Positions 1 through 64,000 of a stretch of 64,000 nt of DNA are shown one piece after another. Below the pieces are notes generated by a model. The model had not been told where the DNA came from. It ran no database searches and saw nothing but the letters and a program-made list of their open reading frames with translations. The translations under genes and the position numbers were made by a program. Origin of the DNA: Trypanosoma brucei (Eukaryota); NCBI GenBank assembly GCA_000002445.1, contig CM000208.1, positions 2,528,001 to 2,592,000 of the forward strand, written 5' to 3'. Within the stretch, counting starts at the first letter, position 1. Each line of letters opens with the position of its first letter.

Positions 1-953
1 TCCCGAACAATCTGGACCACCTTCCTCTTGTCCGCCGCGGGCGAACCCTCTACACGCTGATTGAGCTTCGACACCACCGTGTCTGCAGGATGAGACACTG
101 CTGCACAAAGGAAACCGGCAAGTACACCAGATATGACCGACACCAACAGCTGAACGTACTTCGGTGCGGGGTCACTAGGGGACGTTAACAAATAGCGATA
201 CGCCAGGCGTACAATAACCTCGAAGCTGAGAAATTTGACAACGGTGTAGGGAACCTGTCGGCACCAGAGTGCCGGAAGACCCTTATAAAACCCATAGATA
301 CCCTCACTTGAGTACACAAGCGGAAAGAAATACGACAACTCCGTATGGGCAACATTTGATGTTTGGATAATGATTTTGACAGCCTCCCAGGGTGCCAAAG
401 CAACGTCGGCGAAGATCTCAGCTACACCGCTAGAGACGACAAAAATACCCAATTTGCTAACATAGCTGAGCACCATCGGAGATGCGGCAGATCCTTCAAG
501 CCTTGAGCAAAACCAAAACTTCAGTAACTCATACAACAAAAATTTTAGACCACCCTGTGAGGAATAACCAAAAAAAGTAGGAACCCACCCTCTCGTAAAC
601 ACTGAAATCGACCGAAACCAACACCCACCACAATTCCTCCACAAAGAGCGAAAACCGTCTGTCATAGAATTGTACAGTCCAACCTGCACACCACATTTTA
701 CCAAATCAACAGGAGTCATGGACGTATGGGCCAAACCACTAATGACACCACCAAGAAAGCAACAAAAAAAATAAAATGCGGAAAACTCGACAACAACACG
801 CCTACTCCACACGAATAAAAAAGATAAAGTAAAAAAAACAAAATAAACAAAAAACAAACGATAAGCAACATAATCACCTTCAAATGAAAATAACCGCGAC
901 ACAACCACAAAATAGAGCCTACATTTCCCTAAAAAATCAAATCGACCTAACAT
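1..953 (-). CDS. mitochondrial carrier family protein, phosphate-carrier-like (partial; 3' end lies beyond window start; not in supplied ORF track because no in-window stop codon)
   Basis: Manual minus-strand translation from ATG (plus-strand 'cat' 951-953) is stop-free down to position 1. Contains GGVISGLAHTSM-TPVDLVKCGVQV (carrier PxD/ExxK/R signature), GYSSQGGLKF, AEIFADVALAPWEAVKIII, QVPYTVVKFLSFE and SHPADTVVSKLN, a pattern matching Mir1/PiC-type phosphate carriers. The first 78 codons are T-rich and Phe-rich, so start is uncertain. The alternative ATG at 717-719 would cut off the conserved first helix. Confidence 0.75.
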   Translation of the reverse strand, partial: MLGRFDFLGKCRLYFVVVSRLFSFEGDYVAYRLFFVYFVFFTLSFLFVWSRRVVVEFSAFYFFCCFLGGVISGLAHTSMTPVDLVKCGVQVGLYNSMTDGFRSLWRNCGGCWFRSISVFTRGWVPTFFGYSSQGGLKFLLYELLKFWFCSRLEGSAASPMVLSYVSKLGIFVVSSGVAEIFADVALAPWEAVKIIIQTSNVAHTELSYFFPLVYSSEGIYGFYKGLPALWCRQVPYTVVKFLSFEVIVRLAYRYLLTSPSDPAPKYVQLLVSVISGVLAGFLCAAVSHPADTVVSKLNQRVEGSPAADKRKVVQIVR

Positions 954-1057
954 TTACCTAAAAGAAAGGAAACAGAGGGAAAAAAATAAAACAAAAAAAA
1001 CAAAACAAAATACAAAAAAATACAAAAAATAAACAAAAACGGAGAGATTTAGGATGT

Positions 1058-1534
<477 letters not shown>

Positions 1535-1965
1535 TCAACGCACAGGTAACACGAGGGCAGCGCACGCAAGTCAAAGGGGAGAGGAAGATTATGTGACCGC
1601 ACAGCAACAGCAGCAAGCGCGGGTAACAGCTGACAGCGACTTCTTTGCCATGACACGCTGCCTTGCATAGCAGTACATAGCGCCTGCGGCCACACCGATA
1701 CATACACACTGTGAAATACGCTAGCGGTGCCAAAAGCGAATGCGAATGCCTTCATGTCAGCGCGTGGACCACACGCACACACACACACACGAAAAGAACG
1801 AAGGCAGCGGCACATTCTGGCAAACAGTGAAATCTATCACCACCACAAGGAGAGGGTATGGTGGGGGGAAAATAAAAAAGAAAAGGAATATCAATGCCTC
1901 ACCTGAGGGGCACTGAGGGATCTAATGTCAAGGTGGCAAACCAAAGGTCTCCTGATGTAGGGTGT

Positions 1966-2442
<477 letters not shown>

Positions 2443-2754
2443 TCAACGCACAGGTAACACGAGGGCAGCGCACGCAAGTCAAAGGGGAGAGGAAGATTAT
2501 GTGACCGCACAGCAACAGCAGCAAGCGCGGGTAACAGCTGACAGCGACTTCTTTGCCATGACACGCTGCCTTGCATAGCAGTACATAGCGCCTGCGGCCA
2601 CACCGATACATACACACTGTGAAATGCGCTAGCGGTGCCAAAAGCGAATGCGAATGCCTTCATGTCAGCGCGTGGACCACACGCACACACACACACACGA
2701 AAAGAACGAAGGCAGCGGCACATTCTGGCAAACAGTGAAATCTATCACCACCAC

Positions 2755-2797
2755 AAGGAGAGGGTATGGTGGGGGGAAAATAAAAAAGAAAAGGAAT
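2755..2797 (-). promoter_or_regulatory. second, G-rich then pyrimidine tract ~80 nt downstream of each H2B stop; likely polyadenylation or alternative splice-site determinant; length-polymorphic between units
   Basis: Plus strand aaggagagggtatggtggggggaaaataaaaaagaaaaggaat. The 5-nt gaaaa indel here accounts for the 903 versus 908 unit classes. Confidence 0.4.
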
Positions 2798-2873
2798 ATC
2801 AATGCCTCACCTGAGGGGCACTGAGGGATCTAATGTCAAGGTGGCAAACCAAAGGTCTCCTGATGTAGGATGT

Positions 2874-3350
<477 letters not shown>

Positions 3351-3776
3351 TCAACGCACAGGTAACACGAGGGCAGCGCACGCAAGTCAAAGGGGAGAGG
3401 AAGATTATGTGACCGCACAGCAACAGCAGCAGGCGCGGGTAACAGCTGACAGCGACTTCTTTGCCATGACACGCTGCCTTGCATAGCAGTACATAGCGCC
3501 TGCGGCCACACCGATACATACACACTGTGAAATGCGCTAGCGGTGCCAAAAGCGAATGCGAATGCCTTCGTGTCAGCGCGTGGACCACACGCACACACAC
3601 ACACACGAAAAGAACGAAGGCAGCGGCACATTCCGGCAAACAGTGAAATCTATCACCACCACAAGGAGAGGGTATGGTGGGGGGAAAATAAAAAAGGAAT
3701 ATCAATGCCTCACCTGAGGGGCACTGAGGGATCTAATGTCAAGGTGGCAAACCAAAGGTCTCCTGATGTAGGATGT

Positions 3777-4253
<477 letters not shown>

Positions 4254-4684
4254 TCAACGCACAGGTAACACGAGGGCAGCGCACGCAAGTCAAAGGGGAG
4301 AGGAAGATTATGTGACCGCACAGCAACAGCAGCAAGTGCGGGTAACAGCTGACAGCGACTTCTTTGCCATGACACGCTGCCTTGCATAGCAGTACATAGC
4401 GCCTGCGGCCACACCGATACATACACACTGTGAAATGCGCTAGCGGTGCCAAAAGCGAATGCGAATGCCTTCATGTCAGCGCGTGGACCACACGCACACA
4501 CACACACACGAAAAGAACGAAGGCAGCGGCACATTCTGGCAAACAGTGAAATCCATCACCACCACAAGGAGAGGGTATGGTGGGGGGAAAATAAAAAAGA
4601 AAAGGAATATCAATGCCTCACCTGAGGGGCACTGAGGGATCTAATGTCAAGGTGGCAAACCAAAGGTCTCCTGATGTAGGGTGT

Positions 4685-5161
<477 letters not shown>

Positions 5162-5587
5162 TCAACGCACAGGTAACACGAGGGCAGCGCACGCAAGTCA
5201 AAGGGGAGAGGAAGATTGTGTGACCGCACAGCAACAGCAGCAAGCGCGGGTAACAGCTGACAGCGACTTCTTTGCCATGACACGCTGCCTTGCATAGCAG
5301 TACATAGCGCCTGCGGCCACACCGATACATACACACTGTGAAATGCGCTAGCGGTGCCAAAAGCGAATGCGAATGCCTTCGTGTCAGCGCGTGGACCACA
5401 CGCACACACACACACACGAAAAGAACGAAGGCAGCGGCACATTCCGGCAAACAGTGAAATCCATCACCACCACAAGGAGAGGATATGGTGGGGGGAAAAT
5501 AAAAAAGGAATATCAATGCCTCACCTGAGGGGCACTGAGGGATCTAATGTCAAGGTGGCAAACCAAAGGTCTCCTGATGTAGGGTGT

Positions 5588-6064
<477 letters not shown>

Positions 6065-6495
6065 TCAACGCACAGGTAACACGAGGGCAGCGCACGCAAG
6101 TCAAAGGGGAGAGGAAGATTATGTGACCGCACAGCAACAGCAGCAGGCGCGGGTAACAGCTGACAGCGACTTCTTTGCCATGACACGCTGCCTTGCATAG
6201 CAGTACATAGCGCCTGCGGCCACACCGATACATACACACTGTGAAATGCGCTAGCGGTGCCAAAAGCGAATGCGAATGCCTTCGTGTCAGCGCGTGGACC
6301 ACACGCACACACACACACACGAAAAGAACGAAGGCAGCGGCACATTCCGGCAAACAGTGAAATCTATCACCACCACAAGGAGAGGGTATGGTGGGGGGAA
6401 AATAAAAAAGAAAAGGAATATCAATGCCTCACCTGAGGGGCACTGAGGGATCTAATGTCAAGGTGGCAAACCAAAGGTCTCCTGATGTAGGGTGT

Positions 6496-6972
<477 letters not shown>

Positions 6973-7403
6973 TCAACGCACAGGTAACACGAGGGCAGCG
7001 CACGCAAGTCAAAGGGGAGAGGAAGATTATGTGACCGCACAGCAACAGCAGCAGGGGCGGGTAACAGCTGACAGCGACTTCTTTGCCATGACACGCTGCC
7101 TTGCATAGCAGTACATAGCGCCTGCGGCCACACCGATACATACACACTGTGAAATGCGCTAGCGGTGCCAAAAGCGAATGCGAATGCCTTCGTGTCAGCG
7201 CGTGGACCACACGCACACACACACACACGAAAAGAACGAAGGCAGCGGCACATTCCGGCAAACAGTGAAATCTATCACCACCACAAGGAGAGGATATGGT
7301 GGGGGGAAAATAAAAAAGAAAAGGAATATCAATGCCTCACCTGAGGGGCACTGAGGGATCTAATGTCAAGGTGGCAAACCAAAGGTCTCCTGATGTAGGA
7401 TGT

Positions 7404-7880
<477 letters not shown>

Positions 7881-8305
7881 TCAACGCACAGGTAACACGA
7901 GGGCAGCGCACGCAAGTCAAAGGGGAGAGGAAGATTATGTGACCGCACAGCAACAGCAGCAGGCGCGGGTAACAGCTGACAGCGACTTCTTTGCCATGAC
8001 ACGCTGCCTTGCATAGCAGTACATAGCGCCTGCGGCCACACCGATACATACACACTGTGAAATGCGCTAGCGGTGCCAAAAGCGAATGCGAATGCCTTCG
8101 TGTCAGCGCGTGGACCACACGCACACACACACACACGAAAAGAACGAAGGCAGCGGCACATTCCGGCAAACAGTGAAATCTATCACCACCACAAGGAGAG
8201 GATATGGTGGGGGAAAATAAAAAAGGAATATCAATGCCTCACCTGAGGGGCACTGAGGGATCTAATGTCAAGGTGGCAAACCAAAGGTCTCCTGATGTAG
8301 GATGT

Positions 8306-8782
<477 letters not shown>

Positions 8783-9208
8783 TCAACGCACAGGTAACAC
8801 GAGGGCAGCGCACGCAAGTCAAAGGGGAGAGGAAGATTATGTGACCGCACAGCAACAGCAGCAAGCGCGGGTAACAGCTGACAGCGACTTCTTTGCCATG
8901 ACACGCTGCCTTGCATAGCAGTACATAGCGCCTGCGGCCACACCGATACATACACACTGTGAAATGCGCTAGCGGTGCCAAAAGCGAATGCGAATGCCTT
9001 CGTGTCAGCGCGTGGACCACACGCACACACACACACACGAAAAGAACGAAGGCAGCGGCACATTCCGGCAAACAGTGAAATCTATCACCACCACAAGGAG
9101 AGGGTATGGTGGGGGGAAAATAAAAAAGGAATATCAATGCCTCACCTGAGGGGCACTGAGGGATCTAATGTCAAGGTGGCAAACCAAAGGTCTCCTGATG
9201 TAGGGTGT

Positions 9209-9685
<477 letters not shown>

Positions 9686-10116
9686 TCAACGCACAGGTAA
9701 CACGAGGGCAGCGCACGCAAGTCAAAGGGGAGAGGAAGATTGTGTGACCGCACAGCAACAGCAGCAGGCGCGGGTAACAGCTGACAGCGACTTCTTTGCC
9801 ATGACACGCTGCCTTGCATAGCAGTACATAGCGCTTGCGGCCACACCGATACATACACACTGTGAAATGCGCTAGCGGTGCCAAAAGCGAATGCGAATGC
9901 CTTCGTGTCAGCGCGTGGACCACACGCACACACACACACACGAAAAGAACGAAGGCAGCGGCACATTCCGGCAAACAGTGAAATCCATCACCACCACAAG
10001 GAGAGGGTATGGTGGGGGGAAAATAAAAAAGAAAAGGAATATCAATGCCTCACCTGAGGGGCACTGAGGGATCTAATGTCAAGGTGGCAAACCAAAGGTC
10101 TCCTGATGTAGGGTGT

Positions 10117-10593
<477 letters not shown>

Positions 10594-11024
10594 TCAACGC
10601 ACAGGTAACACGAGGGCAGCGCACGCAAGTCAAAGGGGAGAGGAAGATTATGTGACCGCACAGCAACAGCAGCAAGCGCGGGTAACAGCTGACAGCGACT
10701 TCTTTGCCATGACACGCTGCCTTGCATAGCAGTACATAGCGCCTGCGGCCACACCGATACATACACACTGTGAAATGCGCTAGCGGTGCCAAAAGCGAAT
10801 GCGAATGCCTTCGTGTCAGCGCGTGGACCACACGCACACACACACACACGAAAAGAACGAAGGCAGCGGCACATTCCGGCAAACAGTGAAATCTATCACC
10901 ACCACAAGGAGAGGGTATGGTGGGGGGAAAATAAAAAAGAAAAGGAATATCAATGCCTCACCTGAGGGGCACTGAGGGATCTAATGTCAAGGTGGCAAAC
11001 CAAAGGTCTCCTGATGTAGGATGT

Positions 11025-11501
<477 letters not shown>

Positions 11502-11927
11502 TCAACGCACAGGTAACACGAGGGCAGCGCACGCAAGTCAAAGGGGAGAGGAAGATTATGTGACCGCACAGCAACAGCAGCAGGCGCGGGTAACAGCTGA
11601 CAGCGACTTCTTTGCCATGACACGCTGCCTTGCATAGCAGTACATAGCGCCTGCGGCCACACCGATACATACACACTGTGAAATGCGCTAGCGGTGCCAA
11701 AAGCGAATGCGAATGCCTTCGTGTCAGCGCGTGGACCACACGCACACACACACACACGAAAAGAACGAAGGCAGCGGCACATTCCGGCAAACAGTGAAAT
11801 CTATCACCACCACAAGGAGAGGGTATGGTGGGGGGAAAATAAAAAAGGAATATCAATGCCTCACCTGAGGGGCACTGAGGGATCTAATGTCAAGGTGGCA
11901 AACCAAAGGTCTCCTGATGTAGGGTGT

Positions 11928-12404
<477 letters not shown>

Positions 12405-12835
12405 TCAACGCACAGGTAACACGAGGGCAGCGCACGCAAGTCAAAGGGGAGAGGAAGATTATGTGACCGCACAGCAACAGCAGCAAGCGCGGGTAACAGC
12501 TGACAGCGACTTCTTTGCCATGACACGCTGCCTTGCATAGCAGTACATAGCGCCTGCGGCCACACCGATACATACACACTGTGAAATGCGCTAGCGGTGC
12601 CAAAAGCGAATGCGAATGCCTTCGTGTCAGCGCGTGGACCACACGCACACACACACACACGAAAAGAACGAAGGCAGCGGCACATTCCGGCAAACAGTGA
12701 AATCTATCACCACCACAAGGAGAGGGTATGGTGGGGGGAAAATAAAAAAGAAAAGGAATATCAATGCCTCACCTGAGGGGCACTGAGGGATCTAATGTCA
12801 AGGTGGCAAACCAAAGGTCTCCTGATGTAGGATGT

Positions 12836-13312
<477 letters not shown>

Positions 13313-13494
13313 TCAACGCACAGGTAACACGAGGGCAGCGCACGCAAGTCAAAGGGGAGAGGAAGATTATGTGACCGCACAGCAACAGCAGCAGGCGCGG
13401 GTAACAGCTGACAGCGACTTCTTTGCCATGACACGCTGCCTTGCATAGCAGTACATGGCGCCTGCGGCCACACCGATACATACACACTGTTTGA

Positions 13495-13830
13495 TTATTT
13501 TTTTTCGTTTGATTTGTTTTGCGCATCGTAATTCTTGTTTTTTTCTGCCATTACACGTAAAATGGATCCTGTTCCTGTTATGTTATGGAGTTCTGCATGC
13601 CACAGCAGGTATGTTTTGCTGTTTTTTGCGTCGCGATCGAGGCAGAAGTAAAGAACTTTCATGAGTGTGTCTTGCTGCCTTTCGTTGATTCCTTGTAGTA
13701 CGTGTTTTATTTCACTACTGCTGGTCCCTTTGGTGTGGAGTTGACTTGATACTTCTTTTACAGCCGCTGATGTTAGTTGAGAATACGTGGTTTGCTGTAT
13801 CTGATCCAGAAGTTCTTTTAATTCTTTCAT
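13495..13830 (-). CDS. candidate small ORF (111 aa, K/E/Q-rich, helical-looking) in atypical T-rich (plus-strand) spacer; hypothetical
   Basis: ATG-initiated ORF MKELKELLDQIQQTT... of non-trivial complexity. It has only a weak upstream polyY tract on its strand (tttactcccttgcct ~150 nt upstream) and an atypical composition, so the call is low confidence. Confidence 0.3.
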   Translation of the reverse strand: MKELKELLDQIQQTTYSQLTSAAVKEVSSQLHTKGTSSSEIKHVLQGINERQQDTLMKVLYFCLDRDAKNSKTYLLWHAELHNITGTGSILRVMAEKNKNYDAQNKSNEKK

Positions 13831-14116
13831 TATTTTCTTTTTCTTAATCCGTATTTGTTGTTAGAGTCGCTTCGGCCAACCTTTGTTTCTAATTTTGTTC
13901 TATCTGATATTATTTTTTTTTCTTTGAAGCCTTTTTTCTTTCCGCCGTTGGCGGCTGGGGAGACCGATAAGTTGGTTGAAGATAAGCATGTATTCTCAGG
14001 CAAGGGAGTAAATCGTGTAATTGCGGGGCGCTTTTTGTCTTCAACTGCCCCCTGCCGTTAATTAACATCTCAGTTTTTTTTGGATGGTTATCCTGAATTA
14101 TTTATTTCTGTTCTAA

Positions 14117-14476
14117 TCATATGGTTGAGCGCCAATTGTGTGGAACTAACGGCAGATTACTGTCTTTCGTAGCTTGCCACTTTTTTTTTTGTGTGTGTGT
14201 AAAATGTTTAAGGGGCACTTTAAATGTTTTCTTCCACTTGCTTTTCTTGGTAAATGAACTTAATTCCTCGTCAAGTTTGTCAGCAACTGTTAGCAACGCT
14301 TCGATCTGCGCCGCAATTACTGCTTTGGCGAAATGAACTGTTAAACCACCTTCTGTATGTGAAGGAATCCCCGTTCTTACCCAACAGAGACAAACAGTTG
14401 ATTCCTCCACATACACCGCGACAGCATCTGCCGCTATTGCCGCTACGCTCGTACCGACGATGGATGTTATTGCCAC
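14117..14476 (-). CDS. candidate small ORF (119 aa) hypothetical; could instead lie within the 3' UTR of the upstream gene
   Basis: ORF MAITSIVGTSVAAIAADAVAVYVEE... with no recognisable domain. A modest pyrimidine stretch and AGs lie upstream on the minus strand. Confidence 0.25.
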   Translation of the reverse strand: MAITSIVGTSVAAIAADAVAVYVEESTVCLCWVRTGIPSHTEGGLTVHFAKAVIAAQIEALLTVADKLDEELSSFTKKSKWKKTFKVPLKHFTHTQKKKWQATKDSNLPLVPHNWRSTI

Positions 14477-14933
14477 ACATTCACATTAGCTCGGTCACAT
14501 ATAAACACAGCAGTCCGCAGCGTTCCCTCAGTGCGCCCGCACCAAAGGTTACAAAAGCGAGACAAGATGGCCACGTGACGCCGAACGAAAACGCCCGTCA
14601 TGTCGTGCATAAAGAGCTCGTACGTTCCACACCGATGGCATCCCCGTTGGCGTTCATTCAACTCCGACCCTAATTTTAAATCCCATTACCTCCCCACTAA
14701 TACCGTAGCCACACTCGTCACTACGGTAAGCTTATGGCAATTCGATTTTTCTAAATCTATTTATTTCTTCACCCCAGTTCCTTCCCGATAACTTAACCAC
14801 TCCCAGGAACAAAAGTTCACCCCACTTATTGATGAACAACTGCCTCCCTGAGAAAACCAAGGTGCAAATCCATTTCGACCTCCTTTTTCCCTCCCACCAC
14901 TGAAGCGAAGTTAAACAGTGCACGAATGAAACC

Positions 14934-15695
14934 TCAGCTTGCCTTCTTCTTGTTGGAAACATCAGTTTGTGATGCGTCATCTGTTGCTTTCAGTGCCTTC
15001 CTGCGCTGCTGAAGCATGTAAGTGTACATTACATAGCTCCCCGCTGGATAGACAACGGCAAGTAGGAGCAAAACAGTGTAGTACCATGAGAAGGAAAAGT
15101 TAAGGCGGTTGGGAAGCTCCACCGTCCAGGGCTTTTTCTCCCTGATGTACGGCAGAGCACTTATGAAGCAAGCAATTTCGCCCGTTATACCCATTGGATA
15201 CAAGACTGTAAATGCGGAATATCGCAACCACGTAACGGGCTTTAGCTTCACGCCCGCAAGGTTTGATGCATAAAACGTGTAGCGAATCACTTCTGCCAGT
15301 GACCACGCAACAATCATTTGGGTCGCAAAGGGGCTCATGCGCGCCGCAGTGGGGCCAATCTCCAGGGCACCGTACAACACCAAAAGCCGAGAAAGCACCT
15401 GCAGAAGCGTCGTTCCAACCGGGCTACGGACAAGGCCGAACAAGGCGTGCAAAACCTCCAGCACCGCTGCACTTTGAGACACAACGAGCAGCGGAGCAAT
15501 GAGTGAGTAAACATCAGCGAAACGGCCACCGGTACTGAGGTGCTGCACTATCTTCATGAGAATTGTGGACCATCCCGCCAGCAGCACACCATTATAGGCA
15601 AGTAAATATACTTTGGAGAGCATTAGCAGCGGATGTACAAGTGTGAGAAATGTGGTGCTACAGCTGTATAATGATAATTTCAACTTAACTACCAT
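14934..15695 (-). CDS. very-long-chain 3-hydroxyacyl-CoA dehydratase (PTPLA/PHS1/HACD family), multi-pass membrane
   Basis: YLLAYNGVLLAGWS, VVSQSAAVLEVLHALFGLVRSPVGTTLLQVLSRLLVLYG, AWSLAEVIRYTFY and ISALPYIREKK resemble Phs1/HACD conserved blocks. Start set at an ATG ('cat' 15693-15695). An earlier ATG at 15732-15734 is possible. The track start at 15791 is TTG. Confidence 0.8.
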   Translation of the reverse strand: MVVKLKLSLYSCSTTFLTLVHPLLMLSKVYLLAYNGVLLAGWSTILMKIVQHLSTGGRFADVYSLIAPLLVVSQSAAVLEVLHALFGLVRSPVGTTLLQVLSRLLVLYGALEIGPTAARMSPFATQMIVAWSLAEVIRYTFYASNLAGVKLKPVTWLRYSAFTVLYPMGITGEIACFISALPYIREKKPWTVELPNRLNFSFSWYYTVLLLLAVVYPAGSYVMYTYMLQQRRKALKATDDASQTDVSNKKKAS

Positions 15696-15886
15696 ACGCC
15701 CCGATGAGAGACAAAAAAAAAAAAATAGCACCATAGCGTGGCATTGATTGTCAACGCGGGTTGGTTGAGCAATCGCTGCATAGGCTCTCAACTGCGAGGA
15801 GCTGGGGCACCTCTTGGCGAGTGCCAGGTGTCAGCAAGGGAGAATGAAACATGAAAAAGTCCAATTCACGACTCCGCTGAATTCCG

Positions 15887-16777
15887 TCAACGCCTCTTTT
15901 TCGCACAACCTGTAGCTAATCCCATATCCTCTACAAGACGCTGCCAGTCATTAGCGTTTTGCGACGCCACGTTGGCGTCTTGCTGCCGTTTTGTTTCCCG
16001 CCGTACTCGCTTCCGTTCCACATTCTGCGCCCGTCGTCTCGCACGCTCTTCCGAGGTGAGCGTTGATCTCTTACGCAACTGTTGGTAAAAGCGGCCAACA
16101 CGCACGTGCGAAAGTGGTACCTCCTCAGTGACAGCGCTAGTATCACCACCCGATGGATCCCTCTTCCCAGTAGCTAACTCACCGGCGGCACCGGCACCAT
16201 CGGTTTCCCCTACCTCTTTTGTCATCTCAACTACATCGCTGAAAGTAAGAATCACAGTGTCGCTGAGTGTCAGTCTCACCACCTTCGCCGACTCGAACCT
16301 TCCGCTGCGCGGATTAACCGCATGACACGCCACACCAGAGCGCAAAGTCGTCTCTCCCTCCGCTGCCTGTGGTTGCCACACGCGCAGTTGTTCACTGTAG
16401 GTTTCCTCCTCTACGTTGTAGCCTAATATCCATGCCTTGTAGCGGACGCGCTCCAGCGCTGTTTCAGGTTGTACCACGTCAGTGATCACGCAGCTGTACC
16501 ACATGGCGTTATCAAAATGTACTTCGTAAGGCGCAACTTTACTATAGAGGATGACAGTGTTACCATCGGCGTCAACAACCTTCGTCACGTCCTTCGTTAC
16601 TTCAATCACCTCCGACGCGTTAAGAGAAGCAACCACAGTCCTCAGTTCGGCCTTCGTTTCATCAATTAGATCGTCCACCTCTTGATCTGCCTCGTTGCTC
16701 CGTTTGAGATCAAAGGCCTCTTCCAGGTTAGCCAAGAGACCCTTGTACTCCTTGAGCAAACTCTCTCGCTCCTGCAT
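15887..16777 (-). CDS. hypothetical protein with N-terminal coiled-coil and basic Arg/Lys-rich C-terminus
   Basis: First in-frame ATG at 'cat' 16775-16777 (MQERESLLKEYKGLLANLEEA...); the track start is TTG. The C-terminus is RKRSTLTSEERARRRAQNVERKRVRRETKRQQD. Confidence 0.6.
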   Translation of the reverse strand: MQERESLLKEYKGLLANLEEAFDLKRSNEADQEVDDLIDETKAELRTVVASLNASEVIEVTKDVTKVVDADGNTVILYSKVAPYEVHFDNAMWYSCVITDVVQPETALERVRYKAWILGYNVEEETYSEQLRVWQPQAAEGETTLRSGVACHAVNPRSGRFESAKVVRLTLSDTVILTFSDVVEMTKEVGETDGAGAAGELATGKRDPSGGDTSAVTEEVPLSHVRVGRFYQQLRKRSTLTSEERARRRAQNVERKRVRRETKRQQDANVASQNANDWQRLVEDMGLATGCAKKRR

Positions 16778-17164
16778 TAGGCAGTTGCGTCTGCACGCGT
16801 GAATGGCAGCGCACCAAGCTGTTGCCGAAATCAAAACAAATACGCACAAACAGCATAGGAGATCATAAGAAGTAAAGTGGAGCAAGATGCACCAGCACAC
16901 ACACAAAGGTGAGGCGCACAAATGTATGAAGGTGGTAGAAGCAGCAGTTGAAAGACAAAAGTCTTCTAACCTAACATCGCGATAGAATGAAACGGTCAAC
17001 AGATCACCACATTAAGGGCAACGAACAGAACATTGAAAATTTTACATCTATATCCCCTACACATCCGTGCACAGCCAACCTCCCCAAGAAAGCACGGCAA
17101 TACACTTACATGGTGGGTACGAAGCCGCGAAAAAACCACCAGTACTTTCACAAAACCTTCATGT

Positions 17165-17947
17165 CTATTCGTCATCACCACCGCTGTGCTCTTGGTTGTC
17201 ACCAAGAGCCTCTTCGTAGTCACTGTTGCCTATGTTTTCATCATCGCTCTTTTCTGCATCGGCCATATCTTCATCATCACCCTCATCCTCCTCCCTTTCC
17301 TCCTCCTCCTCCTTCTCGCGGGCGGCTCGCCTCTCGCGTTCCCGTCTGAGTTCTTCTAGAGCATTGACCAATGACTCCCGTTTCTCCTCCTTCTCGTTGG
17401 CTTTCTTCACGGACGCTTCGGTGGCTCGTGCCATAACCCTCGCAGTCTCCATAGACTTGTTGCACTCGCATATCAGAGCGGCAGTCACATTGGGAAAGTC
17501 AGGAACCTCCTGTTTTATATCTACACCACTCCTAATAAGAAACTTGACAGCATCATGTGAGCGACCGAGAACCGCCCAATGAAGCGGTGCAGCGGGGTAA
17601 CTGCTTCTTTTGCTTGGTTTAAACTGAGGTCTTAGGGTACCAGCACCACAATCTTCCACACAGCGGAACGTAAAACCAAAATTCTCTTTCGTTTCTATTA
17701 CATGCAGCGTACCCGTTGTCTCTAAAAGCTTTGCCACTTTCTGGCGATGTTTCTTCTGCAAATCCATCTGTTTCAAAAGCCCAGTCATTTCTCCAACATT
17801 GTCGTCTTCTTCGTCCTCTAGTTTCTCCTCATAAGCCTCACTGGCTTCCTCCTCTGCCTCCTCGTCCCGGAGAAAGGCGGACACAAGTTGTTTCATGCGC
17901 TGCACGTCATCATAGTACGCGGCGGTGCACAGATCCCTAGGGCGCAT
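17165..17947 (-). CDS. ankyrin-repeat-containing protein with acidic Glu/Asp-rich segments
   Basis: First ATG at 'cat' 17945-17947 (MRPRDLCTAAYYDD...); the track start is GTG. PLHWAVLGRSHDAVKFLIRSGVDIKQ is ankyrin-like. Acidic runs EEAEEEASEAYEE and EEEEEREEDEGDDED. Confidence 0.65.
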   Translation of the reverse strand: MRPRDLCTAAYYDDVQRMKQLVSAFLRDEEAEEEASEAYEEKLEDEEDDNVGEMTGLLKQMDLQKKHRQKVAKLLETTGTLHVIETKENFGFTFRCVEDCGAGTLRPQFKPSKRSSYPAAPLHWAVLGRSHDAVKFLIRSGVDIKQEVPDFPNVTAALICECNKSMETARVMARATEASVKKANEKEEKRESLVNALEELRRERERRAAREKEEEEEREEDEGDDEDMADAEKSDDENIGNSDYEEALGDNQEHSGGDDE

Positions 17948-18196
17948 TGTGTTCCCGCTCCACTCTACTCCCACAATTCCCTTATAAGTACCACAACGAA
18001 GAAAGAAGAAATGTATAAGGCAGCCAGTTTTGAGGGGGGAAAGAATACCCAAACAAATTACCACAAAAAGTGAGCACACTCCAAGAATGCAGCTCACGTC
18101 AGGCACACACAGCAGTAATTAGAAACCAACACAGACCGCACTACTCCAAATAAAGAGTTATCTCCATGTATACGGCACCACGACACTAACTTCACC

Positions 18197-18487
18197 TCAA
18201 GCAGGAGGGGCCCGCCGCGACGCGATCGCCCGGTGTATTTCCTCCCGCGAAGAAAGGCTTTGCGCGAGCGCCTCCCGTTGCGCAAGCATCGCCTGATAAT
18301 CCGGATTGCTCTGAAGACCATCCACACCACTATAGTCCGTCACAGTGGAGTACTGTGAGAGCACCAATATCTTAAACAGGAGACCCCCGAAGAGGATCGC
18401 ACAACAAATGTATGCGTTACGCCTTGCGCCATGGAACCCGACTACTTCCTCATACACTGTGAAGGGTTTGTAATATGCACGAGGCAT
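18197..18487 (-). CDS. small (96 aa) single-pass membrane protein, hypothetical
   Basis: The ATG is genuine. One hydrophobic helix AYICCAILFGGLLFKILVL. Good processing context: the minus strand has a polyY tract tcatcttttttttttcactctctttattttct, then AG, then a ~45-nt 5' UTR, then the ATG. Confidence 0.5.
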   Translation of the reverse strand: MPRAYYKPFTVYEEVVGFHGARRNAYICCAILFGGLLFKILVLSQYSTVTDYSGVDGLQSNPDYQAMLAQREALAQSLSSREEIHRAIASRRAPPA

Positions 18488-18883
18488 TTCAAGTAAATTT
18501 TCCAGCGCACAGACCTTCCCCAGGTCGGAGGACTAGAAAATAAAGAGAGTGAAAAAAAAAAGATGACTGTGCTCAGTGCTCCACATCCTTAATGTTGCCA
18601 CAGGGGGTGGAGCAATAACGGAGGAAAAGAGGTTAAGAAGGTGTACTATACCACATGCAGTCACTAGTCCTGGCACAACGAAGGTCCATAGTCTGGTAAT
18701 ACGATTGCACAGTAAATAAAAACTGTGCGGCAACTGCTATGTCTCCCGCCCTCATTGTGTTGCGGCTCCCACGATAACAAACAAACGAAACAATGCATCC
18801 AACACTACAACAGACGGGTGACGTTATGCAACAACGACAGCACTAAAAAATAGGAGAACACCAAAGCGGAGTGCATACACGTC

Positions 18884-20311
18884 TCACCATTTCAAACTAT
18901 GCACCCCACCAGTATTGAGTGTAGCCTCAAATTCACGTTGACGGTCTGTGAAGGTGCAGCTCCAAAGAGATGAACCAACCTGCTTCTCAACCTCCGCGAA
19001 AGCCGCTAGCGAAAAAGGTGGCGGTCCATCCCCCACATCGCGGTTGCTGGCCACCGACGTGCCCTCCATCCCACCACGAACTTCCATTGTAGGTTGGCTT
19101 CCAGATATATAACTAATAAATGCACTTTTTGCTGCAGCAGTGGTTTCTACATGAGACTGGGTCGTCCCGTTCCGCGCCTGCCCTCCACCGTTCAAGCAGC
19201 CCTCCGGGCATGCCATGAGCTCAATGAACGTGTACGATGCAACAGAAGCTAACTTGCGTTTAATGCCACGAACAGTGTTTTGAATTTGCTGGAACCCATA
19301 CGCCACGCAGAACACCTCACCGGGGTTGCTAGGGCTCGTAGTCAAGTGATGATTGGCATTCCTCTTCATCTCGTAGTGAATATCACGTGGAGCCAACTCT
19401 AAGCCGTGTAGCTCACACGCGGCGCGGTGCATGGCGTAACGGTGGTAACCACCACTCCCTTCCATAGTCGCAGCGAATGAACGCTTCGGTTCCTCTGGGG
19501 GAAGTATCGGCAAGGGCTCCAAATCGGAATCCAGCGGCGCCTGCCACGGAAGTGAGGGGTCCACTTCAAGCATCCAATCCAGTAACTCCTGCGTGCTCAA
19601 AACAAAGTCAGTGTACCGCTCACCACTGACAGAAGATCCATCTCTTGCTGCCTCAAGCTTACGGTCAAAGCAGGGTTGTACAGACACGTGACACATCTGT
19701 GGGATAAGTGTCTTGGAGTAGCATCCTGCAATACCCTGCGGTGACATCACTGGACATAATAAGGGCAAGATCGCTGCCCCTTGCTTCTCACAATAGCATA
19801 CCCAACCGGGGCAAGCCGAAACTATTAAGGGAAGCCTCTCGCGTTCACATCTCACTCGGCGACAGTACTCCTCCGCCGTCTTCTCAACAGAGATGCGCAA
19901 TGCCCAGTGAAGATCTGAAACATAGCGAGCGTTCAAAACAGCACGAAAAAACCCGCTTACTATATGAAAAGCCCTCTGTACATCTGTTTTAAGAAAGGCT
20001 GCGATAGAAGCGGCCGATTGATCACTAATCGTTACGAAGAACGGCCTTGTGGGATCGAGCGCACGGTCCTTCAAGAGTTCCTCACGAGATTGAGAAGTGA
20101 TAAGAATGGTCTCTGCTGTTGTCACACAACCACTGCACGCCAGACAGTCTTGGAGGGTTATCTTCACTGCTTCATTACCGGCACCGTGTCTCTTAACCGA
20201 GTCATCACTTGTCCCTCCCTGAAGCTTTGTTGGGAGTATGCACGCCTCAGATGGAGCAATGTAATCCATCCCTGCCAACATGAGTGAGGCGGAGAAATTG
20301 TTGGCCGACAT
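18884..20311 (-). CDS. Nar1/NARFL-type cytosolic Fe-S assembly factor (iron-only hydrogenase-like)
   Basis: ITLQDCLACSGCVTTAETILI, SACPGWVCYCEK and MACPEGCLNGGGQ are the characteristic Fe-hydrogenase/Nar1 cysteine motifs. First ATG at 'cat' 20309-20311 (MSANNFSAS...); the track start is GTG. Confidence 0.85.
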   Translation of the reverse strand: MSANNFSASLMLAGMDYIAPSEACILPTKLQGGTSDDSVKRHGAGNEAVKITLQDCLACSGCVTTAETILITSQSREELLKDRALDPTRPFFVTISDQSAASIAAFLKTDVQRAFHIVSGFFRAVLNARYVSDLHWALRISVEKTAEEYCRRVRCERERLPLIVSACPGWVCYCEKQGAAILPLLCPVMSPQGIAGCYSKTLIPQMCHVSVQPCFDRKLEAARDGSSVSGERYTDFVLSTQELLDWMLEVDPSLPWQAPLDSDLEPLPILPPEEPKRSFAATMEGSGGYHRYAMHRAACELHGLELAPRDIHYEMKRNANHHLTTSPSNPGEVFCVAYGFQQIQNTVRGIKRKLASVASYTFIELMACPEGCLNGGGQARNGTTQSHVETTAAAKSAFISYISGSQPTMEVRGGMEGTSVASNRDVGDGPPPFSLAAFAEVEKQVGSSLWSCTFTDRQREFEATLNTGGVHSLKW

Positions 20312-21651
20312 CGCTCCGTCTGGAAGCACGAAGTAACTGTCATGTAATGAATTAAATCGAAAATAAAGAAACAGAAGATTGGAACACGCATTTTTGAAGA
20401 TAGTTGCAGCACTGTAGTAAAGAAGACAGCAACCGCCTCGCCAAAGCACGACTGAGTAATCACAGGTGGCATATGCGCAAGAGCTCCGCTAAGCAGATGC
20501 ACAGGGACGAGAAGAAGGAAAAAAAAAGTATACCGTCAGCCACATTCCTCCGCGTCAGGAAAAGGCAAACCGCCGCAAAAGGTTTTGTGGACAATAAAGG
20601 GCGTGGAAGAAACTTAAAGGCACAAAAGGGAAGAAACCGGAGGGACAACGAGTTATACATACCCGGTAAAGGAAGTTTTAGCAAACCCAGAAAACTAGAA
20701 GGCAGAAGGGGCGTCCCCTCTTCAGTGTGCTTGCTTCACTTTCACCGAGACACTTTATTACTTTTCACGGTAGCGCACACACTAACAATTCACAATATAT
20801 GTTCATATACAAAAATATATGTGGTGTTGTAAAACATGAATGACAGGCGTAGTGTCTCATCGTCCCTCCGTCAACATATTCCTCGGTGCTCTACAGCGGG
20901 AACTCGGGGCCATGATAAAAATAATGATAACCCCCTCCCCCGCCCCCTCCTTCAAAAAGGTGCAGCACAAAAATAGCAGGGTGCATATGCAACCAGTAAC
21001 ATGTTAACTCCGTAAGCACCCGAAGGAACACACACAGGTACGCATATACATGTGTACATCCAAATCAATGGGCGCACGTGCAGGTGCATGTGCGCGTATA
21101 TGAAATGTCTCCCCGTGAGGGCTAGTTGAGACATGACAAAGGGGGAACACTCAAAAATAAGCAGAGTAACAACAAATAAGAAAAAAGAAGAAACTATTGA
21201 CCCTGATTCAAACTTAAAACACGCAGCGTCACTTATTCGGTGGTGCAAATAAATATTTATTTATACGGATGGGAAATCCTATGAATAAAAAGGCACAAAC
21301 CCTACTGCGACTCACACGAAGGGCCTCATGCATGCACACCCCTTCCAACCTTAAAAATAAAAATAAAAACGATTCCTATTCATATATATATGTATATGCG
21401 CGTATGATTCTACCTGTTGATTAACATGCATAGGTATGTAAATATGTACATGATTGCATCCCTTGCCATTTTGAAGGGACATACGGGCGCGCGCGCAAGC
21501 ATACTTATACCTATACTCGCAGAAAAACACGCGCACGTAGTGGTTCTGTATTTGTGAAGCTGATGAAAAACGATTAAGGGGCTGTTACGGCTCCGAACAG
21601 ATCTTCAACAACTCCGCCAGGCCCGACACGCTCGCAGGTGGTTCAACATAT

Positions 21652-22251
21652 TCAGTTGGTGCGAGCTGCCGCCCTAACCTTTTCCAAGTGTTCCTCATAT
21701 TCCTGTAGCCGCTGCAAGAAAGCCAGGTTAAGGGAAATGCATGGCCGCTTATCCTTCACATCATTGTGCGCATCACAAAACGACATCCCCTCCGACTCCA
21801 TTAAGTACGCCACTACGATAGCGGCACTTCTGGACATGCCGCGGCGGCAGTAAACTAAAATACGGCCATTGCGAGTTGCGCCCCGAATAAATTCGAAGGC
21901 GTCCTCAAAGTGATGTACAATATCTTCATCGAGAGAATCACTCAGTGGGATGGACTTGCTCGTAACAAATGGTACAGACTCGACACGATGCATCTCCTCT
22001 GTGTCCACCAACTCGCGTGCGACGTTCAGCGTGTGTGTAATACACATCTGACGCAGTAACTTTTCATCTGCGGCATCGCGCCATGTACCAACAAAAATCC
22101 TTTCACTGATACCACTCATAGGCACGCATTTGGCAGCGCTACAAGTCTCGTTGAGCTCTTCCTCAAGCGCGCGTTCCGCGCATTGATACACAAGCTCCAG
22201 GTTAAACGCAGGAAGACAATTCTTCGACAGTCGCTCGCGAAACTTCAGCAT
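21652..22251 (-). CDS. dual-specificity protein phosphatase (DSPc domain)
   Basis: Active-site motif VYCRRGMSRSAAIVVAYLM (HCxxGxxRS). First ATG at 'cat' 22249-22251; the track start is GTG. The true start may lie further downstream (see findings). Confidence 0.8.
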   Translation of the reverse strand: MLKFRERLSKNCLPAFNLELVYQCAERALEEELNETCSAAKCVPMSGISERIFVGTWRDAADEKLLRQMCITHTLNVARELVDTEEMHRVESVPFVTSKSIPLSDSLDEDIVHHFEDAFEFIRGATRNGRILVYCRRGMSRSAAIVVAYLMESEGMSFCDAHNDVKDKRPCISLNLAFLQRLQEYEEHLEKVRAAARTN

Positions 22252-22294
22252 GCGCCCACACAGCAGAGAAAACGGATAATAATAACAATAACAA

Positions 22295-22316
22295 ATATAT
22301 ATATATATATATATAT
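22295..22316. repeat. (AT)11 dinucleotide microsatellite in 5' flank of the phosphatase gene
   Basis: atatatatatatatatatatat seen directly, 44-65 nt upstream of the ATG at 22251. Confidence 0.95.
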
Positions 22317-23495
22317 TAATGAAAAAAGAGTAAAAATAAAATGAAATAATGAAGCTTGTTGACGTTTTCAAAAAATTAAATAAAGAGTCAGGGCACTGTT
22401 CGGCGTTGTGCCTTAACACACACTGTTACTCTCGCTTGAATGCCGCTCACTTCCACTCTGTGACCAGTGGCGGGTCGTACGAAAGGCAAAGGGATGGTAC
22501 ACAAACAAGTGAATAAAATGTACCAAAGATCGTAGCAACTGGTGTGAAGCACAGTTAACGGAAAGAGTTTTCGTGTGCAATATCTTGGTGACCGCTCCTC
22601 TCGTCCAATATTTGCTCAGTCGTTACCAATCTGACCCGCCCCTAGCGAGGTTCAAACCGCGTGTACGCGCGTATGGATATGGATGCGCAGACCAAGGTGC
22701 TTTGCGCAGCTGTATTCGCTAGCTGGCCGCAGCGACGCTGCAATATACGACCGAACACTCAGAAACAGGTCCCCAATTCGCGCACAACAATAGACGATTA
22801 CGGTTGTGGTGTATATGTATGTATAAGCGTCACACAATAGACTGAAAGTAGTTTGTTAGCACCCCGCTTTTAATGAGTAAAACGCACGCACACACTGGGG
22901 CTTTCTCGGCTCTCCCTTACCACCTGCCTAGTAGATAGAGAGGGATGGAAGAGAAACCTACGTACTTCAAGGCTTTCCTCCCCGTATATTAGGCTGAGGC
23001 CTGAATCTACCAAAATCGGGATATAAAGGTTTCCCCACCTACACACTAATACACTAAAATTGCACGTTGCTTTCTCCTAATCTTTCTCCGTTTATGGTAA
23101 CGCTACACACATTAAATGGGTTCACGAGCATGGCAAACCGCGGTGTCGATGTGGCGTGGAAACGATGAAATAAGTAAGGAAAAAAAAAGAGGAATCTATA
23201 CGGCACCCCACCTTACCCAGAAGCAAACAAAGACAGCAGCTCTCGGTACGGTAATACCCGTTCAATACGTAGTGCAGTATTATTGTACACGGGCAGAGCA
23301 GCACTTCTCCCCGCCCACACACACCCAGGTTCATCACCTCTCCCTTCCGCACGAGCTGGTGCCCACCCAAAAGCTGTAAGCCAACACTGCCTGCATTTCT
23401 TTTCCCTTCATTACTATGTCGAGCCAGTGCATTTAACGACAAACTCCCTCGATACCCCGTCCAAAGTATAACGAGTAGACGCTTTCTTTGTTAAA

Positions 23496-26477
23496 TCACA
23501 CAAGCGGAATGGAAAGCTGGACACTGTCCGAAATGCAACAGGGCCAGTCACCCGCCGCAGTCCTCCTCGACATCAACTCCAGCAACTCGTCACACAGAAA
23601 GTCACCAGCAGCACTGGGAGAAGCACTCAGCAATTGAGCCTCCACATCAGCCAGCCGCCTGCCATGCCGCTCGTCTGCTGCACCAGCAACCTCCATACGA
23701 TCTTCAGAGCGGACGGCTTCACAATGCTCGCATTGGGGTACCTGAGAAGTTCGACTGAACTTACCGCAGCAAACACAGCACCACGGCGCATATTGCAGTG
23801 TTATCGTGTCAGCGGACCTCCGCGTCCCGCAGCCGTGCCGCTGGCAGTAGCCGTCCCAGCTGTTGTTCACACTCCTGCATACGACGCACTGCCAAACATG
23901 TACCTCCGTCGATGGTACAGCAGGATGCAGTGCATAACAGCGGCGGCAACACCATCCGTGCACGGCCACGTCGCCACAAACCCCGCAGGTCCACGCCTCG
24001 TGGCGATTGAACAAAACTGGATCTAGGCGATGTACCCCACAATGCATGCACACGTCGCTGCAATTCCTCTCCGGTTTAGTCTGAAGGAGAACCCCCTCAT
24101 CATCGCGGTGGTTATGACGGCCCCCGCACGCGTGGCAGTGCCAAGGCACGTCAGGAAGTAAAGGGAGAAACTGCGAGAGCATACCCATGGGCCGCTGGCA
24201 GTTTTGGCAGCTTCTGGCACTGTCTGGTGTGAGGGAATGGCAAAATGGGCAGCGCCACAGACGCCTCTCAAACGCAGCCACATCCCTAGGATGTGGGGCG
24301 GCACACGCTGGACACTCGTCTCGCAACCCCAGACGACGAAGACGAAGCCGCCACCATTCGCGGCAGTAGACACATACACAACTTGCATCCGCCTTCCCGA
24401 AACTGCACACACTGCACCACCGACGAAGCGGACTGTTCACGGCACCACAACCACATTTCCACTCAAAAAAACTTGCCGCCCAACCCGTATCGCCAGCACC
24501 ACAGTCCATACAAGTTTGAACCTTTGAATTGTTTCTGGAGACCCCCAGTTGAGAATAAGAATGGCAATAATCACACGCCCAAAGGCACGGTGTTGCGGCG
24601 CCACCGTGGGTCTTTACACACAACACTCTGTTGTCATGCTCCACAGAGAGCCCGCGAGGATGGGGATGGCTACAAGCAAAGCAGGTATCAATGTAATCCC
24701 CCGAAGAAGACACCCAAGAACAATGAGGACACGTCCATGCATGTTCGACCAAATGACGCGAAACACAAGCAGCGCACGAAACAGCCCCCAACTGGATGGG
24801 ATTCACGCATTCACAACCACAAGTCCACGAAGACGCGGCCTTCATCCCTGCCTTAAGCCCCTCTGCCTCACGCTCTAGCTGATTTAGCGAGAGCCAAGGT
24901 AGGAAGCTGGTTAAGTGCGTTAGGGGAGCGTCACAGATGGTCATACGCAGCGGTCTCCCAATCAGTAATCCCCATTTCACCAGTTCACCAGCATACTTCC
25001 CCAGGGCGGATGCAGACCGTACAACATCAAACAACGCGGAGGCTATGCGTGCGCCTAAATTCACTATTCCGTAGTGTGCCGCGCGGCGATGATGCGGATG
25101 ACCACTGGCAGCAACGTACATCTCATCTCCAACAATCTTCCGATGGCTAAGTAGCACCTCCAACTCATTCCAAATAAAGCTGCGTCGATTGTCCCGCGCC
25201 TCCGCGATGGCCTCCTCACAGAGCAGTAATTCCAACACGGCGGCCACAGTACAAACGTCCAAAAGTCCTCTCATCGGACCGAAGTGTAGCGCCTTACACT
25301 TGGCTAACATACTGCTTACACCAGCATCCCGGAGGACCCTCAACAAACTACAAGCGGCGACTGCTGCAGAATCGCATGCCGAAGATGCTCCAGCTCCACC
25401 TGAGTTTCCCCCCTCTTTGCAAAAAGAACGAAACACACTCATCATCGTTAATATGGCTTCTCGGTAGCGATCACCTTCCGCGTTGTCGTTCCTGGCGAAG
25501 ACGCATGCGTTCATGAGAATCCCCGCTGGCCGTGTCATCAACGCTGAGATGTCAGTTACCTTCCAATTCAGTTGACGGAAGAGCTTTCGAAAAGCAAACG
25601 CCGCGTACTCAAGTGTTGATGCCCACCGCTCATCACGACCCATTCCTGACTCCCGTCGCCCAGGTATTGTGAGGTAATATTCAAACACATCAACGTCATT
25701 CACCAAAGCGGTGCCACACGTAGGCATAACGAGTTCCTCACCCTCAACAGCAGCACGGAAGAACTCTGCATACTGAAGGAGTCGGCACTGCTCAGAGTAC
25801 AGCTTACGAAGCTTGCGGACCAGGACGGGTGGCATGCGCGTCACGGTGACGTCATCAGCAAGGGGTGGAAGAAGCTCCTGCAAACGTAAAACATCGGTAT
25901 AGTAGTCCCGAACAATTGCTAGAAGTTCCCGGTGAGCCTGATCAAAAGCCGATGGCTCCGCAAATGCAGGGTTGGAAGCGATTGCAAAGAACACCTGGTG
26001 CCAGTAGTGTAACCGTTCACTTGGTTCAGCTGCCCCGCCATGATCAATGGCGGCACGCCAGGTAGATGGTAGCAAAGAACGCAACGCGGAGACATCTCCT
26101 CTTATCACAACTGTCGGCGAGCTCCCCGCACTGTCACGCCACAACCAAGGCAAGTGGTCGTGGTGAACGGAGGGCACTAGGTACCTGGCGATCTCACGTC
26201 TCCTGCGCTCATCCATCAGCGCACCTCGTCGGTAGAGCAACTGAAGGAACGGAATTAGCAGGGGGCGGTTGGCATTGTTAAGCAAGGCCTCGGGTGAGTG
26301 TTGAATAGCCTCCGTACTGGTGGTGAGCGCCGTAAAGGAAAGTCCATCATCCCACAAATCGGCAGATATAACAAGTTGTAAGTCGCTTGAGGCAGCGCCC
26401 ATGCCAATCGAGTGCTTTTTCGCATATCGACACGTGGCAAATATGCGCTTTGGGACCCCTGACGGTTTCCTCAGCAT
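23496..26477 (-). CDS. large protein with C-terminal array of ~8 RanBP2-type zinc fingers (W-x-C-x2-4-C-x3-N-x6-C-x2-C)
   Basis: Repeated WTCGCECVN...CAAC, WTCPHCSW...CFAC, WACDYC...CMDC, WKCGCGAVN...CSVC, WRCPFCHS...CQNC, WHCHACGG, WTCGVCGD...CRRC and WQCVVCRSVNN...C. The ATG at 26475-26477 is genuine. A second ATG at 26400-26402 gives MGAASSD. Confidence 0.8.
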   Translation of the reverse strand: MLRKPSGVPKRIFATCRYAKKHSIGMGAASSDLQLVISADLWDDGLSFTALTTSTEAIQHSPEALLNNANRPLLIPFLQLLYRRGALMDERRRREIARYLVPSVHHDHLPWLWRDSAGSSPTVVIRGDVSALRSLLPSTWRAAIDHGGAAEPSERLHYWHQVFFAIASNPAFAEPSAFDQAHRELLAIVRDYYTDVLRLQELLPPLADDVTVTRMPPVLVRKLRKLYSEQCRLLQYAEFFRAAVEGEELVMPTCGTALVNDVDVFEYYLTIPGRRESGMGRDERWASTLEYAAFAFRKLFRQLNWKVTDISALMTRPAGILMNACVFARNDNAEGDRYREAILTMMSVFRSFCKEGGNSGGAGASSACDSAAVAACSLLRVLRDAGVSSMLAKCKALHFGPMRGLLDVCTVAAVLELLLCEEAIAEARDNRRSFIWNELEVLLSHRKIVGDEMYVAASGHPHHRRAAHYGIVNLGARIASALFDVVRSASALGKYAGELVKWGLLIGRPLRMTICDAPLTHLTSFLPWLSLNQLEREAEGLKAGMKAASSWTCGCECVNPIQLGAVSCAACVSRHLVEHAWTCPHCSWVSSSGDYIDTCFACSHPHPRGLSVEHDNRVLCVKTHGGAATPCLWACDYCHSYSQLGVSRNNSKVQTCMDCGAGDTGWAASFFEWKCGCGAVNSPLRRWCSVCSFGKADASCVCVYCREWWRLRLRRLGLRDECPACAAPHPRDVAAFERRLWRCPFCHSLTPDSARSCQNCQRPMGMLSQFLPLLPDVPWHCHACGGRHNHRDDEGVLLQTKPERNCSDVCMHCGVHRLDPVLFNRHEAWTCGVCGDVAVHGWCCRRCYALHPAVPSTEVHVWQCVVCRSVNNSWDGYCQRHGCGTRRSADTITLQYAPWCCVCCGKFSRTSQVPQCEHCEAVRSEDRMEVAGAADERHGRRLADVEAQLLSASPSAAGDFLCDELLELMSRRTAAGDWPCCISDSVQLSIPLV

Positions 26478-26750
26478 GGCGCCGCTCCCATTCGTTAGTT
26501 ACGCGCAAGCGCATCGACAAAAACACAGGTAAAAACGAAAAAAAAAGAGGCACAAAAAGTTAGAATGAAGAAAAATATGATTTTTCTTTTCAGTGGAAAT
26601 AAGGAGGTTGGGAAACAGACACGCGGTGGAGGAAGGCAATATTGCAACCATGAATAACAATGGGTACACGCGGAAGGGCTTATTTCCGTTATTGACTGCC
26701 ATCAAACTGTACAAACCAACCCTGTCGACAAAGGTGGTCCTCCAATGTCT

Positions 26751-26761
26751 CCCCCCCCCCC
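26751..26761. repeat. C11 homopolymer (G11 on the transcribed minus strand)
   Basis: Seen directly. Confidence 0.9.
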
Positions 26762-27043
26762 TTCTCGACACTTTATTTCTTAAAACGAGAGAGAAGGTGT
26801 CAAGACGAGAAAAAAAAAGTGAGCCCTCCTTTCCAAGAAAACCAGGCAGCCAGGTTCGAAGATACAATGAGAGCTACGGACACACGGGGACATTTATGGT
26901 CCCGGAAATTCGTGGTGAAGTTACGCGTAGTCCCCCTCCCCCCGGGAGCGGGACAGAAAAAAACGTCTCCACGGAACACCGAGAGCTCCATCATTCCCCT
27001 GCACCATGGATATCGGTCACCTCCTTTCCTTCTGCTACCGTGT

Positions 27044-27067
27044 CCTCCCCTCCCCCCCCCCCACCCC
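27044..27067. repeat. C-rich tract including C11 (G-runs on minus strand: GGGGTGGGGGGGGGGGAGGGGAGG)
   Basis: Seen directly in the intergenic region between the 27329 gene and the zinc-finger gene. Confidence 0.9.
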
Positions 27068-27328
27068 GTCCTAAGTGGGTACCACCTCGAATTCGAAGAG
27101 AAATAACAAGAAGGAACGCGCTCTATCCAGACAGGAACAAACATAACCAATCCCTTTTCTTCACGTACGCTCACGCATGGTGAGCAATAGAACATCACCG
27201 CTTCCGGACCGAGAAATGAGCATCGTCGCTAACGTCGACCGTCCACGTCTATTCAACCAACACCTCTCACGTTACACCCCTACGCACCCACCAGTTTGTT
27301 TTTCATGGTCATCCGCACTCACTCTTCC

Positions 27329-28480
27329 CTAGTCCGAGTCGTCCCACTCACTGCGCTCCGTTGGGTTCACGTCGAGCCTCTTGTCGTAGACATACCCCGG
27401 GTCACCGGGCCGAAGGGCATTCTGCATGAAGCCCTCGTTCATTTTTGCTTTGAACTCCTGAAGGGTGATATCGTCAGCATCATTAAGGTCTACATTCTTC
27501 AAGGCCGCCTCTGGATCGCGGTAAAGAAGGCCAACATCAGCCTTATTTACCTCCGGCTCTCCAGTTTTTGCCGAAGTCATATGCTGCTCTTCCTCACCAG
27601 TGTTGTGTGCAGCGGGCGCGTTGTCTGAATATCCAATCTGCTGCTTCCAGTCAAACTGAGGTTGAAGAGGACCCTCTGGTTTAACCGTGCTGGCGTGACT
27701 CTCCACACTCTTCCGCATCAACTCTTGTAGGCGCTGAAGGTATGAACGTAATTGGGATTCGCTAACCAGCATCCCATGCGAGCGGACCAAGCGCCTGAGC
27801 AACGGTGCTATTGGGGAATTCTCATGGAGCAGGCCATCAAGTGGAATGAATCGGCGACGCGGCCTCCCATTATACGTGTAAAATATAAGAATCTCCACCG
27901 GCTGAACGCGCAGACCAATACTTTTCACGGCAACAAGTCCATCCTTCAAAGAACTTGACGGGGCGGTTTTGTCGCTTTCCCACCATCGTGAAGGGGTAAA
28001 AGAGTCGAGCACAGGTCGTTCAATAAGGTCACTAGCTAGCTCATCGGCACTAATGGAAACGCAGCCCTTCTCGTTAAGGTCCTTCACTCGACAAGATGCA
28101 AACCGTTCCAGAACAGTGCTCGGGATGTTGCTAGTTAGCATGGCGGCACTCGTGACGATAGCATCTGCATACTCGCTAACCCTGCAACCTTGTGGATACA
28201 AACTGAGTGTCACCTCACGGGCCTCCTGCACGTCATTATCGCGTTCCCCACGCAAACGCTGCCTCAGCGAAGCATAGCGTTTGGTCATATCTTGGTACCA
28301 CTGGGTACCGCTCAATGTCGCCAAACTGAGGTAATTGGAAGAGTCATCACTGCCACAACAGCTGCTGCGGGTACGCAAAACTAACTCGTGAAATGCTTTC
28401 AGAGGTTCCTCGCTGTACTTCGCGTAGAGGTGACACACAAAAACTGACAGTTCCAGTCCCAGATCAGACACAAACTGCAT
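27329..28480 (-). CDS. hypothetical conserved protein (383 aa); C-terminal DPGYVYDKRLDV motif is weakly CEP19-like
   Basis: First ATG at 'cat' 28478-28480 (MQFVSDLGLELS...); the track start is TTG. No confident domain. The C-terminus EFKAKMNEGFMQNALRPGDPGYVYD resembles the CEP19 tail only by my recollection. Confidence 0.55.
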   Translation of the reverse strand: MQFVSDLGLELSVFVCHLYAKYSEEPLKAFHELVLRTRSSCCGSDDSSNYLSLATLSGTQWYQDMTKRYASLRQRLRGERDNDVQEAREVTLSLYPQGCRVSEYADAIVTSAAMLTSNIPSTVLERFASCRVKDLNEKGCVSISADELASDLIERPVLDSFTPSRWWESDKTAPSSSLKDGLVAVKSIGLRVQPVEILIFYTYNGRPRRRFIPLDGLLHENSPIAPLLRRLVRSHGMLVSESQLRSYLQRLQELMRKSVESHASTVKPEGPLQPQFDWKQQIGYSDNAPAAHNTGEEEQHMTSAKTGEPEVNKADVGLLYRDPEAALKNVDLNDADDITLQEFKAKMNEGFMQNALRPGDPGYVYDKRLDVNPTERSEWDDSD

Positions 28481-28987
28481 TTGCTGCACCGCCTGTTCCC
28501 CCTCTCCTGATTCTTGGACATGTCCAAAAGCCAAAACAAAAAAGAAGGTTGCACCCGTGCCAAATAAGAACAAAGACGCAGGAATATGTAAAACAAAGCG
28601 AAAAGGAAAGAAATCGAACGCCGGCCTACAAAGCAGTCACCCCGTATGCAGAACGCGACAAAACACCATTAGATCATATTTCCACGCACACACAAACACA
28701 AACACACAACAGCAGATACGGCAGAAAAGAAGTGAGAGAACGTAGGACCTACATGCAGCGTCGGTACTGAGAAACACAAGGGCACATCCAACCCCTTCCA
28801 CCTCGCCTAAGTGGGTACACACACGCCTCCACGCACCCATCACATCCTGTGGTTTACCATACAAACACGTGCAGCCCCCTTGGTCTCCATTTGTCTCTCG
28901 ACCTTTTGCTTGCACAGCGGCACCCTCAGCCGTTCACGGGCGCAGGCAACAGCTGTACACGTGTAACGCTACAGCTGAGGGCACCGT

Positions 28988-30055
28988 TTATCTTAAATTC
29001 CGTCGCGGCCGCTTCCTTCTCCGTCTCTCGTAAGTATTGTTTCCCGCACCCCGCAGTACAGGGGGGTCAAGCCACGACAACATCTTCAATCGCACCAGTT
29101 CACGCTGTCTCACACCCTCTTGGTGGCTGGCGGCCCGTCTATTCGCATCGATGCGTGCAAGCACCGTGGCGGTGCTAGATACAAGACGCAACGCCTTGGG
29201 CCGAAGCTGCGGCGGGTGGTTAACAACAAAATCAGAATTACTTAAAAATCCAGTGGTTTTAAGCGCGATACCGCTACTGTTGGCGCGCGTGCTACCGAGC
29301 CGAGACAATTCTGTTGGATCCATAGCTGCAAGCGGTGCTACGCCCCCTGCAATAGCGAAGAGCTGGGAGGTGATCCCAGTGCCAAGAAAGGCACAAAGGT
29401 TTGGACAGATGAGTGGCATCGACCGCTGGATGTATTCCAGAAAGGTTTGCTTCGCCGCTTCGAGTGTTTCTATCTCCTGACACGCTTCGAGCACACGCTG
29501 CAGCTCCTCAGGTGACAGCTCACGTCCTGTGGTAGTCGATGCGCAAGCGATGATAACAGCGGTAAGCTGCGAGGGCACCAACTCATCAAGCTGATCAATT
29601 ACCTGAGAAAGGTCCATATTGTTCTGCAGAAGCTGCACCACACGTGCATAGAGAAGACCGGAAGTAAAAAACATGGCAAGCTCTGGAAACCGCTGACTGT
29701 AGTGAGCCCGTGCGTAAACAACCGCCTTACTCTTTTCAACCTCAATGCGCAGTACAAGGTTGCTTGAGTCAATCACAAACTGATATTCGGGGTCATCCGG
29801 CGTTATCGTGTTCTTCACGTTTTCCTGCTCACTGTAGTCGCTAAGTTTCTGCAGCATACTGCTCATATGGCCAGACCGCAGCAATGCAGTTACTTCCTTC
29901 ACGCTATTGTGTCGTCTTGCATCATCATCTGACGCAATGGACTCCCCTACACCAATTGTCTCCTCCAAATAAATGTCCAGACCTTCATCTCTCCTGCTCT
30001 GGAGGTCGTCAACTCGCTCACCGAAACCATCCCATCCGGTTTCGATATAGCTCAT
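28988..30055 (-). CDS. PRP31: U4/U6 snRNP protein PRP31 (Nop domain)
   Basis: ICPNLCAFLGTGITSQLFAIAGGVAPLAAM...GFLSNSDFVVNHPPQLRPKALRLVSSTATVLARIDA aligns to the Prp31 Nop-domain blocks IAPNLSIIIGASTAAKIMGVAGGL...GYIYHSDIVQSLPPDLRRKAARLVAAKCTLAARVD. Basic C-tail. First ATG at 'cat' 30053-30055; the track start is GTG. Confidence 0.75.
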   Translation of the reverse strand: MSYIETGWDGFGERVDDLQSRRDEGLDIYLEETIGVGESIASDDDARRHNSVKEVTALLRSGHMSSMLQKLSDYSEQENVKNTITPDDPEYQFVIDSSNLVLRIEVEKSKAVVYARAHYSQRFPELAMFFTSGLLYARVVQLLQNNMDLSQVIDQLDELVPSQLTAVIIACASTTTGRELSPEELQRVLEACQEIETLEAAKQTFLEYIQRSMPLICPNLCAFLGTGITSQLFAIAGGVAPLAAMDPTELSRLGSTRANSSGIALKTTGFLSNSDFVVNHPPQLRPKALRLVSSTATVLARIDANRRAASHQEGVRQRELVRLKMLSWLDPPVLRGAGNNTYERRRRKRPRRNLR

Positions 30056-30449
30056 CTTGGCCAGGCTAAGCAGCACAGGGGTGAGAAGTTAAAAAAAAAA
30101 ACAGAAGAGGAAGCCAAGGGTCAGCAGGAATTTATCACCATCAAAATGCAACACAAGCAGAACGTTAAACCACATAATTATAACAAAACGGTTTCAGTCC
30201 ATATTTCCTCTCACACTACTTCTCACTCCGCTTTCCCTGGTGATGCCAAGACATGCCATGGCACCCTTCGTGAAGTGCATATATTCTCCTTTTTTTCTTT
30301 TTATTTCATCCCGACTGACGACGGCGACGGTGAGAGGGAGGAAAGGAAGAGAGAAAAATGGCAATCAGTAAAGGGAAAAAAGTAAAATAAAAAGAGCGGC
30401 ACCATATGAAAAACAGAGGGCAGGGGAATGTGGAACCGCGTGGACGCGC

Positions 30450-31577
30450 CTAATAACCGTCATCCGTATCATTCCAACTACTGCCCAGCGGGTCGCCAAC
30501 ATCACTATCTCCACAAAACCCAGAGCTCCCCCAAACGCCACGAGGCCTGTGACATCTCTCGTCGTCATATGTACCTGCTGTACTCATCCCATCCGTCCGG
30601 ATACTGTTACTGCTACTAGTTTCATCTGGGTACTCATTGGCAGAAAAGTCAGCAGCATTGCTGTCGTACTCATCGTCTTTGCGATGGTCAGGATATAAGT
30701 ACAACTCAGGATCGATAGCCCCTTGCTCGTCCAGGAGAAAGTCGTCATAATTTTTTTGCAGGGCGTCGTAAAGTAACAGTTCAGCTTTATTAACGGCCAC
30801 ACTGCGGTTAGCCAGCGACTCACCAAAAGAAAGAACATAATCATGGTACGTCCCTTCGCGGTGCCGCTTTCGCTCCGACCTGAAGGCAAAATAAGGCTTC
30901 ACACAAGAGACCGCAGTTGATTCTCCATCGTCATCATCCGTTATGCGCAGATTACCAAATCCAAACACGTCATCCTCCTTCATGTTTTTGTCCCCTTCTT
31001 CTTCGTTCACTTCGCCCACAGCGTCAGCCGCTGCACCCTTGTCAAGGATATATACCGACCAGCTTCCCTCACTGTCAATCGCCACTGAATCTCCAGGACC
31101 GACTAACACATCACCAACGATAGAAGAGACCGGAACTACACCCACTTCACCCGATTTTTTCCCTACAACTTGGCAATCCATCACCAGGTTTCCCTGGGCA
31201 TCCCACACCCGCTCAACAGACAAAGCGGTATTCGAAGGCAGAACCGCAGAATTCGCCAGAGCATAAGTCTTATCATCCCCTGCTGCGCCGCACGCGCCAC
31301 GTTCGAGCAAACGAAAAAAAAGCACTCGTCGCTGACACTCATCTTCCACGCTACCCGACGCACGTGGTGTCGGCGGTGCATCCAACGCATCATTCTTCGT
31401 GTTATTAGACGCGTCGCAGCCGACCCTCACACCTCGGCTTGAATCCAGGCGCACACGCAGTAGTGGTGGGGCCACTAACTCACCACTCTCACTTGCGGTG
31501 CACCTCGAACGTTTTATGCGCATGATGATCCCCTGAGATCCTACTGTCGGAGGGAGCACACGCATAACCTCGTTCAT
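30450..31577 (-). CDS. hypothetical protein (375 aa), Asp/Glu-rich C-terminal half
   Basis: ATG verified. No recognisable domain. Confidence 0.55.
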   Translation of the reverse strand: MNEVMRVLPPTVGSQGIIMRIKRSRCTASESGELVAPPLLRVRLDSSRGVRVGCDASNNTKNDALDAPPTPRASGSVEDECQRRVLFFRLLERGACGAAGDDKTYALANSAVLPSNTALSVERVWDAQGNLVMDCQVVGKKSGEVGVVPVSSIVGDVLVGPGDSVAIDSEGSWSVYILDKGAAADAVGEVNEEEGDKNMKEDDVFGFGNLRITDDDDGESTAVSCVKPYFAFRSERKRHREGTYHDYVLSFGESLANRSVAVNKAELLLYDALQKNYDDFLLDEQGAIDPELYLYPDHRKDDEYDSNAADFSANEYPDETSSSNSIRTDGMSTAGTYDDERCHRPRGVWGSSGFCGDSDVGDPLGSSWNDTDDGY

Positions 31578-32351
31578 CTTTAAGTGTGCGACTACGCACT
31601 ACCTCACAAAGCAGTGGAAAGGGGCGGTTATGCAAGAAGGGGTGAAAAGAAGGGGGATTGGAGAAGAGAAAAAACGAAGATGCGGGGGGAAAGGCTCCTA
31701 GCGCATCGGTGGGAGAGGCACGAAATGGAAAAATTGCAGTACACATAGCAAAACGGAGATACCCACCTAACAACGGTATGGTGGTTGTGGGGAAATCTTT
31801 ATGAGCATAAACACACGCGAAAAGAAAGAAAGAGGAAAGCGATGGATTTGTTACAGCTGGAAATTGACCTCCCCGTAACCCAAGCGCCGCCCAATACAAC
31901 TGCTACTGTTCCAAGTATTTGTCTGCTTTGAATCGTGGATCCGTACGGCATATTTAATCCGCCAAGGACATGTGAATTTGAGAGCCACATACGGGGACCA
32001 CGGAGTAAACACGTACTGACTAACCCACTACAAGGAAAAAGAAAAACATTTAGCATTAAAAAGGGAAGGTAAGGTAACATACGAGGCAGGGGGTATGCAC
32101 AGAGCGAATAGCAATACAGCACATCGAGTTGCTGTACAAAATCCCAACGTGCCAGCCGATTCATCTCTTCCGCACCACCATCACATCAACACCGGTATCC
32201 ATGAGGAACGCTGACACGCACTCGCTCACCCACACGAAGTCCCCGTCTTTGTCTCTCGCTCCGCTTCACTTCGCTTTTTCCCTTCCACGGAGACACTCGG
32301 CTAACTATGCCACAAACTTACTTACAGTGCCAGCAAATGTTGGACCGTCAA

Positions 32352-33257
32352 TTAGTACTCGTACTGAAAATATAACGGACTCTCTCTAGGCCTGCGTGCG
32401 CGCCGAAGGGCAACTGCAGAAAGAAGTAGTAGAATAAACCCACAAGCCATCAACGCACCAACCGTTGCTGGAAGGGCTGGTCGGGTGTCCTCTACAATCC
32501 TCGACCCGCACGTGTCTCTATAGATGTTCGATTCGCCGCACACCGGGGAGCAATACAACTTCGGCCACGTAATCTCCTCCAGAGTTATCGGGTCGAGCAT
32601 CACATGGCCGTCGCGGGACACAAGGTAACAAACGTGTGGCCGGATCCCAGGGATGTGCCTCGTTGCATTACTAAAACAGCACCTCCCCTTTTCGAAGCCA
32701 GAGCATTTGTAATTCGCCTGGATGTTGCAAATGAGCTCAGGTTGCTCCTGCACAGCCTCGCGCCACACCCCCGAAAGCATTGTATCCAAAGGAAGGATGT
32801 CCATCAACAAAAGGAGAAACAAAAGACCCAAGGACAGCACCGGTACCGCTGACGCCATGAGCATCACTGAGAATAGCATCGATGGCATCTTCGACTTGAA
32901 GTACACTGAGAAAATGCCGACGACTCCCAGTAAAAGGTTGAACACACCAGTACAAAGCAGAACGACCTTGAAGAGTGACCAGTGATCGCCCCAATTTACC
33001 GCCGTCGAAAACAGACCCCACACCACAAACGGTAAACATAGGGTCGCACCAAGTAATATAAAGAAGAACGAAAAGCACGAGGAACAGCAACAGTACACCC
33101 CACAGGAACGACAGCAACCGCTTTCTACCTCCTCCTCCTCGACTTGTACATACATGCTGCTCGACCAATAATCATCATTCCTAAACGCGTACGCGTCTGG
33201 CCCCCGCACATAGCCTTGGGCCGGCTCGGTCTGATCAAGCAGTTTTCCTCCGGCCAT
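32352..33257 (-). CDS. tetraspanin-like four-TM membrane protein
   Basis: ATG verified. Four hydrophobic helices (FFFILLGATLCLPFVVWGLF, LLCTGVFNLLLGVVGIFSVYF, MLFSVMLMASAVPVLSLGLLFLLLLM, VGALMACGFILLLLSAVAL). A Cys-containing large loop (KCSGFEKGRCCFSN ... CYL ... CSPVCGE) lies between TM3 and TM4. Confidence 0.45.
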   Translation of the reverse strand: MAGGKLLDQTEPAQGYVRGPDAYAFRNDDYWSSSMYVQVEEEEVESGCCRSCGVYCCCSSCFSFFFILLGATLCLPFVVWGLFSTAVNWGDHWSLFKVVLLCTGVFNLLLGVVGIFSVYFKSKMPSMLFSVMLMASAVPVLSLGLLFLLLLMDILPLDTMLSGVWREAVQEQPELICNIQANYKCSGFEKGRCCFSNATRHIPGIRPHVCYLVSRDGHVMLDPITLEEITWPKLYCSPVCGESNIYRDTCGSRIVEDTRPALPATVGALMACGFILLLLSAVALRRARRPRESPLYFQYEY

Positions 33258-33692
33258 GCTGCGCGCCTTTCCGTTATCCCTCTCACGTTCAGTACCTTTT
33301 CTTCAACGTGTAGGTGGCCTTTCAACCTCGACAGCTGTTACAGCAAAAAACAAATCGGTTGCAACCGAGTTCGCTCACTACCTTCACGCTCACTACGGAA
33401 AGAAGGAAAAAAGTGAATGCAGACGTAGGCAGGTGTAGGCAGTTGTGTCACAACACACAAAAACGGGAAGAAACAAAGTCGCAGAAGATCCCGCGTACCA
33501 GCACTCCACCCCAACCCCCTTTAGCATCGGGCGTTCTGTACAGTCTGGAGGCGAGATCGCATGCAACAACCTCTCAGACCACCTTATTCGCCGCTCCCAA
33601 TTCAGTTCCGCAAAATATGCCCGAAATATCTAAACCAAATGGCTCGGGAGCGCACCGCTTCGGAGATGTACACCTCCCCTCCCACCCATACC

Positions 33693-36600
33693 TTATTCAA
33701 TCACTCCATAAGAGGCAGTCATGTTCCCTTGTGAAGTACTCTCGTATTCAGCATCCCATTCATACTGGTATTTCGCGCTTTCCTTACAGTATGAGACCAC
33801 AAGGACACAATAGGGGCTGCGACTTAACACATTATCGCCCATGTGGAACATGCGATAGGGATTTAGCTCCTCTTGAGACGCAGCCGCGCCCTCTGGTGGC
33901 TCCGGACCCCGTCCCATTTCCGCGCCGCACATGCTCCTTCCGTTACCCTCACTCACAGGGTAAACCATCACACGTAGCTTTCGTGCTGAACGTTCATTGC
34001 TTTGAAAATTGAGACGAAAGCGAAGGTAGACACGTGTTGGTGGCGTACAACGGCTGTTAGCACCCCCGCCAAAGCGTTGCAAGATGGATGTTCTCTCAGC
34101 CACTTTATCGATGACATGCTTGGCAGCCTCAGCCACCTCCTGCAATAGTTTTTCTTCAGCTTCCGATTCTGCCTGGGTTGCGTCCTTTTCGTTGGTAAAG
34201 TTTTCCAGAATGGAGGGCCACTGCACGCCGAGGTGAAAGCGAAGCTGCTTCCGGCTCTGATAATAAAGGAACTGCGGTTCATTGACTGTTCCATACACAC
34301 GTAACGTACCATCCGCAAACCTGCCGGACGCACCCTTCTCTGAGGACACAGGCGAACGTCGACGCAGAAGCAGCGAAAAGTAGTCCTTTACTCCCAACCC
34401 CCTTCTGGACCGCTCACACACCCGTTGGTAAATTCTGCTTCGTTTGCACCGACCATACGAAATTGGATTATATGGCTTGTTAGGAGAGAAGCACATTGGC
34501 ACATATGAGACAGCGATGTAGAGCCTCTTTGTTTCTTCACGGGGTTTATGATCCTGAAGACTGGCGTCAAACTCGTCACGGGTAACGAGAGGAGGCCCGA
34601 GCACTGCAAGCCAGGGAAGCGGTAGGTACAGACGGGGCACGCCGCTCGTAAGAGGTTGATTACCGACGCCAAGAGACGCCATCGGATAGCACGCCTTGCC
34701 GCCGCCCTCCAAGATGGAAAAGACACCGCCATCGTCGGTGCTGCTGTCACCACTAACAAGGCAACCATTAAATGAAAGTGAACCTCGACTGGAAGAGACG
34801 AGTGACTCAACCCCCAGTGCGCGCGCGACAAATTTAATAGCAGATGCGTCAGTAGGCAAAATGCTCTCTTGGCTTCCGAAGACCTCGCTAGTAGAAGAAC
34901 AGAACGAGCCGAGAAACAGTACAGGGTCCTTCGGCTCCTGACCGTCGAGAGCCTGGCCGCAGTTCCTGGGGTACACTCTGTATAGAACCGCCGAGCAGTC
35001 GATATTGGGTACGTTAACGCTGTTGAGATTTTTGTGATCATTCCCCATCAAGTTGTACACGTCAAAATTGACGGCGCCACCGTTTGTGGGTTCGCAGGGT
35101 CTGAGCATGAAGAGCAACGATAAGACCGACGACAACACACCTTCATGGGCGCAATAACTCCATTCAGCTGTGCCTCTTTGCCTTGGGACCTTTCCATCCA
35201 TCAACGATTCAACAAAGGCCCCGGCGGTGTTGCGCAGCGACACGGGCAGCCGCTCAAGGTTTGAAGCAAAGAAGTTAGGAAGGAAGGGTCGAGGCAACCG
35301 CACAAACGCCGAGTCGACGTGAAGATTGCTGGCCTGCTTTGCAGTTAGCGAGTTTTTAGAATTCACCAAACTTCGGTGGTGCTTGTGAAAGGCAGCAAAA
35401 AGCTGCCGAGGAAAGATGGAAACTACAAAAAGGGGGAGTCGTGGTGGCAGAAAAGTATCCAAAAGTTGAGGGAAAGGCGAGATGCGAGGCTCGCTACTTC
35501 CGACCCGTGTGTCACCGGTGCTCCCACCACCCTCCCATTCTGCAAGGTACCAGAAATCGCGCTTACCCGCGGACACACGAAAGACCTCGTCGATGTCCTC
35601 CTGATGGTTACCATCTGGCCCACTGCTCGCAGTTCCACCGGCCCTTGGCGCAGAGCGCAACCCACATATACCCGCACCGACGGGGAGACGACTATCCATC
35701 ATTTCCTGGGCGGTCGCTTTCTTAGCAACCATTTCGTTGTAAACATTAGTCAACCGCCTCCACCACTCTGCAACCAGGATGCTCCTTTGTTGCTGTTCCC
35801 GTGCCGTAATTTCAGCGAGCGCTTTGGCGAAGAATTTCAGCACCAGCGACGATATCATTGACCATGTGTGTCCCGGAGCCTCAGACGAGAGCTCCGCCGG
35901 CACCCACCACTTCGCTCCCAGTTCAAATAAAACACTCTTTCGCGTTCCGCGGCGATCATCGACACCCTGCATCTCATTACCCATAAGTACCAATATATCA
36001 CCCACATACCCCTGGTCTCCGTTGACAGTAGCAACTCCCACTGGAATACAAAACACATCACGATAAGCAAGTCCCTCACTCCACTTCCGCAGTTCTTCTG
36101 TAAAATCCCCCGTTTGCCGCTTGGAGTTGTCCACTTTGAAGTAGAAGTCGATTTTGGAATGATAAATCTTCTCGGATGACAGTGCATCCTTCTCGGGCCG
36201 ATCTGAATCGGCTTCCAGATCAACTGCATGCTCTTCGACCACACTCTGTCCCTCGCTTACCACTACCCCCTCGGTACCTGTCACATTTTTGCCACCAGGT
36301 ATCGAATCGTCCCCTTCATCGTCATCATCAGATGACGACGACACCTCCTCGTTATCAACCATCTCCTGCGTGTCCGACAAGAGGTAAACCGCCCGCCGCT
36401 CCAACTTTTTCTCCTGGCCTTGAAACTCTACAAATATGTCGAGGGCGAAAACCATCTCATTCTCGCGGTCCTCCAACCGCAAATCCACTGTCACCTCCGT
36501 TTGAAAAACACGATCTACTAACCGCGTCATTTTGGAGGTGTCGGCAGCGGTTGGCTTTTCAGGAGTGTATTTACCCGGCCAATACTTCCTTTGGACGACA

Positions 36601-38222
36601 CTAAGAGCCGGCGCCTCACCGGACAGAGCAACACTTGGTGAGTTGTCGTATTTAATCCTAATTTGGGCTTTGCGGCCCTGAACAACCTCCTCCGGAGGAG
36701 CGACCACGATGGTGCCGAGAGTCCTTTCCTCTTCCCTGCCAACCACTTGCAGAATAGTTTCATCAGTAAATATGGCGTCAACCTCAACACGAAGGAAGAG
36801 AGAACGGTCCTGTCCACTCATCCCAACTGATTCCAACCCACCAGCATGCGTGCTAGCCTTGGACCCAGAAGAGACTCCTATACATTCTTGGACTAGTGAC
36901 AAACTCTTGAGAGTTCCCTCGAAAGTTACATTCTGCCGCACCGGTGCCGTAATACTCCAGATCGTACGCATGGGACGCTCCACGTGAGTGCGCAACGGAC
37001 GACTTTCGCAACTCTGGAATATGTTACCAGCGAACATTGTGGCTTTCCACAGCGCAGCCAAGGTCGGGCCCTCAAACCACGCCTGACCCAAGAAACTTTC
37101 GAGGGCACGTTCAATGCCGCCAGGACCTGGTGAGCCACCAAGTAGCCAATCCCTGGCGCCCCCACTTGGGGCGACTGGTCGAGAGAAAATGGTACGACAA
37201 CGCTCACTGGCAGCACGTAAAATATCATGGAAGTTACTTGACCGCGGCACAGCCGCCTCCACGACCTGGCGCACAAGTCCGTGACCCTGACGCACCAACG
37301 AGCACCCAACGTCTTCAGTGGCATCTCCTTCCCGGGCAAACGACGTAACACGAACAGTTGACCGCACGCACCGCAGTTGGTCGTGTGAAAAGAGCTGGGT
37401 GCTATTAGCGACCTCCATTTCTGAGGGAGAGAGAGAGTGAACACAAACCTCAACCTGGGAAAAGAGGAGGTTCTTTTGAGCCCACCGCAGCGCCGCATAA
37501 CCCCCATCCGTTGAGGTGGAGTAACACTGCACAGCATCAAGAATGACAAGCTCCGGTAGCGGTGAGGCACCACATTCGGCTTCGCCATTGGCTGCCCCAT
37601 TACTTGTGTCCGCATTGATGCTCTCGTGGCTGGTTGCACCCCCGTTGTCATCAGCCGATTTATCGGCCCAGTGCACTACATACACATCTCCGCGCAACAC
37701 ATCGACAACCCTCCCAGCAACCACCTTACGGAACAACCCGCTGCTCTCATGCCGAGACATATCTCCCGCCCATGCGCAGGGAATCGCGGAAGCCGCACCG
37801 ACCTTCACGGGTTCTCCCAGCGCCCCTCGCTTCTCAGCATCGATAAGATCCTCAAGCCGAAAGCAAATGGGCCGTATAATACGACCAACCCCGAGAAACA
37901 ACAACGTCTCTTGCAGCGATGCCCATTCCGTTGCCTGCCCATTGGTGGAGAAAATGATGTCCCCATAACCGAGAAGTGGGAACTCTGCGTAGTAGTCTTG
38001 ACGCAGATATTTATGCGAGGCATCACGTATCATCGAAACCGCCTTATCAATAGCGCACTCGAGCACTGGCGCCGTGCCACGTGGCACATCCACAGCCGAC
38101 AACTCACAGCTGATGACTCGGCGGTACAGCGGAACTCTAACGTTGAAGACATTTTTAGCAAGCCAACAAATTGAATTAATGGGAACCAGTACCCCATCCC
38201 GCTTAACGAGGGGAGTTACCAT
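33693..38222 (-). CDS. large hypothetical protein (1509 aa); N-terminal segment loosely SNase/OB-fold-like; acidic Ser/Asp cluster mid-protein
   Basis: ATG verified (MVTPLVKRDG...). FRKVVAGRVVDVLRGDVYVVHWADKS...LPELVILDAVQCYSTS resembles a staphylococcal-nuclease-like repeat, with low confidence. SSSDDDDEGDD acidic patch. Confidence 0.55.
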   Translation of the reverse strand: MVTPLVKRDGVLVPINSICWLAKNVFNVRVPLYRRVISCELSAVDVPRGTAPVLECAIDKAVSMIRDASHKYLRQDYYAEFPLLGYGDIIFSTNGQATEWASLQETLLFLGVGRIIRPICFRLEDLIDAEKRGALGEPVKVGAASAIPCAWAGDMSRHESSGLFRKVVAGRVVDVLRGDVYVVHWADKSADDNGGATSHESINADTSNGAANGEAECGASPLPELVILDAVQCYSTSTDGGYAALRWAQKNLLFSQVEVCVHSLSPSEMEVANSTQLFSHDQLRCVRSTVRVTSFAREGDATEDVGCSLVRQGHGLVRQVVEAAVPRSSNFHDILRAASERCRTIFSRPVAPSGGARDWLLGGSPGPGGIERALESFLGQAWFEGPTLAALWKATMFAGNIFQSCESRPLRTHVERPMRTIWSITAPVRQNVTFEGTLKSLSLVQECIGVSSGSKASTHAGGLESVGMSGQDRSLFLRVEVDAIFTDETILQVVGREEERTLGTIVVAPPEEVVQGRKAQIRIKYDNSPSVALSGEAPALSVVQRKYWPGKYTPEKPTAADTSKMTRLVDRVFQTEVTVDLRLEDRENEMVFALDIFVEFQGQEKKLERRAVYLLSDTQEMVDNEEVSSSSDDDDEGDDSIPGGKNVTGTEGVVVSEGQSVVEEHAVDLEADSDRPEKDALSSEKIYHSKIDFYFKVDNSKRQTGDFTEELRKWSEGLAYRDVFCIPVGVATVNGDQGYVGDILVLMGNEMQGVDDRRGTRKSVLFELGAKWWVPAELSSEAPGHTWSMISSLVLKFFAKALAEITAREQQQRSILVAEWWRRLTNVYNEMVAKKATAQEMMDSRLPVGAGICGLRSAPRAGGTASSGPDGNHQEDIDEVFRVSAGKRDFWYLAEWEGGGSTGDTRVGSSEPRISPFPQLLDTFLPPRLPLFVVSIFPRQLFAAFHKHHRSLVNSKNSLTAKQASNLHVDSAFVRLPRPFLPNFFASNLERLPVSLRNTAGAFVESLMDGKVPRQRGTAEWSYCAHEGVLSSVLSLLFMLRPCEPTNGGAVNFDVYNLMGNDHKNLNSVNVPNIDCSAVLYRVYPRNCGQALDGQEPKDPVLFLGSFCSSTSEVFGSQESILPTDASAIKFVARALGVESLVSSSRGSLSFNGCLVSGDSSTDDGGVFSILEGGGKACYPMASLGVGNQPLTSGVPRLYLPLPWLAVLGPPLVTRDEFDASLQDHKPREETKRLYIAVSYVPMCFSPNKPYNPISYGRCKRSRIYQRVCERSRRGLGVKDYFSLLLRRRSPVSSEKGASGRFADGTLRVYGTVNEPQFLYYQSRKQLRFHLGVQWPSILENFTNEKDATQAESEAEEKLLQEVAEAAKHVIDKVAERTSILQRFGGGANSRCTPPTRVYLRFRLNFQSNERSARKLRVMVYPVSEGNGRSMCGAEMGRGPEPPEGAAASQEELNPYRMFHMGDNVLSRSPYCVLVVSYCKESAKYQYEWDAEYESTSQGNMTASYGVIE

Positions 38223-39187
38223 ACGATTTGCCCGTTATGTGAAACCTCAGAATAAATGAAAACAACCGCGACGACACAGTGTGACACACACGGAAGAAAA
38301 CAAGGTGGGGCGCCCACAATAAAGGGACGTCAGAGAGACAAAGGGAAAAAGAGGTAAAGGGAGCAAGTCTTCCAAAACGTACGACGTTAGACACCGTCAC
38401 GCACCCCACACGTGGAACCACACAAACATTCCAGGGGAAAATAAAATACAGATACTTGAAAAACTGTCTTTCACGGTCAAAAATACTCAGCGATGCTGCT
38501 TCAGCGAAGTGAGTGTTGAACACCCAAATGAACCAAAACTGGGAACCTTGCGAAGCCAAAGAAAGCAGCTGATCTGACTGAGCAGGGGACCACATGGATC
38601 GAATCGAGGTATGCAATAATTTCCCTCATCTCACCCAAACAGTAGGCAAACCCTCGGCCATGATCAGGTTGGCGGGGCCCAAATCCCTCGCCGACTGAGT
38701 GTGGAAAGACGCATACGAAGACATTCTTGCTATAACTGTCACCACCAACCCACATTTAATGCATGCAAAGCCACCGATGCATTACATAACAGCAACCTAA
38801 CACGACCGCGCACCAAACCCGCCTGTATGGATAAGAGACCTCAGGTCTGCTGTCACGGTATAATCCTCCCTCCATCTCCGGGGTCGCTATGCATGCCACG
38901 CAAACGATAAAACCAACAGCAAAAATTGGAACGATACGAAATACGAGTAGTTGCGAAGACGATAACGATGAGTTTCGACAGCGAATCAAATGAAACACAG
39001 AGCTAGAGGCATTAATCCCCACCAAAAAAATAGGTGAAATTTTTTGGCGCATGCCCAGCTATGCGGTCCACAAAAAAAAAAATCTCCCTCCCCCCTCAAG
39101 CGCACTGCCGCCGTTTCCCTGCAACACAGATGATGAGCAGAGGCCAAAACCCCGCATGCTTTTGCTTGTGCGTCCGCATACAAACAT

Positions 39188-40891
39188 TTACACAACAAGG
39201 TCGTTCGTTGAATATTCCACAATGACATAATGCAGGTCCCGTGCATTTCCCTCTCTCATGCGCCTGAATGCCTCCTCGCTATCCAGAAAGGTCTCCCCTG
39301 ACAGCGTACAAAAGTACTGTGTCGAGGAGAAGAACGAGGGACATGCTTCAAGATCCTGCCTTGACCGAGGAAACATAGGAGTGGGCGCACTCGTCTCACT
39401 TGTGTCAACCACTGGCACCCCCGCACCTGAAGAATCGATTATTACCGGTGCAAGAAGACGGAAGGAAACCACATCGAAAGTTGCGTGTGCCACAAAAGAC
39501 ACAACTCTCCATGATTCGCGTAATGCCTGGAATACTGAAAGACTGGAAGGGAAATAACAACTAACAACGGCGCCGCCACCTTTCATCTGGGGTGAAATCC
39601 CAATCCGCACCCCTTTGCATTGCCCACTATCCTTGTTTCCATACGCACCAACCAGCACCTCCCGTAGAGCGTCACAACCCGCCCCGCGGAGAGTTGATAC
39701 ATCTTGACTGATCGTAATCTCTAGCATGAGCGAGCCCTTTTGCTGCACCCCTTCGACCTCGTGGCCCCCCTCGACAGGTCTTTCTCCCTTCGGTTTCCCC
39801 CACTTCAGCACATTCCGCAGCCACGGCAACAACTGAGATCCCGTCCGCCGCTCCGAGAGGTAATGCCATCCATCAAACTCAGGGCGACTGAACCGAAGCG
39901 CCGCAGCAAACATGGAGAAGAGTGGTGCAGCGCTCAACCACAAAGTACGGACGGCACTTGAGCAAGAACCTCCGCTCGGATAATGAGATGTACACGGTTT
40001 GAAATGCTTCCCATGATCAAGACACTCAGTCCTCTGTGTAGAAAAGGTGTCGGGGGTCACAGAGAAGTGATGACGAAGTGCTTCGCTCACGCCACTGAGG
40101 CCGTGCGCCGTCCCCGGACACGCAAAAGCCTCCTCCGAAAGAGTGGAAGCAACCTTCCCGTGTACGTCATGCTCAAGAACTTCCACACGGCTACCGTCGA
40201 CAGTGTAACCTATACAATGACATTCATGGAATGCACGACCCCTTGACGCGTCCACGGCCCGCCTTGCGCTCCAAAACGGGTCGAGGGCCCCGCCATCTAC
40301 AGCTATTGCTGAATGATAAACGACACAAGGAATGCGTTCCAGTTCATCGAAAGCAGCGAGAACCTCGCGCCGGACAACTGACGCCACATTACCGGCAGTT
40401 AGCTCCGTCGCCTCATGGTAGAACACAACAGGAGCGTCCACAAGCTCTACCTCATCGGTACTAACCAGCGGCGATAGGCAGTGCTGCAGCTGTCCCCTCA
40501 ATTTCCTGGGAAAATTGACTAGAACCAGCTTGGGCTTAAAGTTGGTTTTCGCTCCTGTTGCACCCAGCGTCGTGTTCTCACCCCCGTTCAATAGCCGTCG
40601 ACCCTCCCCGCCCCACAAAAGCTGTGGTGAGCCTCTGCTGCTGCTGCGCCATGCGGAATAGATGGTGAAGGCACCCATACACAAAATGCCCATCCCAACA
40701 ACGAACGACTCCTCTCGGCCAGTCGATGAGCCGCCCTCAGTACTCAATGGGGTTTCATCATCGACAACTGGAGGGGTGGCGACGCCGCTGGCTTTAGTGG
40801 TAGATGGAGTGGCAGGGCCCGCGACACCGCTACTGGTCCCAGTAGCGGTAGACGGTGTAACACGAACCCGATCCAGGTCCCTGAGTCCCAT
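39188..40891 (-). CDS. type II membrane protein with Thr/Pro-rich (mucin-like) stalk and ~430-aa lumenal domain of unknown function
   Basis: First ATG at 'cat' 40889-40891 (MGLRDLDRVRVTPSTATGTSSGVAGPATPSTTKASGVATPPVVDDETPLST), followed by signal-anchor FVVGMGILCMGAFTIYSAW. The 77-codon track extension before it is Cys/Phe-rich junk. Confidence 0.55.
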   Translation of the reverse strand: MGLRDLDRVRVTPSTATGTSSGVAGPATPSTTKASGVATPPVVDDETPLSTEGGSSTGREESFVVGMGILCMGAFTIYSAWRSSSRGSPQLLWGGEGRRLLNGGENTTLGATGAKTNFKPKLVLVNFPRKLRGQLQHCLSPLVSTDEVELVDAPVVFYHEATELTAGNVASVVRREVLAAFDELERIPCVVYHSAIAVDGGALDPFWSARRAVDASRGRAFHECHCIGYTVDGSRVEVLEHDVHGKVASTLSEEAFACPGTAHGLSGVSEALRHHFSVTPDTFSTQRTECLDHGKHFKPCTSHYPSGGSCSSAVRTLWLSAAPLFSMFAAALRFSRPEFDGWHYLSERRTGSQLLPWLRNVLKWGKPKGERPVEGGHEVEGVQQKGSLMLEITISQDVSTLRGAGCDALREVLVGAYGNKDSGQCKGVRIGISPQMKGGGAVVSCYFPSSLSVFQALRESWRVVSFVAHATFDVVSFRLLAPVIIDSSGAGVPVVDTSETSAPTPMFPRSRQDLEACPSFFSSTQYFCTLSGETFLDSEEAFRRMREGNARDLHYVIVEYSTNDLVV

Positions 40892-41263
40892 AAGCTTGCA
40901 ACACCTCACTGAATGGTAGGCACAGTCACACACGGGAAGCGCAGAAATAGATCGGGAAAGGGGAGCAGCAGGAGGCAAAGAACAAACACAAAAATGAAAG
41001 AAACAGCCAAAAAGGGATGAGGAAAGGAAATGGCGTGAAAACACAAATCCACACAGGCGGTAAACATAATCATCACAACATTTGAAATGTAAAAAAAAGT
41101 ATTGGTAGTTGTACAGTTTCATCCAACTTGCTTTGTATATTGCCGCGCCGTATTCACATAAAAACTTTTCTTTCCTTGCAATAGTTAATCAATGGCTGTT
41201 GTGCACTGAATTTGGAACGTGAAAAGAAATTTTACAACCCCTATAAACTACACCTCCCCCTCC

Positions 41264-44200
41264 CTAGTACAGAACGTCACCATCGCCGTCCTCACTAGCA
41301 TTGTCCTCCACGTCAAGCTCATCGAAATCATCGTCATCGTCGTCGTAATCGTCATCATCATCCTCGTCATCATCCTCGTCATCGTTGTCCCCGCTAGCAC
41401 TCGATTCACAGTCTTCGCCAACATCTCCAGCCACAACCTGGTCGTCATCGTCGTCATCGTCGTCGTCATCGTCGTCATTGGACGATTCATCATCACTGAT
41501 TACTCCGTGAAGCGTTGAACCGCTGACTGCCGGCGGAGCATCACCTAACCGCGGTTGCAGACTAAGTGTACGAAGCACCTCCGCCCGAAGCTCAGCCAGC
41601 GACACGTTGAACGAACAGGACTTTTCACGATTCATGCCCTTCTGATCTGTACGTCGCTCCTTCCGCGTCGCAAGAGCGTACGAACCTCCAAAATTTGCAA
41701 TTATATGTGTCTGAATACCATCGGATGAGCCAGCTGTTGCAAGAATAAGCCATGCTCGCTCAACTAGAGCCCTGTAGCCCGAGGAGCTGTCACTGAAGTT
41801 TGTCGAGAGAAGTCCAACACCACGGGCAAGCCGAGCCCCCATGTTCTCGAAATGACGAGTGCCGTAGGAAACTTCCCTCAGGGTAGTTCCACTAACGCCC
41901 TCAAACGCATTGGCCTTCGATTGCTGTCGCTGGTCGTGGTAATCCCCAGGTTTCATCAATCCTCGCATGTTACAACCGGGTAAGCCCTCAATGGCATCGT
42001 CCAACCCTCCCATCATCGTTGCCTCCAGAGTGTAGCTCATGCGTATCCCAAACTGGCGATACATCACTACCCTCCCTGTGTGTCGTTTACTCTTCTGCAC
42101 CGCGAAAGAGCACTGCGGCAGGGAGAAAGCTGCGGAAAGCTGACTCAGCAAAATGGGTAGCAACTTCTCAGGGGTGACTGAATCTGCAGCCGGAGACGCA
42201 GTGGAATTTAGAGACTGCTTGCGATTATTGGACGAAGGGATCGAATAAGCCGACCCCACAGTACCAGGGATTGACGCAGGCAATTTCACAGCGGGCCTCT
42301 TCTTAGACGTTGCGACCGAGCGCATGCAACCGTACATCAAGAAATTTTTTGAACGCGAGTGACCATGAAGATCCACAAATAGTGGTACGCGGCGCTGCTC
42401 CTTCTCAATAATGTGCCGCGCAATTTGCTTCAACGAATACACTACTGGGTTGGTCGCTGGATTTGGATTCGCGTAGTCACGGTTAAGGTCGGCACCGCCA
42501 ATTGAGCAGCGGTGATTTCCCAGAACGACACCATCAGGATTCAGCATGGGGATAACCTTCCACACATATCGGTTACGAAGGGCATGAGAATTATCTCGAT
42601 TAGACAACAGGAAAGACATAAGACCGCGAAGGACCCAACTGGAGTTGCTCTCCCCTGGATGAACACGGGCTGTAACAAGTAGAACAGGACGTTCCTTTAT
42701 GGGTCTGAACTCCTCTGGATCCATATTGCTCGAACCGAGCTTCCTCTCCCTCGGCGTTTCCGCCACCTCTGTGTGAATAGCACTACTGTCGTCCTCAACG
42801 CCAACATTGCCACGGATGTCACTTGCTGTCAGCGTCAAAATGGGCACGGGAAGTCCACCAGGAGTGCAACACAGCTCCTGCACCGCAAACAGAAGGGAAG
42901 GACCAAACACCGCGCTTGCTTGAAGCTTCCACCGCTCAACGTCGGACAGTAGGTTCGAGTAGGTGTACGGGTAACAGTTTGCGATAAACACGCATCCCTT
43001 CCTCTCAGGAAACTGGATACTGAAACTGAGCGTATAGCAATGTGACGGTTCCTCCTTCCGTTGTGACGAGCGTTTCTTGTTCGTTGCCTTCTTTTTCTTT
43101 GGTCTATCAGAGCTCTGCTGTTTATTACTATTCTTTGGTCCCTCGCCCTCCTCCACCGACGGTGCAGGGGAGTTGTCGACAGCAGGAGTCGTGGTGGAGC
43201 GGGCCGGCCGCTGATAACTGTTCCTGTAGTAAAAGATGTCGTGCCCGCAGTGCTTCCATTGTGGAGCTTGCGATGCCGCCCCCATAGAACCTGATGACTC
43301 AAAGAACAACATAAGGGGTTGTTGCCCTTCATTGAAAGTTGAACTGGATTTCTCCATGTTGAGAATGTTAAAATGGTACGTCGCCCCAGGTGCGTAATCC
43401 TCCACACTGAAGCAGAACCACTGAACATGACAATTTGTATTAGTATCTGGGCTTAACACAAGATCGTACTCCATGTCATCGACAGCGATCGCGCGCTGCA
43501 GGTTACCGCTCTCAAAATTGGACCTAAACTTTAAAACGCCTTTGAAATCCCCGGACGGAAGCGGCGGAGGGAACCTCAGCGAACTCTCTAACCTCTTCGC
43601 CTCCCTGTCACACATATTAAATACATCCTGCGGTTGTGACGCCACGGTCAACGGTGGCCTCTCGTAGACAACACAATCAGAAAATCGCGGACACATGCTC
43701 AAACGCCCTATTAGTCGTTTCATCACTCGTACTCGCGTCTCCAAAGATGGCTGAAGAAGCAGCTTCGGCTGTTCATCGAGGGAAAGGGAGTAATCGCTGC
43801 TCAACACGGGGTGATCCGCTGCCGGACGATCCGATGAGACAAATTCTTGACATAATGGTATGCCTTCGTCAAAAAAATCCCAGGGCAACCCATTTGGGGC
43901 GGTAAATGTAGACGGAATATGTGCTGCTCCAGCCATCGCCGAAGCATTTGCAGGCGGGAGCAGAGACATATATCCCCTGGCACACCTGTCAACGCGCAAC
44001 TCTGGAGAAAAGAAACTAGGTTCCGCGTCCACCAGAGGGGGCGCGTGCACTTCGGTCGCAACCTTCGCGCCCGGAGGGAGATGAATATGCGACAGGGAAT
44101 CCTCCTGTTCCCCCCGTGCCTTCCGCTGATGCTGAGGGAGCAAAGGCAGGGTAGGAACAACACGCACTGTGGAAGAGACTTGCTCAACACATTGCAGCAC

Positions 44201-45976
44201 ACTTAACTCGCCAGGAAGAGTAACGATGCCAAAAAGTTTGTAAAATGCCAAGAACAGCTTGTGCCAATGTGTTGCGGGGTGCTTCATGGCCTCAGAAGCG
44301 GCCACAGCCCCAGACACAAGCGAAGAGAGAGCCCCTGACTCATCATGCAACTGTTCATTGCAGCCAGCATCCATTTCAGTCACAACATGCAAAACGTCAA
44401 GAGCCGAAAGCATAAGATCTCCATTTTCTGCATGTAGTGTGCTGAACGCAATTAGAAGATCGACAACGCGCTGTTGCCGAGCCACCTCTAGTCCCCGTTT
44501 GCTGCGCTTCATATTGCAACAAAGTCTAGAAAGCAGCTCTACTGACCATAAGCCAAGTGCTTCTATGCACCTGTCAAGGGGAGTGTGAACCGTACGTTGC
44601 GAGGCAGGGGATTGAACGAGATGACTTTGCACCATTCTCCCAACCTGAATGGAAAGTGTAACGCCTTGCAAACACATGGATTCGGCAATCGAAGAACACG
44701 CTGACAATTGATAAAATGCAACAAACATATGCAACAGAGCATCGGAAATATTCTTGACGCACCCGACTGCGGCCATGCGCTGGTGGTAATTAACGCTAGG
44801 GAGGGAAGTGACACTATGAGAAGCGATAGAATCCTCGCCGGAGATATCCATGTTTGTCAACATCTTCTGAATTGTTGCAAAGAGTTGCCTTGACGCGCGC
44901 AAAAGTAGAGACAGAAGCCTTAAACGCCGCACCGCGCTAAGCACCTTTCCACTCACCGTCCCACATAACCCCATCAGTAGCGCCACCGCCTCATATACGC
45001 GCACGGGCCCCAGCGAACGCAAGGGTATGGTATGAAACACTAAATTTTGCACCTCCTGCCCTCCAGACTCGCTGTCACAGTAATCATCATCAGCCAAGTT
45101 ACGCGAATCCTTACGTGGATTGTCCCAGCGGACCTTGAGTGCGTCCGTGAATGCGGGATCGTACACCTTAAGAATAGAGTCGCACAACCTGGGAAGCTGC
45201 AGCCGAGCACACAAACGCACAACGCGTTTGCGGCGCCGCGAAGGCAGCGAACGAAGCAAATTGAAAACCAAAGTTAATGCACTACATGCGGCGTTCTCGT
45301 CTGAAAGGACCAGTTCAGAGTCCAACACATCCATCAAGATGCGCCATGAAGAGTTCTTCTTGTTGCACAATGCTTGCCAACCATTCTTCACAACTCGGGG
45401 TCGCCCGTTTGAATGCAGTGCGCCCCCGGAAAAGAACCACTGATGCAACTCATATATGTGACTGTAGAGACTAAGTCCAGCCGTCACAGACAGACTACCA
45501 AATCCACCACCAAAACTGGACGCGGCGACGTTCCCACTCTCACTTAGCAATTTTCCACTAAAGGAGGTGCACGCAACACGCATCTGGCGTAAATACATAC
45601 TGACTACCGAGTTTCCCCTGCTAGAAACCGACCGAACAGCTGCGGCAACGGAGCGCCCGTTGTCGAGGCCCGCAGCAGTAATTTGCCCGGGAGAATACAT
45701 CATCTTGACAGGCGCTATCCACAACACGGGTGGAAAAGGGTCCCGAAGAGTTGGTTGTTGCCCAACATCTCCATTACTTTTGGCGACGTGTTTCGTAGAG
45801 TGCTTCGACATCGCCGCCTTACTTCCTCCCCTCACCGGGGACCGCCTCGAGCACGAGGTCGCCATGGTGCCGTTGGCTTTGCAGGGTTCGAGAAGTGCAC
45901 CTGTTGACGAGCGGCCTCTTCCGCAGCCTTCTCCGCATTTGACTTCCTTCTTCTCGCGCTTGCAAACCCTTGCCAT
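41264..45976 (-). CDS. cytosolic carboxypeptidase (M14 family, Nna1/CCP1-like; tubulin deglutamylase-type) with poly-acidic C-terminal tail
   Basis: FESGNL N-domain motif. Zn-carboxypeptidase blocks ARVHPGESNSSWVLRGLMSFL, MLNPDGVVLGNHRCSIGGADLNRDY and FVDLHGHS. Long N-terminal region as in Nna1. First ATG at 'cat' 45974-45976; the track start at 46000 is GTG, so the true start is uncertain. Confidence 0.85.
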   Translation of the reverse strand: MARVCKREKKEVKCGEGCGRGRSSTGALLEPCKANGTMATSCSRRSPVRGGSKAAMSKHSTKHVAKSNGDVGQQPTLRDPFPPVLWIAPVKMMYSPGQITAAGLDNGRSVAAAVRSVSSRGNSVVSMYLRQMRVACTSFSGKLLSESGNVAASSFGGGFGSLSVTAGLSLYSHIYELHQWFFSGGALHSNGRPRVVKNGWQALCNKKNSSWRILMDVLDSELVLSDENAACSALTLVFNLLRSLPSRRRKRVVRLCARLQLPRLCDSILKVYDPAFTDALKVRWDNPRKDSRNLADDDYCDSESGGQEVQNLVFHTIPLRSLGPVRVYEAVALLMGLCGTVSGKVLSAVRRLRLLSLLLRASRQLFATIQKMLTNMDISGEDSIASHSVTSLPSVNYHQRMAAVGCVKNISDALLHMFVAFYQLSACSSIAESMCLQGVTLSIQVGRMVQSHLVQSPASQRTVHTPLDRCIEALGLWSVELLSRLCCNMKRSKRGLEVARQQRVVDLLIAFSTLHAENGDLMLSALDVLHVVTEMDAGCNEQLHDESGALSSLVSGAVAASEAMKHPATHWHKLFLAFYKLFGIVTLPGELSVLQCVEQVSSTVRVVPTLPLLPQHQRKARGEQEDSLSHIHLPPGAKVATEVHAPPLVDAEPSFFSPELRVDRCARGYMSLLPPANASAMAGAAHIPSTFTAPNGLPWDFFDEGIPLCQEFVSSDRPAADHPVLSSDYSLSLDEQPKLLLQPSLETRVRVMKRLIGRLSMCPRFSDCVVYERPPLTVASQPQDVFNMCDREAKRLESSLRFPPPLPSGDFKGVLKFRSNFESGNLQRAIAVDDMEYDLVLSPDTNTNCHVQWFCFSVEDYAPGATYHFNILNMEKSSSTFNEGQQPLMLFFESSGSMGAASQAPQWKHCGHDIFYYRNSYQRPARSTTTPAVDNSPAPSVEEGEGPKNSNKQQSSDRPKKKKATNKKRSSQRKEEPSHCYTLSFSIQFPERKGCVFIANCYPYTYSNLLSDVERWKLQASAVFGPSLLFAVQELCCTPGGLPVPILTLTASDIRGNVGVEDDSSAIHTEVAETPRERKLGSSNMDPEEFRPIKERPVLLVTARVHPGESNSSWVLRGLMSFLLSNRDNSHALRNRYVWKVIPMLNPDGVVLGNHRCSIGGADLNRDYANPNPATNPVVYSLKQIARHIIEKEQRRVPLFVDLHGHSRSKNFLMYGCMRSVATSKKRPAVKLPASIPGTVGSAYSIPSSNNRKQSLNSTASPAADSVTPEKLLPILLSQLSAAFSLPQCSFAVQKSKRHTGRVVMYRQFGIRMSYTLEATMMGGLDDAIEGLPGCNMRGLMKPGDYHDQRQQSKANAFEGVSGTTLREVSYGTRHFENMGARLARGVGLLSTNFSDSSSGYRALVERAWLILATAGSSDGIQTHIIANFGGSYALATRKERRTDQKGMNREKSCSFNVSLAELRAEVLRTLSLQPRLGDAPPAVSGSTLHGVISDDESSNDDDDDDDDDDDDQVVAGDVGEDCESSASGDNDDEDDDEDDDDDYDDDDDDFDELDVEDNASEDGDGDVLY
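41300..41495. repeat. imperfect (GAY)n codon repeat encoding the poly-Asp/Glu tail
   Basis: Plus strand atcgtcatcgtcgtcgtaatcgtcatcatcatcctcgtcatc... The antisense reading gives the spurious poly-Ile/Val ORF at 41219..41518. Confidence 0.9.
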
Positions 45977-47725
45977 TACGAGAGCAATTTTTGCTAACAC
46001 GTGGAATATGTAAGTTCGCTTTCCCTTTGCCCGTTAGTTACTCTATAAGTTCTCTAAAGGCCGGAAAACGGGGATTACCTCCCCTCTACGTCCCTCAACT
46101 GCGGTCGTACAAGGGGTTAAGCGACCACTCACCGCTAGCGAAGGTGAAGGCATGTCAAAGAAAAAAGTTTCAACGGCAATCATGAGGGAAGTTGGGAGAG
46201 GAGTGCGGCATCAGACAGCAGATTGAAAAGTGAAGGTGCGTACACCTCGCAACGGTTTAAATACCATGAAAAGGGCAACGCACCAGTGATAGCGGCTTAC
46301 AAATCCTGGGCACGGCACCAAAGTTCTCGAAAACAATAAAAAGTGATACGAGACATGATTGTCTTCACCAGTGATTAACTGCTGTGCAGAAGAGACCCCA
46401 TATTCCACTTTAAGAACGACAAATTGTGGTGCGGGTTGCTGCATCTAAAAAGAATAATGGCGGCAGAATGTTCCCACAACCCGGCACAACTCTATTGACA
46501 CAAGCAAACTCACAACATCAAAACAACAGAGTGCAGCCAAATCAGAAGGAACTGCTTACAAAAAAGATTGTACCCATATCAACATTGTGCGAATCACTCG
46601 AGTAGTCCACACGGATATGAGGGAAGAGGGGAAAAGTCGCAGAGCACACAAATGGCGACCCATCCGCGGCCTCACTTCCTGAACAACCGTGTTGTACGCC
46701 TTTTCTGGGAAAGAATGTTGAGGTCACAGGCAACTGGAGAAGTCGGCTGCACATACCCGTGTTTGTGCTTAGAAATATTACCACATGTGTCTGCCTCACG
46801 TTGCATGTAACCAAACACAAGCAGACATATACATATCACTCACGTTAAGTAACGGATTGCAGTCCTCTCTCTTCTTCCCCACTGAGCAGCCAACCACAAA
46901 AAACAACCCCAACAAGCGGTTTTTTGGTTTCCCTCTCCAGCAATGCCCGCTGGTGCTCTCCCGCCTCAATGGCAGCAGGTTACATACGATAAACTTAAGG
47001 CGATGGCTTCAGACTACAGCATGAAACGCCTCAGATACGCATCCAACAGGATAATAGAGTTCGTCTGAAGGACTACAGGGCAAAGGGAAGACAAGGCAGA
47101 AGCGGCAATGATGTTGTACTAAGGCGCGCGTCACGTAAAAGAGAAGAGTGATGATAAATGTGAGAGATGTACAAGGAATATATAAGAAATGAGTGTTGTA
47201 AGCATCCTTCTCGAGCATTGACAAGGAACCAACCCCCAGTGCTTGCCCTCCGCTATTGTAAACAAGGGAGCTACCGTGGGAAAAAGAAGGACACCTCGAT
47301 AAAATAAACAAAACGAATAAAGAGCAGGAGCACTTTTCGCTCTCGTGGAAAGAGAGTCGGCCAACCAACCCACGCATAAAACCCTCCTTCCTGTGGTAAA
47401 GGAGAAAGGGAACGAGGCGAGGCGAGGAAGTGTAAACAAACAAGAGAAAAAAAAATAGTATGCGAGAGGGAGAGAAAACAAAAAAATATATTTTATATAA
47501 ATAAAACTAGCAAAAGAGGGAAATAAAAACAATCCTCGTCAAGTAAATTAAGAACGACACGGCGTTAAACCAAAAAGTAAAGAAACAGTAACGACGTACA
47601 AGAAATGCTGTAGTCGAAAGGAGAGAGAGGATGATAAAATAAATAAGGATGGGCGTAAGAATCGACACGAATGCATTAATACAAACAGTCAAATAACCAT
47701 CTGGCAAACGAGTTGATGGTTGCAT

Positions 47726-49582
47726 TCAGTGCACTGTGTTAACGTACGGTGCGCGGGGAAGATGGCACGAAGAGATGGCACCGGTATTTCTCAGTTCATG
47801 CTCATCAGGGTGTAATTGGGGTCTTGGGCGGGACCTTGACTGACTCTCAAGGAACCTGCGCAGCAGCATTAACAGGGTCACTGAAGGAAGGACGTACACC
47901 AGCGGTTGCCACCAGCATCGATGCCTCAGAAAACACAAAAGATTGAACCAACTGCACTGTTGGCACTGCGACTCCCCCTTTGCCTCCTCACTGTACCGTC
48001 CATTTTCAAAGGTGCTGCCACCTTGAGAGCCATTGCTTGGTTTGAGCGCTTTAACACCGAACGAAATAGCGCGGGTGTCCACAACGTCGCCCCTGGCGTT
48101 TCTCAGCGTTGCATTGCATTTGGCCTCTCCCTCAATACTGTCCTGTACGATCAGAGTGAAACGTCGCTGCGCTGATCCTTGTAGGGGTATGTACACAGTT
48201 TGGGCAACCATCGGCTGAACATTAACCGTACACTCGCCGACAACAACCGTGTACTGTGCCTCGATGTCCCCAGTGTTAAGAACCGTCACGGTAATGGTGC
48301 TTCCCCGCGAATAGGAATGCACCACCTTCCCTGAAACGGTTGCACCAACAATCACACCCGAGGACACAGACAACACAAAGTTTAACTTATCAGCGGATAT
48401 TGTTATCGTCACCATCGTTGATAATGTTCCTGTCACCTGGTAAGCCACAGCTGGGGCACTGGCATTGGCCAGTGGGTCAAAACCAAAAGGAGCGAAAAAG
48501 CGAGCCATATATTTCCCTTGTTGCCCCTTAGTCTCCGCTTCCAAGTCCCGATCACGATAATCCTCCAGTTGATTCGCCAAGCAAGCGCCCGGATACGCGT
48601 CACACCGGCTCCCCTGAGTGGCGAAACCCTCATATGACACGCCCACTTTATTACATTCGGTGCCACGAATAGAAACAAGGTGGGTGTCAACAATAATCCA
48701 TTCGTTATACCCAGCACCCACTCGCTCATGACCCCGCGGTTCAGAGGGGATAAACAACATCTTTCCCGATAGGTCAAGAGGCATTTCTGGGGGTGCGAAG
48801 TCTCCTATAAGACGTGCAGACGCGCCGAACTCTGTCGACGTGGCGGTCAACTTATCCGGCCCCAAAGACATCGTGAACTCCTTTGAGCCCGTGGAGCCTC
48901 CCCCAGTGCTGTTGTTCCCACTTGACAATTTCACCTGCAATTCATACCATACAACACCTCGACCAATGGTATAGCCACCGTACCAGAGGTCACTGAAACG
49001 AAGGCATGATGCCATTCCAGTATCCCCCGTCACGCTGCAAGTTCCAACGCTGCGGCTAGTTGGGTTGCAAATTCCTGACAATGCACAAGCGCCACATAAG
49101 CAGCAAAAACCTTGACTGTACGGAATCACATCTCCTCTCCGATCACGCGCCACGCCGCATGTCGCGGATCCAGGGTTGGAAGAATCGTCGCACCAACTGC
49201 TTGCACTTGTTCTGAGACGCTGCTCATATGGTTTGGCATTGAAGTTTCTTATGTAATAAATAGGATAGCGGTACTGCACCGGTGATTTTGTCGTCACTAG
49301 GCGGATTGGTTCAAACTCGACACGCTTTCCCTTTTCGTCACCCGTTTTGTCAACTGCCTCGCGGAGAAGAACAACCTCTTCAGCCTCAATTGTTTGCTCG
49401 CTGCCCACGGAGAGCCCCACAACCATCTTCTTTTCACATGGAAACGGTTCCCCATTACTACTGCGCTCGCAGTACTCGATGGACGACGAGGCCACAAATG
49501 CCGCCTCAGTGCAGGGGAAAAGGCCGCTTGTCGTCACAAGGACGACGAGCACAAAAACAGATGATAACGTCTCCGTCGGCAT
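47726..49582 (-). CDS. HAP2: HAP2/GCS1-like gamete fusion protein (signal peptide, Cys-rich ectodomain, C-terminal TM plus basic tail)
   Basis: ATG verified. N-terminal signal peptide MPTETLSSVFVLVVLVTTSGLFPCTEA. YSQGFCCLCGACALSGICNP matches my recollection of the HAP2-GCS1 signature region. C-terminal hydrophobic segment then RHRCWW...RRFLESQSRSRPRPQLHPDEHELR. Confidence 0.6.
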   Translation of the reverse strand: MPTETLSSVFVLVVLVTTSGLFPCTEAAFVASSSIEYCERSSNGEPFPCEKKMVVGLSVGSEQTIEAEEVVLLREAVDKTGDEKGKRVEFEPIRLVTTKSPVQYRYPIYYIRNFNAKPYEQRLRTSASSWCDDSSNPGSATCGVARDRRGDVIPYSQGFCCLCGACALSGICNPTSRSVGTCSVTGDTGMASCLRFSDLWYGGYTIGRGVVWYELQVKLSSGNNSTGGGSTGSKEFTMSLGPDKLTATSTEFGASARLIGDFAPPEMPLDLSGKMLFIPSEPRGHERVGAGYNEWIIVDTHLVSIRGTECNKVGVSYEGFATQGSRCDAYPGACLANQLEDYRDRDLEAETKGQQGKYMARFFAPFGFDPLANASAPAVAYQVTGTLSTMVTITISADKLNFVLSVSSGVIVGATVSGKVVHSYSRGSTITVTVLNTGDIEAQYTVVVGECTVNVQPMVAQTVYIPLQGSAQRRFTLIVQDSIEGEAKCNATLRNARGDVVDTRAISFGVKALKPSNGSQGGSTFENGRYSEEAKGESQCQQCSWFNLLCFLRHRCWWQPLVYVLPSVTLLMLLRRFLESQSRSRPRPQLHPDEHELRNTGAISSCHLPRAPYVNTVH

Positions 49583-50220
49583 GTTCAGCTTCTCTCGGGA
49601 TTTACACCCAAAGCAAGTACCGCGCCAGCAAACTGTGAGCCTTTATGTGTTAGCCTTATTATGTCTAAATACTAAAAACAACAAGTAGCACGTGGATGCG
49701 TGTGTAAACAATGAAAAGATCAGTGTGATTCAGTATTTGAGCATGTGACAACGACAGAGCAACGGAGCTGTGGAAATACTGCCAGGAAAGTTGAATCAGA
49801 ACCGGCCAACGAAGCTCCAAACAATCAAGGATTCTAATGAATTAAAGATGCAATAAATTAACTGTTGGTGTGAATCTGGCAATGAGGCGCTACAAAATAG
49901 CAAAAAGGAAGGCAGAAAAAAGAAAGGGAGATAATGTGCAATCAACTTACTTTATAACAACTTCTACTCCGTGCTGTACGGTTCGCAGCGGTGCAAAAAA
50001 TCGAAGATATTCTGGTGCTTTGAGCACACAGGCGGAGTTAATGTGAGGATAAGCAGTAAGCTGGCGATGGTCACTTCATTCTGCATCCATCGACCACACC
50101 TCCACCATGGGAATACGCGTTGTTTCCTCTCCTCTTCGTAAAAGTATACAATGACGTTGTAGTTTCCGATATTGCAAAGCTTTCCCACTCCATAACAAAT
50201 CTTACGGCCAACTTTTGCGA

Positions 50221-50865
50221 TCACTTTTCCCGCGGAACCTCCTCCACAATCACCTCCGCCTCCGGTATGTTTTCCCTCACTGATGCTTCTTTTCTCGCAT
50301 CCTCCTCGAACTCCACCTCTATCGCACCCTCAGTGTTGTAGTCACCAACAGTTTCCTTAGGCAACACGGGATCATCATCCTCCAATTGCTTCTCAACAAA
50401 GTCCTTTGAAAGCTTCCCTGTGCTCGGATCAAACATTAACTTGGCGCCCCTGGCAACCTTCTTTCCCTTTTCATTCTCTCCGACACCAAATGCCATCATT
50501 CCCATTTGCGGCATCCCATCCCCACGCTGAATGCTTTCCATCATCGCTTTCATGGACTCACGCACCTCCGGTGTGAGAGATTGGTTTAACTTCTGGTGCA
50601 TGTCCTGAAGCATGGCAGGGTCCATGGTGGGGCTCCCCCCTACGAAGCGGCCATCGAAGAAATCTGAGGGAGACGACGAAGATCCATTAAATGAACCTTT
50701 CTTCGCCTGCGTAAGGATCTTTGCAAGGGCATCCGCGTCAGTGGGGTAACCACCGGGCCCACCACTGAAGCCACAGCCTCCGCTGCCACATTGCCGCAAC
50801 CAAAAAGTCGATCGTAACAGAGATGATGATGTGCTCGAGAGCCGCAACCGCAACGAATTGCGCAT
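50221..50865 (-). CDS. hypothetical protein (214 aa), Arg/Ser-rich N-terminus (possible mitochondrial presequence), Met-rich central segment, acidic C-terminus
   Basis: ATG verified. MRNSLRLRLSSTSSSLLRSTFWL. The MPQMGMMAFG segment resembles STI1-like Met-rich motifs. Confidence 0.5.
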   Translation of the reverse strand: MRNSLRLRLSSTSSSLLRSTFWLRQCGSGGCGFSGGPGGYPTDADALAKILTQAKKGSFNGSSSSPSDFFDGRFVGGSPTMDPAMLQDMHQKLNQSLTPEVRESMKAMMESIQRGDGMPQMGMMAFGVGENEKGKKVARGAKLMFDPSTGKLSKDFVEKQLEDDDPVLPKETVGDYNTEGAIEVEFEEDARKEASVRENIPEAEVIVEEVPREK

Positions 50866-51196
50866 AGCGCTTCCTTTACTATGACTCTCAGAGGCTCACG
50901 TGGGGAGATAAGCAACACAAAGAATCAGAGGTGAGAAAAGGTGAGGGAACGAGCTTTGCGCATCCAATGACAAGGAAAAAAATCAAAAACTAGAAACACC
51001 TGTTCATTCACCGTCGCAGAGGCGCAAATAAGCGGGTATATACGTCGACAACTATAACCAAACGGCAGCTCCACAGCCCAATGCACAGCACTACCACGCA
51101 GGCGCCTCGGCCTAAATGATTGTCCTCCCCTCACACATCCACGGCCGCGGTGTGATACGGTGTACTGTCTCGTGTCAATGTTAGGGCCAACACAAG

Positions 51197-51227
<31 letters not shown>

Positions 51228-51247
51228 ACACAAACAAACAAACAAAC
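51197..51247. repeat. compound microsatellite (CA)13 TA (CA)n (CAAA)4
   Basis: Seen directly. It underlies the spurious track ORF 50925..51395 (CVYVCVCVCVCAC). Confidence 0.95.
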
Positions 51248-51508
51248 AGTTACCCTCTGCAATCTCCACGGGCCACTGCGCGCACCTCTCCCGCTGAGAG
51301 GGGTGGGTCAAAAAATAAAACAACAATTCACCCACGAACGATAAATCCGCCATACCGACACATGGCCTGGCACACCTCATCACCCTCGCCTGCAAGAGGG
51401 GACAGAATGAAACATAAAAGGCAAAAGTCTAGCTTCCTGCATCCCTCTGCACGCGAATCAAAGGATCTCCCAAACTATCTCCACCGTGTGCTAAGTGCTA
51501 AACGCCCA

Positions 51509-52864
51509 TCAAACAGGAGTAGGACTTGTCAACGGTACCGCAGTTGGAAATGTTTGACCTAATAGACTTCCAACATGACTCGAAACCTGTGACAGGTGGT
51601 AAACATTACACACCCCACGCCCCTCAATGACGGTTACCTGACCAACACCGCCACTCAAATCTCCCTTTTGAAGCGTTCCATAATTGGGAATCGAAGCTTG
51701 GGCCCCGCCCGCCCAAAGTGCCGGGTCAGTGCTGACCAACGCACTGCGCTCACTACTAACTGAAGAAGCGTAACGTAATTGCTCCTGTTCGGGGTACGCA
51801 GCAACGGGTAACAGGCGGCAGAACCAACGGGCTATGAAGTTTGCGTGGATGTGCTCACCGTCTGCGTCACCATCACCAAATACCTGATGAAGGTTCCCCT
51901 TGACACCGATATCAAAGGGGTTGACGGGAGGGCGAACACATATGCCTTGTTCGATCTGTGTCTGCTGGATGACGAGGTCAAGCGTCGTTAAATTCCGCCG
52001 AGCAAGTCCCCAGTGCTTCCTCAGCAACGAACCAGAAAGGATGAGAAAAATAAACGCCTCCAAAAAGCAGACGTACACTCCTAAGAACGGGGGACACACG
52101 CCGAATTCCTCAAAGAGACTCAGCTGCGCGACAGCCTGAGCGCTCACAACCAAATCTTTCGCGCGCAAGTGGGGGCGGTCCAGTGCCTCCGCCTCTGCCC
52201 AGCACTTTCTACTGTCCCAAGCCGGCATATCAACCCGGCGGTGCCTCACCTGGCCATTGACTGCCTCGTAGTGCTGCACGGCAAAAGAGCTACAGGCCAA
52301 AAGCAACAGGAGAACCACCCAAAGGGTACATAAAAATGTATAAAATATAACGAGAAGGTACAATTTGTAGTTGAAGAAGCCCACGCAGCGTCCGATCCAT
52401 GGGCAATGGTGATCGTACTTCAGTACGCAACGGCGGCATCGGCTACAGTGGTGTGCCCGCTGTGGCTTGTAGTGGGCACAAACGGGACAGTGATGTTGTG
52501 CTCCTGACACCTTGAGTGCGAGTGTGGCACTTTTGGGGGCACCCTTGTGGTATGCATACGGCACACGGCCGGGATCTGTCGTCGCCGCCGCCACATACGC
52601 CCACACAGTGAAACTGAAAAGCACTGCAGAAACTCCAAACAAACCCCAACTCCCAGCTGAAATACTAAGCAGGTGCTCTACATGCAAAGGGGTTGCAGAG
52701 GTCGGTTGCCGGATTCCCCTTATGAACGGCTGCAAAAACGCTTGTCCCAACGCATCGAGCAACCGAGGGAAAATGAACACGCAGAACGAGAAGATAGAGT
52801 ACGAAGTTAGTAAAAAAAGCGCGGGGAGAATAAAGGTTTCGGCACTGATACGCCGACCACAACA
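51509..52864 (-). CDS. DHHC-type palmitoyl acyltransferase (zDHHC-CRD)
   Basis: CPVCAHYKPQRAHHCSRCRRCVLKYDHHCPWIGRCVGFFNYKLY, flanked by TM helices. First ATG at 'cat' 52862-52864 (MCCGRRISAETF...); the track start at 52966 is TTG. Confidence 0.85.
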   Translation of the reverse strand, partial: CCGRRISAETFILPALFLLTSYSIFSFCVFIFPRLLDALGQAFLQPFIRGIRQPTSATPLHVEHLLSISAGSWGLFGVSAVLFSFTVWAYVAAATTDPGRVPYAYHKGAPKSATLALKVSGAQHHCPVCAHYKPQRAHHCSRCRRCVLKYDHHCPWIGRCVGFFNYKLYLLVIFYTFLCTLWVVLLLLLACSSFAVQHYEAVNGQVRHRRVDMPAWDSRKCWAEAEALDRPHLRAKDLVVSAQAVAQLSLFEEFGVCPPFLGVYVCFLEAFIFLILSGSLLRKHWGLARRNLTTLDLVIQQTQIEQGICVRPPVNPFDIGVKGNLHQVFGDGDADGEHIHANFIARWFCRLLPVAAYPEQEQLRYASSVSSERSALVSTDPALWAGGAQASIPNYGTLQKGDLSGGVGQVTVIEGRGVCNVYHLSQVSSHVGSLLGQTFPTAVPLTSPTPV

Positions 52865-54872
52865 CATACTACGTGTCTTCCGCGTCCTTTCCTCTGGGTG
52901 AAGGTAATAATAATGGCGATGTGGAAACGATGCGTGCCCTGCACGCCAGGGGACTGCGTCCGACAATACCTAAGCTAACTTTACCAGACGGTACCTAAAG
53001 GTATACAGGCAACAAAAAAAAAAGGAGATTGAGATATAGCGACACCCTTTATCACATGGAAATGTGTGTACGCGTGCACACTATTGCAGCACCTGCTTCC
53101 ACATTCATGCCCTTTCCGGCATCATGCCACCCCTCCTCTCACAGATTCTGTGCCAGCCGTCCGACGTTCCAAATACGTATGCAAAAAACACAGCCAAAAA
53201 TTACACCAGAGCAGTAACCGCTCCCATAAAAGAGCGAAGTCAAGTAACGACATAAAACAACGTGGATCAAAATAACCGATGAAAAGAAATCGACCCACTT
53301 AGTGTGCCCCTCTGCGCACATCTTCGGGAGTTGACCGTCCAGCATTTAGTCAGCGGTGAGCGAGTGTCAAAAAACTCGATGGAAAATTTGCTGGTCACAA
53401 AACAAGGTGGGTGCCAGGCATCAGCTGGGAAAGCATAGAGACCATCACCACTTCACAGTGTGCAGAGAGAAAAATACTTCCACGCACTTCGAATATTTCT
53501 CTTGAGACTAGCGATCAGTCCAGACAAAGCATCGGCAGGAAGCAAAAAACACTCAGCGAAACAGCGACAGAAGTAACGTTCAACCATGGCAACCAAATGT
53601 AACATCTTAATAGGATTTGAATAACTTCCAAACACCAGGACCTAACACAAGCACCAAACCTGAGGTGACGCCAACGGAGCCTGCACAAAAAAGGTGTTTA
53701 TACCACCACAATCGATCTAGTGAGGGTCGCGCAGATAACTTTGACGCTAGAAGATGATGCAAAGTACATTCTCCTTCTCCCCCGCGGCAAAGTCTACCGC
53801 GGACACAAAGCACCCTACCAGTAATGGATAACGAAGCCAACGCCTAAACCCCTCAGTTCGTTTGCAATGACGATAAACGCAAGGTGATGGCGTTCTCTGC
53901 CGCCAACTAACCACAAACCGTTACGCTTAAGGGGGTGGGCGCACACATACACACACCTCAGCCAGTGAGGTAAACGGGAAATCACTACGTGACACAACGC
54001 CAATGAGAGAAAGGGGAATAAGCCCTGAGGTACAGCTCGCCACTCGCGGTGCACTCGAGGGCGCTGACTCAACACCACACAATCTTTGAAACCGCCTCCT
54101 CCTAGACTACAGGAAAGACACCGCGCATACCGGTGGTACCAGCGCATAAATGTCCCCATATCACCAGCCACATAGTGACACGACTTTAAGGCTTGCTGAA
54201 AAATGCACCTAGCCAGCCTGACTGGGTGCTGTAATGAAAGTAACTAGGTAGCAATCTTTGCTGGAAATGAAATAGCACGCTCCTAGCAGACAGATGGAGA
54301 AAGCAAACAACATTATCCACAACATCGCAACCTTTCAACTTCCGCTCCGGCTCAGAAAAATGGTACCCTACATGCTTCGACATCAAAGGGCGAAACGATA
54401 TTCTGTGCGTGCAAACAATCGCTCGTAATCAAAATACAGGGGAAAAATCCACAGGGTCGGTCATCCGCAAATCCACAGAATGGCATTCAGCAAGTTTTTC
54501 AGCAAACGAGTTAGGTGTCCCTCTTGCGACCATTACTCCGAGCGACTCACCAACAATCTCGTGCAAACGAACTGTGGTCACTTACCTATTGGAGTGCAGA
54601 ACAAACCCAGCAAGCAAACCCATTTCCCCAACCATAGAAATTTCATAGTGCCGCATCGACGTTAAACACTGACGGAGTTGGCACTGGTTAGATGTGGAAT
54701 GTGCCCCGACTGTATTGTGTTAGTGGCTAACTGCAATTCGATGGATAATGGATTGACTTGTGGAACGGCAGCAGCATACCCCGGAGACGGCCAAGTGAAG
54801 CCCGCAACCCCACCACTGCAACAGATATGTGCGACCAAACATTTCCCCCATGCAGACTTGGTCAGCCATACA

Positions 54873-56729
54873 TCATGCAACGCGTTGCTCCCGCTTTTCT
54901 ACCCAAAGCAACGGAAGTTTACGTCCTAGCCCCTCCTTCCACACCTCGTCAAGGACGGACTCTCCGGCACGCTGCGACCCCTGTAGCCAACAATGCACGG
55001 AGTCACCAGATGCGATGTTCCTCCCTATTTCCGCCATGTCACCAACCGACACAACCCGCTGAGGAATATAAAGCGAATAATTGCCAACTCGCCTAGTTTC
55101 GTGATCAGCTTCACCCTCCGTTGGAGGAAAGGCCTGTAACCTACGACAGCTTTGATGATATCTCCCCGAAACCGTCCGGGCAATTTCCCGCTGCCTTAAT
55201 GCCATCCACAACCTAGAGAGTGGAAACCGAGACGCTATCCCCTCCAGTAGCGCAGCGGTATCAGGGTCAGGAGGTTTTGCTCCCGAATATACGTCCGATT
55301 GAAGCTGAAGCAATTGTTGCACTGTGCGATTCATACTTTGCTTCGTTACGCCACGTGGAACACCAGCCTTGGTGTTCAACGCTGCGGTGCTCTCTTCGTT
55401 CCAGCGCAAAACGCACCGCACGACGAGGCCCTCAAGTTCCCCCCTACGCCTTTTCGCACCCGCGGAACAGGGAACAACTTGATTTCCATCCTCCACTGTG
55501 GCCCACGCAGCACGGGACCAGCATGATTCATCCTTTCTTTTGGGCGCACCACCGTTTCCCAGAGGGGTATCGTCCCCACTCATGCCCACCAGGATCAAAC
55601 GGAGGGCGGACGATTCAAAATCACAAACATCCACCTGCGGAAATGGCGAACCACCTCGCACAGGCTCGTTTGTTCCCTCAGAGGGAGCACCTAGTTCCCC
55701 AGGGCGAAGACGAGGACAAAAACAATGCAAGCGGCTATTTAGGCCCTCTCTTGCTTTCTCTAGAGGGGAAAACGCATTAACCGCTACACAGTTGTCACTA
55801 ACAATGCTAACCTTTCGCGGAAGCCACACCGCCGCCAGGCGGATGGGCTCCGGAAACAGTCGCGTTCGTCTTCGGCCCTGGATGCCCAAGCAGTGCCAGC
55901 GAAGCAATTTGTCCGAACACGACATGCAGAGGTTTTGCCGACCCTTCCCCGGTTTGACACGGGCTACGAACGGCATATCGTCCACCGGCCAGCACCGGTG
56001 AGCAGCTACCCGGTGGCCATAGCAAACGGTAAAGGAGCCGGGACCATCAAACACGCGAGCGTCCACAAACTCAGGTAGGGTCTTGCCATCGCAGCGAGAT
56101 ACATGCTCCTCTCCAACGAGCAAAGGGTTGCTATCCAATCCGCCGTCGAAAAGGGAACGGCCGCTAGGCGTACTCAGGAGCACATGAGCCCCGCCGAATG
56201 GGGTAGACATCGCACCGCAGGGATACTCTGTGCACACCAAGTGCACGCTCACGCCGGGCCGAAGACGGAAACACTCCCCCACTGCATCACAACTTGCGTC
56301 ACCGCCGGAGAACTGAGGAAAACAATGGTGACGCTCAACGGCAAAATGAAGTCGGTCGTCACCCCGTGAAAGATACGCTGCTGCATCCAGAAGGAATGCC
56401 ACGAGGCCACGCCGGGCCATAACCTCCGCGTGCCCGTCTCTCAGCATCAAATCGGCCTCAACAGTAAACTCCACTGGTTTGTAACCCACACAACGCGTCC
56501 CACTTCCCAACGAGACGCACACAAAACTAGGACCACTAATTTTATCACAGGGAGAGGCGCGGGGCAGTCCTAGCACAAACCCTGCTACCACCTCCCCCCT
56601 ACCATCCAGGGCACTAATTGCACTACAGTCCCAACCAAAACCACGCGGTTGAGAACGGAGGGCTATAGCAAATGCCTCAAGAGGAGTGGCACAACCCGGG
56701 AAACAGTCGTGAGGCACATCCACATGCAT
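54873..56729 (-). CDS. ADAT1/Tad1-like tRNA adenosine deaminase (A_deamin/ADAR-type domain)
   Basis: The three Zn/catalytic motifs of ADAR/ADAT deaminases: DGHAEVMARRG (HAE), TEYPCGAMS (PCG) and KPGKGRQNLCMSCSDKLLRWHCLGIQG (SCSDK). First ATG at 'cat' 56727-56729; the track start is TTG. Confidence 0.7.
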   Translation of the reverse strand: MHVDVPHDCFPGCATPLEAFAIALRSQPRGFGWDCSAISALDGRGEVVAGFVLGLPRASPCDKISGPSFVCVSLGSGTRCVGYKPVEFTVEADLMLRDGHAEVMARRGLVAFLLDAAAYLSRGDDRLHFAVERHHCFPQFSGGDASCDAVGECFRLRPGVSVHLVCTEYPCGAMSTPFGGAHVLLSTPSGRSLFDGGLDSNPLLVGEEHVSRCDGKTLPEFVDARVFDGPGSFTVCYGHRVAAHRCWPVDDMPFVARVKPGKGRQNLCMSCSDKLLRWHCLGIQGRRRTRLFPEPIRLAAVWLPRKVSIVSDNCVAVNAFSPLEKAREGLNSRLHCFCPRLRPGELGAPSEGTNEPVRGGSPFPQVDVCDFESSALRLILVGMSGDDTPLGNGGAPKRKDESCWSRAAWATVEDGNQVVPCSAGAKRRRGELEGLVVRCVLRWNEESTAALNTKAGVPRGVTKQSMNRTVQQLLQLQSDVYSGAKPPDPDTAALLEGIASRFPLSRLWMALRQREIARTVSGRYHQSCRRLQAFPPTEGEADHETRRVGNYSLYIPQRVVSVGDMAEIGRNIASGDSVHCWLQGSQRAGESVLDEVWKEGLGRKLPLLWVEKREQRVA

Positions 56730-56813
56730 CCACTCCAAAAATAAGGCGGGGATGGACGCGACGCCACCCAGAGAAAACTACTCCTAAATCCCAACAAAAT
56801 AAGTGAAAAGGCA

Positions 56814-56831
56814 AGAGAGAGAGAGAGAGAG
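56814..56831. repeat. (AG)9 microsatellite in intergenic region
   Basis: agagagagagagagagag seen directly. Confidence 0.9.
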
Positions 56832-56993
56832 TATTACGTCAACACACGCACACACGCAAGCTGGAGTATAATATGCACATTACATGTGTCACATCAAAGT
56901 AAGACCACTGGCACCCGTTTGAAGAGTTGTAACCCCAGTTATCCCTGCTAACGGGGCACAGCTGGCAGCATCGCTTAGAAGTGGATCACACGC

Positions 56994-57995
56994 TCACTGC
57001 CCCGATTGAGGGAATAAGCGGTCAAGTAGTGTTTCCGCGAGGTATGCGGTATGTTGCTGACTCAATCGTGCATCAAGCGGCTGGCCTGACTCGAATGCAC
57101 GAAGCAGAGCCGCATCTCGCGTGGATAACATGGATGACTGCATGGTGCCCCACAGGCGGGCGTTATTTTGTGGGTTACTCTGGAGGTACTCCGACGCCTT
57201 CAACGGATCAACAGTCCACAATGCGCTGACAAAGCCCAGCAAGGGCACGATTCGAGACTCAATTAGTACTTTCTCCTCGGGTTCAAACGCAGTCCGAAGA
57301 CCATGCGTGCTACCGAGCCCCACCACGAGTGCTGAAGGTATGGAAGACTCACACTCCAGACAATGTAACACAGTCCCTACAAGTTGATGCCGAGACGGGT
57401 AAGATATGCAGAGAGGATCCAGCAGTGCGTCGCTGAAAGAAATGAGGCGCGTGGCGCCAAATGGAAAACAAGGACTTCCAAAGATGAAGAGAATATCGCT
57501 TCCTCTTAAGCCACGATGAGCCAAGAGAACACGTTCTAGTGACTCACCCACCATGACGACCGGAACACGCGGCTCGAGCAGCGCGCATCGCCGTGGGTTG
57601 TTGTGCTCACCTAGAAGCAGACGGTCACACCACACACCCATGTAATCCGACACCCTCTCAGAATCCCAAGTCTGCGCGTTTCGACACGGCCTGCGGAACC
57701 GAGAGCCACTGTGACTGCAGGTATGCCTTGCAAATGGTCCGTATTGGCGGAAAGCGTACCGCTCGCGAGTCCTTCCCTTCGCATCTCTTGCTTGAATGCG
57801 GTTTTCATCTGGGTTCTGTACGTCACTCGGGGAAGGGGCACATGTTTCTAGTATTTTCCTTGCAACAAGTCTGCCTAGAGCCCCCCGCGCCTCGCTGCCT
57901 TGCTCATCGTTTAGGGTTCCAATGCAGACAAGAAGACGCTCCACAGCGGGATTGGCAATCGACAGCCTGACCCGCAGGGCCACCGAACTTGGCAT
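56994..57995 (-). CDS. hypothetical protein (~333 aa)
   Basis: The track start is GTG. The first ATG is 2 codons in (my in-line indexing may be off by 1 nt here). No confident domain. Confidence 0.5.
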   Translation of the reverse strand: MPSSVALRVRLSIANPAVERLLVCIGTLNDEQGSEARGALGRLVARKILETCAPSPSDVQNPDENRIQARDAKGRTRERYAFRQYGPFARHTCSHSGSRFRRPCRNAQTWDSERVSDYMGVWCDRLLLGEHNNPRRCALLEPRVPVVMVGESLERVLLAHRGLRGSDILFIFGSPCFPFGATRLISFSDALLDPLCISYPSRHQLVGTVLHCLECESSIPSALVVGLGSTHGLRTAFEPEEKVLIESRIVPLLGFVSALWTVDPLKASEYLQSNPQNNARLWGTMQSSMLSTRDAALLRAFESGQPLDARLSQQHTAYLAETLLDRLFPQSGQ

Positions 57996-58433
57996 CGACA
58001 CCTTTTCCAGTTCACACTAGTGGATCAGTTTCTGCTTCAAACTAAGGAAGGGAAATAAAAAAGGGGCCGAGTACTCCCCCAAAGACAATACGGTGCGCAG
58101 GGGCGTAGACACGCATCCACGGAACCGGTAAAACACTACGTTACGAACGTCAGACACGTTTTCTTTCATTCCTCATAAGTCGTAGACAGTGATCTCTTCT
58201 GATGTTGTACTACCGTAAACACGACAGAACCTTTGTTGTTGTCGTTGACTCTGGCACGCACTCGCAGGCGAAAGAGTTCAGCCTGTGGAAAGGAACAAAA
58301 CTTACGACCTGGCTACCTCAACCCAGCGTCTCGCCTACTTATCATTTACTTCATTATTTACCCGCTTGACGCCAGTTTCCAGCGCTTGGCGGAACGGGGT
58401 GGGTATGCTACTAATATTCCCGTAAATAGGGTT

Positions 58434-59396
58434 TTACACCTTCTGACTGGCATCACCTGCCACTTCAGCGGGAGGCGCGGGCGCGCTACAATCTCCTTCC
58501 GCTATCGCCTGCTCCCGACGCTTCTTCTCCATTTCTTCCTTACGAGCACGAAGCTGTGCATCCCGGACCTCACGTATTTTTCTCCGCGTGTTCACTAATA
58601 CGGTGTCCTCCCTATCCTCCCGCAGAAAAAGAGTGGCGCCCTCCAACTCGGACGCCTGCAGTTCCGTTATGGCACGGGCAGCGTCTTCCGGGGTGACAAA
58701 TTCCACCACAGCTCTTCCCCCTGAGAAAACTTTGCAAAAGGTGACCTCCCCCGCTTGACGCAAATGATCCTTGAGTGTGTGCCAAGTAGTTTCGTCGGAA
58801 AGTCCAGACACCTGCACACGCTGACCCACCAATTTCTTAATGCCATCAATCTCCACCTCCACCGCGGTAAGGGTTAACGGATCCACACGCCGCACAGGGG
58901 GGTTGAAGCTAGGGGGGGCAGCAGTCCATGCCTCCTCGTCGACCACGTTTGGTTGGCCCCAGACGCCATCATCCGCACCACCACGACCGCGTCGGAAACC
59001 ACCACGACCACGGTTTGCCCGAGCACCGGTAGCTGCACCGCGCCACCCGGCATCGCCGTCGTTCCACGGGTTACTGAAACCATGAGCACTTCCACCCCGA
59101 CCAGAGCCCCAGCCGCCGTTGCTGCCCCCACCAGAGCCACGGCCTCCTCCACCAGAGCCCCAGCCACCGCCGCCTCCTCCACCAGAGCCCCAGCCGCCGT
59201 TGCCACCTCCGCCAGAGCCCCACCCACCGCCGCCTCCTCCACCAGAGCCCCAGCCGCCTCTTCCACCGCTGCCACCGCCACCGCTACCATTGCCTGGGCC
59301 ATCGTCGGATCCCCATCCCCCACCAGAAGAGCCACCCCCCCACCCTTGGAGAAAGGCCACCGTGGCATTCAGCACCCTAACAGGTGTGCGCTTCAT
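58434..59396 (-). CDS. RGG2: RGG2-like mitochondrial RNA-binding protein: N-terminal Gly-rich GWG/RGG repeats plus C-terminal RRM
   Basis: ATG verified. MKRTPVRVLNATVAF is presequence-like. GGWGSGGGG repeated five times. RRM-like LVGQRVQVSGLSDETTWHTLKDHLRQAGEVTFCKVFSGGRAVVEFVTPEDAARAITEL. Matches my recollection of TbRGG2 architecture and its ~320-aa size. Confidence 0.65.
   Translation of the reverse strand: MKRTPVRVLNATVAFLQGWGGGSSGGGWGSDDGPGNGSGGGGSGGRGGWGSGGGGGGGWGSGGGGNGGWGSGGGGGGGWGSGGGGRGSGGGSNGGWGSGRGGSAHGFSNPWNDGDAGWRGAATGARANRGRGGFRRGRGGADDGVWGQPNVVDEEAWTAAPPSFNPPVRRVDPLTLTAVEVEIDGIKKLVGQRVQVSGLSDETTWHTLKDHLRQAGEVTFCKVFSGGRAVVEFVTPEDAARAITELQASELEGATLFLREDREDTVLVNTRRKIREVRDAQLRARKEEMEKKRREQAIAEGDCSAPAPPAEVAGDASQKV
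59100..59300. repeat. ~39-nt periodic GC-rich repeat (ccaccagagccccagccrccgccgcctcct...) encoding the GGWGSGGGG units
   Basis: Seen directly in 4-5 tandem periods. Confidence 0.8.
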
Positions 59397-60972
59397 ATCA
59401 CTGAGTAAAAACTCAAAATAAAAAAGATGCGCGCCGCGCTTTTACAATATCCTTACTTCTAAACCCACTTCAGCAAGGATTGTATTTTTTTTAAAAAAGA
59501 GACCACATACACGAGAGAACGCATATGTATTATAATGGCGTCAACAAAGCACAAACACTCCATTTTTTCGCAGGTCTTACACTTGCACAACGTAATTCAT
59601 GATGACGAAACCACACAGACCTCCCCTGGGGAAAGCAAGACAGCAAGCAAACGAACAACAGTCGCCGCACCAACCGGTGCAGTGAGATGTACCGAAAGTA
59701 CATAACGCTCGCCTAAGTTCTTTCCTTAACCTCACACAAACGGAAAGCAAGCAAAGTCAAAAAAAATAAAAGCAGAAACCGCTACCACCACTTCGAGGGG
59801 ATTTCACTGAAACAACGCTACAGCTGAAGTTGGAGAAAGAAATTCCCCCACCTCTAGATTCCAAGCGGCTGCTGCGACGCTAACAAAAACGTGTGAGGAC
59901 GGGGAAGAGACAACACCCGACAACTCCATGTTCCTGGTGGGTTACACATAACAAAGCGGTGGTTGAAATGAGGGTGACAGTGCCTATTAGTCTAAAGAAC
60001 CACAGCTGCAGCTCAGAAACAGCTGCGAGGCCTCAGCCAAGTGGAGCACATCCTGCCTGTAACCCAGGCTCCTACCTGACTCAGGTCACAGCGAAAACAG
60101 GCACCGAAAAGGCGACAACCGCGGGGACACCCACACCCAAACTCACATAGGCGGAGCAATCGCGAGCAATAAGTTAATACACGCCGCATGCAGCACAAAC
60201 CCAGCAGCTAGCCGTATTCGGCTCACTAAACGCGAATAAAAAATGGAAGTGTCCAGATGTGCCCACAAAACATCACTTGTTGAAGCAGGGAGTTCATTTG
60301 ATAGAAAATCCATGGATGCAGTTCTCAGCTGAAAGAACATGTTGGCAGCCACCCGAGGTAGCGTCTCACACACAATACGCCTCCACTCACCGTGCAGTAC
60401 CCTTCCACAGAAATAAATGGGGATATGACAAAATTTGAGGGAACAACATGATACACCACCGCCCACTTCATATACCGTCTTTTTCTTGTGCAAGAACGCA
60501 TATGCACAGACATATGGCGGTAGAACCGCGGGGCACACGGGGAAACTAACCATATGGTATATGCAAACAAGCGCACAAAGGTAACTTGAAAACTACATCT
60601 CAAAAAACATGCCCAGCAAAGGACCAACCAGCGCTAAGGGGCAATCGCACAATCATCGCATATTTGGACAATAATTAGGGTAAAGCGCCTGAACAAGTGT
60701 AAGACCAGCACGTACACCCTCCGCGTGGCACTCACTGCAGCTGAAAAGACTGAAGTGTAGGAAGACAGGGAAGAAACACCTTTCTTACAACAGCCCTCAC
60801 CATCTGCAGGGATAGAAGCTACACCGTATCTCCTCTACGTGTGGCAGAAACAGATTAAGTTGCTAGTAGCCATAGCAAGTAAAAAGACGTAACAGCAGCC
60901 ACAAAACGTTATGAGTGCCCGGACATCTGCAAACTTCACAGGCAATATGTTTCAACAGAACAGCATGTATGA

Positions 60973-62682
60973 TTACAAATGTATGATATTGTGGGGTAAA
61001 AGTACGTCGGTTACCGTTCGTCTGCACTTGGGGCACTTCCGTTTAATTTTCTTCATCGCCAATTTTCCAATGTCCACGACACCCTTGGGCTCACCCGCAA
61101 CGCGCTCTTTAGAGTTCTTCCCAAACGGGCACAGCAGGCACCCACAACAACTGGACTCTTGTGCCTCCGCTGCCCCTGCCTCCCTGTTGTCAGCATCCAC
61201 ATGTGCGCCGCTAGGATTTCCTGCATGCTCACCATCAGCGGAGGAGACACTTTGCAGAGCCTCCTCGGCACGAACCTGAGAATCGGATGCGGCCGCAGAG
61301 CAAGTTTGTTTAGGCAGACGTCTGGGGCTTATTGTTCGTTTCTTTTTAATATTTAGGCACGCGTAACAGTAAAAGTGACCACATGGCAGAAGAACAATAA
61401 TCCCCTCGTCCTCCGCATGGTAATCAGAATCATCGCATATACCTCTCTCACCGGGTGGCCTGGAACCCTGAACCGCGTCAACAAGTGAGAGAAGTGACCG
61501 CGGGCGTAATGCCAGCTCACACCCTGCGCAATAAAACTCACCGCTCAGACAGGGGCCATCTCCACCCTCCTCTTGTATTTGCTTGCTTGGATCGGATCTG
61601 CGAGTCGTGCAAAAACAACAAATACATCGAAGCAAGGGGCAACATCCTGAAGAGCCACCCTCTGCAGAAAGACCATCGGCAATGAACCCATGGCGTCGCA
61701 CCGCGTAATGCGCAGCCACCTCTACCTGTCGCATTCCGTTCGCTACAATCGTGTTGTCACGATAAGTTGCACAAGCACGGGAAACCCAAACGCAAGAAAT
61801 GATCCCTATCATAAAAACAAACGACGAAAATAGGGCAAGCATCTGCTGAAGTGATCCAACAAATGTCGGACCCACGCCCTCTCCGTTGCTCAGACAGGCC
61901 GAACAAAATCCTGGAGATACAATACCTTGAAGATTTTGGCAGCTATCTCCCTCACTGGAAGGTATGCAAGACTGTGAGCCACAACACCACATACAATCCT
62001 CCAGGCCGCTCGCCGCGTCACCAGAAGCCAAACACAAACCGCACGTATCTGCATAGTGGCACCGCGAGGGGCACGTCTCTCCTACAGCGATAGGACGACC
62101 GCCTTTAGAGCACCCGCTCGTATTTCTCACGCACCGGTGCTCTTCACAGCACCATCCACAGCCATCATTTTGGCTGAGGCATTCATCAACTGTCAGACGA
62201 TGCGAACAGGTGTCAGAGGCACAGGCAAGATCACTGCCGTCGACTTTACAGTACGAGCCCGCCTCACAGCATGTAACATTTCGTTCATCAGCACAGCACT
62301 CCTCACTTTGACCACAAGACCCCACAACCCTCCCAGGGAAACCGCAGCACTTACTTCCCCCAGATACACAATAGTAGTAAGCTGGGCCTCCGCAGCATAT
62401 GGGCGCAAACGAAGGGCAATACCCGTCCCCACATCCAACGAGCCCACCCACTGAGAGGCTCTCGTTGCTGCTTAGTCTATTCACCACCTGACCAACACCA
62501 GCTGAACCGTTCAACGCCACGAGCCCCCTTACGACAGGCCAAACAACATTACTCCCCTCCGTCCTAGATGGTGTCGGCATCTCAAGCCACACATCATCCT
62601 TCAAAATACTCCGCTTGTGATCCGCTGAAGCTACCCGCACCAGCAGAAACGGTACCGAAAACAATGTTAGCCACAAGGACAT
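60973..62682 (-). CDS. type I membrane protein: signal peptide, Cys-rich ectodomain, one TM, cytoplasmic RING-type zinc finger and basic tail (putative membrane E3 ligase)
   Basis: ATG verified. MSLWLTLFSVPFLLVRVASA is the signal peptide. More than 50 Cys in the ectodomain with CC/CxxC pairs. TM helix LALFSSFVFMIGIISCVWV. A RING-like segment with spaced Cys/His ligands, partly quoted: ICDDSDYHAEDEGIIVLLPCGHFYCYAC ... CPKCRR. Confidence 0.6.
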   Translation of the reverse strand: MSLWLTLFSVPFLLVRVASADHKRSILKDDVWLEMPTPSRTEGSNVVWPVVRGLVALNGSAGVGQVVNRLSSNESLSVGGLVGCGDGYCPSFAPICCGGPAYYYCVSGGSKCCGFPGRVVGSCGQSEECCADERNVTCCEAGSYCKVDGSDLACASDTCSHRLTVDECLSQNDGCGWCCEEHRCVRNTSGCSKGGRPIAVGETCPSRCHYADTCGLCLASGDAASGLEDCMWCCGSQSCIPSSEGDSCQNLQGIVSPGFCSACLSNGEGVGPTFVGSLQQMLALFSSFVFMIGIISCVWVSRACATYRDNTIVANGMRQVEVAAHYAVRRHGFIADGLSAEGGSSGCCPLLRCICCFCTTRRSDPSKQIQEEGGDGPCLSGEFYCAGCELALRPRSLLSLVDAVQGSRPPGERGICDDSDYHAEDEGIIVLLPCGHFYCYACLNIKKKRTISPRRLPKQTCSAAASDSQVRAEEALQSVSSADGEHAGNPSGAHVDADNREAGAAEAQESSCCGCLLCPFGKNSKERVAGEPKGVVDIGKLAMKKIKRKCPKCRRTVTDVLLPHNIIHL

Positions 62683-63458
62683 GCCTGGCTATGGAAATGC
62701 AACAACTATGTCATGTTCAAAGAAACATTATAGAATGGAAAAAGTATCGAAAATATCACAAAACGAGGCAACTAGCCCGTGGCACACAACAGCGAATACG
62801 TAACACACCCCACAAATGGCAAACAATATACCTTACACATAAAAAAACAGAAACTCTAAATTAGCAACGCATCAATCAGCGGAAAAACAAACAAATCATG
62901 ATGGATGCATAGCTTCTAAGCAATCAACTTCCCTTGCGTCGGAGAGTTAAAAAAGGTGCAAAGCGATCACAGCAATCATAAAAAAAGATGGCGTAAGCAT
63001 CCCCCACCACGAAACTCACACTGCTGTCAGCAATTACTGCTTTATCTGTTGATGAAAAAGTACTTCCCTCCCCCTGTAAATATAAAAAAAAAAAAGAAGA
63101 GACGGCTGTCACAACAAAAAATAGGGGAGCAACCAAGGTTAATCTTCACCAACTTAGCGTCAGCGAAAGGGCCGCAAGGGGGACACGTGTTTCCGTTTAA
63201 GAGAGGGCACACGTGAGGCACTACAATTATAAACTCACACGCGAACCCACATAGTGAAAAAGTAAGATTAAATAATGCATTCTGTATGTTTAAAAGATAA
63301 CAAAAGCGAAGGAAATTTTCGCCTCACATTCTCCCTACCAGGGGAAAGCGTTGAGCGCTCATGGCGTAGGCTGTACAACAAACTGCCATGTGCACTGAAA
63401 GGCCACCATCACACACATTGCACCTTCCCAAAGTTGCTTTCCCCGGAGAAGCGGTGGT

Positions 63459-64000
63459 TTATAGATAATGCATTGTTGTCCGCAAGTTGCCCCCCAGCGT
63501 TTTCAAATTGGTGAGCGCAGAATACTTACGCCCATACTCCGCTGCGCACTTCAGGGGGAGGGGTAGCGGAAGCGCATCGGTTTTGTTAGGATATAGAAAG
63601 CACATCCCGTACAGGAGAGCCTGTAGCTCTCCAAGATCGAATCCTTTCCGCTTGGAGACGACATACAGCGTAGAGCGGGCGTGACCAAGGGTGCAATTTG
63701 CGCCGGTGAGAAAGAATGCCTCACCAAATTTTTTGTCCGCACCTTCCGCTGTAACGAAACCGCGTGGGGCGTTGCAGTACATCGTGCGGTCATCAGGGGC
63801 TTGGAAAGCAAAGCGCGAGTGCTGATACCGCTGGCCAGCCACAACCGCCCAGCTGCTTCCCTTGAGCACCTCACTCAGGACGTCGACGTCACTCTTGCGG
63901 GCATCAAGCAATTCTCCCTCCGAGGCACAGCCACGCAGAACCAGGTACGCCGACACAGCATTTCCCTTGCTCGTGAAGTGGCTTTTTGCTTCTTGCACGA
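63459..64000 (-). CDS. AGO1: Argonaute/PIWI-family protein, C-terminal ~180 aa of PIWI domain (partial; N-terminus beyond window end)
   Basis: HSRFAFQAPDDR...FFLTGANCTLGHARSTLYVV...DLGELQALLYGMCFLYPNKTDALPLPLPLKCAAEYGRKYSAL aligns with the Argonaute PIWI C-terminus (HTRLFC...[21 protein letters not shown]...ELQILTYQLCHTY...IPAPAYYAHLVAFRARYHL). The track 'M' at 63998 is GTG, so the frame is open to the window edge. The AGO1 symbol is inferred from synteny with the RGG2-like gene. Confidence 0.6.
   Translation of the reverse strand, partial: VQEAKSHFTSKGNAVSAYLVLRGCASEGELLDARKSDVDVLSEVLKGSSWAVVAGQRYQHSRFAFQAPDDRTMYCNAPRGFVTAEGADKKFGEAFFLTGANCTLGHARSTLYVVSKRKGFDLGELQALLYGMCFLYPNKTDALPLPLPLKCAAEYGRKYSALTNLKTLGGNLRTTMHYL

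Follow-up and report, generated by a model that had tools for sequence, protein, structure and literature searches.

Mitochondrial carriers normally insert without N-terminal signals and their N-termini face the intermembrane space, and the N-terminal region of the animal phosphate carrier (PiC) is a cleavable presequence. A histidine of helix 1, an Arg-Gln pair of helix 4 and a SHPAD..SKLNQ block (H76, R232-Q233 and the third signature in the protein described below) are functionally critical residues in the yeast and bovine phosphate carrier. The canonical, abundant phosphate carrier of T. brucei is TbMCP11 (Tb927.9.10310), which belongs to the same family as TbMCP8 and falls into the same predicted substrate class; the carrier inventory of this organism reportedly places MCP8 among the phosphate carriers. 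For the processing of T. brucei mRNA, it was reported by Kolev et al. (2010) that most genes use several spliced-leader acceptors, that the spliced leader can abut the AUG, and that polypyrimidine tracts range from 7 to 79 nt. The median distance from a poly(A) site to the acceptor is 142 nt, and the median 3′UTR is 388 nt.

The locus described here is the beginning of a 64,000-nt stretch of T. brucei chromosome 10 (hereafter the window), in which a carrier gene on the minus strand directly follows a tandem array of histone H2B genes. The gene itself is ordinary and known; the conflict between its reading frame and its published RNA-processing site is a modest puzzle around it.

Identity and extent of the gene

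In a preliminary description of the window, a minus-strand open reading frame was noticed that leaves the window at its start and that had been missed by the ORF track. Retranslation of positions 1-953 gave 317 open codons beginning with MLGRFDFLGK, and no frame-disrupting stop was found among them. The ORF list does begin only at 1058, and the frame was omitted because ORFs running off the source go unlisted. An in-frame TAG is located one codon 5′ of ATG953, so the frame can have no start further 5′ than ATG953.

A protein search returned a 380-aa T. brucei protein titled 'mitochondrial carrier protein' at ~100% identity, and the window protein was identical over all 317 residues to the TREU927 protein XP_823265.1 (UniProt Q389T3, 380 aa). 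In Table S1 of Kolev et al. (2010), Tb10.406.0470, 'mitochondrial carrier protein putative', is listed on the minus strand at chr10 2528953-2527811, from which it follows that a window coordinate equals the chr10 (v4) coordinate minus 2,528,000. Supplementary Data 2a of Peikert et al. (2017) equates Tb10.406.0470 with Tb927.10.10440, 'mitochondrial carrier protein (MCP8)'. The frame is the first 317 codons of the already annotated and named TbMCP8, and the identity of the gene is not in doubt. TbMCP8 of the T. brucei carrier inventory (Colasante et al. 2009) has the same ATG and the same chromosomal coordinates, and the window merely truncates the gene.

Codons 318-380 and the TGA stop codon lie beyond the window start. 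The stop that was to be looked for to the left of the window was located with the help of T. b. equiperdum, in which the frame runs for 63 more codons and then ends with TGA; a single SNP (G3C) and, in the T-tract before the ORF, an indel of 10 bp set this sequence apart from the window. The 380-aa model is kept in the current annotations of four T. brucei-group genomes, and the 380 codons contain neither a stop nor a frameshift in any of the four. As a result of scanning, an annotated and named gene hidden from the ORF list by the edge of the window carries little weight. The features of the locus are collected in Table 1.

Table 1. Features of the TbMCP8 locus in window coordinates
Feature	Position	Strand	Basis
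TbMCP8 codons 1-317 (Tb927.10.10440 / Tb10.406.0470)	1..953	-	open frame; Mito_carr; identity to XP_823265.1
Signature motif 3, phosphate-carrier type, PADTVVSKLNQ (P289-Q299)	57..89	-	alignment
Signature motif 2, PWEAVKIIIQ (P188-Q197)	363..392	-	alignment
First in-frame AUG (M160) 3′ of the internal acceptor	474..476	-	221-aa product with repeats 2 and 3 only
AG of the published 5′-most spliced-leader site (first exon nt = 554)	555..556	-	Kolev et al. Table S1
Signature motif 1, PVDLVKCGVQ (P81-Q90)	684..713	-	11-way alignment
N-terminal extension, residues 1-60, 5′ to carrier helix 1	774..953	-	T-rich; 14 Phe; no Pfam match
Predicted extra membrane-type helix, residues 28-50, YVAYRLFFVYFVFFTLSFLFVWS	804..872	-	AlphaFold2 and hydropathy
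Candidate spliced-leader acceptor AG, first AG past the tract	958..959	-	AG scan; predicted only
Polypyrimidine tract, 88 nt, between the H2B stop codon and ATG953	960..1047	-	tract definition of Kolev et al.
Last (14th) copy of the tandem histone H2B array, Tb927.10.10460	1058..1396	-	Pfam Histone; identifiers of Peikert et al.

Carrier domain and N-terminal extension

The Pfam family Mito_carr (PF00153), proposed for the frame in the preliminary description, matched the part of the protein inside the window with two repeats (E=1.2e-28, 99.1 bits against a cut-off of 22.3) and the full-length protein with three repeats (E=2.8e-37, 126.8 bits against the same cut-off). UCP1 was matched in a sequence search of solved structures. 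An AlphaFold2 model of MCP8 was computed from a 32-sequence alignment (pLDDT 85.2, pTM 0.82), and its best matches in Foldseek were UCP1 (8g8w, 8hbv) and the ADP/ATP carrier (6gci, 1okc), with a probability of 1.00 and a TM-score (target) of 0.62-0.69. As modelled, MCP8 is a six-helix carrier fold plus one extra helix N-terminal to the six.

The suggested resemblance to the phosphate carrier was borne out. The named homologues outside trypanosomatids were designated 'phosphate carrier protein, mitochondrial', SLC25A3/PiC or K15102, at 43-47% identity, the non-trypanosomatid matches otherwise carrying generic titles ('hypothetical' or 'unnamed'), and the core of MCP8 showed 47-48% identity to PiC of the bee (Apis) and the nematode (Caenorhabditis). 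The carrier signature blocks noticed earlier are present both as the Mito_carr repeats and as motifs of the phosphate-carrier type (GLAHT...PVDLVKCGVQ, PWEAVKIIIQ, LWCRQVPYT and SHPADTVVSKLNQ). MCP8 shares with animal SLC25A3 (PiC) the helix-1 His (H76), R232-Q233 in LWxRQ[VI]PYT, and the third motif SHPAD[TS]VVSKLNQ, which is unusual and common to both. H76, R232, Q233, S287-D291 (SHPAD) and Q299 are invariant in the 32-sequence alignment, T. brucei included, and so are the pairs D83/K86 and E190/K193.

Of the carrier signature P-x-[DE]-x-x-[KR]-x-[RK], expected on helices 1, 3 and 5, motifs 1 and 2 (PVDLVK, PWEAVK) retain Pro, the acidic position and the leading basic position, and motif 3 has the PADTVVSK common to all phosphate carriers. 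Only T. brucei has lost the final basic residue, with the salt-bridge residues kept: G88 in motif 1 stands against Arg in each of the ten sequences with which it was aligned in the 11-way alignment, and I195 of motif 2 against Lys or Arg in all 10 compared homologues, the animal carriers having Arg and Lys-or-Arg, respectively, at these positions. MCP8 most likely transports phosphate through the inner mitochondrial membrane, either in symport with H+ (Pi/H+) or in antiport with OH- (Pi/OH-), or else a small anion closely related to phosphate, and its substrate or activity may, in view of G88 and I195, depart from that of a canonical phosphate carrier.

No Pfam family matched residues 1-60. 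The first 180 nt of the ORF contain 53% T (57% at third codon positions), compared with 25-29% in the other long ORFs of the window, and the spacer upstream contains 65% T. The N-terminus had been described as encoded by a T-rich, poly-Phe tract; the T-richness stands, but the literal poly-Phe does not, the segment being Phe-rich, with 14 Phe in residues 1-60 versus 19 in the next 257. The N-terminus of the T. cruzi orthologue is likewise rich in T and Phe.

In the AlphaFold2 model, residues 1-27 were of low confidence and were followed by a helix at residues 28-50 (block pLDDT about 57-85); the 19-residue Kyte-Doolittle maximum of the T. brucei extension was 1.94. In a first alignment, the best 19-residue hydropathy was 1.9-3.0 in nine of nine kinetoplastid-type proteins, 12-22 residues before the helix-1 motif, versus 0.5 in the bee and 0.2 in the nematode. 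A wider set contained 28 non-animal homologues, and every one had this N-terminal layout, the linker measuring 12-27 residues. The architecture is common to T. grayi, T. cruzi, T. vivax, T. conorhini, Leishmania, Leptomonas, Neobodo and a prokinetoplastid, and a [DE]R-x-C-[WF] motif stands before the helix in most of the homologues that do not belong to Trypanosoma.

Since a hydrophobic segment occurs in every full-length kinetoplastid orthologue, the hydrophobic N-terminus is a conserved trait of this orthologue group rather than an artefact of annotation. Two alternatives had been offered for it in the preliminary description, and each found support: the hydrophobic N-terminus is real and conserved, and a differing processing is represented by the published internal site described below. 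It is quite likely that ATG953 is the evolutionary start and that the hydrophobic N-terminus is a conserved extra helix. According to the model and to hydropathy, residues 28-50 may form a seventh membrane helix or a signal-anchor. With carrier N-termini directed toward the intermembrane space, such a helix would put the extreme N-terminus on the matrix side, and the conservation of a helix before a phosphate-carrier-type protein across Kinetoplastea raises the question of how a seven-helix carrier would be imported and oriented.

Spliced-leader acceptors and the histone H2B neighbour

It had been proposed that the spliced-leader acceptor be mapped to define the start of the gene; a published site exists, and it maps inside the ORF and not at ATG953. 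Table S1 of Kolev et al. (2010), which gives the 5′-most site from three deep spliced-leader libraries, records for procyclic YTat1.1 cells chr10 2528554 (window 554), 399 nt inside the MCP8 ORF (start 2528953), and files the gene under 'misannotated translation start codon'. The sequence at this site is cctactttttttggttattcctcacAG directly followed by GGTGG, the AG being exactly at the published coordinate. The AG makes up the second and third bases of codon Q133, and G134 is the first codon of the exon, both being invariant residues; it is preceded by pyrimidine-rich codons for Pro-Thr-Phe-Phe...Ser-Ser, and the peptide of MCP8 that spans the site is GWVPTFFGYSSQGGLK. Under the definition of Kolev et al., only a short and interrupted polypyrimidine tract is present at 554. 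T-runs of at least 6 nt are all located upstream of 554 (six) and none downstream. An mRNA that begins at 554 has, ahead of M160, an AUG at 532 in another frame (encoding MSY and a stop).

The acceptor required for the full-length protein is the AG at 959/958, which is located 4 nt upstream of ATG953. The polypyrimidine tract ends 2 nt before this AG, the preceding 50 nt are 90% pyrimidine, and the 88-nt tract is longer than the range reported by Kolev et al. AG959/958 is absent as a 5′ end from Table S1, the tables of Kolev et al. that were examined name no further feature in this interval, and the supplements of Nilsson 2010 hold no splice-site entry for MCP8.

By signal strength, the upstream acceptor should win, with an 88-nt tract as against the short, interrupted one at 554, which counts against predominant use of the internal site. 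The absence of the upstream site from the table of Kolev et al. could be due to low tag counts for a rare mRNA, to a strain difference (YTat1.1 versus TREU927) or to the single life-cycle stage.

The coding sequence of the last H2B copy has 0 nt differences from copy 2 and from the array consensus, and this copy is intact; its 3′ flank is unique, leaving the sequence of the inter-copy spacer after about 14 nt. In T. grayi and T. cruzi, too, the direct upstream neighbour of the MCP8 orthologue is H2B (83% and 80% identity, respectively), and the MCP8 gene is conserved in synteny across Trypanosoma. The distance from the H2B stop codon to the ATG of MCP8 is only 104 nt in T. brucei; in T. grayi it is 351 nt, and in T. 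cruzi 275 nt. Displacement of the 5′ signals of MCP8 by an inserted H2B array was considered and rejected, H2B being upstream in T. grayi and T. cruzi too and only the length of the spacer differing.

If H2B is polyadenylated at the median distance of 142 nt from the acceptor, splicing at 957 implies a poly(A) site that falls within the H2B ORF itself, by about 42 nt, and splicing at 554 predicts an H2B poly(A) site near 696 and a 3′UTR of ~361 nt, which is near the median 3′UTR length. Given the 104-nt spacer, the start of the MCP8 ORF, over its first ~250-400 nt, probably doubles as the 3′UTR and processing region of the last H2B copy.

Five Logan contigs (runs ERR7929156-62) extend unbroken from the 3′ end of H2B across the T-tract and ATG953 and cover the entire ORF. 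Two contigs terminate exactly 351 nt past the MCP8 stop codon, which is the poly(A) site of Kolev et al., and the remaining three at 268 nt, at an AG. The contigs vary by a GTC/GTT difference, which is synonymous and the sole SNP seen in the upstream part of the coding region, and by an insertion of TTG, which keeps the frame and is the sole indel seen. No spliced-leader sequence was found on the five contigs, which begin at the H2B repeat boundary, and no mention of the runs ERR79291xx was found in the papers searched. The contigs look like RNA-seq assemblies, by which RNA covering the whole ORF exists, possibly as a precursor; they are compatible with the use of either acceptor.

MCP8 and MCP11 are both included in the mitochondrial reference set of Peikert et al. 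In the portion of Supplementary Data 2a covered, MCP8 is marked solely by annotation, by the carrier list of Colasante and by TargetP, and MCP11 is also marked in two proteomes and was quantified with up to 21 peptides. The literature-based carrier list and the TargetP mark are the only, indirect, pointers to a putative location of MCP8 in the mitochondrial inner membrane. Thus described, MCP11 (34.3 kDa) is a protein of the mitochondrial and membrane proteomes, whereas MCP8 (predicted, about 42 kDa) does not carry these marks in the same portion, a weak negative. MCP8 had no match in the part of the Dolezelova 2020 supplements covered and no mention in the texts of Taleva 2023 and Colasante 2013, and full-text literature searches for MCP8, TbMCP8 and the gene identifiers found no mention.

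Readings of the internal acceptor and comparison with known systems

The sequence upstream of the internal acceptor was evaluated for coding. Between 953 and 555, frame 0 has 0 stops in 133 codons, versus 5 and 7 in the other two frames, and 33 of 20,000 composition-matched shuffles of this segment (0.17%) stayed open, which puts the openness of the frame beyond chance. Over residues 58-133, identity to the orthologues is 46-62%, a range also seen in repeats 2 and 3. Residues C65, G68, G69, G73, H76, P81, D83, K86, C87 and Q90 are invariant within residues 58-134, and so are G122, W123, P125, Q133 and G134 of the repeat-1 region. Because residues 58-133 are conserved like the rest of the carrier, the premise of a misannotated start, namely that the upstream sequence is non-coding, fails, and the published genome-wide call is almost certainly wrong for MCP8. 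T-rich codons for hydrophobic residues can mimic polypyrimidine tracts, and re-annotation by the position of a splice site alone may be misled.

The mirror image of this mistake is seen with ab initio gene finders, which truncate the orthologues of T. theileri and T. melophagium at the Met equivalent to M79. M79 is the next in-frame AUG after ATG953, and a start there would remove helix 1. In T. theileri, the frame is open for 98 codons further upstream of the modelled start and encodes the extension and helix 1. The 300-aa models of T. theileri and T. melophagium were rejected as independent support for internal splicing on this ground and on the ground that the T. theileri models were made ab initio (Augustus/GeneMarkES).

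It is accordingly very improbable that the start is misannotated in the sense of Kolev et al., with a 221-aa product beginning at M160 and an untranslated sequence upstream, even though the listing in Table S1, the UTR-like T-richness and the position of all six long T-runs upstream of 554 point that way. Repeat-1 invariants conserved like those of repeats 2 and 3, a frame that chance would rarely leave open and orthologues across kinetoplastids that encode the same N-terminal architecture all stand against it, and the product would have two of the three family-defining repeats. We know of no functional two-repeat mitochondrial carrier, and the M160 product was dismissed as a plausible protein, being judged non-functional as a carrier with two Mito_carr repeats only. 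Improbable as well, if somewhat less so, is decay of MCP8 in T. brucei, that is, a young unitary pseudogene, still open, on which constraint was released when productive 5′ processing was lost. The internal position of the mapped acceptor, the T. brucei-specific loss of basic motif residues (R88G, K/R195I), the location of two of the few intraspecific amino-acid differences at residues 3 and 11 and the lack of proteome marks in the covered portion of Peikert et al. would agree with decay. However, the identity of the core to outgroups is 47-52% in T. brucei versus 45-56% for its relatives, 380 codons are maintained without stop or frameshift in the four T. brucei-group genomes, the only indel seen is in-frame, and the one SNP that the RNA contigs show in the upstream part of the coding region is synonymous. 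With the outgroup identity of the core like that of the relatives and the per-segment identity even, accelerated evolution of the T. brucei copy was regarded as unsupported.

It is possible, but on balance doubtful, that MCP8 is an ordinarily expressed gene, trans-spliced at AG959/958 or at another upstream site in all stages so that 380 aa are made; 554 would then be a minor or spurious acceptor, '5′-most' only through under-sampling of the true site. The strongest possible signal is located upstream (an 88-nt tract with AG959/958 as the next AG), conservation extends over the entire ORF, four T. brucei-group annotations keep 380 aa, the contigs span the full ORF, and both multiple acceptors per gene and a spliced leader abutting the AUG are allowed by Kolev et al. 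What ordinary expression accommodates less well is that the 5′-most site of three deep libraries lies 399 nt inside the ORF, that the tables of Kolev et al. examined list no other feature for the interval, and that MCP8 is unmarked, in the portion of Peikert et al. covered, in procyclic mitochondrial proteomes where MCP11 is marked. The reading favoured here, at about even odds, is that procyclic MCP8 undergoes predominantly internal, non-productive splicing and that the full-length form is scarce or stage-restricted. An mRNA starting at 554 would be without the extension and most of carrier repeat 1; encoding only a 221-aa two-repeat fragment, it is probably non-productive. The full-length protein needs the unreported AG959/958 and for this reason is probably scarce or stage-restricted. 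For the joint reading, in which ATG953 is the true start and the intra-ORF acceptor yields a truncated, probably non-productive procyclic mRNA, the probability is put at about 0.7.

A wider proposal, unlikely in its entirety and offered tentatively, is that MCP8-type proteins are kinetoplastid-wide seven-helix phosphate-carrier paralogues with an N-terminal membrane anchor and that in T. brucei the full-length form is gated by competition between two acceptors. One of these would be located 4 nt upstream of the AUG and the other inside the ORF, made by the conserved Gln-Gly codons, and use of the latter would also set the 3′ end of the last histone H2B mRNA. If this is true, the same ~400 nt would be coding in one state and an H2B 3′UTR and processing region in another, and full-length MCP8 would be limited to particular life-cycle stages. 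If 554 is the main procyclic site, MCP8 would provide a tractable case of a coding sequence doubling as the processing region of its neighbour.

Among the known systems, the kinetoplastid proteins annotated as 'phosphate carrier protein, mitochondrial precursor-like' (Leishmania, Leptomonas, Neobodo and the prokinetoplastid PhF-6) are orthologues of MCP8 and share its layout of an extension, a hydrophobic segment of ~20 residues, a linker of 12-27 residues and the carrier. They differ in that the extensions of the Leishmania orthologues amount to 128-150 residues before the helix, whereas that of T. brucei has only 60 residues and is unusually rich in T and Phe, and the [DE]R-x-C-[WF] motif is degenerate in T. 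brucei. The animal PiC has a polar N-terminal region without a hydrophobic helix, whereas the MCP8-type proteins have a membrane-helix-like segment there. For the choice of acceptor, the nearest likeness is the dual targeting of isoleucyl-tRNA synthetase in T. brucei (PMC3273800), in which the acceptor likewise decides on an N-terminal targeting segment; in that case, however, both products are functional enzymes, whereas the short product of MCP8 would lose a third of the carrier domain.

Variation and orthologue models of the carrier

Two variants in the MCP8 reading frame were found to segregate among the runs ERR7929156-62: an in-frame TTG insertion, which adds a Leu at codons 266-267 (RYL(L)LT), and a synonymous GTC/GTT change at codon V55. 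The only intraspecific amino-acid substitutions seen in MCP8 are G3C, from T. b. equiperdum, and C11F, from T. b. gambiense, both within the first 11 residues.

The trailing basic positions of carrier motifs 1 and 2 are occupied by Gly88 and Ile195, respectively, in T. brucei only; in an 11-way alignment, whose ten other sequences span kinetoplastids to animals, the former position is Arg in all ten and the latter Lys or Arg in all ten. This pair of replacements may reflect changed transport properties or relaxed constraint.

The annotated orthologue models of T. theileri and T. melophagium are 300 aa long and begin at the equivalent of T. brucei M79, the next in-frame Met of MCP8 after the ATG at 953. 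As the T. theileri frame is open for 98 codons upstream of the annotated start (L002:2707-3000) and encodes MGEKQY..., then a hydrophobic helix and then carrier helix 1, the public model of this species is N-terminally truncated.

Features at the MCP8 locus (positions in the window)
Feature	Gene	Position	Strand	Remark
Histone H2B tandem array	Tb927.10.10460-10590	1058-13174	minus	14 genes
3′ flank of last H2B copy		954-1057
H2B inter-copy spacer		1397-1965
GTC/GTT change		789
Gly88 codon		690-692
Ile195 codon		369-371
TTG insertion		~153-155
~330-360-aa protein				directly downstream of MCP8; no Pfam match
Monothiol glutaredoxin	Tb927.10.10420			between ~330-360-aa protein and MCM8
MCM8	Tb927.10.10410			after monothiol glutaredoxin

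Histone H2B array upstream of MCP8

In the H2B array, units of 908 nt alternate with units of 902/903 nt. Its copies comprise five distinct CDS versions and three protein versions, and the differences are carried by three copies, namely the one at 7404 and the two most upstream ones, at 11928 and 12836. Only about 14 nt are common to the inter-copy spacer and the 3′ flank of the last copy, beyond which the flank continues as a T-rich tract of 88 nt. Since the two sequences diverge at this point, the last copy must presumably have a 3′UTR and poly(A) site different from those of the other 13 copies.

The MCP8 orthologue is also directly preceded by H2B in T. grayi (L004:2314-2649; 83% identity to T. 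brucei H2B) and in T. cruzi (L005:78-416; 80% identity); for the T. grayi copy, the precomputed table shows no Pfam mark. No obvious H2B was found in T. vivax between P16-Arc and the carrier in the stretch read (L003:2220-3000).

Transcript ends and gene order downstream of MCP8

Three transcript-like contigs (L007:1545, L009:1542 and L010:1541, corresponding to about position 5411 of the T. b. equiperdum locus L001) stop 268 nt past the MCP8 stop codon, at ...ttttcacagacgacAG; the downstream gene of 344 aa probably has its spliced-leader acceptor here. Because this putative acceptor lies 83 nt upstream of the 3′-most poly(A) site of MCP8, the transcripts of the two genes would overlap if the assignment is correct. 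The order MCP8, ~330-360-aa protein, monothiol glutaredoxin and MCM8 is kept in all trypanosomes examined (L001:5668-9143 and equivalents in L002-L005); at the T. cruzi locus (L005), no glutaredoxin was called downstream of the MCP8 orthologue.

N-terminal extensions of MCP8 homologues

In the wider alignment of homologues, the motif [DE]R-x-C-[WF]-x-x-F directly precedes the extra hydrophobic helix of the N-terminal extension in most sequences from outside Trypanosoma, and Trp often directly follows this helix. These sequences come from Leishmania, Leptomonas, Neobodo and the prokinetoplastid PhF-6, and many others are environmental and unnamed. In Trypanosoma itself, the motif is degenerate.

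Follow-up and report, generated by a model that had tools for sequence, protein, structure and literature searches.

The locus and its product

The 64,000-nucleotide Trypanosoma brucei window (the whole stretch of DNA analysed) carries on its minus strand an ATG-to-stop ORF of 993 codons that appears in the ORF listing of the window at the position that the first-pass annotation had given (Table 1). Its translation is identical to the T. b. brucei TREU927 protein XP_823288.1 (Q389R0), which is annotated as 'hypothetical protein, conserved'. The gene identifier Tb927.10.10680 was assigned via the neighbouring genes and the UniProt numbering in the supplements of Peikert et al. 2017, and the accession series agrees; the neighbours include Tb927.10.10650, encoding an Fe-hydrogenase, and Tb927.10.10670, encoding a dual-specificity phosphatase. 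Full-text literature searches with the gene ID, the old ID, the accessions and the neighbouring IDs returned no paper naming Tb927.10.10680, and the ID is absent from the supplements of TrypTag, the 2026 kDNA screen, the SL-trapping study of Nilsson 2010 and Kolev 2010. The product is thus still functionally uncharacterised, and its family is confined to the Kinetoplastea, where it is found from the Prokinetoplastina through to Leishmania and Trypanosoma. A word-indexed homology search with a 26-sequence alignment of the family returned only the nine known Trypanosoma proteins.

Several other signals at the locus were set aside. The plus-strand ORFs within the gene were taken as chance ORFs, a match to DUF7445 (E = 0.028), whose 15 bits fall short of the cut-off of 27, was regarded as noise, and a scan for bacterial promoters and terminators was disregarded as irrelevant to a trypanosome.

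Table 1 Features of the Tb927.10.10680 locus (positions are those of the window)
Feature	Position	Strand	Remarks
Complete CDS, Tb927.10.10680	23496..26477	-	993 aa, 110 kDa; UniProt Q389R0, XP_823288.1; from ORF and exact-sequence look-up
Alternative upstream AG	26586..26587	-	108-nt leader; two uATGs (26514, 26491) would fall in the 5'UTR
Main polypyrimidine tract (CCTCTTTTTTTTTCGTTTTTACCT)	26527..26550	-	
Predicted SL acceptor, first AG downstream of main polypyrimidine tract	26485..26486	-	7-nt genomic leader; atypical G at -3
Conserved presequence-like segment, aa 1-28, MLRKPSGVPKRIFATCRYAKKHSIGMGA	26394..26477	-	Probable mitochondrial targeting signal
Out-of-frame ATG between ATG1 and ATG2	26423..26425	-	Opens 56-codon ORF overlapping ATG2
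Second in-frame ATG (Met26), start of MGAASSD	26400..26402	-	T. brucei-specific
Predicted all-alpha helical-repeat (alpha-solenoid) domain, aa 31-540	24858..26387	-	
Array of ten putative C4 zinc-ribbon units, aa 551-919	23721..24827	-	~370 aa
Finger 1, WTCGCECVNPIQLGAVSCAAC	24765..24827	-	W-x-C-G-C first knuckle, Asn present; with finger 2 aligned to Nup153 tandem fingers
Finger 2, WTCPHC...CFAC then conserved HP motif	24672..24737	-	
Finger 3, WACDYC...CMDC	24501..24581	-	
Finger 4, WKCGCGAVNSPLRRWCSVC	24405..24461	-	Exact x3-N-x6-C-x2-C; first knuckle C-x-C
Finger 5, CVYC...CPAC then PHPR	24303..24374	-	
Finger 6, WRCPFC...CQNC	24198..24257	-	Weak DZR and Zn_ribbon Pfam matches
Finger 7, WHCHACG...CMHC	24039..24143	-	Long 25-residue loop
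Finger 8, WTCGVCG...CRRC then LHPA	23937..23993	-	
Finger 9, WQCVVCRSVNNSWDGYCQRHGC	23829..23894	-	RanBP2 spacing except C-x4-C second knuckle
Finger 10, WCCVCCGKFSRTSQVPQCEHC	23721..23783	-	Profile alignment to TAB2/TAB3 and HOIL-1L NZF fingers
Conserved C-terminal helix, aa 931-952	23622..23687	-	RLAxVEAxLLxAA motif

The N-terminal half of the protein is predicted to form a generic alpha-solenoid. The full-length AF2 model has a pTM of 0.74, and fold searches with the whole model returned only generic helical-repeat and TPR matches, with no specific relative of the solenoid. A sequence search of the PDB with the single protein gave nothing significant, and in particular no chain of the solved T. 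brucei mitochondrial complexes, so the protein appears to be part of no solved complex.

Start codon and N-terminal segment

The reading frame offers two initiation codons. Across the genus the comparison favours the first: a 25-residue N-terminal extension starting MLRK(P) is present in all nine Trypanosoma species, each of which retains ATG1 and the peptide MLRKPxGxxKRxF..R. This includes T. conorhini, whose annotated protein is merely truncated. Codons 1-25 are about as well conserved as the rest of the protein, with 12 of 25 residues identical to T. congolense and no indels. Of five species inspected, four have in-frame stops just upstream of ATG1; the fifth, T. vivax, has none within 24 codons.

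The mRNA processing signals can be reconciled with this choice. As the first-pass annotation had noted, the first AG to follow the main polypyrimidine tract leaves a genomic leader of only 7 nt before ATG1, a layout (AG, then 5-12 nt, then ATG1) that recurs in T. brucei, T. conorhini, T. cruzi, T. theileri and T. vivax. Such brevity poses no problem for initiation at ATG1, because the 39-nt spliced leader is added to every mRNA; T. brucei 5'UTRs as short as 39 nt, in which the SL directly adjoins the ATG, have been described (Kolev et al. 2010). In T. brucei itself the acceptor is predicted at most, since G at -3 is excluded at splice sites according to the same study. At the level of sequence comparison, the evidence across species settles the start call for ATG1. 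Start-codon calls matter for localisation prediction because as many as 532 T. brucei genes (5.9%) have misannotated start codons (Kolev et al. 2010); Tb927.10.10680 is missing from the 532 listed in Table S1 of that study, in which the neighbour Tb10.406.0240 does appear. For Tb927.10.10680, calling ATG1 removes a spurious lipidation prediction.

That prediction concerns Met26, where the reading frame does indeed continue MGAASSD. If translation, or some of it, began here, Gly27 would be exposed for N-myristoylation and the protein would be directed to membranes, with the choice of ATG, made for example by an alternative SL acceptor, serving as a localisation switch. The sequence GAASSD after Met26 matches the NMT pattern G-{EDRKHPFYW}-x2-[STAGCN]-{P}; AGs occur within the opening 62 nt of the CDS, and use of that at nt 62 (26416) would make ATG2 the first AUG; the AG upstream of ATG1 carries the disfavoured G at -3; and alternative trans-splicing reportedly yields dual-localised isoforms in T. 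brucei, as is said of its isoleucyl-tRNA synthetase. We nevertheless regard such a switch as highly improbable. Met26 and Gly27 are missing in all eight other Trypanosoma species, where the Met26 column holds L, R, K, T, I or A and Gly27 is not conserved; the conserved start reads Met-Leu-Arg, and a glycine follows methionine only at T. brucei Met26. The 25 codons upstream are conserved as protein and have the character of a presequence (see below), an out-of-frame ATG precedes ATG2, and the gene lies outside the published list of misannotated starts. The fit to the consensus stands, but it carries little weight, since the PROSITE-style pattern fits 19 of the 64 glycines in the protein; moreover, NMT substrates prefer a basic residue at position 7, which is occupied here by Asp. 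The proposal that the choice of ATG decides membrane targeting is therefore not supported, and the MGAASSD lipid-anchor start is, as judged from the alignment, a T. brucei-only coincidence.

What lies upstream of Met26 looks instead like a mitochondrial presequence. All 25 residues before Met26 were considered: seven are K/R and none is D/E, figures that also hold for the first 30 residues, the first acidic residue being at position 32. In the eight full-length Trypanosoma sequences the first 30 residues include 6-9 K/R and 0-1 D/E. Across the wider family, 28 of the 39 sequences tabulated have at least five K/R and at most one D/E in the first 25 residues, and one of these 28 is from the prokinetoplastid Apiculatamorpha. 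The AF2 model gives residues 1-28 a pLDDT below 50, and they are predicted to be disordered. Both TargetP 1.1 and MitoFates are positive for Tb927.10.10680 (Peikert et al. 2017, Suppl. Data 2a), and the same table places the protein inside its mitochondrial reference set whilst leaving it unmarked in the Panigrahi/Mach mitochondrial proteome column and in the RNA-editing and MRB1 columns. The protein therefore combines N-terminal 15-30 residues that are rich in K/R and free of D/E with positive predictor calls, as a presequence should, and the segment is probably a mitochondrial targeting signal. In the 26 sequences aligned, conservation of Arg17 is at least 90%, and F or Y follows it in eight of nine Trypanosoma species (T. 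congolense has Gly-Leu). Such an Arg17-(Phe/Tyr)18 pair has the look of an MPP 'R-2' site, so the presequence may well be cleaved.

A tandem array of putative zinc ribbons

Cysteine makes up 12.6% of residues 546-925 compared with 2.0% of residues 1-545. The first-pass annotation saw here about eight RanBP2-type fingers over ~500 residues; a large tandem RanBP2-like array is indeed present, but the units number ten and the span is shorter (Table 1). Each unit has four Cys ligands in two knuckles, an arrangement that holds across the 26 sequences aligned, and the ligands of all ten are either invariant or conserved to at least 90% in these 26 homologues, whose identity to the T. brucei protein is only 22-58%. 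On the alignment, this degree of ligand conservation exceeds chance. The array as a whole is only mildly basic (pI 8.1).

The relationship of these units to RanBP2 fingers is a distant one. Pfam PF00641 (Zn_ribbon_RanBP) does not match the whole T. brucei protein at E ≤ 10, and when the fingers are searched in isolation the best result, over 7 residues of finger 2, reaches 11.5 bits (E = 0.19) against a gathering threshold of 27 bits. The zf-RanBP check by HMMER that had been suggested for this protein therefore fails. Elsewhere in the family PF00641 matches four of the 26 members at E ≤ 0.1, the best at 9.7e-5, and in the reverse direction the family profile finds P0049, a protein matching PF00641 at 40.5 bits, with E = 8.5e-4 among 1.84 billion proteins. 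When the profile is searched against the sequences of the PDB, most of the top-ranking matches are RanBP2/NZF fingers, with marginal E-values: Nup153 (E = 0.0021), TAB3 (0.005) and HOIL-1L (0.027) are followed by TAB2 and MDM2/4, and the FUS finger is found at E = 0.11. Ribosomal zinc ribbons, such as that of eL37, are interspersed among them. Homology to RanBP2-type fingers is thus detectable by profile, at these marginal E-values.

Spacing tells a similar story. RanBP2-type fingers conform to the PROSITE-style signature W-x-C-x(2,4)-C-x(3)-N-x(6)-C-x(2)-C, which has no strict match in the T. brucei protein or in the orthologues from any trypanosomatid. It is missed by one or two spacings in fingers 1, 4 and 9, which have a C-x-C first or a C-x4-C second knuckle, and more distant family members have one to three strict matches, some of which line up with fingers 9 and 10 in the A3 alignment. 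The original call of RanBP2-type fingers consequently survives in modified form: PF00641 itself does not match, whilst the deeper profile evidence supports diverged RanBP2/NZF-like zinc ribbons. By these comparisons the ten units are remote RanBP2/NZF relatives, visible only at the level of the family profile. It would appear that RanBP2 fingers can drift to C-x-C and C-x4-C knuckles, and below the Pfam threshold, yet keep all their ligands, which is a caution for domain-based annotation.

Possible function and related systems

We lean, by a little, towards the view that Tb927.10.10680 encodes a mitochondrial, probably nucleic-acid-binding factor that is spread across the Kinetoplastea. Translation would begin at the first ATG, and the first ~20-28 residues, basic and acid-free, would direct import into the mitochondrion before probable cleavage at the MPP-like Arg17-(Phe/Tyr)18 site. 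In the mature protein an alpha-solenoid of ~500 residues would then precede ten Zn(Cys)4 ribbons, descended from RanBP2/NZF-type fingers but drifted in the first knuckle of fingers 1 and 4 and the second knuckle of finger 9. In mitochondrial gene expression it would most likely serve as a modular adaptor that binds nucleic acid, RNA being the likeliest, with the fingers contacting RNA and the solenoid docking protein partners. We infer import and cleavage, and likewise that zinc is bound and that RNA is the ligand; RNA binding by the fingers is proposed by analogy only.

Both the compartment and the ligand could be otherwise. Most characterised RanBP2/NZF proteins are nucleocytoplasmic, with roles at the nuclear pore, in splicing or in ubiquitin binding, and the closest PDB profile matches (Nup153, TAB2/3, HOIL-1L, MDM2 and FUS) are in keeping with this; were Tb927.10.10680 also cytosolic or nuclear, its basic N-terminus would be an NLS or a mere basic tail, and its lack of a mark in the older mitochondrial proteome column would be expected. 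We consider this distinctly unlikely, given that two independent predictors give a mitochondrial presequence, that the basic, acid-poor N-terminus recurs so widely in the family, reaching a prokinetoplastid, and that a Kinetoplastea-only distribution is typical of kDNA- or RNA-editing-related factors. The ubiquitin-binding T-F motif of NZF fingers, moreover, is neither present nor conserved past the first knuckle. If the protein is mitochondrial, the ribbons might still bind kDNA, or act as protein-protein or structural modules, rather than bind RNA, for example in an assembly scaffold in which the fingers pack on the solenoid. The pTM of the AF2 model would suit fingers and solenoid forming a compact body rather than beads on a string, and the modest pI of the array points in the same direction. 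So do the contact residues: the canonical ssRNA-binding signature of RanBP2 fingers, N-[F/W]-x-x-R, is not conserved, finger 9 reading N-x-S-W and finger 4 N-S-P-L-R-R, and the same is true of the contact motifs for Ran-GDP, ubiquitin or GGU-containing ssRNA. Such a non-RNA role is nonetheless unlikely in our estimation: neither a partner nor a DNA-binding motif was identified, the protein is in none of the solved mitochondrial assemblies, and RanBP2 fingers have a single functional precedent in trypanosome mitochondria, an RNA-dependent one.

How does this putative mitochondrial nucleic-acid-binding factor compare with known systems? Nup153 and RanBP2 (Nup358) also carry tandem W-x-C-x2-C...C-x2-C ribbons, and fingers 1-2 align to two Nup153 fingers at the E-value given above. 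Their fingers, however, are nuclear-pore, Ran-GDP-binding modules, whereas those of Tb927.10.10680 fall below the Pfam threshold, lack the strict spacing and are joined to a presequence-like N-terminus. The NZF fingers of Vps36, TAB2/TAB3, HOIL-1L and Npl4, a ubiquitin-binding RanBP2 subclass, contact ubiquitin through a T-F dipeptide that is not conserved here; nor would one expect ubiquitin in the mitochondrial matrix. ZRANB2/FUS-type fingers read single-stranded RNA, but do so through the N-[F/W]-x-x-R signature that Tb927.10.10680 has not kept.

Closer to home is T. brucei MRB6070, a mitochondrial protein with five to six tandem RanBP2-type zinc fingers that is thought to bind RNA (PMC3384329). 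The likeness is one of description, a tandem RanBP2-type array in the same organism, and MRB6070 differs in being small (about 31 kDa) and in having no solenoid domain. The machinery for kDNA maintenance and expression is put at about 300 proteins, only a fraction of them characterised, in a 2026 paper (PMC13191291). Tb927.10.10680 is a reasonable candidate for membership, because it is functionally blank, yet has a predicted mitochondrial location and is conserved all the way from the Prokinetoplastina to the genera Leishmania and Trypanosoma. A bolder proposal, and one that we think unlikely, is that it is the founding member of an ancient family of mitochondrial proteins that read nucleic acids. 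The family, which reaches back to the Prokinetoplastina, would use ten diverged RanBP2-type ribbons mounted on an alpha-solenoid to read kDNA transcripts (such as guide RNAs or pre-edited mRNAs) or kDNA itself. Were this true, the protein would be a component of kinetoplast gene expression that has been overlooked until now, and a parallel to the plant organelle zinc-finger editing factors OZ1 and OZ2, whose RanBP2-type fingers read single-stranded RNA during organellar editing; the analogy is one of function, with homology traced no further than the class of finger.

Identity and setting of the gene

The gene is a single open reading frame whose product is identical, by exact-sequence look-up, to T. 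brucei brucei TREU927 XP_823288.1 / EAN78460.1 / UniProt Q389R0, labelled 'hypothetical protein, conserved' at NCBI and 'RanBP2-type domain-containing protein' in UniRef. Of the two ORFs directly below it, one is Fe-hydrogenase-like and the other encodes a dual-specificity phosphatase; Peikert et al. (2017) give the order Tb927.10.10650 (Fe-hydrogenase-like), Tb927.10.10670 (phosphatase) and then Tb927.10.10680 ('hypothetical protein, conserved'). UniProt accessions from Q389R7 to Q389P7 track the gene numbers (Q389R7 is.10610, Q389Q4.10740, Q389Q1.10780, Q389P7.10830), so that Q389R0 corresponds to.10680, and the phosphatase-gene coordinates of Kolev et al. (2010) place the window at chr10 (v4) 2,528,001-2,592,000. 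From neighbour anchors, the Peikert order and the UniProt series, the ORF is Tb927.10.10680, which is named in no main text across the literature searched.

Features around Tb927.10.10680 (window positions)
Feature	Position	Strand	Remark
Tb927.10.10670, dual-specificity phosphatase	21652-22419	minus	misannotated start (Kolev 2010 Table S1)
Tb927.10.10680, single ORF, 993 codons	ATG 26477 to stop 23496	minus	ORF scan
Met26 codon (ATG2)	26400-26402	minus	
Out-of-frame ATG	26423-26425	minus	56-codon ORF running across ATG2
Alternative AG	26586-26587	minus	108-nt leader, two uATGs
CEP19-like	27329-28573	minus	Pfam; same polycistron
Nop-domain / PRP31-like	28988-30076	minus	Pfam; same polycistron
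Tetraspanin-like	32352-33257	minus	Pfam; same polycistron
TbRIF5 (Tb927.10.10730)	33693-38222	minus	anchor for gene identity; same polycistron
Cytosolic carboxypeptidase M14	41264-46000	minus	Pfam; same polycistron
HAP2/GCS1 (Tb927.10.10770)	47726-49582	minus	anchor for gene identity; same polycistron
DHHC palmitoyltransferase	51509-52966	minus	Pfam; same polycistron
Adenosine-deaminase-domain protein	54873-56738	minus	Pfam; same polycistron
RRM protein, presumably TbRGG2	58434-59396	minus	Pfam; same polycistron

The homologues with a named source belong to nine Trypanosoma species, Leishmania (Mundinia) spp., Leptomonas, Novymonas, Angomonas and the prokinetoplastid Apiculatamorpha, the remaining matches being environmental or transcriptome assemblies. 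Across Trypanosoma the phosphatase keeps its place, as does the CEP19-like gene in several loci. In P0040, a 4769-aa EukProt gene model from another taxon, the zinc-ribbon protein is fused with a dual-specificity phosphatase and with a protein resembling Fe-hydrogenase, which points to conserved gene order together with a gene-prediction artefact across the polycistron. Immediately upstream of the orthologue, T. conorhini (L001:1121-2491, between it and the CEP19-like gene), T. cruzi (L002:1-1077) and T. theileri (L004:1-920) each have a called gene of ~440-456 aa with no Pfam match; in T. brucei this interval is just ~850 bp of intergenic sequence, and in T. vivax ~1 kb.

Elsewhere in the window, positions 1-13500 (minus strand) hold ~14 tandem copies of a ~908-bp unit, each with a core-histone ORF (142-aa GTG ORF, Pfam Histone E=1.7e-12), corresponding to the histone H2B cluster from Tb10.406.0330 onward in Kolev et al. 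(2010). The 182-aa ATG ORFs that overlap these in a different frame seem to be spurious.

A diverged zinc-ribbon array

Cysteine makes up 12.6% of residues 546-925 as against 2.0% of residues 1-545, and is arranged in ten units of the form C-x(1-2)-C ... C-x(2-4)-C; W-x-C opens nine of these. The first-pass annotation had described about eight RanBP2-type fingers: the large tandem RanBP2-like array is real, but its units number ten and are diverged rather than Pfam-defined. The HMM check that it proposed came out negative, with no PF00641 match from Pfam-A for the whole T. brucei protein at E<=10 and a best score for isolated fingers against PF00641 of 11.5 bits (E=0.19, 7 residues, finger 2), where the cut-off is 27 bits. 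Within the family, 4/26 members, each taken singly, match PF00641 at E<=0.1 (best 9.7e-5).

An exhaustive profile search over 1.84 billion representative proteins returned just 36 matches at E<=1e-3; outside Kinetoplastea it found only generic finger matches. Its weakest matches are unrelated proteins with accepted RanBP2 fingers, among them P0049, with a PF00641 score of 40.5 bits. In a 26-sequence alignment whose members share 22-58% identity with the T. brucei protein, every one of the ten units has its cysteine ligands at positions that are either invariant or conserved to 90% or more, and the same holds for Trp551, 673, 779, 829 and 874. The best profile matches among PDB sequences are mostly RanBP2/NZF fingers, with ribosomal zinc ribbons (e.g. 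eL37) interspersed: the Nup153 tandem fingers align to fingers 1-2 (E=0.0021) and TAB3/TAB2 to finger 10 (E 0.005-0.06), followed by HOIL-1L, MDM2/MDM4 and FUS.

Strict RanBP2 spacing is W-x-C-x(2,4)-C-x3-N-x6-C-x2-C. It occurs in no trypanosomatid orthologue and in 1-3 copies in more distant family members; in an alignment of the finger 9-10 region, some of these copies coincide with fingers 9 and 10 of T. brucei. In T. brucei the first knuckle of fingers 1 and 4 is C-G-C and the second knuckle of finger 9 is C-x4-C; finger 4, its first knuckle aside, fits x3-N-x6-C-x2-C exactly. Because of the conserved ligands, the profile relatives and the strict spacing in distant members, yet with PF00641 missed, we class the units on sequence grounds as diverged RanBP2/NZF-like zinc ribbons without Pfam-defined membership. 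Ten Zn(Cys)4 ribbons are very probably present.

Start codon, leader and N-terminus

According to the first-pass annotation, the choice of ATG would decide whether the protein is membrane-targeted. Met26 is indeed followed by GAASSD, which fits the myristoylation pattern, a loose one that fits 19/64 glycines of the protein. In the eight other Trypanosoma species the Met26 column holds L, R, K, T, I or A and never Met, and Gly27 is not conserved, whereas the first Met and MLRKPxGxxKRxF..R are kept in all Trypanosoma species compared. The one apparent exception, T. conorhini Tco025E_07578, is an annotation truncation of 32 codons (L001:2905-3000): the DNA reads in frame ...stop-SAPY-MLRKPIGAAKRRFFVRRF..., with the conserved MLRKPIGAAKRRFFVRRF start upstream and a stop codon before it. 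Residues 1-25 are 12/25 identical between T. brucei and T. congolense with zero indels, close to the whole-protein level (57%), and so evolve as coding sequence. The out-of-frame ATG between the two starts would catch ribosomes that had skipped ATG1. The 532 genes for which Kolev et al. (2010) found spliced-leader (SL) sites revealing a misannotated start include the neighbouring phosphatase; the absence of Tb10.406.0230, the present gene, is weak evidence, since a poorly expressed gene may simply have no data. These comparative data strongly favour ATG1, at which we have little doubt that translation begins; the myristoylation switch is not supported.

The 7-nt leader noted at first pass was reproduced: past the longest polypyrimidine tract (26527-26550), the first AG comes at 26485-26486. 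Trans-splicing attaches a 39-nt spliced leader. In T. conorhini and T. cruzi the nearest AG is 10 nt upstream of ATG1; the distance is 8 or 12 nt for T. theileri and 5 nt for T. vivax. In the first three species this AG is also the first one past the polypyrimidine tract, and in-frame stops precede ATG1 in the species examined, T. vivax excepted. Given the added spliced leader and the conserved layout, the short genomic leader is of no concern. In T. brucei the acceptor sequence is GGGAG, whereas Kolev et al. (2010) note that G at -3 is excluded at SL acceptor sites; the true site could therefore be 26485-26486, 26586-26587 or a minor one within the first codons. A 6-codon uORF at 26471-26491 (minus strand; ATGGGAGCGGCGCCATGCTGA, MGAAPC*) overlaps ATG1, shares the M-G-A-A start of Met26 and would be on the transcript only with an upstream acceptor such as 26586-26587. 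The phosphatase gene is another with an extremely short genomic leader, its mapped transcript 5' end lying 3 nt upstream of the revised ATG (chr10 2550251, window 22251; MLKFRERL...) (Kolev et al. 2010).

Residues 1-30 contain seven K/R and no D/E, the first acidic residue being at position 32, and eight full-length Trypanosoma sequences have 6-9 K/R and 0-1 D/E at the N-terminus. At least five K/R with at most one D/E in the first 25 aa are found in 28/39 tabulated family sequences, including prokinetoplastid Apiculatamorpha spiralis. Across the 26 aligned sequences Arg17 is conserved to 90% or more, and residues 1-28 are disordered in the AF2 model. Peikert et al. (2017) place the protein within their mitochondrial reference set, positive by TargetP 1.1 and MitoFates and with a TriTrypDB 'mitochondri' term, and leave it unmarked in the older mitochondrial proteome, ribosome, editing and MRB1 columns. 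Import into mitochondria is therefore well supported as a prediction, with the presequence as its probable route.

Fold, possible ligand and analogous proteins

The AF2 model, built from the 26-sequence alignment (mean pLDDT 80, pTM 0.74), has ~24 helices over residues 31-540, short hairpins over 548-925 and a conserved helix at 931-952. A sequence search of solved structures matched no chain to the protein, which is therefore not a modelled subunit of trypanosome mitoribosomes, of their assembly intermediates or of any other mitochondrial complex solved so far. The product of Tb927.10.10680 is a multi-zinc-ribbon protein, uncharacterised, restricted to one lineage and predicted to be mitochondrial. 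Public databases already record both its domain class and the prediction of its targeting; the protein, unsurprising in itself, is a sensible follow-up candidate in kinetoplast biology.

Fingers that bind ssRNA use the contact motif N-[F/W]-x-x-R and those that bind ubiquitin use T-F, and neither is conserved in the Tb927.10.10680 fingers. RNA binding by the array is a tentative suggestion, drawn only by analogy; the chief alternative is that the array has a structural role or binds protein or DNA. For RNA as ligand, plant organelle OZ proteins offer an analogy similar to one within T. brucei itself. This is MRB6070, a mitochondrial protein with 5-6 RanBP2 fingers that associates in an RNA-dependent manner with the editing accessory complex (PMC3384329).

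What the first reader, a model, noticed from the sequence alone, without database searches (positions are those of the whole stretch)
45977..49582. HAP2/GCS1-like gamete fusogen followed by a 1.75-kb ORF-free 3' flank
A HAP2-like gene implies sexual-cycle machinery. Its downstream region, on its own strand, is the longest intergenic or UTR stretch in the gene-dense part of the window. It ends in an A/T-rich purine block (47100-47700 plus strand) that would serve as the polyY tract for HAP2's 3'-end processing. The long flank is a candidate for stage-specific, salivary-gland or meiotic post-transcriptional control.
Basis: partly seen in the sequence, partly recalled or inferred. Interest (0 to 1): 0.5.

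Follow-up and report, generated by a model that had tools for sequence, protein, structure and literature searches.

The report
Trypanosome HAP2 gene and long 3' UTR
This is the already-studied gamete-fusion gene HAP2 of Trypanosoma brucei followed by its unusually long, U-rich 3' untranslated region, which published data already tie to repression by the RNA-binding protein RBP10, so the finding is real but mostly known.

Summary
The 618-aa ORF at 47726-49582 (minus strand) is HAP2/GCS1. It matches PF10699 at E=4.7e-119 and is identical to T. b. brucei TREU927 Tb927.10.10770, whose protein appears only in tsetse salivary-gland meiotic cells and gametes.

The 1,749-nt flank is real, with three corrections:
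- It is the second-longest of 19 gene intervals, not the longest.
- It is not strictly ORF-free. It holds a 122-aa ORF that is annotated in strain DAL972 but shows no coding signature.
- The pyrimidine-rich block lies directly after the stop codon, not at the far end.

The flank is best read as about 1.45 kb of HAP2 3' UTR plus the splice signals and 5' UTR of the next gene, a carboxypeptidase. Published supplements list the UTR as "~1600?" with two UA(U)6 motifs. They also show RBP10 binding (5.5-fold enrichment) and HAP2 mRNA with almost no ribosome footprints in cultured forms.

New here:
- A UA(U)6 motif lies within 350 nt of the HAP2 stop in 5 of 5 Trypanosoma species, against 9 of 42 neighbouring genes.
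- The interval held two further genes ancestrally, both absent in T. brucei.

Noticed in passing: HAP2 carries mosaic, very divergent allele blocks (dS up to 0.59) shared among T. brucei-group strains.

The parts
47726..49582 (-). HAP2/GCS1 coding sequence, 618 aa (Tb927.10.10770)
   Evidence: ORF list. Pfam PF10699 E=4.7e-119. Exact match to XP_823296.1 of T. b. brucei TREU927. E=2.9e-174 to the T. cruzi HAP2 chain in PDB entry 5OW4.
49493..49573 (-). N-terminal hydrophobic, signal-peptide-like segment (aa 4-30)
   Evidence: Kyte-Doolittle scan: the only strongly hydrophobic N-terminal stretch.
47915..49441 (-). HAP2-GCS1 domain (aa 48-556), the class II fusogen ectodomain
   Evidence: Pfam envelope. 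Alignment to HAP2 chains 5OW4, 7S0K, 5OW3 and 5MF1.
47852..47914 (-). Hydrophobic stretch (aa ~557-577) that aligns to the C-terminal hydrophobic stretch of T. cruzi HAP2 (its presumed membrane anchor)
   Evidence: phmmer alignment to 5OW4 extends through WWQPLVYVL.... Its hydropathy is weaker than that of the N-terminal segment.
45977..47725 (-). 1,749-nt flank between the HAP2 stop and the carboxypeptidase ATG. Inferred content: ~1.45-kb HAP2 3' UTR, then processing signals, then ~158-nt carboxypeptidase 5' UTR
   Evidence: Length. Clayton-lab manual UTR estimate '~1600?'. No Rfam match above chance, no tRNA, no meaningful tandem repeat, no copy elsewhere in the window.
47026..47725 (-). Stop-proximal pyrimidine/U-rich block (59-78% Y per 100 nt; core 47398-47525 is 80% Y)
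   Evidence: Predicted to be almost unstructured, with MFE -3.6 to -17.5 kcal/mol per 120 nt over 47725-47406.
47481..47488 (-). UA(U)6 (RBP10-type) motif 1, 238 nt after the stop
   Evidence: The motif count of 2 matches PMC5568443 S2 Table.
47450..47457 (-). UA(U)6 (RBP10-type) motif 2, 269 nt after the stop
47391..47478 (-). Internal polypyrimidine tract (47478-47398) followed by an AG (47392-47391). Candidate alternative or cryptic trans-splice acceptor
   Evidence: Sequence read. Whether it is used in vivo was not tested.
47009..47377 (-). 122-aa ATG ORF, probably a spurious gene model. Called in DAL972; the numbering gap implies it is Tb927.10.10760
   Evidence: Called gene at L001 12202-12570. 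No Pfam match. All 3 nucleotide differences from gambiense are non-synonymous. Codon score 0.058 bits/codon, below all 20 real genes at 0.10-0.40. The exact TREU927 sequence is not in the protein collection.
46258..46313 (-). Predicted zone of the main HAP2 poly(A) site (inference only)
   Evidence: Splice acceptor at 46135 plus the 123-178 nt interquartile distance from PMC2936537.
46135..46203 (-). Polypyrimidine tracts (46203-46194 and 46167-46157) and the first downstream AG (46136-46135). Predicted trans-splice signal of the carboxypeptidase gene, and so the determinant of HAP2 polyadenylation
   Evidence: It gives a 158-nt 5' UTR (197 nt with the 39-nt spliced leader), against a published median of 130 nt that includes the leader.
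41264..45976 (-). Downstream gene: cytosolic M14 zinc carboxypeptidase, 1,570 aa (Tb927.10.10750)
   Evidence: Pfam Peptidase_M14 plus Pepdidase_M14_N. CDS of 4,713 nt listed under Tb927.10.10750 in PMC4845500 Table S5.
49250..50100 (-). Hyper-divergent allelic block 1 (HAP2 aa ~1-111 plus ~500 nt upstream)
   Evidence: 42 mismatches in 250 nt against DAL972 at 49250-49499. dS=0.59 and dN/dS=0.17 for aa 28-111. Both states are present in T. equiperdum.
48000..48750 (-). Hyper-divergent allelic block 2 (HAP2 aa ~346-530, mostly domain III by alignment)
   Evidence: 38 mismatches in 750 nt. dS=0.195. Both states are present in T. equiperdum overlaps.

Best explanation
The ORF is the T. brucei gamete fusogen HAP2/GCS1 (Tb927.10.10770), a type I membrane protein of the class II fusogen family.

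The 1.75-kb flank is mostly the HAP2 3' UTR, about 1.45-1.6 kb or roughly four times the species median. It ends just upstream of the polypyrimidine tract and AG (46203-46135) that direct trans-splicing of the next gene, the carboxypeptidase. Because the two reactions are coupled, that signal also sets HAP2 polyadenylation.

The pyrimidine/U-rich block immediately after the stop codon is not the 3'-end processing signal. It is an unstructured, single-stranded landing pad for RNA-binding proteins. It carries two UA(U)6 motifs through which RBP10, and probably other U-rich binders, keep HAP2 mRNA low and untranslated outside the sexual stages. Protein therefore appears only in salivary-gland meiotic cells and gametes.

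In evolutionary terms, the interval is what remains after two ancestral neighbouring genes were lost.

Shown: gene identity; flank anatomy; motif presence and its recurrence across species; gene loss.
Taken from the literature: RBP10 binding; low ribosome occupancy; stage-specific protein.
Inferred: the poly(A) site position, and that the block itself mediates the control.
For: Identity:
- Pfam match E=4.7e-119.
- Exact match to XP_823296.1.
- Match to PDB entry 5OW4, E=2.9e-174.

UTR length:
- A tract plus AG at 46203-46135 gives the carboxypeptidase gene a 158-nt 5' UTR.
- The median distance from poly(A) site to splice site is 142 nt (PMC2936537). That places the HAP2 poly(A) site near 46277 and gives a UTR of about 1,450 nt.
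- An independent manual estimate is '~1600?' (PMC5568443).

Control:
- RBP10 pull-down enrichment is 5.30-fold and 5.76-fold.
- RBP10 RNAi raises HAP2 mRNA by log2 0.73 (total) and 0.94 (polysomal).
- Ectopic RBP10 lowers it by log2 0.45-0.53.
- Ribosome footprints are 1-16 reads against 178-1,808 poly(A)+ reads.
- mRNA is 7-fold higher in salivary glands than in proventriculus.
- The protein is seen only in sexual stages, using constructs that keep the endogenous UTRs.

Motifs and structure:
- Two UA(U)6 motifs lie at +238 and +269.
- At least one motif lies within 350 nt of the HAP2 stop in T. brucei, T. vivax, T. grayi, T. theileri and T. cruzi. Among neighbouring genes the figure is 9 of 42. 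The hand-calculated hypergeometric probability is about 0.001.
- The block is predicted to be unstructured.

Gene loss:
- T. grayi and T. theileri have HAP2, a Metallophos gene, an ~850-aa membrane protein gene, then the carboxypeptidase. T. vivax keeps the membrane protein gene. T. cruzi keeps a frameshifted Metallophos relic (E=3e-72).
- The family has no T. brucei member in an exhaustive HMMER search.
Against: - No poly(A) or spliced-leader site was seen directly. The published estimate carries a question mark, and Hutchinson et al. state that HAP2 has no annotated 3' UTR.
- A strong internal tract plus AG (47478-47391) sits just before an ATG and could split the flank into two transcripts.
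- RBP10 is a bloodstream-form protein, so it cannot explain repression in procyclic or midgut forms. Other factors must act there.
- RBP10 effects on HAP2 mRNA are modest, under 2-fold.
- The UA(U)6 recurrence rests on five species and a short motif in T-rich sequence.
- No one has shown that the flank alone confers stage specificity.
Confidence: 0.7

Rival explanations
1. Two-transcript model. The internal polypyrimidine tract (47478-47398) and AG (47392) are an active trans-splice acceptor. HAP2 mRNA is then polyadenylated about 140 nt upstream, giving a 3' UTR of about 190 nt that lacks both UA(U)6 motifs. The remaining ~1.1 kb is a separate spliced-leader-capped RNA, either Tb927.10.10760 as a non-coding RNA or a long alternative 5' UTR of the carboxypeptidase. 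This could be the main state or a stage-regulated isoform.
For: - The ~80-nt tract is among the strongest in the window (the 100-nt window 47391-47490 is 82% Y) and is followed within 5 nt by an AG. An ATG follows 13 nt after that.
- The DAL972 annotation calls a gene there.
- Kolev et al. found 1,114 novel transcripts in T. brucei, many non-coding, and frequent alternative processing sites.
- Extending the HAP2 annotation at its 3' end recovered more 3'-end single-cell reads.
Against: - The RNA-seq-based manual estimate of the UTR is ~1600 nt, and it counts both motifs as inside the UTR.
- RBP10 binds the mRNA in vivo, which fits the motifs being present in it.
- The 122-aa ORF has no coding signature.
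Confidence: 0.2
2. The flank contains a real small protein-coding gene, the 122-aa ORF at 47377-47009, so the region is not a UTR at all.
For: It is annotated in T. b. gambiense DAL972. The ID gap between Tb927.10.10750 and Tb927.10.10770 implies a model in TREU927. The tract, AG and ATG are favourably arranged.
Against: - No Pfam family matches it.
- All 3 substitutions relative to gambiense change the amino acid.
- Its codon score of 0.058 is below that of all 20 real genes in the window.
- Its Cys/Phe/Leu/Ser-rich composition is what translating a pyrimidine tract gives.
- The flank has no nucleotide match (blastn) to the HAP2 3' flanks of T. vivax, T. grayi, T. theileri or T. cruzi beyond low-complexity hits. 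The ORF's protein sequence was not searched against them.
- The exact protein is absent from the 15-billion-protein collection.
Confidence: 0.05
3. The flank is only an evolutionary scar. It is neutral sequence left when the Metallophos and membrane-protein genes were deleted, with no regulatory role beyond carrying generic processing signals. HAP2 stage control resides elsewhere, in the 5' UTR, the CDS or protein turnover.
For: - Ancestral synteny shows that two genes once occupied this interval.
- Divergence from gambiense in the flank is about 1%, like neutral intergenic DNA.
- There is no alignable conservation with other species.
- There is no structural signal (mean z = -0.29).
Against: - No relic of either lost gene is detectable (E>0.3), although the same search finds the T. 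cruzi relic at E=3e-72.
- The most extreme strand bias in the 64 kb lies here.
- RBP10 binding and the conserved UA(U)6 placement argue for function.
Confidence: 0.12

Closest known systems
Trypanosoma brucei HAP2/GCS1, Tb927.10.10770 (Peacock et al. 2021, PMC8113336; Howick et al. 2022, PMC8939820; Hutchinson et al. 2021, PMC8509897)
   Same: Identical protein sequence (XP_823296.1). Same chromosomal neighbourhood: H2B array, RIF5-SNase-domain gene, M14 carboxypeptidase, DHHC gene.
   Different: Nothing. This is that gene. The published work did not define the 3' UTR or dissect it.
T. cruzi HAP2 ectodomain, PDB 5OW4 (Fedry et al. 2018, PMC6089408), and HAP2 from Chlamydomonas and Arabidopsis (5MF1, 5OW3)
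   Same: Class II fusogen family. Alignment over aa 26-575 at E=2.9e-174, about 47-51% identity to American trypanosome orthologues.
   Different: Fusion activity has not been demonstrated for the T. brucei protein. Its C-terminal hydrophobic anchor is shorter and interrupted by a proline.
RBP10-regulated mRNAs with UA(U)6 motifs in the 3' UTR (Mugo & Clayton 2017, PMC5568443)
   Same: Two UA(U)6 motifs. The mRNA is enriched 5.3-5.8-fold with RBP10, rises on RBP10 RNAi and falls on ectopic RBP10.
   Different: The typical targets named in that paper's abstract are procyclic-specific mRNAs. HAP2 protein is confined to sexual stages, so further regulators are needed. Other meiosis mRNAs (MND1, SPO11, DMC1) are in the same bound set.
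Coupled trans-splicing/polyadenylation signals of kinetoplastids (Kolev et al. 2010, PMC2936537)
   Same: The distal tract plus AG at 46203-46135 fits the rules for tract length, AG position and 5' UTR length.
   Different: It abuts the stop codon, which is the wrong place to set the end of a 1.5-kb UTR.

Membership tests
HAP2/GCS1 gamete fusogens (Pfam PF10699) | Full-length match to the HAP2-GCS1 profile above the gathering score | tested here: met
   398.7 bits against a cutoff of 27.4, E=4.7e-119, profile positions 3-514 of 515.
HAP2/GCS1 gamete fusogens (Pfam PF10699) | Sequence homology to HAP2 proteins with solved class II fusogen structures | tested here: met
   5OW4 E=2.9e-174; 7S0K 3.7e-55; 5OW3 1.1e-44; 5MF1 4.5e-43. 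No structure prediction was run.
HAP2/GCS1 gamete fusogens (Pfam PF10699) | Type I topology: N-terminal signal sequence, Cys-rich ectodomain, single C-terminal membrane anchor | tested here: met
   Hydrophobic aa 4-30; 22 cysteines; a hydrophobic stretch at aa ~557-577 that aligns to the C-terminal hydrophobic stretch of T. cruzi HAP2. The anchor's hydropathy is modest.
HAP2/GCS1 gamete fusogens (Pfam PF10699) | Expression restricted to gametes or sexual stages | not testable with these tools
   Literature only. HAP2::YFP is seen only in salivary-gland meiotic intermediates and gametes in four strains (PMC8113336). mRNA is 7-fold higher in salivary glands than in proventriculus.
HAP2/GCS1 gamete fusogens (Pfam PF10699) | Required for membrane fusion of gametes | not testable with these tools
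   No T. brucei knockout was found in the papers read here. The abstract of PMC10630298 describes HAP2 as required for successful mating in Leishmania.
RBP10 target 3' UTRs | UA(U)6 motif within the 3' UTR | tested here: met
   Two motifs at 47488-47481 and 47457-47450 on the gene strand. They count as inside the UTR only under the long-UTR model.
RBP10 target 3' UTRs | Physical association with RBP10 and response to its level | not testable with these tools
   Literature: enrichment ratios 5.30 and 5.76; RNAi log2 +0.73 and +0.94; ectopic expression log2 -0.45 and -0.53.
   AGs follow the tracts at 47609, 47508 and 47392. Their use would give a UTR of 190 nt or less, against the published '~1600?'. 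No splice-site or poly(A) reads were available.
Protein-coding gene (122-aa ORF, putative Tb927.10.10760) | Coding signature: family match, purifying selection, codon usage, orthologues | tested here: not met
   No Pfam match. 3 of 3 substitutions are non-synonymous. Lowest codon score in the window. The flank has no nucleotide similarity to other species' HAP2 3' flanks.

The most novel reading that the evidence does not exclude
HAP2 in the T. brucei group is kept as two ancient allele classes, which may be a gamete-compatibility polymorphism.

What was observed:
- Against T. b. gambiense DAL972, divergence is about 0.5% in the flanking 9 kb but 6% across HAP2 and its upstream region. It peaks at 17% over aa 28-111.
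- That block has dS=0.59 with dN/dS=0.17, so both alleles are under purifying selection.
- The divergence is mosaic: aa 112-345, which include the fusion loops, are identical in protein between the two alleles.
- The T. equiperdum assembly breaks inside HAP2 into overlapping pieces. In each overlap one copy carries the 927 state and the other the gambiense state, so both classes occur in one genome.
- Each allele has substitutions at sites that are invariant in six other Trypanosoma species.

A related second possibility is that the internal splice signal yields a stage-specific short-UTR HAP2 isoform that escapes the UA(U)6 motifs.
Probability: 0.12. Interest if true: 0.7.

Novelty: already known. 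Interest (0 to 1): 0.22.

Why it matters
HAP2 marks the sexual stage of a parasite whose genetic exchange spreads virulence and drug-resistance traits. How its protein is confined to a few cells in the tsetse salivary gland is not worked out.

This analysis gives a concrete map for that experiment:
- a UTR of about 1.45 kb;
- a 700-nt unstructured U-rich block with two UA(U)6 motifs whose placement recurs in five Trypanosoma species;
- a candidate internal processing site;
- the true processing signal at 46203-46135.

None of this changes what the gene is, and the main points already sit in published supplements.

The by-product may be worth more. If population data confirm ancient, recombining allele classes at a gamete fusogen, T. 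brucei would have a first molecular candidate for its still-unexplained mating compatibility.

Tried and rejected
1. Exact-protein look-up of the window's HAP2 in the contig index found nothing. T. congolense HAP2 was also not on record, so the closest outgroup locus could not be examined.
2. An Rfam scan of 45000-50500 gave only one chance-level hit, mir-619 at E=0.75. There were no tRNAs, no meaningful tandem repeat and no repeat of the flank elsewhere in the window.
3. I looked for relics of the lost Metallophos and membrane-protein genes in the T. brucei flank with tblastn and six-frame hmmsearch. Nothing scored below E=0.3, while the T. cruzi positive control scored 3e-72. 'Recognisable pseudogene' is therefore rejected.
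4. Two word-indexed homologue searches with the T. vivax membrane protein, alone and as a 3-sequence profile, returned only the query. The exhaustive HMMER search was needed instead.
5. I searched supplements for mapped splice and poly(A) sites. Kolev 2010 had no hit for these gene IDs in the stored, truncated files. Siegel 2010 and the DRBD18 paper had no stored supplements. The GTF of Naguleswaran 2021 was cut before chromosome 10.
6. blastn of the flank against the HAP2 3' flanks of five other species gave only low-complexity T-rich matches, so no covariation test of RNA structure was possible.
7. A sliding-window fold z-score scan gave mean z=-0.29. The single z=-3.0 window (46285-46166), one of 41, was not pursued.
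8. The idea that the gambiense HAP2 allele is decaying in an asexual lineage was rejected. dN/dS is 0.11-0.20, and gambiense-type segments also occur in T. equiperdum. All T. equiperdum HAP2 pieces are free of stop codons.


Full report
**Source and gene identity.** The window is chromosome 10 of Trypanosoma brucei brucei TREU927. The 618-aa product of 47726-49582 (minus strand) is exactly XP_823296.1/EAN78468.1, which the literature calls HAP2/GCS1, Tb927.10.10770. Surrounding DNA is 98.3-99.1% identical to T. b. gambiense DAL972 chromosome 10. All genes I mapped in the window lie on the minus strand, as expected for one polycistronic unit.

**HAP2 test.** The score is 398.7 bits against a cutoff of 27.4, E=4.7e-119, covering profile positions 3-514 of 515. 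The protein aligns over residues 26-575 to the T. cruzi HAP2 chain in PDB 5OW4 (E=2.9e-174), and to the Arabidopsis, Chlamydomonas and other HAP2 structures. It has an N-terminal hydrophobic segment and 22 cysteines. A C-terminal hydrophobic stretch aligns to the corresponding hydrophobic stretch of T. cruzi HAP2. Orthologues occur across trypanosomatids and in Naegleria.

**Flank geometry.** The flank is 1,749 nt from the HAP2 stop to the ATG of the next gene. That gene is a 1,570-aa M14 cytosolic carboxypeptidase, identified as Tb927.10.10750 by its 4,713-nt CDS.
- The interval is the second-longest of 19 in the single-copy part of the window. The interval between the adenosine-deaminase-domain gene and the DHHC gene is 2,005 nt.
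- It is not strictly ORF-free. Several mechanical ORFs of at least 60 aa lie on the gene strand. A 122-aa ATG ORF (47377-47009) is a called gene in DAL972, and the gap in gene IDs between 10750 and 10770 implies a TREU927 model, Tb927.10.10760.
  - This ORF has no Pfam match.
  - All three substitutions relative to gambiense are non-synonymous.
  - Its codon score of 0.058 bits/codon is below all 20 real genes, which score 0.10-0.40.
  - I regard it as a spurious translation of pyrimidine-rich DNA.
- The purine-rich (+ strand) block is real and is the most strand-biased 300-nt and 600-nt stretch of the 64 kb. On the HAP2 strand, however, it starts at the stop codon and occupies the first ~700 nt of the flank.

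**Where the 3' end is probably made.**
- In T. brucei the poly(A) site of a gene is set by the downstream trans-splice signal and lies a median 142 nt upstream of it (interquartile range 123-178).
- Polypyrimidine tracts have a median length of 18 nt. Median UTRs are 388 nt (3') and 130 nt (5') (PMC2936537).
- The signal that fits the carboxypeptidase gene is the pair of tracts at 46203-46194 and 46167-46157 with the first AG at 46136-46135. This gives a 158-nt 5' UTR.
- By inference the main HAP2 poly(A) site is near 46260-46310, and the 3' UTR is about 1.45 kb.
- Independently, the Clayton laboratory's manually curated entry for this gene gives a 3' UTR of '~1600?' nt with two motifs (PMC5568443 S2 Table).
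- Hutchinson et al. note that HAP2 has no annotated 3' UTR. They suggest that their 3'-extended transcript annotation likely captured more HAP2 transcripts. Naguleswaran et al. report that their improved annotation detected HAP2 more often.
- I cannot exclude that the strong internal tract (47478-47398) plus AG (47392), which sits 13 nt before the ATG of the 122-aa ORF, is used as an alternative site. That would create a ~190-nt UTR lacking both motifs.

**Evidence for post-transcriptional control (mostly published).**
- HAP2::YFP integrated with the endogenous 5' and 3' UTRs is seen only in salivary-gland meiotic intermediates and gametes, in four strains (PMC8113336).
- mRNA counts are 859 in midgut, 492 in proventriculus and 3,486 in salivary glands (PMC8483307).
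- In cultured procyclic and bloodstream forms the ORF has 178-1,808 poly(A)+ RNA reads but only 1-16 ribosome footprints (PMC4845500 Table S4). The mRNA therefore exists but is barely translated.
- HAP2 mRNA is enriched 5.30-fold and 5.76-fold with RBP10. It rises on RBP10 RNAi by log2 0.73 in total RNA and 0.94 in polysomes. It falls on ectopic RBP10 expression by log2 0.45-0.53 (PMC5568443).
- MND1, SPO11 and DMC1 mRNAs are in the same RBP10-bound set.
- The two UA(U)6 motifs lie at 47488-47481 and 47457-47450, which is 238 and 269 nt after the stop. They sit inside a stretch predicted to be nearly unstructured.

**New comparative evidence.** I fetched the HAP2 loci of T. vivax, T. grayi, T. 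theileri, T. cruzi and Leishmania infantum. The 3' flanks do not align beyond T-rich low-complexity matches. Even so, each of the five Trypanosoma species has at least one UA(U)6 motif within 350 nt of the HAP2 stop. For neighbouring genes in the same loci the figure is 9 of 42. A hypergeometric calculation by hand gives C(14,5)/C(47,5), about 0.001. This is modest support for a conserved U-rich control element. L. infantum has none.

**Origin of the interval.** The gene order differs among species:
- T. grayi and T. theileri: HAP2, a Metallophos phosphoesterase gene, an ~850-aa membrane protein gene, then the carboxypeptidase.
- T. vivax: HAP2, the membrane protein gene, then the carboxypeptidase.
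- T. cruzi: a 2,345-nt gap holding a frameshifted Metallophos relic (hmmsearch E=3e-72).
- T. brucei: only the 1,749-nt flank, with no detectable relic (E>0.3).

An exhaustive HMMER search of 1.84 billion representative proteins found the membrane-protein family in T. vivax, T. melophagium, T. conorhini, T. grayi, Angomonas, Leishmania, Porcisia and Leptomonas. It found none in T. brucei or T. congolense. The T. brucei interval is therefore the shortest of those examined, and it is what remains after two genes were lost.

**Unexpected by-product: divergent HAP2 alleles.**
- TREU927 and DAL972 differ by about 0.5% across the flanking ~9 kb, but by 134 mismatches in 2,250 nt across HAP2 and its upstream region. 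There are 42 mismatches in 250 nt at 49250-49499.
- By block: aa 28-111 has dS=0.59, dN=0.099. Aa 346-530 has dS=0.195. Aa 112-345, which by alignment to T. cruzi hold the fusion loops (PMC6089408), has dS=0.037 and dN=0. Aa 531-618 is identical.
- In the first block the two alleles are 83% identical in protein, against 63-68% to T. congolense. Derived states fall on both alleles, including at sites invariant in six other species.
- The T. equiperdum OVI assembly is broken by 10-N gaps inside HAP2 into overlapping pieces. In each overlap one copy has the 927 state and the other the gambiense state at the diagnostic sites.
- All pieces keep an open reading frame.
- This looks like an old, recombining, two-class polymorphism shared across the T. 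brucei group. I found no mention of it in the HAP2 papers I read. Its cause is open: balancing selection, introgression or something else.

**Verdict.** The gene call is right and already known. The long flank is real and is best explained as a long regulatory 3' UTR, whose RBP10 connection is already in published supplements. Interest in the finding as stated is low. The allele dimorphism deserves its own follow-up.

Noticed in passing
window 48000-48750 and 49250-50100 (HAP2 CDS and upstream); L001 10001-11857; L007 3654-6874: HAP2 carries mosaic hyper-divergent allele blocks between TREU927 and T. b. gambiense: up to 17% nucleotide divergence, dS 0.59, dN/dS 0.17, against about 0.5% in flanking DNA. 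The T. equiperdum OVI assembly is fragmented inside HAP2, and its overlapping pieces carry both allele states. This suggests an old shared polymorphism at the gamete fusogen.
   Followed up: partly
L002 8886-11282; L003 12431-17003; L004 12988-17609; L005 11768-14112: Ancestrally two genes lay between HAP2 and the carboxypeptidase: a Metallophos phosphoesterase and an ~800-850-aa membrane protein conserved across trypanosomatids. T. brucei lacks both. T. vivax lacks the first. T. cruzi keeps a frameshifted, uncalled Metallophos relic (E=3e-72).
   Followed up: yes
window 1058-12685: A tandem array of at least 13 histone H2B genes (112 aa, minus strand, period ~908 nt). The 182-aa ORFs listed mechanically in each unit are spurious overlapping frames with no Pfam match.
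   Followed up: partly
window 40934-41033: One of the strongest 100-nt pyrimidine tracts in the window (83% Y on the gene strand) lies inside the annotated 5' end of the 644-aa ORF (ATG at 41122), only 141 nt after the carboxypeptidase stop. The true splice acceptor and start codon of that gene may lie further downstream.
   Followed up: no
window 52868-54872: This is the longest gene interval in the single-copy part of the window (2,005 nt). The DAL972 annotation places a 114-aa gene in it. It was not assessed for coding potential.
   Followed up: no
window 51000-51249: A (TG/CA)n-type microsatellite between the DHHC gene and the 214-aa gene shows a 42-nt length difference from T. b. gambiense.
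   Followed up: no
PMC5568443 S2 Table, sheet 1: The meiosis mRNAs MND1, SPO11 and DMC1 are, like HAP2, among the RBP10-bound mRNAs in bloodstream forms. This hints that RBP10 helps silence the sexual programme as a group.
   Followed up: no
window 46166-46285: This is the only window in the flank with a notably low folding z-score (-3.0, 1 of 41 windows). It coincides with the predicted HAP2 poly(A) and carboxypeptidase splice-signal zone.
   Followed up: no
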